A stretch of DNA of 32,000 nt from Nostoc sp. PCC 7120 = FACHB-418. Its GTDB lineage: Bacteria; Cyanobacteriota; Cyanobacteriia; Cyanobacteriales; Nostocaceae. How positions within the stretch are numbered: the first letter of the stretch is position 1; each line of letters begins with the position of its first letter. The translations under genes were made by a program, and so were the position numbers. The stretch is from positions 2,730,001 to 2,762,000 of the forward strand of contig NC_003272.1 in NCBI RefSeq assembly GCF_000009705.1, given 5' to 3'. Under the pieces are notes generated by a model. The model saw nothing but the letters and a program-made list of their open reading frames with translations. It searched no databases and was not told the origin of the DNA. This document shows positions 1 to 32,000 of this stretch, piece after piece.

Positions 1-419
1 AACAGCCCTAATTAGTAGTTATGCCATTTAGACGCGCATTAGCTTACTCTCAAAAAATATCGCAAACCAAGAAGTATTGCTTCTGCTTGAGGTAAGAATT
101 CAGTTTGTCATAGTAATGTGGCAATCCCTAACTTAGGTAAGAATCGCCATATCGGGATATAGATAGAGCAAAATAGGATATCGCACACCTCTAACATTAA
201 GATTTCTCTTAATTTTGCCAGATTTCGCAGGCTGGTGGTCTTAAGTTACCATCAGCTATTTTGCCATGTGGTCAGGTGCAGCATTGATTTTCTGCAATAT
301 TCCCCACCCAAAATTGCCTCACTGACTACAGACGAATAGCTAATCGTGAATAACTAAAGATAAAATGGTGAAGCCCGAAAGGACAAAAGCTGCTCATCGC
401 TCAAACTTTACCTCCCACC

Positions 420-1157
420 ATGTCTGTTCATTCCAAGCTATACGAAGGCAAAGCTAAAATTCTCTATACTACCGACGAGCCAGAAGTCTTGCTGGCTGAT
501 TTTAAAGATGATGCCACTGCCTTTAACGCGCAAAAGCGCGGCAGTATCATTGGCAAAGGCAGAATAAATTGTAGTATTTCCAGCCAGCTTTTTCAGCAGT
601 TGGAAGCATCTGGGATCAAGACGCACTTTATTGATAGCCCTGCACCCAATCAAATGCGGGTGAAAGCCGTAAAAATCATACCGCTAGAAGTAGTAATACG
701 TAATATTGCTGCTGGTAGCTTATCTCAGCAAACAGGTATAGAGCTAGGTACAGTCTTAAAACAGCCCCTAGTAGAGTTTTATTATAAAAACGATCAGTTA
801 GGAGATCCACTATTAACACGCGATCGCCTGCTGTTAATGGAACTAGCCACGGCGGAACAAGTAGAGGAAATTACTCATCTAGCATTGCAAATAAACGATT
901 TCCTCAAAAACTTCTGGCAGAATTGCGGTATCACCCTAGTAGACTTCAAACTAGAATTCGGTTTGGACTCACAACAGCAAATACTCCTGGCTGATGAAAT
1001 TAGCCCTGATACCTGCCGTTTGTGGAACACAACAGAAGCCGACCCCAATCGCCGCGTTATGGATAAAGACCGTTTCCGGCGCGACCTGGGAAATGTAGAA
1101 GATGCTTATCAGGAGGTTTTACAAAGAGTACTAACAGCAGTAGAAATTAAAAATTAG
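420..1157 (+). CDS. purC: Phosphoribosylaminoimidazole-succinocarboxamide (SAICAR) synthase
   Basis: 245-aa ORF with an ATG start. The N-terminus (LYEGKAKILY), the GKG...N segment and overall length are typical of short bacterial PurC. Recognised by family-level similarity from memory. Confidence 0.9.
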   Translation: MSVHSKLYEGKAKILYTTDEPEVLLADFKDDATAFNAQKRGSIIGKGRINCSISSQLFQQLEASGIKTHFIDSPAPNQMRVKAVKIIPLEVVIRNIAAGSLSQQTGIELGTVLKQPLVEFYYKNDQLGDPLLTRDRLLLMELATAEQVEEITHLALQINDFLKNFWQNCGITLVDFKLEFGLDSQQQILLADEISPDTCRLWNTTEADPNRRVMDKDRFRRDLGNVEDAYQEVLQRVLTAVEIKN

Positions 1158-1285
1158 ATGTATCAGGAATAATTTTTGATTATTGCAAAACAAACAAGTA
1201 TATTTGTTTTTTTACCTTTGGCATAAACAAGCAATTGCCTGGTAATGGTGTGTGGATGTGAAGAGGAAGAAAGGAATTAAAGACG

Positions 1286-3808
1286 ATGCGTTTATCTCCC
1301 GTATTAGTGGCGGCTGTAGCAATCACAGCACCCTTGAGTAGTTCATTAACTGCAAATGCCCAAACTCCTACAAATTCAGAACAAACATTAGAGGCGATCG
1401 CCCCAGCGACAAATCAGCAGCCAGAACAAGATGTGCGTTCAGAATCCCCGGAGGATTTCACAACTGTCAAGGCGCTGGCAGATATGCAATCCCCATCTGT
1501 GGAATTCTCAACAGATAAGTCAACTAAATCCGCAGCAACGACGAAAAAAGATGTAATTGTACCCACTTTAGAGACATTAGTGGCTACAAAACCGCCCATT
1601 CAAGAAAGCAACCCTACGACTAAGATAGCGTCTGTAGAAATTGGCAAACCAACATCGACTGCGGTTTTTAGGAGTCAGTATCAGACAATAAATTATGGTA
1701 GTTATGGGCGATCGCTCACATCAGGTGTTAGCGCATCACCATCACCACAGAAAACAGCAAATTTACCCTCACCAGCTCCTAACCCCCTGGAAACTAGAGC
1801 GACAACAGCCAAGCAACTTGTACAAGCCCCAGAACAACCTGCACCCCAGCCAGAAGTAGCCCCCCCAACCACCGAGCAACCAGCACCTGCACCAGCCCCT
1901 GGGACTACACCAGGGACAGAAAATTTCAACACTCCTAACGCCACACCTGAAACCACAGAACCCCGTGTATTAGTTTCAGAAGTCCTCGTAAGACCGCAAT
2001 CAGGACAACTAACTCCCGAATTAGAAACCCAAGTTTATAACGTAATTCGTACTCAGCCAGGACGGACAACCACCCGTTCCCAGTTACAAGAAGATATTAA
2101 CGCTATCTTTGGCACAGGCTTTTTCTCCAACGTCCAAGCATCACCAGAAGATACACCATTAGGGGTGCGAGTCAGCTTCATCGTCCAGCCCAACCCCGTC
2201 TTAAGCAAAGTAGAAATTCAAGCCAACCCTGGGACTAACGTTCCCTCAGTCCTACCCCAGGCTACTGCTGATGAAATTTTCCGCGCTCAGTATGGCAAAA
2301 TTCTCAACTTGCGGGATTTACAAGAAGGGATTAAGGAATTAACCAAACGTTATCAAGACCAAGGTTACGTTCTCGCCAATGTTGTAGGCGCGCCCCAGGT
2401 TTCCGAAAATGGAGTTGTCACCCTGCAAGTAGCCGAAGGGGTCGTTGAGAATATTAGCGTCCGCTTTCGCAACAAAGAAGGACAGGATGTCAACGAACAA
2501 GGACAACCAATTCGGGGACGGACACAGGACTATATCATCACGCGAGAAGTGGAATTGAAACCAGGACAGGTATTCAACCGCAACACCGTCCAGAAAGACC
2601 TACAACGCGTATTCGGGACAGGATTGTTTGAAGATGTCAATGTTTCCCTTGACCCCGGTACAGACCCCACCAAGGTGAATGTGGTGGTAAATGTGGTAGA
2701 ACGCAGCAGTGGTTCAATTGCGGCTGGTGCTGGTATCAGTTCTTCTAGTGGTTTGTTTGGTACAGTCAGCTATCAACAGCAAAACCTCAACGGCAGAAAT
2801 CAAAAACTAGGCGCAGAAGTACAACTAGGCGAACGAGAATTGTTGTTTGACCTGCGGTTCACCGACCCTTGGATTGGTGGTGATCCTTACCGCACCTCTT
2901 ACACCGCCAATATTTTCCGCCGTCGTTCTATCTCCTTGATTTTCGACGGGAAGGACGAAGATATCAGAACATTCGACCCTGGTAATCCTAATGATACAAA
3001 CGGGCAAGACCGTCCTCGTGTCACCCGTCTAGGTGGTGGTGTTACCTTCACCCGCCCTCTATCGGCTAATCCTTTTGAAAGAGCAGAATGGACAGCCTCA
3101 GCAGGTTTGCAGTATCAGCGAGTTAGTACCCGCGATGCTGATGGTAACTTGAGAAAAGACGGGGCTGTGTTTGATGATAATGGCAACCGCACCAGTGAAA
3201 TCGTTCCCCTCAGCTTTTCTGGGACGGGAGAAGATGACTTATTACTAGTGCAACTAGGCGCACAGCGCGACCTCCGCAATAATCCCTTGCAGCCTACTAG
3301 CGGTTCTTTCTTACGTTTTGGTGTAGATCAATCAGTACCTGTCGGCTCAGGTAATATTTTCCTCACTAGGTTCCGGGGTAGCTACAGTCAATATCTCCCC
3401 GTGAAATTTACAGGTTTTAGCAAAGGGCCGGAAACCATAGCCTTTAACATCCAAGGTGGCACAGTCCTTGGTGATTTGCCCCCCTATGAAGCCTTTACCC
3501 TTGGTGGTAGTAACTCAGTACGTGGTTATGAAGAAGGTGCTTTAGGTAGCGGACGCAGTTTTGTGCAAGCATCTGTTGAGTATCGTTTTCCTGTTTTCTC
3601 TGTAGTTAGTGGCGCTCTATTTTTTGACGTTGGTAGCGACTTAGGAACCAGTACCAGAACTGCTGAAGTGCTGAATAAAAGCGGTAGCGGCTACGGTTAT
3701 GGTCTTGGTGTACGTGTGCAATCACCATTGGGGCCAATTCGTATTGACTATGGTATCAACGATGACGGTGATAGCCGCATCAATTTCGGTATTGGAGAAA
3801 GGTTTTAG
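1286..3808 (+). CDS. bamA: Omp85/BamA-family outer-membrane protein assembly factor (cyanobacterial Toc75-like Omp85)
   Basis: 840 aa. It has a signal peptide (MRLSPVLVAAVAITAPLSSSLTANA), a Pro/Thr/Glu-rich spacer and POTRA-like repeats. The C-terminal beta-barrel ends in INFGIGERF, with the terminal aromatic typical of OMPs. It is followed by lpxC-fabZ-lpxA-lpxB, as in known cyanobacterial omp85 loci (Anabaena alr2269/alr2270 from memory). Confidence 0.9.
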   Translation: MRLSPVLVAAVAITAPLSSSLTANAQTPTNSEQTLEAIAPATNQQPEQDVRSESPEDFTTVKALADMQSPSVEFSTDKSTKSAATTKKDVIVPTLETLVATKPPIQESNPTTKIASVEIGKPTSTAVFRSQYQTINYGSYGRSLTSGVSASPSPQKTANLPSPAPNPLETRATTAKQLVQAPEQPAPQPEVAPPTTEQPAPAPAPGTTPGTENFNTPNATPETTEPRVLVSEVLVRPQSGQLTPELETQVYNVIRTQPGRTTTRSQLQEDINAIFGTGFFSNVQASPEDTPLGVRVSFIVQPNPVLSKVEIQANPGTNVPSVLPQATADEIFRAQYGKILNLRDLQEGIKELTKRYQDQGYVLANVVGAPQVSENGVVTLQVAEGVVENISVRFRNKEGQDVNEQGQPIRGRTQDYIITREVELKPGQVFNRNTVQKDLQRVFGTGLFEDVNVSLDPGTDPTKVNVVVNVVERSSGSIAAGAGISSSSGLFGTVSYQQQNLNGRNQKLGAEVQLGERELLFDLRFTDPWIGGDPYRTSYTANIFRRRSISLIFDGKDEDIRTFDPGNPNDTNGQDRPRVTRLGGGVTFTRPLSANPFERAEWTASAGLQYQRVSTRDADGNLRKDGAVFDDNGNRTSEIVPLSFSGTGEDDLLLVQLGAQRDLRNNPLQPTSGSFLRFGVDQSVPVGSGNIFLTRFRGSYSQYLPVKFTGFSKGPETIAFNIQGGTVLGDLPPYEAFTLGGSNSVRGYEEGALGSGRSFVQASVEYRFPVFSVVSGALFFDVGSDLGTSTRTAEVLNKSGSGYGYGLGVRVQSPLGPIRIDYGINDDGDSRINFGIGERF

Positions 3809-3900
3809 GTTGCTTAACTGTTAACGGCTACGGATTTTCAGGGTGTTTACCAAAGATGAATTATGAATAACAAAAATCTCTATATACTGGCTGTATTCGT

Positions 3901-4743
3901 ATGAAACAGCACACTCTGGCAGAGGCGATCGCTCACACTGGAGTAGGGCTGCATAGTGGTGTCAGTACCCATGTACGCATACTACCTGCTGATGCGGGTA
4001 GTGGTCGTTACTTCGTGCGGGTGGATTTGCCAGACTCCCCAACTATTCCAGCCCAAGTGGCGGTAGTGAGTCAAACTGTTCTCTCCACTCAGTTGGGTGG
4101 AGGTGAAACAGGTGTGCGTACAGTCGAGCATTTATTAGCAGCCCTGGCGGGGATGGGTGTAGATAACGCCCGTATTGAAATTGATGGCCCAGAAATCCCG
4201 CTTTTAGATGGTTCAGCCCAGGAATGGGTAACGAGCATTGCTGAAGTTGGCTTAGTAGCCCAAGCAGTGACAAACAATCTAGCTTCCTTTGATATCCAAG
4301 AACCAATTTGGATTCATCAAGACGACGCTTTTGTAGCTGCTATCCCGGCATCCGAAACCCGCTTTAGTTACGGCATTGACTTTGACTTACCAGCCATTGG
4401 TAATCAATGGTACAGTTGGTCACTCACTACCGAGCCAGATACTAGCTTCGCTCAAGAAATTGCCCCTGCTCGTACTTTTGGTTTATTACATCAAATCGAA
4501 TATTTACAAAAGTCTGGGTTAATCAAAGGTGGTAGTTTGGATAATGCCCTTATTTGTGGCCCCGATGGCTGGGTAAATCCACCATTAAGATTTGCAAATG
4601 AGCCAGTACGTCATAAAATCTTGGATCTAGTAGGAGATTTGAGTTTACTGGGATATTTTCCCCGCGCTCATTTTCTAGCGTATAAAGCCAGCCATAATTT
4701 ACACATTCAACTGGCACAGCGAATTTTAGCTTTGAGTAACTAA
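3901..4743 (+). CDS. lpxC: UDP-3-O-acyl-N-acetylglucosamine deacetylase
   Basis: 280 aa. LpxC-type motifs are present: GVGLHSG near the N-terminus, TVEHLLAAL and [10 protein letters not shown]. It sits in a lipid A gene cluster. Confidence 0.92.
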
Positions 4744-4819
4744 ATTTCGGCTTGGAGCTAAAATTCCTTGTTACACGTACCTACATTCATGACAAGATTA
4801 CAAATTAACCACCTTGCCA

Positions 4820-5335
4820 ATGTCAACCCTCTCTGAAGTGAAAGCACCCACATCTACAGAACAACCCGCCACTAATGAGGCGACGACACCACCCGAAATT
4901 AAAACGACTTTTACATCTGAAGAAATTCAGAAATTATTACCCCACCGCTACCCGTTCTTGCTTGTAGACAAAATTATTGACTACACACCAGGAAAACAGG
5001 CAGTAGGTATTAAAAATGTCACTATTAACGAGCCACATTTCACCGGTCATTTCCCAGATAGACCACTAATGCCAGGAGTACTAATTGTCGAAGCAATGGC
5101 TCAAGTAGGTGGTATTGTGATGACGCAACTGCCAGGCTTAGAAGGTGGTTTATTTGTATTCGCGGGTATTGATAAAGTCCGTTTCCGCCGTCAAGTAGTA
5201 CCAGGAGACCAACTGGTAATGACAGTGGAACTGTTATGGATTAAACAACGTCGTTTCGGTAAAATGCAAGCCCGTGCAGAAGTTGACGGTCAACTAGCAG
5301 CCGAAGGCGAATTAATGTTTTCGCTGATCAACTAG
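4820..5335 (+). CDS. fabZ: 3-hydroxyacyl-ACP dehydratase
   Basis: Hot-dog fold signature: [12 protein letters not shown], then [26 protein letters not shown]. The ORF track begins at TTG 4814. ATG 4820 (MSTLSE...) is preferred, but either start is possible. Confidence 0.9.
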
Positions 5336-5583
5336 CAAATAGCTTTCGTGGTATCGGTACAACCGTGAAGTACTTTTACTCAACCCTGAAACAGGATACC
5401 AGTAAAAAAAAATAGCCACAAGAGCATCTTATAATTTCTTGATTTTCGCCGCTCACACACTCAACTTGCTTCGCCCGACACTTTCGCTCACTGACCATTT
5501 ACATACTCAGCAACGCCAGAGGCTGAAACTTTGACAACCAAAGCAAAGCACTGGCTCCTCAAGACAGTTCTGGAGATTCACCC

Positions 5584-6402
5584 TTGAAGACGCTTATTCA
5601 TCCAACTGCTGTAATTCATCCAAATTCGGAACTGCACCCAACGGTGCAAGTCGGTGCTTATGCTGTGATTGGAGCGCACGTCAAAGTCGGCCCGGAAACA
5701 ATTATTGGCGCTCATGCTGTGATAGAAGGGCCTTGTGAGATTGGGGCGCGAAATCAGATTTTTACAGGTGCAGCTATCGGCATGGAACCGCAGGATCTCA
5801 AGTTTGTGGGAGAACCAACCTGGGTCAAAATTGGCGACAATAACTTGATTCGGGAGTATGTCACCATTAACCGGGCAACTGGAGCAGGAGAAGCCACAAT
5901 TATTGGCAATAATAATTTGTTAATGGCTTACACTCACGTAGCTCATAATTGTGTAGTTGAAGACTCCGTAGTCATAGCCAACTCTGTCGCTTTGGCTGGT
6001 CATGTCCACATCGAATCACGCGCTAGGTTAAGCGGTGTTTTAGGTGTTCATCAATTCGTACGTATTGGTAGACAGGCAATGGTAGGTGGAATGGCACGAA
6101 TTGACCGTGATGTACCGCCATATATGTTGGTAGAAGGTAATCCAGGCAGGATTAGAACCCTCAATTTGGTGGGACTCAAGCGCTCTGGTATGGAAGCCAG
6201 CGACCTGCAACTGCTCAAAAAAGCTTTTCGTATCCTTTACCGTTCTAACTTGCTCTTTAAAGAAGCATTAGAAGAGTTGGAAACCTTAGGTGATACAGAA
6301 CACTTACAACACCTGCGCCGCTTCCTATTGCTATCACAAATGCCAGGAAGACGGGGCTTAATTCCCGGCAGAGGAAAATCGGGTGGGAGTGATGAATCAT
6401 AG
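5584..6402 (+). CDS. lpxA: Acyl-ACP--UDP-N-acetylglucosamine O-acyltransferase
   Basis: 272 aa. It has a left-handed beta-helix hexapeptide repeat pattern (IHPTAVIHPNSELHPTVQVGAYAVIGAHVKVG...) and an LpxA-type C-terminal helical domain. The only in-frame start after the upstream stop at 5524-5526 is TTG 5584. Confidence 0.88.
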   Translation: MKTLIHPTAVIHPNSELHPTVQVGAYAVIGAHVKVGPETIIGAHAVIEGPCEIGARNQIFTGAAIGMEPQDLKFVGEPTWVKIGDNNLIREYVTINRATGAGEATIIGNNNLLMAYTHVAHNCVVEDSVVIANSVALAGHVHIESRARLSGVLGVHQFVRIGRQAMVGGMARIDRDVPPYMLVEGNPGRIRTLNLVGLKRSGMEASDLQLLKKAFRILYRSNLLFKEALEELETLGDTEHLQHLRRFLLLSQMPGRRGLIPGRGKSGGSDES

Positions 6403-6476
6403 GCAGGAGGTAGGAAGCAGAGGAGCCGGGTGGCAGGGGGCAGGGGGCAGGGGAGCAGGGGAGCAGAGGAGAGAAG
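6403..6476 (+). repeat. G-rich short tandem repeat tract (CAGGGGG / CAGGGGAG units)
   Basis: Direct reading gives CAGGGGG (6434-6440), CAGGGGG (6441-6447), CAGGGGAG (6448-6455), CAGGGGAG (6456-6463) and CAGAGGAG (6464-6471). Degenerate copies lie upstream. Four G-runs at 6436-6461 fit a G4 motif. Confidence 0.8.
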
Positions 6477-6497
6477 TTACTCAACGATTTTCCCCTT

Positions 6498-6574
6498 CCC
6501 CAGTCCCCAATCCCCAATCCCTAATCCCCAATCCCTAATCCCCAATCCCTAATCCCCAATCCCTAATCCCTAAT
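6498..6574 (+). repeat. STRR-type heptamer tandem array, 11 units of CCCCAGT/CCCCAAT/CCCTAAT
   Basis: Eleven contiguous 7-nt units were counted from 6498 to 6574 in the lpxA-lpxB spacer, ending 6 nt before the lpxB ATG. They match the CCCCA(A/G)T-type short tandemly repeated repetitive sequences known from heterocystous cyanobacteria. Confidence 0.9.
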
Positions 6575-6580
6575 ATTAAA

Positions 6581-7735
6581 ATGCGGATATTTATTAGCAC
6601 TGGCGAAGTTTCTGGCGATTTGCAAGGGGCGCTGTTGATTGCGGCGCTGCAACGTCAGGCTGTGGCTCTGGGGGTGGAGTTAGAGATTGTGGCTCTGGGT
6701 GGCGACAAAATGGCGGCTGCTGGGGCAACTATTTTGGGCAATACCAGTGGTATTGGTTCAATGGGGATTTTTGAATCTCTGCCCTATGTTGTGCCTACTT
6801 TGATAGTACAACGACGAGCGATCGCCTATTTAAAACAAAACCCCCCAGATTTAGTAGTGCTGATTGATTACATGGGGCCAAATCTTGGCGTTGGGACTTA
6901 TATGCAGAAGCATTTACCCCATGTGCCTGTAGCCTATTACATCGCGCCCCAAGAGTGGGTTTGGTCGATGAGTTTGCGGAATACATCCCGAATAGTTGGT
7001 TTTACAGATAAATTATTGGCAATTTTTCCAGAAGAAGCACGTTATTTTAGTCACAACGGTGCTGATGTTACCTGGGTAGGACATCCTTTAATTGACCGAA
7101 TGCAGGAGGTTCTTAGCAGAGAAGAAGCTCGCGCAAAGTTAGGAATTACACCAGAACAAAAAGCGATCGCTCTTTTGCCCGCTTCCCGTAAGCAAGAGTT
7201 AAAATATTTACTACCACCAATTTTCCAAGCTGCCCAAAATATTCAAGCTAAATTACCAGAGGCGCATTTTTGGATTCCCCTGTCGTTGGAAGTTTACAGA
7301 CAACCAATCGAAGCAGCCATCAAAAGTTACGGTTTACAAGCAACAATTGTATCTGGTCAACAAAAAGAAGTATTTGCGGCGGCTGATATCGCCATTACCA
7401 AATCTGGCACAGTTAATTTAGAACTTGCCCTGTTGAACATACCGCAAGTTGTAGTTTATCGCTTACATCCTGTCACCGTTTGGATTGCGCGGAAAATCCT
7501 TAAAGGTTCTATCCCTTTTGCCTCGCCACCTAATTTAGTGGTAATGAAACCAATTGTGCCAGAGTTGTTACAAGAACAAGCAACCCCAGAGAATATTACG
7601 CAAGCATCGATGGAATTATTGCTCAATTACGAGCGCCGTAAGCAAACCTTGGCAGACTATCAAGAAATGCGCCAATGTTTGGGAGAATTAGGAGTATGCG
7701 ATCGCGCAGCTCAAGAAATTTTGCAAATGCTTTAG
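6581..7735 (+). CDS. lpxB: Lipid-A-disaccharide synthase
   Basis: 384 aa. The N-terminus IFISTGEVSGDLQGA and the VGHPL motif are typical of LpxB. It completes the lpx cluster. Confidence 0.9.
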   Translation: MRIFISTGEVSGDLQGALLIAALQRQAVALGVELEIVALGGDKMAAAGATILGNTSGIGSMGIFESLPYVVPTLIVQRRAIAYLKQNPPDLVVLIDYMGPNLGVGTYMQKHLPHVPVAYYIAPQEWVWSMSLRNTSRIVGFTDKLLAIFPEEARYFSHNGADVTWVGHPLIDRMQEVLSREEARAKLGITPEQKAIALLPASRKQELKYLLPPIFQAAQNIQAKLPEAHFWIPLSLEVYRQPIEAAIKSYGLQATIVSGQQKEVFAAADIAITKSGTVNLELALLNIPQVVVYRLHPVTVWIARKILKGSIPFASPPNLVVMKPIVPELLQEQATPENITQASMELLLNYERRKQTLADYQEMRQCLGELGVCDRAAQEILQML

Positions 7736-8045
7736 AGCGTGCTGGCTCAAGTCGCTTCTCTACAAGATGTTGCGCGTTAATAGCGCAGGCGTAACGCTCC
7801 AAATTCAAAATTCAAAAAAGGTCAATGGTTTGTATAACCTGTTTCACTATTTTTGGGTGCAATTATTGGTAATATTGGTGGCAAGTATTATGTCTTAGCT
7901 CTCCATTCTGGCTCAAACCGAGTGAATGGATTGTTACTCAACCGTGCAGTAGAAATGTCTCGTTTGGATGAGTGGTTACAAAAAAACTAGAAAGTTAGTC
8001 TGGTATTCATACTGGATTTTTGAAATGTCAACTAGATACAGCCCA

Positions 8046-8630
8046 TTACAAATTGCCATAACTAGGTAGACTCAACTTAAATCCAGGCAATATATTTTCA
8101 CCCGATAATTCTGTGGGTAGATTCTGCACTTCTACATCTTGGCTTTGACGATATATTTCTACTTGCTGCTGTTGGGGGTTAATTAACCATCCTAACTGCA
8201 CACCTGCATCTATATATTCCCGCATTTTCTGACGTAGCTTTTCCAAGTCGTCTGTTGCCGACCTTAACTCAATGACAAAATCTGGTGCAATGGGGGGAAA
8301 TTTACGTCTTTGTTCGGGAGTCAGGCTTTCCCAGCGTTCCCGACGAATCCACGAAGCATCGGGAGAACGGTCTGCGCCATTGGGTAATTTAAATATGGTA
8401 GAAGAACTGAACGTATAACCGAGTCCCGTTTGACGATTCCAAATACCCAAATCAATAATTAAATCTGCTTCTCGATTACCACTTTCACCGCCAACGGGAG
8501 GCATAATAATCAATTCTCTAGTGGCAGTACGTTCAAACTTCCATTCACTGTTATTTTGACATAGTTGATAGAACTGTTCGTCTGTGAGGTGAACGGTGTC
8601 TAGGTTTAATGTCAAAGGACTGATAACCAT
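8046..8630 (-). CDS. Uma2-family (DUF820) PD-(D/E)xK putative endonuclease
   Basis: 194 aa. The pattern ...ELIIMPPVGGESG..., then PDFVIELRSATD, is characteristic of the Uma2 family, which is highly expanded in cyanobacteria. Confidence 0.85.
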   Translation of the reverse strand: MVISPLTLNLDTVHLTDEQFYQLCQNNSEWKFERTATRELIIMPPVGGESGNREADLIIDLGIWNRQTGLGYTFSSSTIFKLPNGADRSPDASWIRRERWESLTPEQRRKFPPIAPDFVIELRSATDDLEKLRQKMREYIDAGVQLGWLINPQQQQVEIYRQSQDVEVQNLPTELSGENILPGFKLSLPSYGNL

Positions 8631-8666
8631 AAAGATAATTAAGATAGCGATCGCAGTAATATAGCT

Positions 8667-8694
8667 GTTGATGGTTGACGGTTGACGGTTGACA
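8667..8694 (+). repeat. Heptamer tandem repeat GTTGA(T/C)(G/A), 4 units
   Basis: Reads GTTGATG GTTGACG GTTGACG GTTGACA in the divergent Uma2/methyltransferase spacer. This is an STRR-like short tandem repeat. Confidence 0.8.
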
Positions 8695-8970
8695 GACTTT
8701 AAAGCTTTTTATTGTCAGAGCTTTATTTTAGCTTGATGTCCTAATCCATCTGGCTACGGCTCTACTATTCTAATTCTTCTTGAATCACCAAAACAGTCCT
8801 GAAATCTTGAGTCGAAAGCACTGAGTCACAACAATTACAGATAAACCATGATGATTTACATATTCATCTTGTTATAGAATATACTAATTTTAATTTTCCT
8901 AAGAATAGTTTAATTAATCGCTGATTCAACAATCTGTATTACGGTTTATCTTTCAGCGTTTGCATCATCA

Positions 8971-10266
8971 ATGAGTTCCAGCACCCAGGAATTAAAACGC
9001 AACTCTAAGCGACGACGACCCATCGCTGTAGATTTGTTTGCAGGTGCAGGAGGAATGAGTCTTGGTTTTGAACAGGCTGGTTTTGATGTGTTGGCGGCGG
9101 TGGAAATTGACCCCATTCACTGTGCAGTACATGAGTATAACTTTCCTTTTTGCTCAGTTTTGTGCAAAAGTGTAGAAGAGACGACAGGCAAAGAGATACG
9201 CGATCGCTCCAAAATCAATAACCAAGAAATAGATGTAATTATTTGCGGTAGTCCCTGTCAAGGTTTTTCCCTGATGGGTAAGCGGGTTTTTGATGACCCC
9301 CGTAACTCCTTAGTATTTCACTTTCATCGGTTAGTACTGGAGTTACAACCGAAATTTTTTGTCATGGAAAATGTGCGGGGGATAACTTTTGGTGAACACA
9401 AACAAATCCTCCAAGCCTTGATTTATGAGTTTAAAAGCCACGGTTATCAGGTGGAAGAGAATTATCAAGTTCTCAATGCAGCTCATTATGGAGTACCGCA
9501 GGCGCGGGAAAGATTATTTCTTATTGGTGCAAGGGAAGATGTAAAGTTACCCAAATACCCCAAACCAATTACCAAACCAGCAAAATCAAATAACTCGAAA
9601 GCCAGGAATTTATCTCGTCTGCCACTTTGTCCAAATGTTTGGGAAGCTATTGGCGATTTACCAGAGGTAGAACAATACCCGGAGTTGTTAACAAGAGATT
9701 GGATAATTGCAGAGTATGGTAAGCCTAGTAATTACGCTGCCGTACTTCGCGGTATTAGTACTTTAGCAGATGATTATTCATGCGATCGCCTATTTGATTC
9801 GCGTCTTCTCTCTTCTAGTCTCAGAACCAAGCATTCACAAGCAACCATCGAACGCTTTGCGGCTACAGTCCCAGGGGAAAGAGAACCAATCAGTCGATTC
9901 CATAAACTGCATCCATCCGGTGTCTGCAATACCTTAAGGGCGGGAACCGATAAGTTTAAAGGTTCTTTCACCTCCCCTAGACCAATTCATCCATTGACAC
10001 CCCGATGTATTACAGTCCGAGAAGCAGCAAGACTACATTCCTACCCAGACTGGTTTAGATTTCATATCACCAAATGGCATGGTTTTCGCCAGGTTGGTAA
10101 CTCTGTACCGCCATTACTAGCAAAAGCAGTCGCCAGGGAGATTATTCGCAGATTGAATATATCACCTGTGAAACCCAATATTTGCTACCCATTGGGACAA
10201 GAAAAGCTACTGCAATTCAACATTTCTCAAGCGGCGCAGTATTATTCTGATTTGAAGGGGGTGTAG
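8971..10266 (+). CDS. DNA (cytosine-5)-methyltransferase, with no cognate classical restriction enzyme seen
   Basis: 431 aa with the canonical C5-MTase motifs: I DLFAGAGGMSLGF, IV GSPCQGFS, VI FVMENVRG, VIII QARERLFLIG, X GNSVPPLL. A long variable (target recognition) region lies between VIII and IX/X. Confidence 0.93.
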   Translation: MSSSTQELKRNSKRRRPIAVDLFAGAGGMSLGFEQAGFDVLAAVEIDPIHCAVHEYNFPFCSVLCKSVEETTGKEIRDRSKINNQEIDVIICGSPCQGFSLMGKRVFDDPRNSLVFHFHRLVLELQPKFFVMENVRGITFGEHKQILQALIYEFKSHGYQVEENYQVLNAAHYGVPQARERLFLIGAREDVKLPKYPKPITKPAKSNNSKARNLSRLPLCPNVWEAIGDLPEVEQYPELLTRDWIIAEYGKPSNYAAVLRGISTLADDYSCDRLFDSRLLSSSLRTKHSQATIERFAATVPGEREPISRFHKLHPSGVCNTLRAGTDKFKGSFTSPRPIHPLTPRCITVREAARLHSYPDWFRFHITKWHGFRQVGNSVPPLLAKAVAREIIRRLNISPVKPNICYPLGQEKLLQFNISQAAQYYSDLKGV

Positions 10267-10285
10267 GGGTGTGGGGGTGTAGGGG
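10257..10285 (+). repeat. G-run repeat (GGGGGTGTA GGGGTGT GGGGGTGTA GGGG) overlapping the methyltransferase stop codon
   Basis: Four G-runs of 4-5 nt are separated by TGTA/TGT loops, as read directly. The TAG stop lies at 10264-10266, inside the tract. Confidence 0.75.
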
Positions 10286-10348
10286 AAAGATATCTTTCTT
10301 TCATCTATGACTGTGAAACCTGTTTTATCGGGTCTGACTTCTTTAACA

Positions 10349-11314
10349 CTAACTCCAACTACGGAAAAATGTACTATCTTCCCAAATACTAGCAGTACGT
10401 TGAGCGATCGCTGTCAATTCTGTTTCTGCCAAAGGTTGAAAGTTACGCGCCACTTGCACATTACTTGCTAATTGTTCTACACTTTCCGCCGCAACCACGC
10501 AACTATGAACCCCTGGCTGAGACAAACTATATCCCATTGCCTGTTCCATCCCTGCCAATCCACCAGGCTTAAATAATCGCCCATAAGCCGGGACTTTCAT
10601 TGCTACCACACCCACATTTTTGGCTTGCGCTACTGGTAAAACTACAGGGATAAATGGACGGGGGTGGTGTCTATCGGCGGCGTTAACTGGTATGAGTGTC
10701 GTATGGAAGGGATAGCGACGTAACCCTTCGGTAATTACTTCTGGGTCACGATGTCCGGTAATACCTGCGAAACGAACTAATTTTTGGCTAACGGCTTCTT
10801 CTAAAGCTTTAATGGCACCAGAGGGACTAAATATAGTGTCGAGTTCTGCGGCAAAAGAAACGTGATGTAACTGCCACAAATCGAGATAATCTGTATTTAG
10901 GCGTTTGAGCGATCGCTCTAATTCTCGCCATGCACCATCCCGATCTCTATATGCAGTCTTACTAGCTAAAAATATCTTCCCACGATGGGGTGGTAAAATT
11001 TTACCAAAATAATCTTCACTCGGCCCATAACTTGCAGCCGTATCAAAATAGCGAATACCCAGTTCTAAAGCTTTGTAAATAATTGCTTCAGCTTCAGACT
11101 GTTTGCCTTCCCAAGATAGTGGGGTTTGTCCCGCACCTCCCAACCCAAAAATAGGTAATTTCACATCTGTGCGTCCTAAGATGCGTTCTGGCATCATTGC
11201 TGGTGGTGCAGCAGTAGGAGTGGAATTTTGTTGTAAAACATTCGTCATTACAACACTCCCGGTAACAGCAGCACTGGTCATGAGAAAGTTACGCCGTGTC
11301 TGTTTCGCTGTCAT
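10349..11314 (-). CDS. Aldo/keto reductase with N-terminal twin-arginine (Tat) signal peptide
   Basis: 321 aa. The N-terminus is MTAKQTRRNFLMTSAAVTGSVVM... (TRRNFL twin-arginine motif plus a hydrophobic h-region). The AKR core follows (LGRTDVKLPIFGLGG, IRYFDTAASYG, LDLWQLHH). Confidence 0.88.
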   Translation of the reverse strand: MTAKQTRRNFLMTSAAVTGSVVMTNVLQQNSTPTAAPPAMMPERILGRTDVKLPIFGLGGAGQTPLSWEGKQSEAEAIIYKALELGIRYFDTAASYGPSEDYFGKILPPHRGKIFLASKTAYRDRDGAWRELERSLKRLNTDYLDLWQLHHVSFAAELDTIFSPSGAIKALEEAVSQKLVRFAGITGHRDPEVITEGLRRYPFHTTLIPVNAADRHHPRPFIPVVLPVAQAKNVGVVAMKVPAYGRLFKPGGLAGMEQAMGYSLSQPGVHSCVVAAESVEQLASNVQVARNFQPLAETELTAIAQRTASIWEDSTFFRSWS

Positions 11315-11673
11315 ATTTGGGCAAAATCCCTAGTCTATTTGTATGGTAACGAAAAAACGCAACAAAGAATACTAACTATCCTCAGTTACCTGTATCGACG
11401 CATCAACTTAATTTTGTCCAACCACTTATGATTTTTCCTCCTGATGGTCACCAAATAAACAGTAATATATATTACATTTGCAGCATGAGCAAAATTTTAG
11501 TATTAGATTTATTTAATACCAATGTTTGAAAAATAGCCGAGATTTAAAAATAGACTCTAAAAACCAAAAATGCTTAACTATTAAGTGTTTTTCATTAGTA
11601 AAACCCATCTATATTGCTCATAAATGTCTTCCCTAAATCGAAAATCATTTAAGTAATTTCACTGTCATAAAAA

Positions 11674-11679
11674 AAGGAG
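11674..11679 (+). promoter_or_regulatory. Shine-Dalgarno sequence (AAGGAG) for the H-NOX gene
   Basis: AAGGAG lies 8 nt upstream of ATG 11688. Confidence 0.55.
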
Positions 11680-11687
11680 TTAAGGCA

Positions 11688-12257
11688 ATGTATGGTTTAG
11701 TGAACAAAGCCATTCAAGACATGATTAGCAAGCATCACGGCGAAGATACATGGGAAGCCATCAAGCAAAAAGCCGGACTGGAAGATATTGATTTTTTCGT
11801 AGGGATGGAAGCTTATAGTGATGATGTTACTTATCATTTGGTTGGTGCCGCTAGTGAAGTATTGGGTAAGCCTGCCGAGGAACTGCTGATAGCCTTTGGG
11901 GAATACTGGGTGACATATACATCCGAAGAAGGCTATGGAGAACTTTTAGCTAGTGCGGGAGACTCTTTACCAGAGTTTATGGAAAACCTTGATAACCTTC
12001 ATGCCAGAGTAGGCTTAAGTTTTCCTCAGCTTCGTCCCCCCGCTTTTGAGTGTCAACACACCAGTAGCAAGTCGATGGAACTCCACTACCAATCAACTCG
12101 CTGTGGTTTAGCTCCAATGGTGCTTGGTTTACTCCACGGATTAGGGAAACGCTTTCAGACAAAAGTTGAAGTTACTCAAACCGCTTTTCGTGAGACTGGT
12201 GAGGATCACGATATCTTCTCTATTAAATACGAAGACTCGAATTTATATGACGACTGA
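11688..12257 (+). CDS. H-NOX (heme nitric oxide/oxygen-binding) sensor protein
   Basis: 189 aa. The proximal His105 codon is at 12000-12002 ([10 protein letters not shown]). The heme-propionate motif Y134-x-S136-x-R138 is present (HYQSTR). The sequence matches my recollection of the crystallised Nostoc sp. PCC 7120 H-NOX (alr2278). Confidence 0.97.
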
Positions 12258-15200
12258 TAGGGATAGTAGCTCCAAAAAATTTGGTCTTTCTCCCGAACAA
12301 TTTGCTGCTTTGTTCCCCTTCCATCTGGTTATAGATCGAGAATTAAAGATTGTTCAGGCGGGTGAGGTAATTCAGCGTATTTTGGAGCCTATGGTGCTTC
12401 TTGATAGTTATTTGGGAGAGCATTTTCAAATCAGTCGCCCCAAATGCCTAACTAGCTTTGAAGGGATTTGCCAACAAACGCGATCGCTTTTCATTCTACA
12501 AGCCCACTATCAGGAAATACAGCTAAAGGGACAAATGTTAAATTTAGAGTCCCGCGATCATCTGCTATTTCTTGGTTCTCCTTGGATTACTGATATCGCT
12601 GATTTAAAAAATCTGGGATTGAAGATCAATGATTTCCCTCTACATGACTCTGTTTCCGATTATTTGTTTCTGTTACAGGCTAAAAATTCTGCCCTTGCTG
12701 ATGCTCAAAAACTGACTACAAAACTCAAAGACCAAAAGACTGAATTACAAACAACAGCCTTACGACTGAGGACACTAATTGAGAGTTTACAGTCTGGCAT
12801 TCTCCTGGAAGATGCAAACCAGCATATTATTCTAGTAAATCAAGAATTTTGTGATTACTTTCGCATTCCTCTACCTCCACAAGCTTTGCAAGGTATGGAT
12901 TGTCAGCAAGCTTTGGAAGCGAGTAAACATCTATTCACTGAACCAGAGAGATTTATTTGCACCACAGATGAGATCATCCGTCAAGGCAAAATGTTTCTCC
13001 ATCAAGAATGGGAACTTCAAGATGGACGCACCTTAGAGCAAAACTATATACCGATTGTGGTTGATCATAAACTTTATGGTCATCTGTGGAAATATCGTGA
13101 CATTACCCAATACAAAAAATCAGAAGTTGCTTTGAGGTTAAGTGAGGAACGATTAAAGCTGGCTGTAGATGCTGTAGAAGAAGGTCTATGGGACTGGAAT
13201 CTAGTCACGGGAGAAGTTTATCGTAGCGCACGTTGGTTTACCATGTTGGGTTACACCCCTATGGAAATTGGCAACGATATTAAATTCAGAGATAAGTTGA
13301 TCCATCCAGATGATATCCCCTTGATGCAGCAAAGGCTGATATCCCACCTCAAAGGTGATACTCCTTTCTATGAAGTAGAAATACGTTTACTCGCTAAATC
13401 TGGAGAATGGAGGTGGATTCTCGACCGGGGTAAATTAGTGAGTCGGGATTCTCAGGGTAGAGCTATCAGAATGGTGGGAACTCATTTAGATATTACCCAA
13501 CGGAAACAGGCAGAACAAGACCTACAGCAGCAATATCAACACACTTTACTGCTGAAACAAATCACAGAAGAAATCCGCCAGTCCTTACAATGGGAAAAAA
13601 TTCTCAAGACAACAGTTACAGAAGTTCAGCGAATTTTACAAGTTGATCGCGCCCTGATTTTCCAAATCAATTCTGATGGTTCTGGCAAAGTGGTTCAAGA
13701 GGCGGTAATGCCTGGATGGTCAGTCACTTTAGACCAAGATATTTATGATCCCTGCCTCAAAGATGGATACCTTAATATGTATCGGGATGGACGCATTACT
13801 GCCATTGCTGATGTGTATCAAGGGGGTTTGAAACCTTGCTATGTAGAATTCTTGCAACAGTTCCAGGTCAAAGCTAATTTGGTTGTACCAATTCGAGTGC
13901 GACGAAATTTGTGGGGGTTATTAATTGTCCATCAGTGCGATCGCCCCAGGCAATGGACGGAATTAGAATTGGATCTCCTCAAACATCTGGCAGATCAAAT
14001 GGGTATTGCCCTCACCCAATCCCAATTATTGGCTCAGGAAACTAGGCAAGCCCAATTATTAGCGCTGCAAAATGAAGAACTGAACGTTGCTAAACAAGTA
14101 GCAGAGAAGGCAAATATGGCTAAGAGTAATTTCCTGGCCACCATGAGCCATGAAATTCGTACTCCGATGAATGCCATCATTGGTATGAGTGGACTGCTCC
14201 TAGATACTACCCTCAAACCTGAGCAATTCGACTATGTAGAAACTATTCGCAACAGCAGTCACACATTATTAACAATCATTAATGACATCCTCGACTTTTC
14301 TAAAATTGAGTCTGGCAAATTAGAACTAGAAGAACAACCTTTTGATTTACGCCTTTGTGTGGAAGAAGCCTTAGATTTACTGGCTCCTCAAGCAGCCTCA
14401 AAAGGCATCGAACTCATGTACCAACTAGAACCAGACACACCCACTTTAGTTGTGGGTGACATTACTCGTATCAGGCAAATTCTGTGGAATTTGGTCAGTA
14501 ATGCGGTCAAGTTTACCAAAATTGGCGAAATATGTATCACTATTGGGGCAAAACAGAAGATTTATAAACAGACAGACCCTACTCGCTACGAATTTCAATT
14601 TGCAGTCCAAGATACGGGTATTGGCATAGAACGCGATCGCCTACATCGATTATTCAAACCTTTTAGTCAAGTCGATGCCTCCATGACTAGACGCTATGGT
14701 GGTACAGGCCTGGGACTGGCAATCAGTAAGCGCCTGAGTGAAATCATGGGCGGCAAAATGTGGGTAGAAAGTCAATCGCATCAAGGCTCTATTTTCTATT
14801 TCACTGCTACCTTACAGGTCAATTCCTCTGCCATCAATAGCGCCGCCAAGGTCGATCCAGAATTGGTTGGCAAACGATTACTGCTAGCAGTCGGTAACGC
14901 CAACTTGAGAAAATGCTTAACCCGGCAACTCCAGTCCTTAGGATTAGATGTCCAGGCTGTAGATTCCAACGCGACGGCGCTACATTGTCTATGGCAACAT
15001 ACTTCCCTAGCTCTAGCTGTGTTAGATGTTGATAGCCCACAGATCAACGGCCTCCACCTCAGTACAAAAATCCGTGCTATTCCCCAGCATCAGAATTTAC
15101 CTCTGGTGATGTTGAGTGCTAAAGGCAAACAAACTTTAGAAGTGAAGCAAGTAGCATCGGAATTTACGGCTTTTCTACATAAACCCCTGCGCCATTACCA

Positions 15201-16146
15201 GTTACACAATACACTTTTGCAAATTGTACGTGGTAAGTGGTTGAGCAAATCCACCCCTCAAGGCATAATTCCCTCTTACTCCCGCTTACCTAAACCCAAT
15301 CTCCCAGCTATTGATACCCATCTGGCGGAAAATTTGCCGCTCAAAATTCTTCTAGTTGAAGACGTGTTGGTGAATCAGAAAATTGCGATGAATATGCTGC
15401 ATCTGTTGGGATATCGTACCGATGTCGCTAACAATGGCTTAGAAGCTCTGGAAGCGCTACAAAGACAACTCTATGATGTTGTGTTTATGGATATTCAGAT
15501 GCCGGAAATGGATGGCTGGGAAACCACCCACAAAATTCGCCAGGAATTTTCCCCTACTCTTCAACCTTGGATCATTGCCATGACTGCCCACGCCCGCCCA
15601 GAAGATCGTCAGCAGTGCTTGGCAGCAGGTATGGATGACTACATAAGTAAGCCGATCAGCCTAGAAGATATCACCACAGCTTTGAAAAAGTTCGGTAGTC
15701 AGCGTCAACCAGCATTAGAGTCTCCCGCATCGGTGTCTATATCTGCCCCACCTGCACCTACCCCACAACCCAAAATAGAAGAGGTAATTGACCAACAGAC
15801 TTTAGAATACCTGCGAAATTTAGGTGGTAGCGACGAAGCAGATGAGGATGGAGGCGGTAGTAGTATCATCACTGAGTTAATCCAACTTTACCTAGAAGAT
15901 ACCCCAGCCAAAATTCAGGCAATTCAAGATGCAGCAACCTTGGAAGACCGTTCACAGTTAGCCAGAATAGCTCACGCTTTGCGATCGCCTAGTGTGAGTA
16001 TTGGAGCTATTAACCTGGGAAAAATCTGTGAAACCGTGGAGGATGAAGCCAAGGAACAATCAATGGATCAACTTACTGCTTTGGTTAATCAACTCAACAA
16101 CGAATATCAAAATGTTGTAGCGGCACTTAAAACCCTTATTTTTTAA
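12247..16146 (+). CDS. Hybrid sensor histidine kinase: HNOBA-PAS-PAS-GAF-HisKA-HATPase-pseudoREC-REC-Hpt
   Basis: The HNOBA region resembles that of soluble guanylate cyclase ([36 protein letters not shown]). The H-box is SHEIRTPMN (His codon 14149-14151) and the ATPase boxes are [16 protein letters not shown] and [10 protein letters not shown]. The receiver Asp is in [13 protein letters not shown] (codon 15490-15492) and the Hpt His is in IAHALRSPS (codon 15973-15975). ATG 12247 is preferred; it overlaps the H-NOX 3' end by 11 nt. The track's TTG 12166 would add 27 aa inside the H-NOX gene. Confidence 0.93.
12280..12808 (+). other. HNOBA (heme-NO-binding associated) domain region of the hybrid kinase (approximate bounds)
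   Basis: Motif-level resemblance to the sGC HNOBA/PAS-like dimerisation region plus a following coiled coil ([23 protein letters not shown]). Confidence 0.75.
14872..15230 (+). other. Degenerate (pseudo-)receiver domain inside the hybrid kinase (approximate bounds)
   Basis: The segment is receiver-like ([11 protein letters not shown]...[14 protein letters not shown]...LVMLSAKG...FLHKPL). The N-terminal acidic pair is replaced by GN, while the downstream canonical REC has VED. Confidence 0.6.
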
Positions 16147-16185
16147 AATAAATAGCATTTTTCTCTTAGCTCAAATTAAAAAAAT

Positions 16186-17451
16186 ATGAAAGAAAATACA
16201 TTTTCCTCAGTCCCCAATCTGAATTACCCCTCATCCTCAGAATGGTCGCCACCTTACCCAGCCCCCCAGCCTCCATCTCCACCCACTAAAGTCAAAATCT
16301 TAGTAATTGATGATGATCGCATCATCCAATTAATTCTCAAACAGGCATTGCAAGAACAAGGCTATGAAGTCATTCTCGCCACCAATGGTTTACAAGGAAT
16401 CGAGCAAGCCGATAAACACCACCCAGCACTGATAATTTGTGATTGGCAAATGGATGAAATGGATGGTTTAGAAGTGTGCCGCAAAATTAAATCAGAGCCA
16501 ACCCTATCTACGACTTTTTTTATTCTCTTAACCTCACGGCGAGCTGTAGAAGACCGAGTGGAAGGCTTAGATACGGGGGCAGATGATTTTTTAAGCAAAC
16601 CAATTGACGTAAATGAACTCAAAGCCCGTGTACGCTCTGGCTTGAGGCTATATCAAACAAATCAAGAACTGCAAAGATTAGCGCAAGATTTACAACTCCA
16701 AAAACAGCTTTTAGAAACAGAGTTGAATGAAGCGGCTGATTATGTCAAATCGATTCTTCCCCAACCTTTATCGGGATTAATCAACATCAATTCTCAATTT
16801 TTGCCCTCTAGTCAATTAGGTGGTGATTGTTTTGATTACTACTGGCTTGATGATGATCATTTAGTTATCTACCTGCTGGATGTTTCTGGACATGGATTGG
16901 CAGCAGCATTACCATCAATTTCCATACATAATCTACTGCGATCGCGTTCTCTTCCTCAAGCTGATCTATACGATCCCGCACAAGTTCTCCGAGACTTAAA
17001 TCTTTTCTTTCAAATGGATCAGCAAAATTGTCAATACTTTACGATGTGGTACGGAGTTTTTAAGCGGAGTTCTCAGCAGCTCACTTATGCTAGCGCCGGT
17101 CATCCTCCAGCTTTACTACTTTCTCCTTCCACTGACTCTCAATTAGATATCCAAAAGTTAGCCACTCGCAGTCTGCCAATTGGAGCATTTACAGAAGCAA
17201 AATATTGCAATGCTATCTGTAATATCCAAAGCGGTAGTAAACTCTATGTATTTAGTGATGGAGTTTATGAAGTGGAAAAATCTGATGGTAATATGTGGAA
17301 TTTTGAAAGCTTCATTAAGGTAATAGCTATGTGCAATCAACCACTCGAAGAAGGGTTAAGTGAGATTTTAGAAGCCATAAAAACTACCACTGGTAGTCAA
17401 ATATTCAACGATGACTGCTCTTTAATAGAAATAAATTTTGTTCTTAAGTAA
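16186..17451 (+). CDS. Response regulator with C-terminal PP2C/SpoIIE-type serine phosphatase domain (RsbU-like)
   Basis: 421 aa. The REC domain shows ILVIDDD, IICDWQMDEMDG and LSKP. The PPM/SpoIIE-type motifs are LGGDCFDY, LLDVSGHGLAAAL, YASAGHPP and VFSDGVYE. It starts 39 nt downstream of the hybrid kinase on the same strand. Confidence 0.92.
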   Translation: MKENTFSSVPNLNYPSSSEWSPPYPAPQPPSPPTKVKILVIDDDRIIQLILKQALQEQGYEVILATNGLQGIEQADKHHPALIICDWQMDEMDGLEVCRKIKSEPTLSTTFFILLTSRRAVEDRVEGLDTGADDFLSKPIDVNELKARVRSGLRLYQTNQELQRLAQDLQLQKQLLETELNEAADYVKSILPQPLSGLININSQFLPSSQLGGDCFDYYWLDDDHLVIYLLDVSGHGLAAALPSISIHNLLRSRSLPQADLYDPAQVLRDLNLFFQMDQQNCQYFTMWYGVFKRSSQQLTYASAGHPPALLLSPSTDSQLDIQKLATRSLPIGAFTEAKYCNAICNIQSGSKLYVFSDGVYEVEKSDGNMWNFESFIKVIAMCNQPLEEGLSEILEAIKTTTGSQIFNDDCSLIEINFVLK

Positions 17452-17529
17452 CTCAAATTTTTGGATGTAATCAAATTAATAATTTAGCTGAAAATCAGCA
17501 GATTTATTGTAATTTTCATCATGCTTTGT

Positions 17530-18228
17530 TCATGGTTGATTAGTTTTATCTTTCATTGATTGTATAGTTGTAGGTAATCCTAGCAATAGAGATGCCAAAT
17601 CAATATCTTTGGCGTTCTGCAAAATTTGTGGTGAGGCAAGAGGAAAGTCTTGCTGATAAAGTCGTAAATGATTAATTAGTTGATTAACACCAGTCTCTAT
17701 TTCCTGAAAATCGATATAATCTAAGTTGGTTGAATGGTTGATTTCCTGCTGTTTTTCCAAAACCAATTGATTATTTACATATATTTCCTTACTTTGAACT
17801 TCTGGTAATTGATCAGATGACACTAAAGAACTTTTATTTTTTATCTCTTGCACATACTCTAAAGCACGGTTCATAGTGCTTTCTAATTCTTGAAAATCTA
17901 TAGGCTTAGTAATAAAATCAAAAGCACCTTGATTCATGGCTCGTCTAATGTTTTTGAGATCCTCGTAAGCAGATACAATGACAGCTTTAATATCTAAATT
18001 CAGATCCCGTATTTTACTAAGTAAAGTTAGCCCATCTATCTCCGGCATATTAATATCAGTTACTAATAAATCTATTTGCGGATTTGCTTGTAATTTTTCC
18101 AAGGCATCTCTACCATTATGAGCAAAGATAAATTCATATTCTCCTTGACGTATCTTATGCCGAAAATAATGAGTTACTAAACGTTTTATTAATGGTTCGT
18201 CGTCAACAAATAATATATACTCAGTCAT
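17530..18228 (-). CDS. Response regulator: REC domain plus an approximately 130-aa C-terminal region of unknown function
   Basis: REC motifs are ILFVDDEP, LLVTDINMPEIDG, VSAY and TKP. ATG 18228 (MTEYILFVDD) is preferred and forms an ATGACTGA overlap with the upstream kinase stop (18221-18223). The track's TTG 18345 would add 39 aa inside that gene. Confidence 0.88.
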   Translation of the reverse strand: MTEYILFVDDEPLIKRLVTHYFRHKIRQGEYEFIFAHNGRDALEKLQANPQIDLLVTDINMPEIDGLTLLSKIRDLNLDIKAVIVSAYEDLKNIRRAMNQGAFDFITKPIDFQELESTMNRALEYVQEIKNKSSLVSSDQLPEVQSKEIYVNNQLVLEKQQEINHSTNLDYIDFQEIETGVNQLINHLRLYQQDFPLASPQILQNAKDIDLASLLLGLPTTIQSMKDKTNQP

Positions 18229-21200
18229 ATTTGCAACCCTGATATTCAGGAAAGGATAAATTAATTGGTATTGTAAGAACGAATTCCGTATATTCTCCAA
18301 CTTCAGTGTTAATCTTAATATCTCCCTGGTGTTGTCCGACAACAATATCGTGAATCAAAGATAATCCTAAACCTGTTCCTTCACCAGGTGGTTTAGTAGT
18401 AAAAAATGGATTGAAAATTTTATCAATCACCTCTGGTGCTATACCTTGGCCATTATCTCGGATAATAATTAGCAATGATTCGCCCTGATTTTGGGTTTTC
18501 ACAAAAAGTTTTGGAATGAATTTATCACCAACCTCCTGCTTTTTTTTGTAAGCTGCGTAGCAAGCATTGTCAACAATATTAATCAAAGCTCGACTTATAT
18601 CTTGAAATATTATTGCTACTTCTGGTAAAGAGGAATCATAATCGGTGTCAATAGTAATATTAAAACCGTTAAGTTTATTAGATAGACTATGATAAGCCAG
18701 TTGTACTGCTGTTTCAAGCAGTGAATTTATATCAGTAAATTGTGGTTGATTATTACTATCGGAACGTGCCAACAATAACATATTTTGAATAATATTGTCT
18801 GCTCTCAACCCTTGTTGCTCGATTTCTACTGAATTGTCTACTATATCAGTAATAGTTCCTTTAATATACTCAATTAATTCGGAGTTTAAAGTTTCAGACT
18901 GATTCTCAATTTCTGCTAATATTTCCTTACCTAATTCCGCAGAAATAGCTGCAAAATTATTGACAAAATTAAGCGGATTCCTAATTTCGTGGGCAACTCC
19001 AGCAGTCAGCAACCCTAGTGAAGCTAGTTTTTCTTGAGCAATAATTTTATTTTGAGCGGCTTTTAATTGACTGGTTCTTTCCTCAACTTTAATTTCTAGA
19101 TTTCGGGAATAGTATTCTAACTGTTCATATAGTAAAGCATTCTCTAAAGAAATGGCAGCTTGCGAACATAATAGTTGCAAAATTTCTAGGCGATCGCTTG
19201 TAAAAAAATCTATAGTTAGGTTATTCTCTAAATAGAGAATGCCTATCAATTTTCCTTGATTAATAATTGCTGTTGCTAAAACTGATTTTGGTTTGTGAGA
19301 TTGAATATATAGATCATTTCCAAAATTAGGCTCATCAATAGCATCACTTAACACTACATCCTCATAAGTCCGGGCTACATAATTAATTACTGATAAAGGT
19401 AAACTATCTTCAGATAAAGGTGTCGAGGAGTGTATGCAAACACTTCCTTCTATATTTATTGAGACTTCTATTTTTAGTTGTTCGTTGCGATTAAGAATTA
19501 AGCAACCATTAGATGCGCCAGCATTTTCAATTGTAATGCTCATCAATTTCTTCAACAATTCACTCAGAACTATTTCTCCTGATATTGCTTGTGAAGCTTT
19601 GACGACCGTAGCTATATCTAAAAATTCGCCCCGACGGTTATGAGTCGTAATAACATCATGATTAGTTGATAAACTGTTTTTAACACCACCCATTACTGGC
19701 GTTTTCCCTAGTAGTTGTGGATATTTTGCCAATATATCTTCTAGTTTGCGTTCTGCACCCCATAATTGATAACTATAATGAGCATCAATCATGTAAATTT
19801 TGGCAATATTTTCTCTCCCCTGACTTAACCAAAATTTAGCAGCTAGTTCATTAGCTAAGGCTACATTCTGGGTAAATTCATATTCTTGTGCTGATTTAAT
19901 TGCTTGGTCATACAAGTTCATCGCCTCTAAATATTGGCCAGAAATCCGTGCTATTTCCGCCTCTACTAACAAATATTTATGCAGGAAGTTTTCTGGGCTA
20001 TTATCTGCCCAAAGTTTCATCAATTTTTGATTATTTAGCAATTTTTGCCAAAACTCTGCTTGTTCCTCTGGAGTCACTTTGAGATATGTTGATGCTAGAA
20101 TTAGTGACTGATAAAAATTTTGGTCAGCAACAGGAATTAGACCCTTTAAATATTCTAAATATTTTTCTGCTTCTAACGAACATTTAAGTGCTGCTAAATC
20201 TTCGTCATACAGGTAGAGAATTTGCGATTTAAATGTTAAATAACAAAATAAAGGCGCAAAACTATGACGATTTTCACAGCCTGTTAAATATTCATCTTCG
20301 CTAATTTCACTAATACCAAAATCTAATTTATCTGATGTTCTAGATGTGATATTGAATAAACCAAGCCGTGCCGCCAGCATGGTATCTTTTGCCCATTGAT
20401 TCTGATTTCTTTGGACAAATTCTAACCCGTTATCTAATTCAGCTAATACATCTTCTAAGACGACTCCTTCAAATAAGGTATTAAATAACTGGAAAGCCAA
20501 AATATATCCAGCAAATTGTAAATCTCCCGATTCTAGCCCTGCATGATATCCTTCTTGGTTGATTGCACGCGTAAATTTAATATGTTTAACCCAGTTAGTT
20601 TGAAAATTCGCCAGTACAAAACAAGCTTTACATTTCTGAGCTAAATTATTAAATTTTTCACTAACTTTTAGCGCTAACTTGCCAAATTCATAACCAGTTT
20701 GATAGTCTCCCCAAATAGCACCTAGCAGCATCCCATAATTGGTATAGCCCTTAACTGATTCACCTAAATTCCCATATTTAAGTGATAAGTTCAATGATTC
20801 TAAAACAATTATTTTGTAAAGTTTTTGATCAGCAAGATAACTGGCTGGATCAATATTCATTAATAAATGTAATGCTACTATTTTTTCAGGAATAACCATC
20901 TCTGGTTTATTGATAAATTCAGCAATGTCTTGATTAGCTATGAGTTGATTCGCCTCGTTGATCAATACTTCTAAGTTAGCTTCAAAGTCAGATTCTGGTA
21001 AATAAATACCCAAGAGAGCTAAACCTTTACGACCTGATGCAATAGCTTGATTCAGATTGCCTAATAAAGTGTACTGTACAATTAGTAAATTATAAATTTT
21101 CGCTTTTTCTAGATTCGTTTTTGCTTGCTCAAGTAAGATAGAAATTAAAGATTGAGATTGGGGAAAATTCCCTAGTAAATACTCTACCTCTGACCTTTCC

Positions 21201-23572
21201 CAGTGCAAATTCAAAGCTAAATTATAATGTTCACACCAGATATCCCCAGGTAAAATATTGATACCTGAAATCAAATATTGTAAAGCTGCACTGTAGGCGT
21301 TAGCTTCTTTAGCTTTTTTAGCTGCTGCCAAATTTAACTGAGATAATTCAACTCTTTGAATATCATTAATGAGTAGTTCCCAACTTATATTGAGATGATC
21401 TACTACTTCAAATATCCTATTTGCTAGTTCTGTCTCCGAAATATTCTGCAACAGTAGTTGCCCGATTTGCAGATGAATATTACGTTTTTTATCTTGATCG
21501 ATTAAGGCGTAAGCTGCTTGTTGTACTCTGTCATGAAGAAATTTATAGTTAATTATTAATAGTGGTGATTTAACTAAATCTGCTTCTGTAATTTCTAAAT
21601 CAGAAGTAGGTACAATTAGGCCTTCTTGAGTAGCAGGAAGCAAGTCTCTAAAAGTGCTAAAAGTCGATTTTTCCGAAATAATTGCTAGTGTACTTAAATC
21701 AAAACTATTACCTACACAAGCAGATAAACGTAAAATTTGCTGAGTATTAACTGGCAGTTTTTTTAACTTATTGATCATCAAATCAACAACATTGTCTGTA
21801 ATGCCCAGTTCTTCAATTTGGACAATATTCCAATGCCAGCTAAGACTTGAAAAATCAAATATTAATAAGTCCTCTTGATATAACGTTTTCAAAAATTGGT
21901 TAACGAAAAATGGATTACCGCCAGTTTTAGACAGTACCAGTTCTGCCAATGGTTGAGCAGAGATAAAATCACTGTATATACTTTCAGAGATTAATTGATT
22001 AACAGTTTCTAAATTTAGGGGTAATAAATTAATTTCCTTAATTGTCAAACCTGATTTTTTTAATCCTTCAATAGTGATAATAGTAGGGTGATTGATGTGA
22101 ACCTCATTATCTCGATATGCGCCAATTAGAAACAAATATCCTAACTTTTTATCTCTCATAATTAAATCAATTAATTTGAGAGTAGCAGAATCCGCCCATT
22201 GCAAATCGTCTAAAAATATAGCTAAAGGGTGTTCTTTTTGACAAAATACATGAATAAAATTGTGAAAGACCAAGTTAAACCGATTCTGTGATTCAGCCGG
22301 GCCTAATTCTTGAACTGCTGGTTGCTTACCAATAATTAATTCCAATTCAGGAATCACATCAATTATTACCTGAGCATTGATTCCTAAAACCGTTAATAGT
22401 TTATTTTTCCATTCTTGGAGTTGGGTTTCATTTTCTGTTAAAAGTTGGCGAATGAGTGATTGAAATGCTTTAACTACTGCACTATAAGGGATATTTTTTT
22501 GAAATTGGTCAAATTTACCCGCAATGAAATATCCCCGGCGCTCAGTAATGGGTTTATAAATTTCCTGGACTAATGTTGATTTACCAATACCAGAATAACC
22601 AGCAACCAGCATCATTTCTGTTGTTCCTTGACTAACTCTGGTAAATGCTGTTAGTAAGTTATTAATTTCTCCTTCTCTTCCATATAGTTTTTGGGGAATT
22701 TGAAATTTATCCGAAATATCTTGACTTCCAAGAGAAAATGATGTGTTTTTACCTTCTTGGTATTGTGTTAAACAAAATTCTAAATCTGCTTTAATACCCA
22801 ACGCACTTTGATATCTCTCCTCAGCAGTTTTTGCCATCAATTTCATGACAATATCCGAGAGAGTTTTGGGTATATTTGAGTGGATTTCATGGGGAGGAAT
22901 GGGTTGTTTAGCTAGGTGACAATAGACTAGCTCTAAGGAATCAGTGGTATCAAAAGGTAATTGTTTAGTTAATAATTCATAAAAAGTCACACCTAAAGAA
23001 TAAAAATCCGTCCGATAATCAAGGGCGCGGTTCATTCTTCCTGTTTGTTCAGGTGAAATATAGGCTAGAGTACCTTCTAAAACATTGGGGTGCTTGAGAG
23101 TGGTATTTTCACGCGTAAAGACTGTAGCAATACCAAAGTCAATGATTTTAACTTCGCCTGTTTTGGGATTAAAAACTATATTTGATGGATTAATATCTTT
23201 GTGAATAACATTAGCAGCGTGAATTTGCGCTAGAGTATCAGTAATTTTGATAGCGATCGCCAAAAATTTCTCTATAGAATTAATATTATGGAAATCTCTT
23301 AAATCTGTACCACCAAAGTCTTCTAAGATTATGACTAATGTTCTATAATATGGTTCTAAACTATAAGCTTTAATCACACCATCAAAATCTAGATTACGAG
23401 TAATTTCGTATTCTTGCTTATATCTAGTTAATTCTATAGGTGTAGGATATTCCTGCTTGAGGACTTTGATTATAACGCTTTGGTTGTCCTCCTGCCTGAT
23501 ACTTCTATATACTTCAGAGTTAGCGCTGTCATATATTTTTTCTACTATTTGATAACCTGTGAGCTTTACCAT
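18221..23572 (-). CDS. Giant multidomain sensor (HstK-type): Ser/Thr protein kinase - AAA/STAND-like NTPase - TPR-like helical repeats - GAF - HisKA - HATPase
   Basis: 1783 aa. Hanks-kinase elements are VIIKVLK, HKDINPSN, IDFG and SPEQ. Walker A is GYSGIGKST (22574-22600) and the Walker B-like motif is FLDDLQWAD. A long helical region and a GAF domain follow. The H-box is AHEIRNPLN (His codon 18989-18991) and the ATPase boxes are DNGQGI and GEGTGLGLS. Confidence 0.93.
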   Translation of the reverse strand: MVKLTGYQIVEKIYDSANSEVYRSIRQEDNQSVIIKVLKQEYPTPIELTRYKQEYEITRNLDFDGVIKAYSLEPYYRTLVIILEDFGGTDLRDFHNINSIEKFLAIAIKITDTLAQIHAANVIHKDINPSNIVFNPKTGEVKIIDFGIATVFTRENTTLKHPNVLEGTLAYISPEQTGRMNRALDYRTDFYSLGVTFYELLTKQLPFDTTDSLELVYCHLAKQPIPPHEIHSNIPKTLSDIVMKLMAKTAEERYQSALGIKADLEFCLTQYQEGKNTSFSLGSQDISDKFQIPQKLYGREGEINNLLTAFTRVSQGTTEMMLVAGYSGIGKSTLVQEIYKPITERRGYFIAGKFDQFQKNIPYSAVVKAFQSLIRQLLTENETQLQEWKNKLLTVLGINAQVIIDVIPELELIIGKQPAVQELGPAESQNRFNLVFHNFIHVFCQKEHPLAIFLDDLQWADSATLKLIDLIMRDKKLGYLFLIGAYRDNEVHINHPTIITIEGLKKSGLTIKEINLLPLNLETVNQLISESIYSDFISAQPLAELVLSKTGGNPFFVNQFLKTLYQEDLLIFDFSSLSWHWNIVQIEELGITDNVVDLMINKLKKLPVNTQQILRLSACVGNSFDLSTLAIISEKSTFSTFRDLLPATQEGLIVPTSDLEITEADLVKSPLLIINYKFLHDRVQQAAYALIDQDKKRNIHLQIGQLLLQNISETELANRIFEVVDHLNISWELLINDIQRVELSQLNLAAAKKAKEANAYSAALQYLISGINILPGDIWCEHYNLALNLHWERSEVEYLLGNFPQSQSLISILLEQAKTNLEKAKIYNLLIVQYTLLGNLNQAIASGRKGLALLGIYLPESDFEANLEVLINEANQLIANQDIAEFINKPEMVIPEKIVALHLLMNIDPASYLADQKLYKIIVLESLNLSLKYGNLGESVKGYTNYGMLLGAIWGDYQTGYEFGKLALKVSEKFNNLAQKCKACFVLANFQTNWVKHIKFTRAINQEGYHAGLESGDLQFAGYILAFQLFNTLFEGVVLEDVLAELDNGLEFVQRNQNQWAKDTMLAARLGLFNITSRTSDKLDFGISEISEDEYLTGCENRHSFAPLFCYLTFKSQILYLYDEDLAALKCSLEAEKYLEYLKGLIPVADQNFYQSLILASTYLKVTPEEQAEFWQKLLNNQKLMKLWADNSPENFLHKYLLVEAEIARISGQYLEAMNLYDQAIKSAQEYEFTQNVALANELAAKFWLSQGRENIAKIYMIDAHYSYQLWGAERKLEDILAKYPQLLGKTPVMGGVKNSLSTNHDVITTHNRRGEFLDIATVVKASQAISGEIVLSELLKKLMSITIENAGASNGCLILNRNEQLKIEVSINIEGSVCIHSSTPLSEDSLPLSVINYVARTYEDVVLSDAIDEPNFGNDLYIQSHKPKSVLATAIINQGKLIGILYLENNLTIDFFTSDRLEILQLLCSQAAISLENALLYEQLEYYSRNLEIKVEERTSQLKAAQNKIIAQEKLASLGLLTAGVAHEIRNPLNFVNNFAAISAELGKEILAEIENQSETLNSELIEYIKGTITDIVDNSVEIEQQGLRADNIIQNMLLLARSDSNNQPQFTDINSLLETAVQLAYHSLSNKLNGFNITIDTDYDSSLPEVAIIFQDISRALINIVDNACYAAYKKKQEVGDKFIPKLFVKTQNQGESLLIIIRDNGQGIAPEVIDKIFNPFFTTKPPGEGTGLGLSLIHDIVVGQHQGDIKINTEVGEYTEFVLTIPINLSFPEYQGCKYD

Positions 23573-23640
23573 ATATATTGCAGTATCTACATAAATAATT
23601 TATTGCATAGTTATTGTTCCCAAAATAGATGGGACTTCAT

Positions 23641-23677
23641 AACAAGAGGTTTACAAATATAAATTTATTTATAAACC
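23641..23677 (-). terminator. Candidate intrinsic terminator between the STAS gene and the giant kinase gene
   Basis: On the minus strand the sequence reads GGTTTATAAATA-AATTTA-TATTTGTAAACC. This gives a 12-bp stem including one G-U and a 6-nt loop (23648-23677), followed by UCUUGUU (23641-23647). The stem is AT-rich, so stability is uncertain. Confidence 0.4.
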
Positions 23678-23814
23678 ATAGATTTAGTACTGTTTGACCG
23701 CACTTTCTACAGGATGCTAAGTGAACAGGTTTTAGTTGCTATTAGATTCAGTAATAGGGTATCTCATTGTATTTGGGAACTTTTGAGTAATATAACTCTT
23801 GACTGAAAGCGGAT

Positions 23815-24144
23815 TTAATACTGTGTAACTGTTTGCATAAAAGCTGCTTGATCAGGAAATACTTCAAAAACTTTTGATGTATCGCTCAGTTCAAGAATCA
23901 TCTTAATTTGTTCGTTGATTGAACAGAGTGCCAACCTAGCTTTTTTCTGTCGGACTGTTTTTAAAGTCAATAGTAGAGTGCCAAATCCAGAGCTATCCAT
24001 AAAAGTAACAAATTGAAAATCAATCAAAATAGTTGTGACATCTGATGTAATAGTTTTGCTGATTTCTTCATGAATTTGTCTGCCTTTTTTACCATCAAAA
24101 AAACCACTAGGTTGAATAATCTTGGTGTTTACATTGGAATACAT
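23815..24144 (-). CDS. STAS-domain anti-sigma-factor antagonist (SpoIIAA/RsbV-like)
   Basis: 109 aa. The conserved phosphorylation loop FMDSSGFG is present, with the candidate phospho-Ser51 codon at 23992-23994. GGGAGA lies just upstream of the ATG. Confidence 0.9.
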   Translation of the reverse strand: MYSNVNTKIIQPSGFFDGKKGRQIHEEISKTITSDVTTILIDFQFVTFMDSSGFGTLLLTLKTVRQKKARLALCSINEQIKMILELSDTSKVFEVFPDQAAFMQTVTQY

Positions 24145-24278
24145 ATGTCTCCCGATAAATAGAATTTGTACAGATAAGTAACATGAAATCCCAAGTTGAT
24201 GAATTTAGTGATACAGTTACTTAATCAGTATGGTGAATCAGCAACTCCATATAAATAATACTCACGCAGTTTAATTCT

Positions 24279-24776
24279 TCAGTCTCTTGCATTTGGTAGT
24301 TCAACTTTAGGTACTAGATTTTTCTTGAGAAATAAGCAGTTTCTACCTGCTAATTCACGATTATAACTAACTGTCCAAGCATAGTCTCTCCTAAGTTTGA
24401 GGAAAAATATACAACCCCAATGAGCTTCATGATCTAAAGGATTAAATGCCTGATCGTTAGTTTTCTCACTAAGCTTTTCTAACGCTGCTTCAAAATTAAA
24501 AATATCGCCTTGATCCCAAATACAAATCTGGAAATATTGGGGATCAAGTGTCACCGCTAACTCAACAGGAGTTTGTGGATTTAAGTGTTTATGAGCATGA
24601 CGGACTGCATTTGTAAAGCCCTCAATTAATGCAGTTTGACCTTCTATCCAGATTTGATATGGTAGCTGTTTACAGTTGAATTTTTCAAACCATTCTACAA
24701 CTGTTGCGACTGCGTCCCAGTCGCTGGCAACTTGTAGAGTAGAATGGTGGGTTTGTGAATCTGTGTGCGGTGACAT
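24279..24776 (-). CDS. RsbW/SpoIIAB-like anti-sigma regulatory serine protein kinase (GHKL ATPase)
   Basis: 165 aa. It has the N-box LIEGFTNAVRHAH and a G1-like WDQGDIF, and its size is typical of partner-switching kinases. Its ATG (24774-24776) directly abuts the TAA stop (24777-24779) of the upstream sugar transferase. Confidence 0.8.
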   Translation of the reverse strand: MSPHTDSQTHHSTLQVASDWDAVATVVEWFEKFNCKQLPYQIWIEGQTALIEGFTNAVRHAHKHLNPQTPVELAVTLDPQYFQICIWDQGDIFNFEAALEKLSEKTNDQAFNPLDHEAHWGCIFFLKLRRDYAWTVSYNRELAGRNCLFLKKNLVPKVELPNARD

Positions 24777-25778
24777 TTAGACTGCCCCTGAATCCTTTTT
24801 AAAAACAACTATGATTGTTTTTAAAATTAATTTGAGATCGTAAACTAAACTCCAATTATTTTGATAACGCAAATCTAACTGAATGACATCCTCAAAATTA
24901 CGAATCTTTGAACGGCCATTGACTTGCCACTCACCACTAAGTCCAGGCTTGACATCCAGTCTTTGCCAATTTGCTACTTCATAATGTTCTAATTCATTGG
25001 GAGTTGGTGGACGAGTCCCGACCAAACTCATATCTCCTGTGAGAATATTCCAAAATTGGGGAAATTCATCTAAGCTAGTTTTACGTAAGAAGCGACCAAC
25101 ACGGGTAATTCGTGGGTCTTTGTCATTTTTAAAGAAAGCACCAGAAGCTTGATTAGGAATAGTATCTTTGAGTGCTTCTGCATTTGTCACCATCGAGCGG
25201 AACTTCCAGATGCGAAACCGTCGTCCCATCCAACCGCAACGAGTTTGGCTAAATAATACAGGACCAGGACTATCGAGTTTAATAGCGATCGCTATCGGCA
25301 CAAACAGCACGGCGGTAACACTCAAGCCGATGACAGCCCCCACAATGTCGATCGCACGTTTCATAGGCGATCGCACCGATGGATGGGTTAAGGGTGGACG
25401 CTGCTCAATTTTGCGTGTTGCTGTCGGGACAATTGCATCTGTATTGGCTTCGATGTTCAATATCTGCTCCAAACCGACAAGAGAAAAAGCCAATTTAACT
25501 TGAGGATGAATACTCCAAAAGATTAATTCAATCTTTTTTGCTTGTGCTGATTTATGATTACTAATTAATGACCCCACACCACTACTATCAATAATTGTGG
25601 TTTGACCAAAATCTAAGATAATCTTAGTCAAGCTAGAGTCTTCTATCCAACTTTGAAAATACTCGCGGAAAGATATAGCTTCAATTACCGTTAATCTTGG
25701 CGGTAACTGCACTAATAAAGTGCCATGAATCCGAGTTATAACTAGAGAAATTGGGGTTTTGGTATGAGGGCTAATCAT
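24777..25778 (-). CDS. STAS domain fused to a monotopic polyprenyl-phosphate phosphoglycosyl transferase (Bac_transf/PglC-WbaP C-terminal type priming enzyme)
   Basis: 333 aa counted from ATG 25778. Residues 10-112 or so are STAS-like, with IIDSSGVG (Ser65 codon 25584-25586). A linker follows, then KRAIDIVGAVIGLSVTAVLFVPIAIAI (re-entrant helix), DEFPQ, LVGTRPP and KPGLSGEWQV. The ATG forms an ATGA overlap with the upstream gene stop (25775-25778). The track's TTG 25841 is rejected. Confidence 0.88.
   Translation of the reverse strand: MISPHTKTPISLVITRIHGTLLVQLPPRLTVIEAISFREYFQSWIEDSSLTKIILDFGQTTIIDSSGVGSLISNHKSAQAKKIELIFWSIHPQVKLAFSLVGLEQILNIEANTDAIVPTATRKIEQRPPLTHPSVRSPMKRAIDIVGAVIGLSVTAVLFVPIAIAIKLDSPGPVLFSQTRCGWMGRRFRIWKFRSMVTNAEALKDTIPNQASGAFFKNDKDPRITRVGRFLRKTSLDEFPQFWNILTGDMSLVGTRPPTPNELEHYEVANWQRLDVKPGLSGEWQVNGRSKIRNFEDVIQLDLRYQNNWSLVYDLKLILKTIIVVFKKDSGAV
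25443..25751 (-). other. STAS domain portion of the priming glycosyltransferase (approximate bounds)
   Basis: It aligns by eye with the free STAS protein 23815-24144. Compare ILDFGQTTIIDSSGVGSL with LIDFQFVTFMDSSGFGTL, and LIFWSIHPQVKLAFSLVGLEQILNI with LALCSINEQIKMILELSDTSKVFEV. Confidence 0.8.
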
Positions 25779-26284
25779 TTGGATATACCTACTGATAATT
25801 CTTTGAGGGGTTGAGCAAAACGGCGTTCTAGACTTCGACAAAGAGCGATCGCCGAAGCATGGGAAACATCGGCAACTGAGACTTGTCTGGGAGCTTGAAT
25901 AAATCGCACTAAATCACCAGGCGACCAAGCAACAGGAACATTAATCTGTGATAAAGCTAAACCAAGTTCTACTTGATGATCATCAACGTGTTCCTGATAT
26001 TGCTGAGAGCGAGAAACCAAAATATAAGGCTTATCCAGAGAATCCAACAGTAGTAAAGTTCCTTCACCACAATGAGCAATCACAATTCGCGCTTGATGAA
26101 TTAACTCCTGAAATTTCTCTTCTTTGAGGAAACGGTAAACCCTAGCCCCAGCAGGCAAAATTGTCGAGTTACCATACTGTACGATAATTTCTTCTTGAAT
26201 TAATTCCGTCTGTAGTAATACCTCAATCCAAGACATGAGGCGATTAAAAGGATATTGTTCCGTACCAACTGTGACCAAAATCAT
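25775..26284 (-). CDS. Alg13-like glycosyltransferase catalytic subunit (Glyco_tran_28_C; PssE/Cps14G type)
   Basis: 169 aa counted from ATG 26284. The N-terminus MILVTVGTEQYPFNRL is typical of this family. It forms an ATGA overlap with the upstream Alg14-like gene (26281-26284). Confidence 0.8.
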   Translation of the reverse strand: MILVTVGTEQYPFNRLMSWIEVLLQTELIQEEIIVQYGNSTILPAGARVYRFLKEEKFQELIHQARIVIAHCGEGTLLLLDSLDKPYILVSRSQQYQEHVDDHQVELGLALSQINVPVAWSPGDLVRFIQAPRQVSVADVSHASAIALCRSLERRFAQPLKELSVGISK

Positions 26285-26736
26285 AAACTTTCTTGAGGAA
26301 CGATTAATTCGGCTTGAGGATAAAGGGTTTGCAGTTGCGGCCACTGCACATATAAAACGCTGAGAAAAGGTAAAACTAACCTAGCGGATAAACTCAAAGT
26401 AATAATCCGCGTCACAGATTCGACAAACACTGTCTGACTACCAAATAATTTGCCAAGAATGAGAAAAGGGACAGCGACACCAGCACCAGTAGACAAGATT
26501 AAATCTGGTTTGGTTTTGCTAATTACTTGAAAGGCTAGAAGCAAATTTCTGAACAAATTAGGTAAATTGCGATTGGTGGGACTATAAGCCCAATACACTT
26601 TTTCTTCAGTTAAAGCGGCTTGTGTGGTTGCAGTTTTAAAAGTTACCCAGACTCGTTCGTGATTTTCCCAAAAAGGTTGCAATTGCTGGAGTCCTTTAAA
26701 ATGTCCACCGGAGGAGCAAATTAATAATACTTTCAT
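26281..26736 (-). CDS. Alg14-like glycosyltransferase membrane/acceptor subunit (PssD/Cps14F type)
   Basis: 151 aa. MKVLLICSSGGHF... is typical of Alg14-like proteins. It is paired with the Alg13-like gene immediately downstream. Confidence 0.8.
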   Translation of the reverse strand: MKVLLICSSGGHFKGLQQLQPFWENHERVWVTFKTATTQAALTEEKVYWAYSPTNRNLPNLFRNLLLAFQVISKTKPDLILSTGAGVAVPFLILGKLFGSQTVFVESVTRIITLSLSARLVLPFLSVLYVQWPQLQTLYPQAELIVPQESL

Positions 26737-26809
26737 AGATTCTGTTTTGGTTTTTGGATTTATTTATTTAGGTTGGTAATTGGTGATTTGTACCTATAGC
26801 TTTTATCTT

Positions 26810-27841
26810 TCAGATTGATGGCTTAAGAATTTGTTCTTTTTGAATGCGTTTTTCCTGGCTATTTCCAGTTATTTGCATTACTAATCTCTCTAAGGGTTGG
26901 TATGCAAATTGTGGTAGAATCCAGAGTAAATAGGCTGCAACAAAAGAGATGAAGGTGCGATGGGGTTCTTCTATAAGAATTCGCCAATGGAGTTTCACTG
27001 CTTGGTGTAGTAGATTAACTGCCATTGCAGGCGATCGCCCTCTTGTCGCCCGACGAGCTAAATATCGTAGTTGATAGGCTTTAGCTCTATTGCCCCATCG
27101 CTCGATAAACTCAGGGTTATAGGCTTGGGTTTTGACTAAAATCCGTTCCCAAGATTCATATTGTTTGAGAACATTGGCTGATAAACCTCCCATGTTGACA
27201 CGGTAGAGGGTGAGGGCTTCGGGTATCCCCTCTATTTTCCAGGTAGTTTGGAGAGCAATTCGCAGCCAGCATTCAATGTCTTCCGATTGACGAAAACTGT
27301 CATCAAAGTAAAAGTCTTCTACTTCCCCGTAAAGGTTCTCTTGAAACTTGATAGTGTCCAAAACAGCCCGACGAATCACCACTGAGGAGCCGTTACTGAT
27401 GGGATTGCGACAGAACAAATATTCTGGTGTAATGTCCGTTAACTTGGGCATTTGATAAATACCCAGAGGCTTACCTTGGTCATCAATCAGACTAGAACGA
27501 GAAAAACTCACCCCAACTTCTGGCGATCGCTCAAAATGCTCTAAATGTTTGGCTAATTTCTCCGGTAGCCAAAGATCATCACTATCAACAAAGGCTAAAT
27601 ATTCCCCTCGCGCCTGACGAATACCTGTATTTCTCGCCCCAGCCAAGCCGCGATTCTGTTGATGAATAATCCTGATGCGCTCATCCTGGAATTGCTTGCA
27701 GATATCAATACTCTTATCTGTAGAACCATCATCAACAATGATAATTTCCAAGTCTCGATATGTTTGCGCCAGCACAGACCGCAATGTCTCAGCCACCGAA
27801 CTTTCAGAATTGTAAACGGGAATAATTACAGACAAATTCAT
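26810..27841 (-). CDS. Family 2 glycosyltransferase
   Basis: GT2 motifs are SVIIPVYN, IIVDDGSTD and FVDSDD. ATG 27841 is preferred over the track's TTG 27862; the start is uncertain by 7 codons. Confidence 0.88.
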   Translation of the reverse strand: MNLSVIIPVYNSESSVAETLRSVLAQTYRDLEIIIVDDGSTDKSIDICKQFQDERIRIIHQQNRGLAGARNTGIRQARGEYLAFVDSDDLWLPEKLAKHLEHFERSPEVGVSFSRSSLIDDQGKPLGIYQMPKLTDITPEYLFCRNPISNGSSVVIRRAVLDTIKFQENLYGEVEDFYFDDSFRQSEDIECWLRIALQTTWKIEGIPEALTLYRVNMGGLSANVLKQYESWERILVKTQAYNPEFIERWGNRAKAYQLRYLARRATRGRSPAMAVNLLHQAVKLHWRILIEEPHRTFISFVAAYLLWILPQFAYQPLERLVMQITGNSQEKRIQKEQILKPSI

Positions 27842-27926
27842 AATTCGTAATAACCTCTGCAAAGGCTTGCATCTACGTAATGCGTATTATTCAGTTTGGA
27901 AAATCTTTCCCCCTTGCTCCCCTTCC

Positions 27927-28916
27927 CTAAGGGATACTGCCGCGAAAGGGTTCTGCCTTAGCGGTACTGCCTCTGTGTGTATTAAGTCCAAAAACCCTCT
28001 CCATCACCAACGCCCCAAACACAGCCAGCAAAGTGAAAAAAGTACGCTGTGGTTGGTGAAACAATAACCGCCAATCGGAAATTAAAGCACGGGTAATAAA
28101 ATCCACCCCTACCCGTGCTGGTAACTTCAAACGAAAAGCCCGCCGAGCTAAATAACGTAGATGCACAGCCTGAGCTAAAGCAAAATGATTATGTACCAAT
28201 TGAGGTGCATAAATTCTCGCCCTGTTGACAAGTTGCTTCCAACCAGCTTCCATATAGTACAAGTTAGAAGAAAGCCCACTAGAACTTGTGCGATAGCGCG
28301 TCAACACTTGGTTGATTCCCTGGATTTGCCAATCTGTGGTAGAACTCACCCTGAGTAGCCATTCCAAATCTTCGGAATAGCTCATGTCCAAACAGAAGCC
28401 CCCCACTTGGGTAAAAACTTCTTTACGAATCACCCAGTTAGAAGTGGTAGTTGTCGGGTTTTCTGAAAGGAAATATTCTGGTTTTAAGTCGTTTAAACGA
28501 GAAGTGGATACTTGTCCAGTTGGTTCACCAGCCTGATCTAATATTTCTACTTGAGCAAAGCTGACTCCTAAGCGAGAATTAGACTGAAAATGTTGCCAGT
28601 GCTGACTGAGTTTGTCAGGTAGCCATTGATCATCGGCATCTAGAAAGGCGATGATTTGACCTTGGCTATGAGCGACACCCTGATTACGAGCAGCAGAAAC
28701 TCCCTGATTGGTCTGATTAATTAGATAGATGCAATCGCTCGTTTTTTGATGTTCTCTGACAACTTCAATTGTGTCATCCGTAGAACCATCATTAATTATC
28801 AGTAATTCCCAATCGGTGAAAGTTTGCTTTTCTACAGAGGCGATCGCATCCGGCAAAAATTTAGCAGCATTGTAAGCGGGAATAATCACCGATATCAATA
28901 TGCTTGCGTGGGTCAT
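27927..28916 (-). CDS. Family 2 glycosyltransferase (paralog of 26810-27841)
   Basis: GT2 motifs are SVIIPAYN, LIINDGSTD and FLDADD. Its ATG forms an ATGA overlap with the Wzx stop (28913-28916). Confidence 0.88.
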   Translation of the reverse strand: MTHASILISVIIPAYNAAKFLPDAIASVEKQTFTDWELLIINDGSTDDTIEVVREHQKTSDCIYLINQTNQGVSAARNQGVAHSQGQIIAFLDADDQWLPDKLSQHWQHFQSNSRLGVSFAQVEILDQAGEPTGQVSTSRLNDLKPEYFLSENPTTTTSNWVIRKEVFTQVGGFCLDMSYSEDLEWLLRVSSTTDWQIQGINQVLTRYRTSSSGLSSNLYYMEAGWKQLVNRARIYAPQLVHNHFALAQAVHLRYLARRAFRLKLPARVGVDFITRALISDWRLLFHQPQRTFFTLLAVFGALVMERVFGLNTHRGSTAKAEPFRGSIP

Positions 28917-30190
28917 CCCTTCACCTCCTGTAAGAATTTAGGTAGGACTTGCCGAGTTGCCCAAATAGTATATAGAGGCTGCAAAATGAGGTGAGTTGCT
29001 GTGACTGCGATCGCCGCGCCTAAAATACCCCACTGGGTTCCCAGGGAAATTGCTATAGCCAAACACATAGTAAATACTAGATTCCAGCGCAATTCGATTT
29101 GCGGTTGACCAAAGGCGCGGAACATCAAAGACGCAGCATCAGCAAAGGGACGGGATAAAGCCGAACAACAAATCAGAATTAAAATCGGGACGGCTCCTCG
29201 TTCCACCCATTTATGACCAAATATTAAAGGAACATAGAAGGGGGCTAAACTAGATTGGAATATGACTAATGGCACAATCATCAAGGCTATTTTGCGTAGG
29301 CTCTGCATATAGCGTTGGGTAAATAACGTTGCCTGAGAATTGAGGTCACACAGGTCAGAGAACAACGATACTCTGATAGCATTTATTACACTCAAGCTCA
29401 GTCCTAATCCGGCATTAAAAGCAAAATAATATACCCCTAAAGCCTGGACACTGAGAAACCGTCCAATTAAGAGATAATCTATGTTTTCCCGAAAGATGGT
29501 AAGTAACTCAATTCCCAGAACACGGGAAGCAAAAGAGGTAATTTTTCCACCTCCAGCGAAAGTCAAAGATTTAGTCATTCGCCAAGGATGATATTTGAAT
29601 GTGAGAATAATCCAGATGGGTGCGACCAAAAACTTAGGTAAAACGATCGCCCACATTCCCATTCCCGATAAAGCCAAAATTGCCGTCAAAATGTTATCGG
29701 TGGATACTTGCACGGAAGTAATTAAGGCCAATATATTCAGGCGATTTTCCCTTCTGATTAATGCCGTTTGCACCATCGCCAGAGGATAGATTAAGTAAGT
29801 AATGGCGATGAGACAAATCGGGAGAATGAGTTGGGAATTGTTATAGAATTGGGCGATCGCCAACGATGCTAGACATTGAGCAATAAATAAAACACCAGCA
29901 ATCAACCAATTCAACCCGTAAGCAGTGCGGCATAACTCTTCTACCTCGGAAGCATCCGCCTGGACTATTTTGTCAGCAATCCCATTGCGGGTAAAAACGC
30001 GGATAAATTCGTAAGTCATTAAGACAATGGCTGCAAGCCCATAATCCTCAGCGCTGAGAAACCGCGCCAGAATGACGGTAGTAATGAGCCTAAACACGCG
30101 GATAACTAATTCCGCCGCCCCCATCCAGCCAATATTCCGGATAAAGCGGTCTTGAAACAGGCGTTTCTGTAGAGTTTGTATTCGGTTCAT
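28913..30190 (-). CDS. wzx: Wzx-type polysaccharide flippase (MOP/PST family)
   Basis: About 425 aa and polytopic (many hydrophobic segments). The N-terminal ILARFLSAEDYGLAA is typical of Polysacc_synt flippases. ATG 30190 forms an ATGA overlap with the upstream GT4 stop. The track's TTG 30217 is rejected. Confidence 0.8.
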   Translation of the reverse strand: MNRIQTLQKRLFQDRFIRNIGWMGAAELVIRVFRLITTVILARFLSAEDYGLAAIVLMTYEFIRVFTRNGIADKIVQADASEVEELCRTAYGLNWLIAGVLFIAQCLASLAIAQFYNNSQLILPICLIAITYLIYPLAMVQTALIRRENRLNILALITSVQVSTDNILTAILALSGMGMWAIVLPKFLVAPIWIILTFKYHPWRMTKSLTFAGGGKITSFASRVLGIELLTIFRENIDYLLIGRFLSVQALGVYYFAFNAGLGLSLSVINAIRVSLFSDLCDLNSQATLFTQRYMQSLRKIALMIVPLVIFQSSLAPFYVPLIFGHKWVERGAVPILILICCSALSRPFADAASLMFRAFGQPQIELRWNLVFTMCLAIAISLGTQWGILGAAIAVTATHLILQPLYTIWATRQVLPKFLQEVKG

Positions 30191-31173
30191 TTGAACTCCC
30201 TCAAGACCTGTTCCCAAGCATCCACATAATCATCCCAGGCTTTTGCAGCGCTGAATCTGCCTTGCTGTCCCCAGGATTTTCGTTGTTCCGGGGAGGCTTG
30301 AATCATTTGCACAATTCCATCCGCCAACATCCGACAATTCTCTGGCTGAAACTGAATCCCACAATTCTTTGCCTGTTCAGTCAGACCATCAACATCACTC
30401 ACCAAAACAGGTCTAGCAGCCGCGCGAGCCTCTAAACAAACATTACCCCAAGGTTCCCATCGGGAAGGAACCACAACCGCGTCACAACGGCTTAAAAACC
30501 CTGGGACATCATCAATTTTTCCCAGAAAGTGAATATGAGGATGATTGTGAGCCAAAGTTTTCAGCGATCGCTCGTCTGGTCCCTGTCCTCCTAAAAGTAA
30601 CTGTACAGAACCAATAGGTAATAACTGTACCGCCTCAATCAAGCGATCGAATCCTTTTTGATGGGTGAACCGTCCATAAGCTGCCAAGGTAAATAGTTCG
30701 TCCGAGTCAGCCTTTTCTGATACTTGCAAAAATGGATCTATATTTCGACTAGAGCGAATCAAGCGCATCTTTTCCGGTGGAACTAATCGCGCAGACTCCA
30801 GCCAATGCTGTTGTCCTTCGGAGATGGATACAACCCGATCCATTAGCCGATAGTTCAGGCGTAACATAGCGCGAAATCGCCAAGTAGAGGGGACTTGATG
30901 CTGTTCAAACCCTGCACTGTAGTGATGTTCTATCAATATTCGGGCTTTCGCCTTCCAGGTTAATAAATCTGGAATACCCTTCCAAGACGAGGCACGATGT
31001 AACACCAATAAATCAGGCTGCCAACTTTTTAAAGTATCTTTTGCTTGGTCTTGAGTCACCAATTGAAACTCTACCCAAGATGACAACCGTGTCTGCGTCA
31101 AGCTGGCTAGAGTAGCGCGAATCCCGCCTGTCCACCCCATGCCTTGAGAACCAAGGATATGCAGCACTTTCAT
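30187..31173 (-). CDS. Family 4 (group 1) glycosyltransferase
   Basis: The N-terminus is MKVLHILGSQGMGWTGG. The GT4 E-x7-E region is EPWGNVCLEARAAARPVLVSDVDG. ATG 31173 forms an ATGA overlap with the upstream gene stop. The track's TTG 31266 is rejected. Confidence 0.87.
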   Translation of the reverse strand: MKVLHILGSQGMGWTGGIRATLASLTQTRLSSWVEFQLVTQDQAKDTLKSWQPDLLVLHRASSWKGIPDLLTWKAKARILIEHHYSAGFEQHQVPSTWRFRAMLRLNYRLMDRVVSISEGQQHWLESARLVPPEKMRLIRSSRNIDPFLQVSEKADSDELFTLAAYGRFTHQKGFDRLIEAVQLLPIGSVQLLLGGQGPDERSLKTLAHNHPHIHFLGKIDDVPGFLSRCDAVVVPSRWEPWGNVCLEARAAARPVLVSDVDGLTEQAKNCGIQFQPENCRMLADGIVQMIQASPEQRKSWGQQGRFSAAKAWDDYVDAWEQVLREFK

Positions 31174-32000
31174 GAGGCAAATACCTGTAGTGGTTGTTGA
31201 CTGGTACTTTGAGACAGAATACGTTCTTGGTAGGCTTGGGCAATGGTTTCGGCGTGGGCTGACCAAGTATACTTTTTCACTTGCTGGAAGCGTATTGATA
31301 GGTCTGGTGTGGCTTCTGGGTAATTGAGCAAATCGCTAATGGTGTTAGCCCAAATATCCGGTTTACCCACTGGACAGTAAACTGCTGCATTACCTCCTAC
31401 TTCCCGCAGCACAGGAATATCACTTACAACAATGATGCTGCCACAGGCTAAGGCTTCAATCAAAGGCATTCCAAAGCCTTCGGCTTCGCTGGTCATTAAT
31501 ACTACTGCTGCCCGCCGATAAAATTCTGCCAAATCTTTCTGTTCTAAGCGTGGGAATAATCGGATACCATCACGAATCCCCAAGCGATCTATTCGTGCCT
31601 GCATATCAGGTTCCCATTCTGCGCCGACCCTAACCAACAGTAAATCTGGGTGGTGATGGCGTAGACGGGCGTAGGTTTCTAGTAAAACATCAAGGCGTTT
31701 ACGTTGGAGATTGACGCTGATATTCAACAAGAAAGGGCGATCGCCTATTTTTTCCTGAATAATGGCAGCCATATTTGCATTGCTCTCGTGAGGAGAAAAT
31801 TCACGGGCAATTCCTAGAGGAACTTGGACTAGCTTATCGGGGCTGATCAGTTGATAGTGAAGAATTTCCTCTCGCACAGATTGGGTTGTGTAAAATATCA
31901 CTGCCGCCTTGCAAAAACCATTCAAGGCGTAGCGCTGTATGGTGTTATAGCGGATGGAGCGGGGATATTTATCTGGTTGCAAGATGGAGCGAAACACATC
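31170..32000 (-). CDS. Family 4 (group 1) glycosyltransferase, 5' end truncated by the window edge
   Basis: The C-terminal GT4 domain carries EAEGFGMPLIEALACGSIIVVSDIPVLREVGG. The frame is open to the window edge and the visible 275 aa lack the usual N-terminal start of GT4 enzymes. Confidence 0.85.
   Translation of the reverse strand, partial: DVFRSILQPDKYPRSIRYNTIQRYALNGFCKAAVIFYTTQSVREEILHYQLISPDKLVQVPLGIAREFSPHESNANMAAIIQEKIGDRPFLLNISVNLQRKRLDVLLETYARLRHHHPDLLLVRVGAEWEPDMQARIDRLGIRDGIRLFPRLEQKDLAEFYRRAAVVLMTSEAEGFGMPLIEALACGSIIVVSDIPVLREVGGNAAVYCPVGKPDIWANTISDLLNYPEATPDLSIRFQQVKKYTWSAHAETIAQAYQERILSQSTSQQPLQVFAS

What the first reader, a model, noticed from the sequence alone, without database searches (positions are those of the whole stretch)
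11688..17451. H-NOX gas sensor operon ending in a PP2C phosphatase response regulator, a candidate NO input to the neighbouring partner switch
Seen in the sequence:
- The H-NOX gene (His105, Y134-S136-R138) overlaps by 11 nt (12247-12257) the start of a hybrid kinase with an sGC-like HNOBA region, two PAS domains and a GAF domain.
- The kinase core is followed by a pseudo-receiver, a canonical receiver and an Hpt domain.
- A REC-PP2C gene follows 39 nt downstream.
- This is a self-contained His-Asp-His-Asp relay whose terminal output is a SpoIIE/RsbU-type serine phosphatase, not a DNA-binding or c-di-GMP domain.

Established knowledge: bacterial H-NOX proteins regulate partner kinases and biofilm in Shewanella, Vibrio and Legionella. 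The Nostoc H-NOX binds NO and CO but not O2. RsbU-type phosphatases act on phospho-STAS proteins.

Inference: the nearest STAS substrates are the free STAS and the STAS-PGT, 6.4-8 kb away. NO or redox status could therefore control exopolysaccharide priming through dephosphorylation. The physiological output of this well-studied H-NOX protein is, to my knowledge, not established.
Basis: partly seen in the sequence, partly recalled or inferred. Interest (0 to 1): 0.68.

Follow-up and report, generated by a model that had tools for sequence, protein, structure and literature searches.

The report
H-NOX relay feeding an exopolysaccharide partner switch
In Nostoc/Anabaena PCC 7120, the well-studied haem gas sensor Alr2278 heads a phosphorelay ending in a protein phosphatase; related cyanobacteria nearly always place that phosphatase next to the STAS/kinase switch of a sugar-polymer gene cluster, which gives this sensor its first concrete, testable output.

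Summary
The window is the Nostoc/Anabaena sp. PCC 7120 chromosome: the H-NOX protein is 100% identical to PDB 2O09 (Alr2278).

I checked whether the link to the STAS/RsbW/exopolysaccharide (EPS) genes holds in other genomes, and it passed.
  - Counting the window, there are 24 loci with an Alr2280 (REC-PP2C phosphatase) orthologue.
  - In 17 of them the STAS and RsbW genes sit directly against the operon: convergent after the phosphatase, or co-directional before H-NOX.
  - In 3 they are split by an insertion. PCC 7120 is one of these, with all2281-all2282 in between.
  - In 3 they are absent within 10 kb, and 1 contig is too short to tell.
- **Core unit.** The phosphatase-STAS-RsbW trio stays together even where H-NOX, the kinase or the STAS-fused priming transferase is lost.
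- **Residues.** All catalytic and phospho-acceptor residues are conserved.
- **Literature.** Work from 2026 shows the paralogous HenR/All4160 pair works this way, and proposes that All2284 acts on All2285 without naming a phosphatase. A 2025 paper states that the partner of the Nostoc H-NOX is unknown.
- **Open points.** The sign of regulation and the true signal (NO or haem redox) are not settled. Four of seven H-NOX-sampled operons lack the phosphatase.

I classify this as a new variant of known kinds. It rests on comparative evidence, not biochemistry.

The parts
11688..12257 (+). alr2278, stand-alone H-NOX haem sensor (189 aa; proximal His105, Y134-S136-R138)
   Evidence: Pfam HNOB 183.6 bits. 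100% identical to PDB 2O09. Key residues are invariant in orthologues.
12247..16146 (+). alr2279, soluble hybrid histidine kinase. Domains by nucleotide position: HNOBA (~12283-12786), PAS (~12763-13125), PAS_3 (13216-13485), GAF (13594-14013), HisKA with H635 (14119-14316), HATPase_c (14455-14811), degenerate receiver (~14902-15213), canonical receiver with D1082 (15346-15684), Hpt with H1243 (15874-16122)
   Evidence: Pfam. The N-terminus matches PDB 2P04, the N. punctiforme kinase H-NOXA domain, at E=2e-28. It overlaps alr2278 by 11 nt. Phospho-acceptor residues are invariant in 20 orthologues.
16186..17451 (+). alr2280, response regulator with SpoIIE/PP2C serine phosphatase output (receiver 16297-16635 with D86; phosphatase 16849-17436)
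   Evidence: Pfam SpoIIE 146.4 bits and Response_reg 102.5 bits. The best solved relative is 3EQ2/3F7A, a REC-PP2C response regulator. Metal-binding Asp residues are invariant. The gene starts 39 nt after alr2279. The 23 core orthologues are monophyletic in 50/50 bootstraps.
17530..18228 (-). all2281, receiver-only protein with a ~110-aa C-terminal extension. The likely start is ATG at 18228, not the listed TTG at 18345.
   Evidence: Pfam Response_reg 90 bits. It sits between the phosphatase and STAS only in the window and in L001.
18221..23572 (-). all2282, a Ser/Thr kinase-AAA_16-TPR-GAF-histidine kinase protein (1783 aa). In this strain it separates the phosphatase from its STAS partner, but genes of this kind recur next to the H-NOX/kinase pair in other genomes.
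   Evidence: Pfam. Full-length homologues lie next to H-NOX/kinase in L001, L007, L018, L084, L088 (79% identity), L091 and L092, and in none of 66 other loci.
23815..24144 (-). all2283, single-domain STAS protein with D50-S51-S52-G53. Ser51 aligns with the phospho-serine of SpoIIAA. It is the proposed substrate of Alr2280 and antagonist of All2284.
   Evidence: Pfam STAS 55.2 bits. Alignment to SpoIIAA structures 1TH8/1TID. In 11 of the 18 species-representative loci (L001-L018) the orthologue lies convergent, directly after the phosphatase gene.
24279..24776 (-). all2284, RsbW-type serine kinase (E52, N56, H60, D88, G90)
   Evidence: Pfam HATPase_c_2 51 bits. It phosphorylates a STAS serine in vitro (PMC13555669). 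Its residues are invariant in orthologues.
24777..25841 (-). all2285, STAS domain (25437-25742; D85-S86-S87-G88) fused to a WbaP/PglC-type phosphoglycosyl transferase (24798-25361), the priming enzyme of the EPS cluster
   Evidence: Pfam Bac_transf 224.6 bits and STAS 58.1 bits. The C-terminus matches WbaP and PglC structures. DSSG is invariant in orthologues.
25775..31997 (-). all2286-all2292: Alg13/Alg14-like split transferase, two GT2, a Wzx-type flippase and two GT4. This is the EPS pathway ('cluster III') whose first step All2285 catalyses.
   Evidence: Pfam. The genes are co-linear with the STAS-transferase in most orthologous loci. all2285-all2286 are induced in biofilms (PMC13156569).

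Best explanation
alr2278-alr2279-alr2280 and all2283-all2284-all2285 together form one signalling unit. In this strain the two parts are split by all2281-all2282.

Proposed pathway:
1. The H-NOX haem protein modulates autophosphorylation of the HNOBA-PAS-PAS-GAF hybrid kinase Alr2279 (H635).
2. The phosphoryl group passes to D1082, then to Hpt H1243, then to D86 of the response regulator Alr2280.
3. This switches the SpoIIE/PP2C phosphatase domain of Alr2280.
4. Alr2280 opposes the RsbW-type kinase All2284 on the conserved serine of the free STAS protein All2283 (S51). It acts, directly or through partner switching, on the STAS domain of the priming phosphoglycosyl transferase All2285 (S86).
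5. This gates the first committed step of EPS 'cluster III' after translation.

Predicted sign, by analogy only:
- Ligand-free ferrous H-NOX leaves the kinase on, the phosphatase on, All2285 dephosphorylated and active, and EPS on.
- NO-bound or oxidised H-NOX gives the opposite.

What is shown here: gene and domain anatomy, residue conservation, and conserved gene linkage.
What is shown by others: the haem ligand chemistry of Alr2278, the kinase activity of All2284, and the HenR/All4160 precedent.
What is inferred: every contact between the proteins named here, and the sign.
For: 1. Anatomy and all catalytic or acceptor residues are intact and invariant in orthologues.

2. Linkage across 24 loci with an Alr2280 orthologue, counting the window:
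- 17 have STAS+RsbW directly adjacent.
- 3 are split by an insertion: the window, L001 and L085.
- 3 have none within 10 kb.
- 1 is too short to tell.
- Five arrangements occur: convergent, co-directional, insertion-split, IS-disrupted, and on the far side of the EPS cluster.
- A random 20-kb stretch of a ~7-Mb genome with five RsbW-type kinases would hold one about 1-2% of the time.

3. The trio persists when other parts are lost:
- L009 keeps only a stand-alone Hpt in front of the phosphatase.
- L014 and L093 lack the kinase and H-NOX.
- L008 and L017 lack the transferase.

4. Nearly all of the 62 paralogous REC-PP2C loci also have their own STAS and/or RsbW next door.

5. Precedent: HenR (REC-SpoIIE) activates the STAS-transferase All4160 by removing a phosphate from S74. 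All2284 phosphorylates a STAS serine in vitro, and its authors propose that it acts on All2285 without naming a phosphatase (PMC13555669).

6. No paper found links H-NOX to a partner switch. A 2025 paper says the partner of the Nostoc H-NOX is unknown.
Against: - No biochemical or genetic data exist for Alr2279, Alr2280, All2283 or All2285.
- Convergent neighbours are not co-transcribed, so the linkage argues for co-inheritance and not for co-expression.
- Sampling from H-NOX, 4 of 7 operons of this class have no phosphatase gene after the kinase (L084, L090, L091, L092).
- L016 and L088 keep the kinase and phosphatase but have no H-NOX gene. The haem sensor is therefore dispensable or replaceable, and the kinase has PAS and GAF sensors of its own.
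- Cross-talk is real: All2284 phosphorylates the paralogue All4160 in vitro.
- The sampled genomes are all Nostocales-type and are not phylogenetically independent.
- The sign of each step rests on analogy. One H-NOX (Caulobacter) is inert when NO-bound.
Confidence: 0.6

Rival explanations
1. The input is not NO. Alr2278 reports haem oxidation state, meaning cellular redox or O2-driven autoxidation in an oxygenic phototroph, or it reports CO. Alternatively the PAS/GAF domains of Alr2279 carry the physiological signal and H-NOX is only a modulator. The downstream pathway is as in the best explanation.
For: - A 2025 paper reports that the Nostoc H-NOX autoxidises in air to a six-coordinate ferric form, and that its earlier investigators proposed a redox-sensor role.
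- The Caulobacter H-NOX is activated by oxidation and not by NO.
- L016 and L088 retain the kinase and phosphatase without an H-NOX gene.
- The kinase has two PAS domains and a GAF domain.
Against: - The H-NOX keeps the full NO-type haem pocket: H105, P118 and YxSxR are invariant.
- NO- and CO-bound structures exist for this protein (2O0C, 2O0G).
- Almost every studied H-NOX/kinase pair responds to NO (statement).
- Moss-contact data point to NO signalling through Nostoc H-NOX genes, though probably of the other class.
Confidence: 0.3
2. Alr2280 does act on the free STAS All2283, but the output of the switch is whatever All2284 sequesters, such as a sigma factor or another protein encoded elsewhere. 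The STAS-transferase and the EPS genes are only co-located neighbours.
For: - L008, L017 and L093 keep the phosphatase-STAS-RsbW trio without an intact STAS-transferase.
- Classical partner switches release a sigma factor.
- Hmp- and Hcy-type cyanobacterial switches have unidentified outputs.
Against: - No sigma factor gene lies in any of the loci examined.
- In the loci that have a STAS-transferase, it directly abuts the RsbW gene, typically 3-60 nt away.
- Its DSSG serine is invariant.
- The paralogous All4160 is regulated through exactly this serine.
Confidence: 0.15
3. In PCC 7120 specifically, all2281-all2282 has rewired the system. The Ser/Thr-plus-histidine kinase All2282 and the receiver All2281 now control the STAS/RsbW/EPS genes on their own strand, and Alr2280 serves other STAS targets. 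Several partner-switch components exist in this genome.
For: - all2282-all2281 lie on the same strand as, and directly downstream of, all2283.
- PCC 7120 has five RsbW-type kinases, and cross-phosphorylation has been documented.
- All2282-like genes recur next to the H-NOX/kinase pair in other genomes.
Against: - All2281 has no phosphatase domain, and All2282 has no PP2C or STAS domain. They cannot replace the phosphatase.
- Alr2280, All2283 and All2284 keep every functional residue at 92-96% identity with N. parmelioides.
- The recurrence of All2282-like genes next to H-NOX fits an added input better than a replacement.
Confidence: 0.1
4. The proximity of the two gene sets is chance or simple inherited synteny, with no functional link.
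For: All sampled genomes belong to one order, and convergent genes share no transcript.
Against: - Adjacency survives five different rearrangements.
- It survives loss of H-NOX, the kinase or the transferase.
- It survives relocation to another contig together (L093).
- Expected chance co-occurrence is about 1-2% per locus, against 20 of 23 observed.
Confidence: 0.04

Closest known systems
HenR (REC-SpoIIE) / Alr3423 (RsbW-type kinase) / All4160 (STAS-phosphoglycosyl transferase) module of Anabaena PCC 7120 (Harada, Matsuoka, Ehira 2026; PMC13555669)
   Same: Same organism and the same three protein types. A receiver-controlled PP2C opposes an RsbW-type kinase on the STAS serine of a priming sugar transferase, so the enzyme and not a sigma factor is the output. 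All2284 from this window was tested there and phosphorylates a STAS serine.
   Different: - That module makes heterocyst envelope polysaccharide, and its genes are scattered.
- Its upstream histidine kinase and its signal are unknown.
- It has no free STAS partner described.
- Here the candidate kinase and sensor (H-NOX/Alr2279) are encoded with the phosphatase, a free STAS (All2283) is present, and the polysaccharide is EPS cluster III.
Bacterial H-NOX/histidine kinase systems (Shewanella HnoX-HnoK, Vibrio HnoX-HqsK, Pseudoalteromonas H-NOX-HahK, Silicibacter H-NOX-kinase-Hpt)
   Same: A stand-alone H-NOX gene overlaps or abuts a cytoplasmic kinase gene. Some of those kinases are hybrids with an Hpt step. 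The outputs govern biofilm and matrix (otherwise my own knowledge).
   Different: - Those pathways end in c-di-GMP enzymes, quorum-sensing relays or transcription factors. This one ends in a serine phosphatase and a partner switch.
- The kinase here carries an sGC-type HNOBA domain plus PAS-PAS-GAF, which the proteobacterial HnoK kinases lack.
Response-regulator PP2C partner switches fed by hybrid kinases or Hpt proteins: P. aeruginosa HptB-HsbR-HsbA, B. cereus RsbK-RsbY-RsbV-RsbW, V. fischeri SypE-SypA, N. punctiforme HcyA-D and HmpU/V/W
   Same: A His-Asp(-His-Asp) relay ends on a receiver-PP2C that dephosphorylates a STAS protein opposed by an RsbW-type kinase. SypE-SypA and HsbR-HsbA control polysaccharide or biofilm. 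Hcy also carries a multi-sensor hybrid kinase in its cluster (otherwise my own knowledge).
   Different: - None uses an H-NOX/HNOBA sensor.
- None has the STAS domain fused to the biosynthetic enzyme.
- HsbR and SypE carry kinase and phosphatase on one protein, whereas here they are separate genes.
The second class of cyanobacterial H-NOX operons (181-184 aa H-NOX, 58-69% identical to Alr2278; seen in Nostoc sp. CENA543, Fischerella thermalis, Leptolyngbyaceae JSC-12 and an ENA contig). N. punctiforme probably belongs here, but I did not check this.
   Same: An H-NOX gene is followed by an HNOBA-containing signalling protein.
   Different: The partner is a short HNOBA-HisKA-HATPase kinase, an HNOBA-only protein, an HNOBA-GGDEF-EAL protein, or (L087) a 701-aa kinase with two receivers. 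No Hpt, PP2C, STAS or RsbW lies within 10 kb.

Membership tests
H-NOX (Pfam HNOB) haem sensors, NO-selective type | Full-length HNOB fold match | tested here: met
   PF07700 183.6 bits, profile positions 1-162 of 163. Identical to solved structure 2O09.
H-NOX (Pfam HNOB) haem sensors, NO-selective type | Proximal histidine, haem-propionate Y-x-S-x-R motif and the haem-distorting proline | tested here: met
   H105, Y134, S136, R138 and P118 are present and invariant in the 18 orthologues that could be scored.
H-NOX (Pfam HNOB) haem sensors, NO-selective type | Binds NO/CO but not O2 | not testable with these tools
   Only indirect: NO- and CO-bound entries exist for the identical protein (2O0C, 2O0G listed), and autoxidation is reported.
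H-NOX-associated histidine kinase | Kinase gene adjacent to or overlapping the H-NOX gene, with intact HisKA histidine and ATPase domain | tested here: met
   11-nt overlap. HisKA 78.2 bits with H635, HATPase_c 95.8 bits. The same pairing occurs in 21 of 24 class-A loci with a kinase.
H-NOX-associated histidine kinase | Autophosphorylation controlled by the ligand state of H-NOX | not testable with these tools
   No published assay for Alr2279 was found.
Multistep His-Asp-His-Asp phosphorelay | Conserved H (HisKA), D (receiver), H (Hpt) and D (terminal receiver) | tested here: met
   H635, D1082, H1243 and Alr2280 D86 are invariant. In L009 a stand-alone Hpt is retained in front of the phosphatase after loss of the kinase.
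Partner-switching system (RsbU/RsbV/RsbW type) | SpoIIE/PP2C phosphatase with intact metal-binding aspartates | tested here: met
   PF07228 146.4 bits. D214, D217, D232, D358, D409 and D410 are invariant.
Partner-switching system (RsbU/RsbV/RsbW type) | STAS protein with the phosphorylatable serine | tested here: met
   All2283 S51 in DSSG aligns with the SpoIIAA phospho-serine position. All2285 S86 lies in DSSG.
Partner-switching system (RsbU/RsbV/RsbW type) | RsbW/SpoIIAB-type serine kinase | tested here: met
   PF13581 51 bits. Published in vitro STAS-serine kinase activity of All2284.
Partner-switching system (RsbU/RsbV/RsbW type) | The three components are encoded together | tested here: met
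   They are not contiguous in the window (6.4-kb gap). They are contiguous in 17 of 23 informative orthologous loci and linked in 20.
Partner-switching system (RsbU/RsbV/RsbW type) | A sigma factor released by the kinase | tested here: not met
   No sigma factor gene lies in the window or in any related locus examined. The output is inferred to be the STAS-fused transferase, as in the 'partner-switching-like' HenR/All4160 module.
Partner-switching system (RsbU/RsbV/RsbW type) | The phosphatase dephosphorylates the phospho-STAS | not testable with these tools
   Needs purified proteins.
STAS-fused phosphoglycosyl transferases (All4160 / XssP class) | N-terminal STAS plus C-terminal Bac_transf catalytic domain | tested here: met
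   STAS 58.1 bits at aa 34-135, Bac_transf 224.6 bits at aa 161-348. The catalytic part matches WbaP and PglC structures.
STAS-fused phosphoglycosyl transferases (All4160 / XssP class) | Activity switched off by phosphorylation of the STAS serine (S74 in All4160) | not tested
The equivalence rests on the shared DSSG/SpoIIAA register.

The most novel reading that the evidence does not exclude
A haem gas or redox sensor directly gates the first committed step of an exopolysaccharide pathway by protein phosphorylation alone. The chain is H-NOX, then hybrid kinase, then Hpt, then receiver-PP2C, then phospho-STAS on the priming transferase, with no c-di-GMP and no transcription factor. This would be the first H-NOX pathway ending in a serine phosphatase and the first physiological output for the structurally famous Nostoc H-NOX. 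The recurrent All2282-type Ser/Thr-plus-histidine kinase would act as a third, co-evolving input.
Probability: 0.4. Interest if true: 0.78.

Novelty: new variant of a known kind. Interest (0 to 1): 0.66.

Why it matters
- **A partner for a well-known protein.** Alr2278 is one of the most used structural models for the NO receptor soluble guanylate cyclase. A 2025 paper still states that its partner is unknown, so its haem states cannot be ranked for activity. The linkage found here names the kinase, the terminal response regulator and the likely substrates, so that experiment can now be done.
- **Two gaps in the 2026 work.** That work on STAS-fused priming transferases identified a kinase (All2284) with no phosphatase, and a class of receiver-phosphatases with no upstream kinase or signal. 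This locus offers candidates for both.
- **A new output type.** If true, it shows that H-NOX signalling can control matrix production after translation, at the enzyme, rather than through c-di-GMP.
- **Ecology.** It would link NO or redox cues, which are relevant to plant and moss symbiosis, to EPS, biofilm and desiccation tolerance in nitrogen-fixing cyanobacteria.

Tried and rejected
1. **Chance or artefact.** Rejected: coordinates, domains and residues are all confirmed, and the protein is identical to a PDB entry.
2. **all2281-all2282 as a recent mobile insertion.**
   - GC content drops to 0.33 across 17-25 kb, but the drop also covers all2283.
   - No flanking repeats or transposase genes were found.
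   - All2282-like genes recur beside H-NOX elsewhere.
   - I therefore dropped 'random insertion' and kept only 'lineage-specific placement'.
3. **Reverse sampling from metagenomes** with All2284 gave only one locus (L088). It was informative but too small for statistics.
4. **NJ tree of REC-PP2C proteins.**
   - The first script timed out, and the first rooting was misleading.
   - A split-based bootstrap gave 50/50 support for 23 core orthologues.
   - L086 and L019 are basal sisters, so L086 is treated as a distant orthologue only.
5. **RNA and terminators.** The Rfam scan of the window found nothing. Promoter and terminator consensus scans were at or below shuffle expectation and were not used.
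6. **Literature on the link.** Searches for any published H-NOX to PP2C/STAS link, or for NO effects on Anabaena EPS, found nothing specific.
7. **Not done.**
   - Structure prediction: single-chain models would not test the protein-protein contacts at issue.

Full report
**1. Where the window comes from and what it encodes**

The H-NOX ORF at 11688-12257 is 189/189 identical to PDB 2O09, 'Alr2278 protein'. The window is therefore the Nostoc/Anabaena sp. PCC 7120 chromosome or a near-identical strain. Gene numbers follow the literature.

| Gene | Coordinates (strand) | Product |
|---|---|---|
| purC, omp85, lpxC-fabZ-lpxA-lpxB | 420-7735 (+) | Nucleotide, outer-membrane and lipid A genes |
| Uma2 gene | 8046-8630 (-) | Uma2-family protein |
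| C5 DNA methylase gene | 8971-10266 (+) | DNA methyltransferase |
| Aldo-keto reductase gene | 10349-11314 (-) | Aldo-keto reductase |
| alr2278 | 11688-12257 (+) | H-NOX |
| alr2279 | 12247-16146 (+) | Hybrid histidine kinase |
| alr2280 | 16186-17451 (+) | REC-PP2C phosphatase |
| all2281 | 17530-18228 (-) | Receiver only |
| all2282 | 18221-23572 (-) | Ser/Thr kinase-AAA-TPR-GAF-histidine kinase |
| all2283 | 23815-24144 (-) | STAS |
| all2284 | 24279-24776 (-) | RsbW-type kinase |
| all2285 | 24777-25841 (-) | STAS-phosphoglycosyl transferase |
| all2286-all2292 | 25775-31997 (-) | Glycosyltransferases and flippase |

**2. Check of the observation**

All items hold.
- *H-NOX.* HNOB scores 183.6 bits. 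His105 and Y134-S136-R138 are present.
- *Kinase start.* The kinase ATG at 12247 overlaps the H-NOX stop by 11 nt. Orthologue alignments start at that Met.
- *Kinase domains.* Pfam finds HNOBA, two PAS regions, GAF, HisKA, HATPase_c, two receivers and Hpt. The N-terminus matches the solved H-NOXA domain of a N. punctiforme kinase, 2P04, at E=2e-28.
- *Receivers.* The first scores only 47.7 bits and lacks the acidic pair (G883-N884), but keeps D927, S957 and K979. The second is canonical.
- *Phosphatase.* It starts 39 nt after the kinase stop, at the only possible in-frame start. It has a complete receiver (D42, D43, D86, T116, K138) and complete SpoIIE metal ligands. Its best solved relative is a REC-PP2C response regulator, 3EQ2/3F7A.

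**3. The partner-switch genes**

- All2283 carries D50-S51-S52-G53, and S51 aligns with the phospho-serine position of SpoIIAA.
- All2285 joins a STAS domain (D85-S86-S87-G88) to a catalytic domain that matches WbaP and PglC structures. From published structural work on monotopic transferases of this type (my own knowledge), the single hydrophobic segment is probably re-entrant. That would leave the STAS domain in the cytoplasm, where a kinase and a phosphatase can reach it.
- All2284 has the N-box and G1 residues and is an active STAS-serine kinase in vitro.

**4. The decisive test: linkage in other genomes**

*Sampling from the phosphatase.* A scan of one genome per species with Alr2280 returned 18 loci at 70-96% identity and 62 at 53-59%. 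I mapped all window proteins onto these loci by tblastn.
- 11 of the 18 have STAS and RsbW convergent, directly after the phosphatase. The stop codons are often a few bases apart or overlapping. The loci are L002-L005, L007-L009, L014, L015, L017 and L018.
- 3 have the order GTs > STAS-transferase > RsbW > STAS > (H-NOX) > kinase > phosphatase, all on one strand (L010, L012, L016).
- L001 (N. parmelioides, 96% identical) copies the window, with all2281-all2282 in between.
- L006 and L013 have no STAS within 10 kb. L011 is too short to tell.

*Sampling from H-NOX, and one look-up from RsbW* added these loci:
- L089 has the full convergent layout.
- L085 has the same genes, broken up by insertion sequences.
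- L086 has the operon on the far side of the same EPS cluster.
- L093 (Aetokthonos) has RsbW > STAS > < phosphatase (72% identical) with a decayed remnant of the transferase. Its H-NOX and kinase lie on another contig (L084).
- The one metagenome locus, L088, also has the full convergent layout, but no H-NOX gene.

*Tally.* Counting the window, 24 loci carry the phosphatase orthologue.

| STAS+RsbW relative to the operon | Loci |
|---|---|
| Directly adjacent | 17 |
| Split by an insertion | 3 |
| None within 10 kb | 3 |
| Uninformative (contig too short) | 1 |

PCC 7120 has five RsbW-type kinases in about 7 Mb, so a random 20-kb stretch would contain one roughly 1-2% of the time.

*Phylogeny.* The 23 core orthologues form a clade in 50 of 50 bootstrap trees.

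**5. What is core and what is accessory**

- The phosphatase-STAS-RsbW trio survives loss of H-NOX plus kinase. L009 retains only a 115-aa stand-alone Hpt in front of the phosphatase. L014 and L093 lack both genes.
- It survives loss of H-NOX alone (L016, L088).
- It survives loss of the transferase (L008, L017, L093).
- The retained Hpt in L009 is natural evidence that Hpt is the phosphodonor for this receiver.
- In the other direction, 4 of 7 H-NOX-sampled operons of this class have no phosphatase after the kinase (L084, L090, L091, L092).
- A second cyanobacterial H-NOX class (181-184 aa, 58-69% identical) pairs with short HNOBA kinases, a 701-aa kinase with two receivers, or an HNOBA-GGDEF-EAL protein. 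It is never near PP2C or STAS.
- The H-NOX/long-kinase pair is therefore a sensor cassette that is usually, but not always, docked to this partner switch.
- Nearly all of the 62 paralogous loci have their own STAS and/or RsbW next door. This phosphatase family is therefore habitually encoded beside its substrate.

**6. Literature**

- Harada et al. (PMC13555669 and its preprint) showed that HenR (REC-SpoIIE) is needed to activate the STAS-transferase All4160, and that an S74A variant bypasses HenR.
- In the same work, Alr3423 is the relevant kinase. All2284 also phosphorylates that STAS in vitro but is irrelevant in vivo.
- The authors propose that All2284 acts on its neighbour All2285. They name no phosphatase for it, and they note that the kinase and signal for HenR are unknown.
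- all2285-all2286 (EPS 'cluster III') are induced in biofilms.
- A survey lists alr2278-2280 and all2293-all2283 as operons among biofilm candidates, without connecting them.
- A 2025 Biochemistry paper says the Nostoc H-NOX may be a redox sensor. [quoted passage not shown]
- Warshan et al. linked Nostoc H-NOX and HNOBA genes to moss symbiosis and speculated about c-di-GMP.
- I found no paper that connects H-NOX to a PP2C/STAS switch.

**7. Mechanism proposed**

*Shown here:* gene and domain anatomy, conserved residues and conserved linkage.

*Shown by others:* the haem-ligand chemistry of Alr2278, the kinase activity of All2284, and the HenR/All4160 precedent.

*Inferred:*
- H-NOX modulates Alr2279.
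- The phosphoryl group passes H635 > D1082 > H1243 > Alr2280 D86.
- The phosphorylated receiver turns the phosphatase on, as in RsbY, HsbR and SypE (my own knowledge).
- Alr2280 removes the phosphate that All2284 puts on All2283 S51 and All2285 S86.
- Dephospho-All2283 may also sequester All2284, which would sharpen the switch.
- Dephospho-All2285 is active and primes the EPS.

In most H-NOX systems the NO-bound form inhibits the kinase. The default prediction is therefore that NO or haem oxidation lowers EPS priming. I hold the sign with low confidence.

**8. Comparison and novelty**

- It works like the HenR/All4160 module and like receiver-PP2C partner switches such as HsbR-HsbA, RsbK-RsbY, SypE-SypA and Hcy.
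- Upstream it works like H-NOX/kinase pairs.
- It fails one classical criterion of a partner-switching system: no sigma factor is present.
- The combination of H-NOX/HNOBA input, serine phosphatase output and an enzyme-fused STAS target is not described in the literature I could search.
- I classify it as a new variant of known kinds.

**9. Limits**

- All evidence for the contacts between these proteins is comparative.
- The genomes sampled are related to one another.
- Convergent neighbours are not co-transcribed.
- Cross-talk among STAS modules is documented.
- The signal (NO, CO or redox) and the sign are open.

Noticed in passing
window 18221-23572 (-); L007 2-5257, L018 8-5269, L084 4183-9540, L088 16756-20436, L091 14938-20337, L092 1-9769: Full-length Ser/Thr kinase-AAA_16-TPR-GAF-histidine kinase genes like all2282 lie directly beside the H-NOX/long-kinase pair in 8 of 27 loci of this class and in 0 of 66 other loci (Fisher p=2e-5, not corrected for phylogeny). 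Their position and orientation vary, and L088 carries a 79%-identical orthologue. This may be a third component of the system rather than a random insertion.
   Followed up: partly
window 17001-25000: GC content falls to 0.32-0.35, against about 0.43-0.47 elsewhere. The drop covers all2281, all2282 and all2283, with all2284 at 0.39. There are no flanking repeats, transposases or tRNA-like marks, and the cause is unexplained.
   Followed up: partly
L081 10001-11052, L082 8279-11505, L083 5528-11995, L087 10001-12694: A second class of cyanobacterial H-NOX (181-184 aa) pairs with short HNOBA kinases, a 701-aa kinase with two receivers (L087), an HNOBA-only protein or an HNOBA-GAF-PAS-GGDEF-EAL protein. 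In both Fischerella (L082) and Leptolyngbyaceae JSC-12 (L083), a methyltransferase gene plus a haem-oxygenase-like (Haem_oxygenas_2/TENA) gene sit just upstream of the H-NOX.
   Followed up: no
L009 9449-9796: Cronbergia sp. UHCC 0137 has lost H-NOX and the kinase but keeps a stand-alone 115-aa Hpt protein directly upstream of the phosphatase. It is 52% identical to the Alr2279 Hpt and retains the His.
   Followed up: yes
L004 11166-13117 and 17631-19677; L007 11148-11786; L018 11154-11789: One Nostoc genome has a tandem second copy of STAS-RsbW-STAS-transferase. Two others have two free STAS genes in tandem after the phosphatase.
   Followed up: no
L084 14615-15058; L092 14551-14994: In two loci where the phosphatase is missing, the kinase is followed by a 147-aa ORF. 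In L084 it is a lone HATPase_c domain (97.6 bits). Its origin and role are unknown.
   Followed up: no
window 17530-18345 (-): The mechanical ORF for all2281 starts at a TTG that overlaps the end of all2282 by 125 nt. The receiver domain begins right after an internal ATG at 18228, which overlaps the all2282 stop codon region (all2282 ends at 18221) by 8 nt. The true product is therefore probably 232 aa and translationally coupled to all2282.
   Followed up: partly
window 8046-10266: A Uma2-family putative endonuclease gene (-) and a C5 cytosine DNA methyltransferase gene (+) sit between the lipid A genes and the H-NOX locus. The same pair is present in N. parmelioides (L001).
   Followed up: no
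L085 2029-8381: In the genome GCA_000331305.1, the phosphatase/STAS/RsbW/transferase/GT28/Alg14 block next to H-NOX is riddled with three or four transposase genes. The GT28 and Alg14 genes are fragmented, and the phosphatase receiver is truncated. The module looks to be decaying.
   Followed up: partly

Follow-up and report, generated by a model that had tools for sequence, protein, structure and literature searches.

Control of a polysaccharide priming enzyme through a STAS serine has already been described in Anabaena/Nostoc sp. PCC 7120, where a phosphate on the STAS serine of All4160 turns the enzyme off and the REC-PP2C protein HenR turns it on again (Harada, Matsuoka & Ehira, Mol Microbiol 2026; PMC13555669). 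An S74A change in All4160 bypasses the loss of HenR, a REC-SpoIIE phosphatase, and All2284 gave a two-hybrid interaction with All4160-STAS(S74A) as well as ATP-dependent in vitro phosphorylation of All4160 at Ser74 (PMC13555669). Because deletion of all2284 did not suppress the henR defect, All2284 has another target in vivo, for which the authors propose All2285; an all2284 single mutant was able to grow diazotrophically, and a polysaccharide phenotype is not among the reported effects (PMC13555669). XssP, which is essential for synechan, a Wzx/Wzy-dependent cyanobacterial exopolysaccharide (Maeda et al. eLife 2021), was described as an All4160 homologue by Harada et al. (PMC13555669). The genetics of All4160 date from 2007, its mechanism from 2026 and the description of XssP from 2021, so the statement of the sequence-only reading that no characterised STAS-PGT fusion was known is outdated. 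That the fusion is widespread in cyanobacteria is also already in print.

The window analysed here, a 32,000-nucleotide stretch of the genome of this organism (NC_003272.1, positions 2,730,001 to 2,762,000), contains a three-gene unit, all2285, all2284 and all2283, which are the terminal genes of EPS "cluster III" (Table 1). We consider it probable (roughly 0.7) that this unit is a partner-switching-like phospho-switch whose direct target is an enzyme instead of a sigma factor, with Alr2280 as its phosphatase and an H-NOX protein as its input. The phospho-switch reading is sound, yet already published for the sister enzyme; the H-NOX link is the new part. Domains, motifs, gene order and synteny were observed in this analysis, and the kinase activity of All2284 on a paralogous STAS-PGT is taken from the literature.

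Table 1. Features of the window discussed in the text
Feature	Position	Strand	Evidence
alr2278, H-NOX haem sensor ('Ns H-NOX' of the structural literature)	11688..12257	+	HNOB E 4e-54
alr2279, hybrid histidine kinase (HNOBA-PAS-GAF-HisKA-HATPase-REC-REC-Hpt)	12247..16146	+	Pfam
alr2280 (BAB73979), REC + SpoIIE/PP2C	16186..17451	+	Pfam SpoIIE E 1e-42, Response_reg E 2e-29
all2283 (BAB73982), single-domain free STAS	23815..24144	-	PF01740 E 7e-15
Ser51 codon of all2283	23992-23994	-	translation MDSSG
all2284 (BAB73983), RsbW/SpoIIAB-type serine kinase	24279..24776	-	HATPase_c_2 E 2e-13
all2285 (BAB73984), STAS + Bac_transf priming PGT	24777..25778	-	Pfam; 100% identity to P0001/BAB73984
Bac_transf catalytic domain of All2285, residues 140-327	24798..25361	-	Pfam
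STAS domain of All2285, residues 13-114 from ATG	25437..25742	-	PF01740 E 8e-16
Ser65 codon of all2285, D-S-S-G loop, predicted phospho-acceptor	25584..25586	-	translation IDSSG
all2286, Alg13-like (Glyco_tran_28_C)	25775..26284	-	Pfam
all2287, Alg14-like membrane-anchoring half of the all2286 glycosyltransferase	26281..26736	-	Pfam
Rest of EPS operon in window: two GT2, Wzx-type flippase (all2290), two GT4	26810..31997	-	Pfam

The three-gene unit and its EPS operon

All elements of the unit that the sequence-only reading had described were found in place on the minus strand. The TAA stop of all2285 (24779-24777) abuts the ATG of all2284 (24776-24774), and 134 nt separate all2284 from all2283; both the abutment and the gap had been claimed, and both were read from the sequence. 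The stop of all2287 overlaps the start of all2286 in an ATGA (26284-26281), as does the stop of all2286 with the start of all2285 (25778-25775), so that four genes are chained in a pattern typical of translational coupling. The product of all2286 is probably one half of a two-part glycosyltransferase adding the second sugar, and an all2287-type gene lies directly upstream in all All2285-type loci with sufficient upstream sequence. The operon, listed as all2293-all2283 in PMC12267927, has a gene order in common with Synechococcus/Cyanobium, Calothrix and A. cylindrica. As had been claimed, there is no sigma factor gene among the 24 window ORFs of at least 100 aa that were scanned with Pfam, a set from which ORF 25168-25503 (+), antisense inside the PGT gene, was omitted.

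The Bac_transf domain of All2285 matched its Pfam model at full length (E 8e-67), and an HMM search of the N-terminal region gave a significant STAS match (PF01740, E 8e-16), above the gathering score. The mechanical ORF extends to a TTG at 25841; the ATG at 25778 was preferred since orthologues are 331-333 aa long. Profile matches were obtained to WbaP and PglC and also to SpoIIAA/RsbV, and the AF2 model aligned to PglC with a TM of 0.72-0.76 and to SpoIIAA/RsbV/TM1442 with a TM of 0.8-0.9. The pLDDT of the STAS domain was mostly 77-90, and about 71-78 toward its C-terminal end, in both models. A re-entrant membrane helix with an invariant Pro161 is predicted at approximately residues 138-169 of the AF2 model, and the catalytic dyad, Asp237-Glu238, lies in SLDEFPQ, which aligns to TSLDELPQ of WbaP. 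Judged from these sequence features, All2285 is a predicted small monotopic (PglC-like) PGT and the putative priming enzyme of EPS cluster III. Its Ser65 is the equivalent of Ser74 in All4160 and Ser58 in SpoIIAA. Among the matches listed from sequence and fold searches, no PDB entry aligned with the STAS and PGT halves together.

A profile built from 12 all2284 orthologues matched RsbW (6M36_A, E 4e-8), with the N-box E..N..RH aligned and the G1 region DQGDIF set against DEGDSF of RsbW; sources annotate All2284 as an anti-sigma regulatory factor. The profile of All2283 matched SpoIIAA and TM1442. The fused STAS domain and All2283 are 34% identical over 62 residues (E 3e-11), which, with the codons of both DSSG serines, bears out the proposed alignment of the PGT extension with the free STAS protein. 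All2283 is 45-49% identical to free STAS proteins encoded beside REC-PP2C genes in Arthrospira, Scytolyngbya and Synechococcus Cruz-9H2, an identity pattern that makes it a member of a REC-PP2C-linked group and not a copy of the fused domain.

Conservation of the serine and of the kinase neighbour

Asp64, Ser65 and the Asp-Glu catalytic dyad were invariant in 117/117 All2285 orthologues; the sequence-only reading had named conservation of this serine as a point on which its proposal could fail. DSSG is kept in 45 of the 48 STAS-PGT proteins, across all clades. The PGT gene was immediately followed, in the same orientation, by an RsbW-like gene in 12 of 47 loci with a STAS-PGT and in none of 41 with a STAS-less PGT (Fisher p 3e-4, the loci being treated without phylogenetic correction), so that in this survey, which that reading had proposed, adjacency was restricted to STAS-bearing PGTs. 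Such a gene was directly downstream in nine of ten non-redundant loci of the All2285 clade, and in distant lineages there is no gap between the PGT stop and the kinase start, which touch or overlap. Adjacency is not obligatory, since no adjacent kinase was found at the Geminocystis orthologue, at loci L007-L009 or in the whole All4160-like clade.

Among the sampled lineages, a free STAS gene adjoins the kinase in Nostocaceae only; none was found near the PGT-kinase pair in Synechococcus/Cyanobium, Aphanothece, Microcystis, Limnothrix, Spirulina or Calothrix PCC 6303. All2283 thus appears from the sampled PGT-kinase loci to be an accessory in Nostocaceae and not a core component. The sequence-only reading had offered two routes, direct phosphorylation of the PGT STAS domain or titration of the kinase between free STAS and PGT-STAS; the lack of a free STAS in most of these lineages speaks for the former as the central event. 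The loop of the Tumidithrix STAS-PGT reads DGAG, the serine being lost and the domain retained, and its neighbouring kinase gene is an 83-aa remnant ending before the G1 and G2 boxes, apparently a natural co-loss. Alg13, Alg14, STAS and PGT are fused in a single ORF in Pseudanabaena and Tumidithrix, and P0151 is a single WecG-STAS-PGT polypeptide.

The candidate phosphatase and the H-NOX neighbourhood

Alr2280, which had been singled out as the only PP2C/SpoIIE-type phosphatase of the window, was also the only one identified by Pfam. Richelia, Nostoc FACHB-280, A. cylindrica and Calothrix PCC 6303 each carry a relative of alr2280 next to the kinase gene or the free STAS gene, within 0.9-1.4 kb downstream of the STAS-PGT gene, and its product is 70-75% identical to Alr2280 (measured for three of the four). 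The REC-PP2C gene is convergent with the free STAS gene in the first three genomes, on the same strand and directly after the kinase gene in Calothrix PCC 6303, and immediately 5' of the Alg13-Alg14-STAS-PGT gene in Tumidithrix, where the relative is 55% identical. At the three Nostocaceae loci outside the window, no more than about 0.3 kb lies between it and the free STAS gene. The signalling genes all2281 and all2282 separate alr2280 from all2283 in PCC 7120, and a different input could come from them. Pairs of an Alr2280-type gene and a kinase gene also occur in Arthrospira, Leptolyngbyaceae JSC-12, Scytolyngbya and Drouetiella, in which no STAS-PGT was found within 8 kb of the Alr2280-type gene; the family thus does not serve STAS-PGTs alone, "Alr2280-type" being a similarity call that does not separate it by orthology from PCC 7120 paralogues such as HenR.

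The product of alr2278 is the same as, or near-identical to, the sequence in PDB entries named Alr2278. The likely ATG of alr2279 at 12247 overlaps the end of alr2278, and 39 nt separate alr2279 from alr2280. Alr2279 is the probable phosphodonor for the receiver domain of Alr2280, and Alr2278 the probable signal input. H-NOX and REC-PP2C genes are found beside the module in four Nostocaceae (the window, Richelia, Nostoc FACHB-280 and A. cylindrica), with an HNOBA kinase seen between them in the window and A. cylindrica. Counted by locus, the trio is conserved in L084 and L092; loci L003 and L004 have the H-NOX and REC-PP2C genes, the kinase being unannotated there. In the picocyanobacterium Synechococcus Cruz-9H2 the neighbourhood is rearranged, and a unit of H-NOX, HNOBA-HK-REC-Hpt, REC-SpoIIE and free STAS genes adjoins the orthologous Wzx/GT2/GT2 operon (51-63% identity). 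Calothrix and Tumidithrix retain only the REC-PP2C gene, without an H-NOX operon beside the EPS operon. Matches to the fusion, the REC-PP2C and the H-NOX protein on contigs of equal length suggest co-location in about a dozen further Nostocales assemblies. Elsewhere in cyanobacteria, H-NOX genes have other partners, such as GGDEF-EAL proteins. This conserved neighbourhood points to Alr2280 as the putative phosphatase and to H-NOX as the candidate input.

NO is the textbook H-NOX ligand. In the H-NOX literature searched, neither a REC-PP2C acting on STAS proteins nor a host role of Alr2278 was found described, the latter protein having been used as a structural stand-in for soluble guanylate cyclase. 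A link between a polysaccharide priming switch and a nitric-oxide-type sensor is likely, and so far undescribed.

The proposed switch and its comparison with known systems

In the mechanism that we infer, All2285 would charge the lipid carrier with its first sugar phosphate, to begin the Wzx-dependent polysaccharide of all2285-all2293, and its cytoplasmic N-terminal STAS domain would be its regulatory handle. All2284 would bind the unphosphorylated STAS domain and phosphorylate Ser65, its presumed in vivo substrate, switching priming off; this inhibitory direction is borrowed by analogy from the paralogue All4160. Removal of the phosphate by Alr2280, the presumed phosphatase of the module, would switch priming on. 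The receiver domain of Alr2280 would be fed by Alr2279, in turn controlled by the H-NOX protein Alr2278 as presumed input, so that a gas or redox signal would gate polysaccharide priming post-translationally. All2283 may be a second substrate for All2284 and Alr2280, and in its dephosphorylated form could compete for or sequester All2284, giving a sharper switch. The loose specificity of the kinase, which phosphorylates All4160 in vitro, and the presence of five such kinases in PCC 7120 make cross-talk possible. The earlier proposal that the target is the priming enzyme itself, with no sigma factor, gains support from the All4160 precedent, the invariance of Ser65 and the STAS-specific kinase adjacency, and for All2285 from analogy and synteny.

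It is possible, though doubtful, that the switch is real but that Alr2280 and the H-NOX protein stand outside it, HenR or a different REC-PP2C being the phosphatase and the alr2278-80 neighbourhood reflecting coincidence or shared transcriptional islands. The alr2280 gene is 6.4 kb from all2283, on the opposite strand and behind two unrelated signalling genes; Alr2280-type proteins lack a nearby STAS-PGT in the four other genomes above, and at the All2285-type loci of many cyanobacteria no PP2C lies within 10 kb. Against this, the adjacency recurs in three gene arrangements, in Nostocaceae, the Pseudanabaenales-type Tumidithrix and a picocyanobacterium, and the REC-PP2C gene is very close to the free STAS gene in the three other Nostocaceae loci. 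Titration alone seems unlikely. All2283 would then be the real substrate of All2284 and Alr2280, and All2284 would hold the STAS domain of All2285 stoichiometrically, in the manner of an anti-sigma factor, until dephosphorylated All2283 pulled the kinase off, leaving Ser65 phosphorylation irrelevant or secondary. This would fit the free STAS genes beside Alr2280-type REC-PP2C genes in the window, Richelia, Nostoc FACHB-280, A. cylindrica, Arthrospira, Scytolyngbya and Cruz-9H2, and the closer identity of All2283 to such REC-PP2C-linked proteins than to the fused domain. However, most sampled PGT-kinase lineages have no free STAS nearby, mere binding would not need an invariant Ser65, and in All4160 the serine-to-alanine change alone bypasses the phosphatase, while kinases do phosphorylate its fused STAS domain.

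The membership of All2284 in the RsbW/SpoIIAB family, its database annotation and a 2.4-fold rise of all2290 on sigJ overexpression reported in the literature would agree with an anti-sigma factor for a distant sigma (e.g. group 3 SigJ, or SigF), with gene expression as the output; the STAS domains of both All2285 and All2283 would then be antagonists through which the state of the priming enzyme is passed on to transcription. This is very unlikely given that there is no sigma gene in the window or in the Pfam-annotated neighbourhoods (the HMM survey of other loci used no sigma-factor model), that the kinase start touches the PGT stop in distant lineages, and that a change in All4160's own STAS serine suffices to restore polysaccharide synthesis. 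A purely structural STAS domain, serving scaffolding, oligomerisation or Alg13/Alg14-like docking and not phospho-regulated in vivo, is scarcely credible; it would suit the placement of the domain between a second-step glycosyltransferase and the PGT in the single polypeptides of Pseudanabaena, Tumidithrix and P0151, and its persistence without the serine in Tumidithrix, but not the near-universal DSSG of the fusions and the invariant Ser65, the kinase gene specifically tied to STAS-bearing PGTs, or the in vitro phosphorylation and genetics of All4160. A scaffolding role is compatible with a phospho-switch.

The phospho-switch proposed here has in common with Bacillus RsbV/RsbW/RsbU and SpoIIAA/SpoIIAB/SpoIIE a STAS fold with a phospho-serine loop (TM 0.8-0.9 between the All2285 model and SpoIIAA or RsbV), a GHKL serine kinase with an RsbW-like N-box and G1, and a PP2C phosphatase. 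Unlike those systems, it has no sigma factor, one STAS domain is covalently part of the membrane enzyme that is the output, and a receiver domain controls the phosphatase Alr2280. All2285 has the catalytic domain, re-entrant helix and Asp-Glu dyad of PglC and WbaP, whereas PglC has no regulatory domain and WbaP differs in its soluble domain and in having additional transmembrane helices. Bacterial H-NOX/HnoK networks (Shewanella, Vibrio, Legionella, Silicibacter) have a stand-alone H-NOX beside an HNOBA histidine kinase, and their output is linked to biofilm or matrix production, the described outputs being c-di-GMP enzymes, transcription factors and quorum-sensing relays. The alr2278-79 pair likewise has an H-NOX gene adjoining that of an HNOBA-domain histidine kinase.

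SypA/SypE of Vibrio fischeri and HmpU/HmpV/HmpW of Nostoc punctiforme also use STAS, kinase and PP2C proteins to control polysaccharide-dependent behaviour; they have no known sigma factor, and the unphosphorylated STAS is the active form (PMC8256260). Their STAS proteins are free and have no known target, whereas in All2285 and All4160 fusion marks the target. Harada et al. state that N. punctiforme lacks an All2284 orthologue (PMC13555669). XssP of Synechocystis PCC 6803 is, like All2285, a STAS + Bac_transf priming enzyme (Maeda et al. eLife 2021), and its known control is transcriptional (XssS/XssR/XssQ). The All4160/Alr3423/HenR module, from the same organism, is like that of All2285 in its N-terminal STAS joined to Bac_transf, its DSSG serine (Ser74 and Ser65, respectively), its RsbW-type kinase, its REC-SpoIIE phosphatase and its lack of a sigma factor. 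At about 58% identity to the All4160-like clade, All2285 falls in a clade of its own. The product that All4160 serves is the heterocyst envelope polysaccharide, and All2285 would serve EPS cluster III. Genes of the All4160-like clade stand alone in the sampled loci, with kinase and phosphatase genes not nearby, whereas all2285 has an abutting kinase gene followed by a free STAS gene, and a REC-PP2C gene with H-NOX and hybrid histidine kinase genes nearby. For the REC-PP2C near all2285, unlike HenR, an upstream sensor is identifiable.

Gene order and identity of the all2285 region

The N-terminal extension that the sequence-only reading had taken for a STAS domain fused to a priming phosphoglycosyl transferase (PGT) was recognised as such by Pfam. 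The Bac_transf, HATPase_c_2 and SpoIIE domains it had proposed were likewise recovered, and the matches of all2285, all2284 and all2283 all exceeded the curated cut-offs. The fused domain could be aligned with the neighbouring free STAS protein (34% identity over 62 residues, E 3e-11), and the serine codons singled out by that reading translate to IDSSG in All2285 and MDSSG in All2283, giving the locus two STAS domains with a putatively phosphorylatable DSSG serine, as in partner-switching systems. The TAA stop of the PGT gene and the ATG of the kinase gene are indeed contiguous (24779-24774). Upstream, the stop of the Alg13-like gene all2286 overlaps the PGT start in an ATGA, and the stop of the Alg14-like gene all2287 overlaps the all2286 start in the same manner, so that four genes are chained in an arrangement typical of translational coupling. 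As had also been read from the sequence, the REC-SpoIIE protein is the sole PP2C of the window, and no sigma domain was found among the 24 scanned ORFs of at least 100 aa.

Coordinates of the candidate switch genes and of the interval between all2283 and alr2280 (window positions)
Gene	Product	Position	Strand	Domain evidence
all2285	STAS-PGT	25778 (ATG) to 24777	minus	Pfam Bac_transf, full-length, E 8e-67; N-terminal STAS PF01740, E 8e-16
all2284	kinase, 165 aa	24776-24279	minus	HATPase_c_2 PF13581, E 2e-13
all2283	free STAS, 109 aa	24144-23815	minus	STAS PF01740, E 7e-15
all2281-82	REC protein (all2281); 1783-aa protein (all2282)	17530-23572	minus	all2282: Ser/Thr kinase, AAA_16, TPR, GAF, histidine kinase
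alr2280	REC-SpoIIE/PP2C	16186-17451		Pfam

Exact sequence look-up returned BAB73984 for the STAS-PGT fusion, BAB73983 for the kinase, BAB73982 for the free STAS protein, BAB73979 for the REC-PP2C protein and BAB73977 for the H-NOX, which is called Alr2278 in UniRef and PDB entries. Consecutive counting of these accessions identified the genes as all2285, all2284, all2283, alr2280 and alr2278 of Anabaena/Nostoc sp. PCC 7120. The genes all2293-all2283 have been described as one polysaccharide-cluster operon with glycosyltransferases (all2285-89), an export protein (all2290) and a pyruvyl transferase (all2293) (PMC12267927). Induction of all2285-86 has been observed in biofilms, in work that names the cluster cluster III (PMC13156569), and desiccation and salt are reported to induce all2285 via OrrA (bioRxiv 10.64898/2026.04.08.717354). 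The remaining operon genes in the window agree with this picture, encoding by Pfam the Alg13-like and Alg14-like halves, two GT2 and two GT4 glycosyltransferases and a Wzx-type flippase. A scan of positions 23400-26000 for promoters and terminators gave counts at shuffle level (8 versus 7.1 and 3 versus 1.9), which neither favoured nor disfavoured a separate all2283 transcript. The left part of the window (420-10266) carries unrelated housekeeping and mobile-type genes, including purC, an Omp85/BamA homologue, lpxC-fabZ-lpxA-lpxB, a Uma2-family endonuclease gene and a C-5 cytosine DNA methyltransferase gene.

The STAS-PGT protein and its kinase

A profile built from 18 All2285 orthologues matched WbaP (E 1e-49) and PglC (E 1e-37) over residues 134-328, and SpoIIAA, TM1442 and RsbV over residues 9-115. 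A first AlphaFold2 model, from the 18-sequence alignment, was good in the STAS domain and poor in the PGT domain (pLDDT 30-40); a second, from 116 orthologues, had a mean pLDDT of 76.5 and a pTM of 0.67. Foldseek matched the C-terminal half of the model to PglC (TM 0.72-0.76, target-normalised) and the N-terminal half to TM1442, RsbV and SpoIIAA in its SpoIIAB complex (TM 0.8-0.9, rmsd 1.5-2 Å), with no PDB match among those listed aligning both halves jointly. The Bac_transf match covers profile positions 1-179, and the residues invariant among the orthologues include the Asp237-Glu238 dyad, which aligns with LDELPQ of WbaP, together with Asp64, Ser65 and Pro161. The last of these lies in a hydrophobic helix at about residues 138-169 of the model, the predicted location of the expected re-entrant helix. 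Judged by its sequence, All2285 carries the catalytic hallmarks of the monotopic PGT superfamily (PglC/WbaP, PF02397). Ser65, whose conservation had been named as a check on the proposal, was invariant in 117 of 117 orthologues, and the loop TFMDSSGLG of the All4160-like clade places its serine in the same alignment column.

All4160, a STAS-Bac_transf paralogue already listed as a STAS-glycosyltransferase in a 2021 review (PMC8256260), is required for heterocyst envelope polysaccharide (Harada, Matsuoka & Ehira, Mol Microbiol 2026, PMC13555669). In that study, the non-phosphorylatable S74A variant restored polysaccharide and diazotrophic growth to a mutant lacking the REC-SpoIIE phosphatase HenR. 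Two of the five RsbW-like kinases of PCC 7120, Alr3423 and All2284, bound the All4160 S74A STAS domain in two-hybrid assays and phosphorylated Ser74 in vitro in an ATP-dependent manner, and the henR defect was suppressed by deletion of alr3423 only. Its authors concluded that phosphorylation directly inhibits the All4160 enzyme, and noted from InterPro that STAS-Bac_transf proteins, of which XssP in the synechan pathway is one, occur widely in cyanobacteria and seldom outside them (PMC13555669). The switch principle, the activity of the All2284 kinase and the hypothesis that All2284 acts on All2285 were therefore already published in 2026. These papers contain no experiment on All2285, no mention of All2283 and no candidate phosphatase or input for this module, and a text search found neither all2283 nor alr2280. 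The present analysis adds candidates for the phosphatase and for the sensor, and defines the status of the free STAS protein.

All2284 is a GHKL serine kinase of the anti-sigma (HATPase_c_2) type. A profile of 12 kinase orthologues matched RsbW (6M36_A, E 4e-8) with the N-box aligned, and the G1 stretch DQGDIF of All2284 aligned to DEGDSF of RsbW. The G2 region is atypical: kinases of the All2284 group have HWG where GxG is usual, and GRGL is kept by relatives from Microcystis, Limnothrix and the group paired with REC-PP2C genes. Given these odd G1 and G2 boxes, the possibility that All2284 is a pseudokinase was considered and rejected on the strength of the RsbW-like G1 stretch and the published kinase activity (PMC13555669). 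No dedicated PGT-adjacent kinase subfamily was found, All2284 being 32-46% identical to PGT-adjacent and REC-PP2C-paired kinases alike. The kinase alignment also showed an insertion with a conserved F-N-P-L motif in the All2284 group.

All 120 of the 120 best All2285 homologues, which are 61-100% identical and come from many cyanobacterial orders, combine PF01740 with PF02397. For the genomic survey, one genome per species was scanned and 80 loci were taken from at least 600 matches, a sample and not a census, with frequencies that ignore phylogeny; five context loci were added, and neighbourhoods were annotated with HMMs seeded from the window proteins. A neighbour-joining tree divided the sampled fusions into four groups. 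The All2285 clade comprises ten non-redundant loci, including Synechococcus/Cyanobium, Aphanothece, Geminocystis and five Nostocales, with Alg14-like and Alg13-like genes upstream; at nine of the ten, Geminocystis being the exception, an RsbW-like gene overlaps the PGT stop or starts within 83 bp of it. A second clade (Limnothrix, Spirulina, Microcystis) has the kinase directly downstream and lacks the Alg13/14 pair. The All4160-like clade, with about 24 loci among those listed, mostly Nostocales, has no kinase, STAS or PP2C gene within 10 kb. The fourth group consists of four-domain fusions in Pseudanabaena and Tumidithrix, in which Pfam places Alg13, Alg14, STAS and PGT in a single ORF of about 700-740 aa. 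Among the loci listed, a kinase lay directly downstream of 12 of 47 STAS-PGT genes and 0 of 41 STAS-less PGT genes (Fisher p 3e-4, phylogeny ignored), the co-occurrence that the proposed survey was meant to look for. A sigma factor domain was not found in the Pfam-annotated neighbourhoods examined.

DSSG was present in 45 of the 48 fusions among the loci listed. In Tumidithrix elongata (L054 7435-11107) the STAS loop reads DGAG, without the serine. The divergent RsbW-like gene beside it is reduced to an 83-aa remnant that stops short of the G1 and G2 boxes, and the REC-SpoIIE gene directly upstream of the fusion is intact. Kinase and phospho-site appear to have decayed together, and loss of both would be expected of a kinase-substrate pair. 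Together with the kinase adjacency, this shared loss lends indirect support to phosphorylation of the fused STAS domain by an RsbW-like kinase.

Several sampled loci showed further rearrangements. The four-domain fusions (loci L039-L043, about 9023-11176; L054, 8996-11107; protein P0153) have the second-step transferase on one side of the STAS domain and the priming enzyme on the other. The 600-aa protein P0151 joins a WecG/TagA-type glycosyltransferase to STAS and Bac_transf, an independent N-terminal fusion of a second-step transferase to a STAS-PGT. In Calothrix sp. PCC 6303 (L083 8718-9941) an IS element with a DDE_Tnp_ISAZ013 transposase lies between the Alg13-like and STAS-PGT genes, disrupting the coupling seen elsewhere, with the PGT, kinase and REC-SpoIIE genes still together on one strand. 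One contig (L006), labelled as a MAG of the alphaproteobacterium Tabrizicola sp., carries the full cyanobacterial-type order Wzx, GT2, GT2, Alg14, Alg13, STAS-PGT and kinase at 64% identity; a binning error is the probable cause, horizontal transfer a less likely one.

The free STAS protein, candidate phosphatase and H-NOX genes

Among the loci listed, the window, Richelia sinica, Nostoc FACHB-280 and Anabaena cylindrica are the only ones with a free STAS gene after the kinase gene; Calothrix PCC 6303 and every non-Nostocales locus sampled lack one at that position. PGT-STAS and the kinase form the conserved core of the module, to which the free STAS protein is accessory, probably competing for the kinase. 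By sequence All2283 matches SpoIIAA and TM1442. It is 54-65% identical to the free STAS proteins of Richelia sinica, Nostoc FACHB-280 and A. cylindrica, and 45-49% identical to the free STAS proteins encoded beside REC-PP2C genes of Arthrospira, Scytolyngbya and Synechococcus Cruz-9H2. This places All2283 in a REC-PP2C-linked STAS group; it is not a recent copy of the fused domain.

In Richelia, Nostoc FACHB-280 and A. cylindrica the gene for the Alr2280 relative is convergent with the free STAS gene and lies no more than about 0.3 kb from it, and in Calothrix PCC 6303 it follows the kinase directly on the same strand; these relatives are 70-75% identical to Alr2280 (measured in three of the four). 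The Tumidithrix gene upstream of the four-domain fusion is 55% identical. In PCC 7120 only, all2281-82 separate the free STAS gene from the REC-PP2C gene. The G+C content is 33-35% at 17-25 kb of the window and 39-49% elsewhere in it, and all2281-82 may be an insertion or an extra input to the module.

In Richelia, Nostoc FACHB-280 and A. cylindrica, as in the window, the phosphatase gene stands between the free STAS gene and an H-NOX gene. Among these three, an HNOBA hybrid kinase is annotated between the phosphatase and H-NOX genes in A. cylindrica only. Alr2278 has an HNOB match at E 4e-54, and solved structures exist under this name. The papers examined on this H-NOX deal with its structure and pharmacology and describe no output in the host. 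Beside this stand-alone H-NOX, alr2279 encodes a kinase with an N-terminal H-NOX-associated (HNOBA) domain and an Hpt domain, and is spaced 39 nt from alr2280. Its start is most likely the ATG at 12247, within the last H-NOX codons (12247-12257), so that alr2279 overlaps alr2278; the mechanical ORF call, which begins with a TTG at 12166, probably puts the start too far upstream. We infer phosphotransfer from Alr2279 to Alr2280 because their genes are 39 nt apart, the kinase carries an Hpt domain and the trio is conserved in A. cylindrica and Synechococcus Cruz-9H2.

The locus of Synechococcus sp. Cruz-9H2 (L092, JAGQBZ010000002.1) contains, in this order, genes for Wza, two unknown proteins, H-NOX, an HNOBA-HK-REC-Hpt protein, REC-SpoIIE (52% identical to Alr2280) and a convergent free STAS (45% to All2283). 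An adjoining divergent operon encodes, in the same order as in the window, Wzx, GT2 and GT2 proteins with 51-63% identity to their counterparts there, and the STAS-PGT gene is expected just off the end of the examined stretch. The presence of the H-NOX/REC-PP2C unit here indicates that the association is not confined to Nostocaceae. This locus also has a 699-aa ORF in which the two GT2 genes are fused, a GT4 gene in the operon and a sulfotransferase-like gene. Matches to the fusion, the REC-PP2C and the H-NOX fell on contigs of equal size (including 4.2, 14.7, 21.6 and 21.8 kb) in about a dozen more Nostocales assemblies, which suggests that they are co-located there as well.

The Alr2280-type family is broad, with 56-84% identity across the phylum and 52-62% identity of Alr2280 to non-Nostocales members. 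In Arthrospira, Leptolyngbyaceae JSC-12, Scytolyngbya and Drouetiella (loci L086-L089) such a gene forms a divergent pair with a gene for an RsbW-like kinase. A STAS-PGT is absent within 8 kb, and the divergent pair looks like a conserved cyanobacterial module. Scytolyngbya also has a free STAS gene nearby, which adjoins a cellulose-synthase-like glycosyltransferase gene. A PP2C was missing within 10 kb at many sampled All2285-type loci. The H-NOX genes of Nostoc sp. CENA543 (L090 10001-13517) and Leptolyngbyaceae JSC-12 (L091 7139-11995) have other partners, the sets at both loci differing from that of the window: at one, two GT4 glycosyltransferase genes come after the gene for a stand-alone 162-aa HNOBA protein, and at the other there are an HNOBA-GAF-PAS-GGDEF-EAL protein and an HNOBA histidine kinase.

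Proposed control of priming and its relation to known switches

The central proposal of the sequence-only reading, that the priming enzyme itself is the target of the switch, is supported by these results, and it coincides with the published All4160 model and the published All2284-All2285 hypothesis (PMC13555669). All2285 would prime the cluster III polysaccharide at the cytoplasmic face of the membrane, and All2284 would bind its STAS domain and phosphorylate Ser65, to which we assign a probability of about 0.8. That this phosphorylation inhibits priming appears fairly likely by analogy with All4160. Alr2280, on balance the probable phosphatase of the module, would reverse it, and All2283, once dephosphorylated by Alr2280, would compete for All2284. 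The receiver domain of Alr2280 would in turn be controlled through Hpt by the Alr2279 phosphorelay, whose activity would be set by the ligand state (NO or redox) of the H-NOX Alr2278. As the overall input, H-NOX stands at close to even odds; the full route, in which the output of Alr2278 is post-translational control of EPS priming via Alr2279, Alr2280 and then All2283 and/or Ser65 of All2285, against All2284, is offered tentatively, at slightly less than evens. It is a matter of speculation that the STAS domain sits at the interface of the priming enzyme and the next transferase, an idea prompted by the recurrent fusion of second-step transferases N-terminal to STAS-PGT (Alg13-Alg14-STAS-PGT, and WecG-STAS-PGT in P0151).

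The most serious uncertainty is whether a phosphatase other than Alr2280 serves the module. The breadth of the Alr2280-type family, the four genomes in which its members have no STAS-PGT within 8 kb, the many All2285-type loci with no PP2C within 10 kb and the other partners of the H-NOX genes in Leptolyngbyaceae JSC-12 and Nostoc CENA543 all speak against the proposed Alr2280 and H-NOX link, to be set beside the close linkage of Alr2280 relatives to the kinase or free STAS genes in the Nostocales loci. Titration of the kinase between free and fused STAS, with no role for phosphorylated Ser65, fits poorly with the invariance of Ser65 and with the lack of a free STAS gene in most sampled lineages. 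A purely structural role for the STAS domain is contradicted by its association with the kinase and by the All4160 data, and a sigma factor encoded elsewhere, the usual partner of an RsbW-type kinase, is conceivable as a target but not needed.

Direct phospho-control of a priming glycosyltransferase would allow fast gating of a costly polymer, bypassing transcription, and the STAS-PGT switch is a concrete candidate answer to what STAS systems without a sigma factor, such as SypA and HmpV, act upon. The present locus offers a second, better-wired example, in which kinase, free STAS, phosphatase, histidine kinase and sensor can all be read from gene order, so that the whole chain from signal to enzyme is testable in a genetically tractable organism. 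The H-NOX connection would be the new part if confirmed. It would represent a new output class of bacterial H-NOX signalling, through PP2C/STAS instead of c-di-GMP or transcription, and the first complete sensor-to-enzyme chain of a STAS-PGT switch. It would not be the peculiarity of a single lineage, as the unit occurs in Nostocaceae and, rearranged, in picocyanobacteria, and it would give a host role to the Nostoc H-NOX, a common surrogate for human soluble guanylate cyclase. Since the cluster III genes respond to biofilm growth, desiccation and salt, the switch is also relevant to the engineering of cyanobacterial biofilms and of polysaccharide production.

Compared with the classical partner switches (RsbV/W/U and SpoIIAA/AB/E), the locus has the STAS protein and the GHKL kinase, but a sigma factor partner was not found in the scanned window ORFs or the annotated neighbourhoods; it would behave as a partner switch but is better called partner-switching-like. 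Its closer likeness is to All4160, with which All2285 shares an N-terminal STAS domain, a C-terminal Bac_transf domain and the same serine position.
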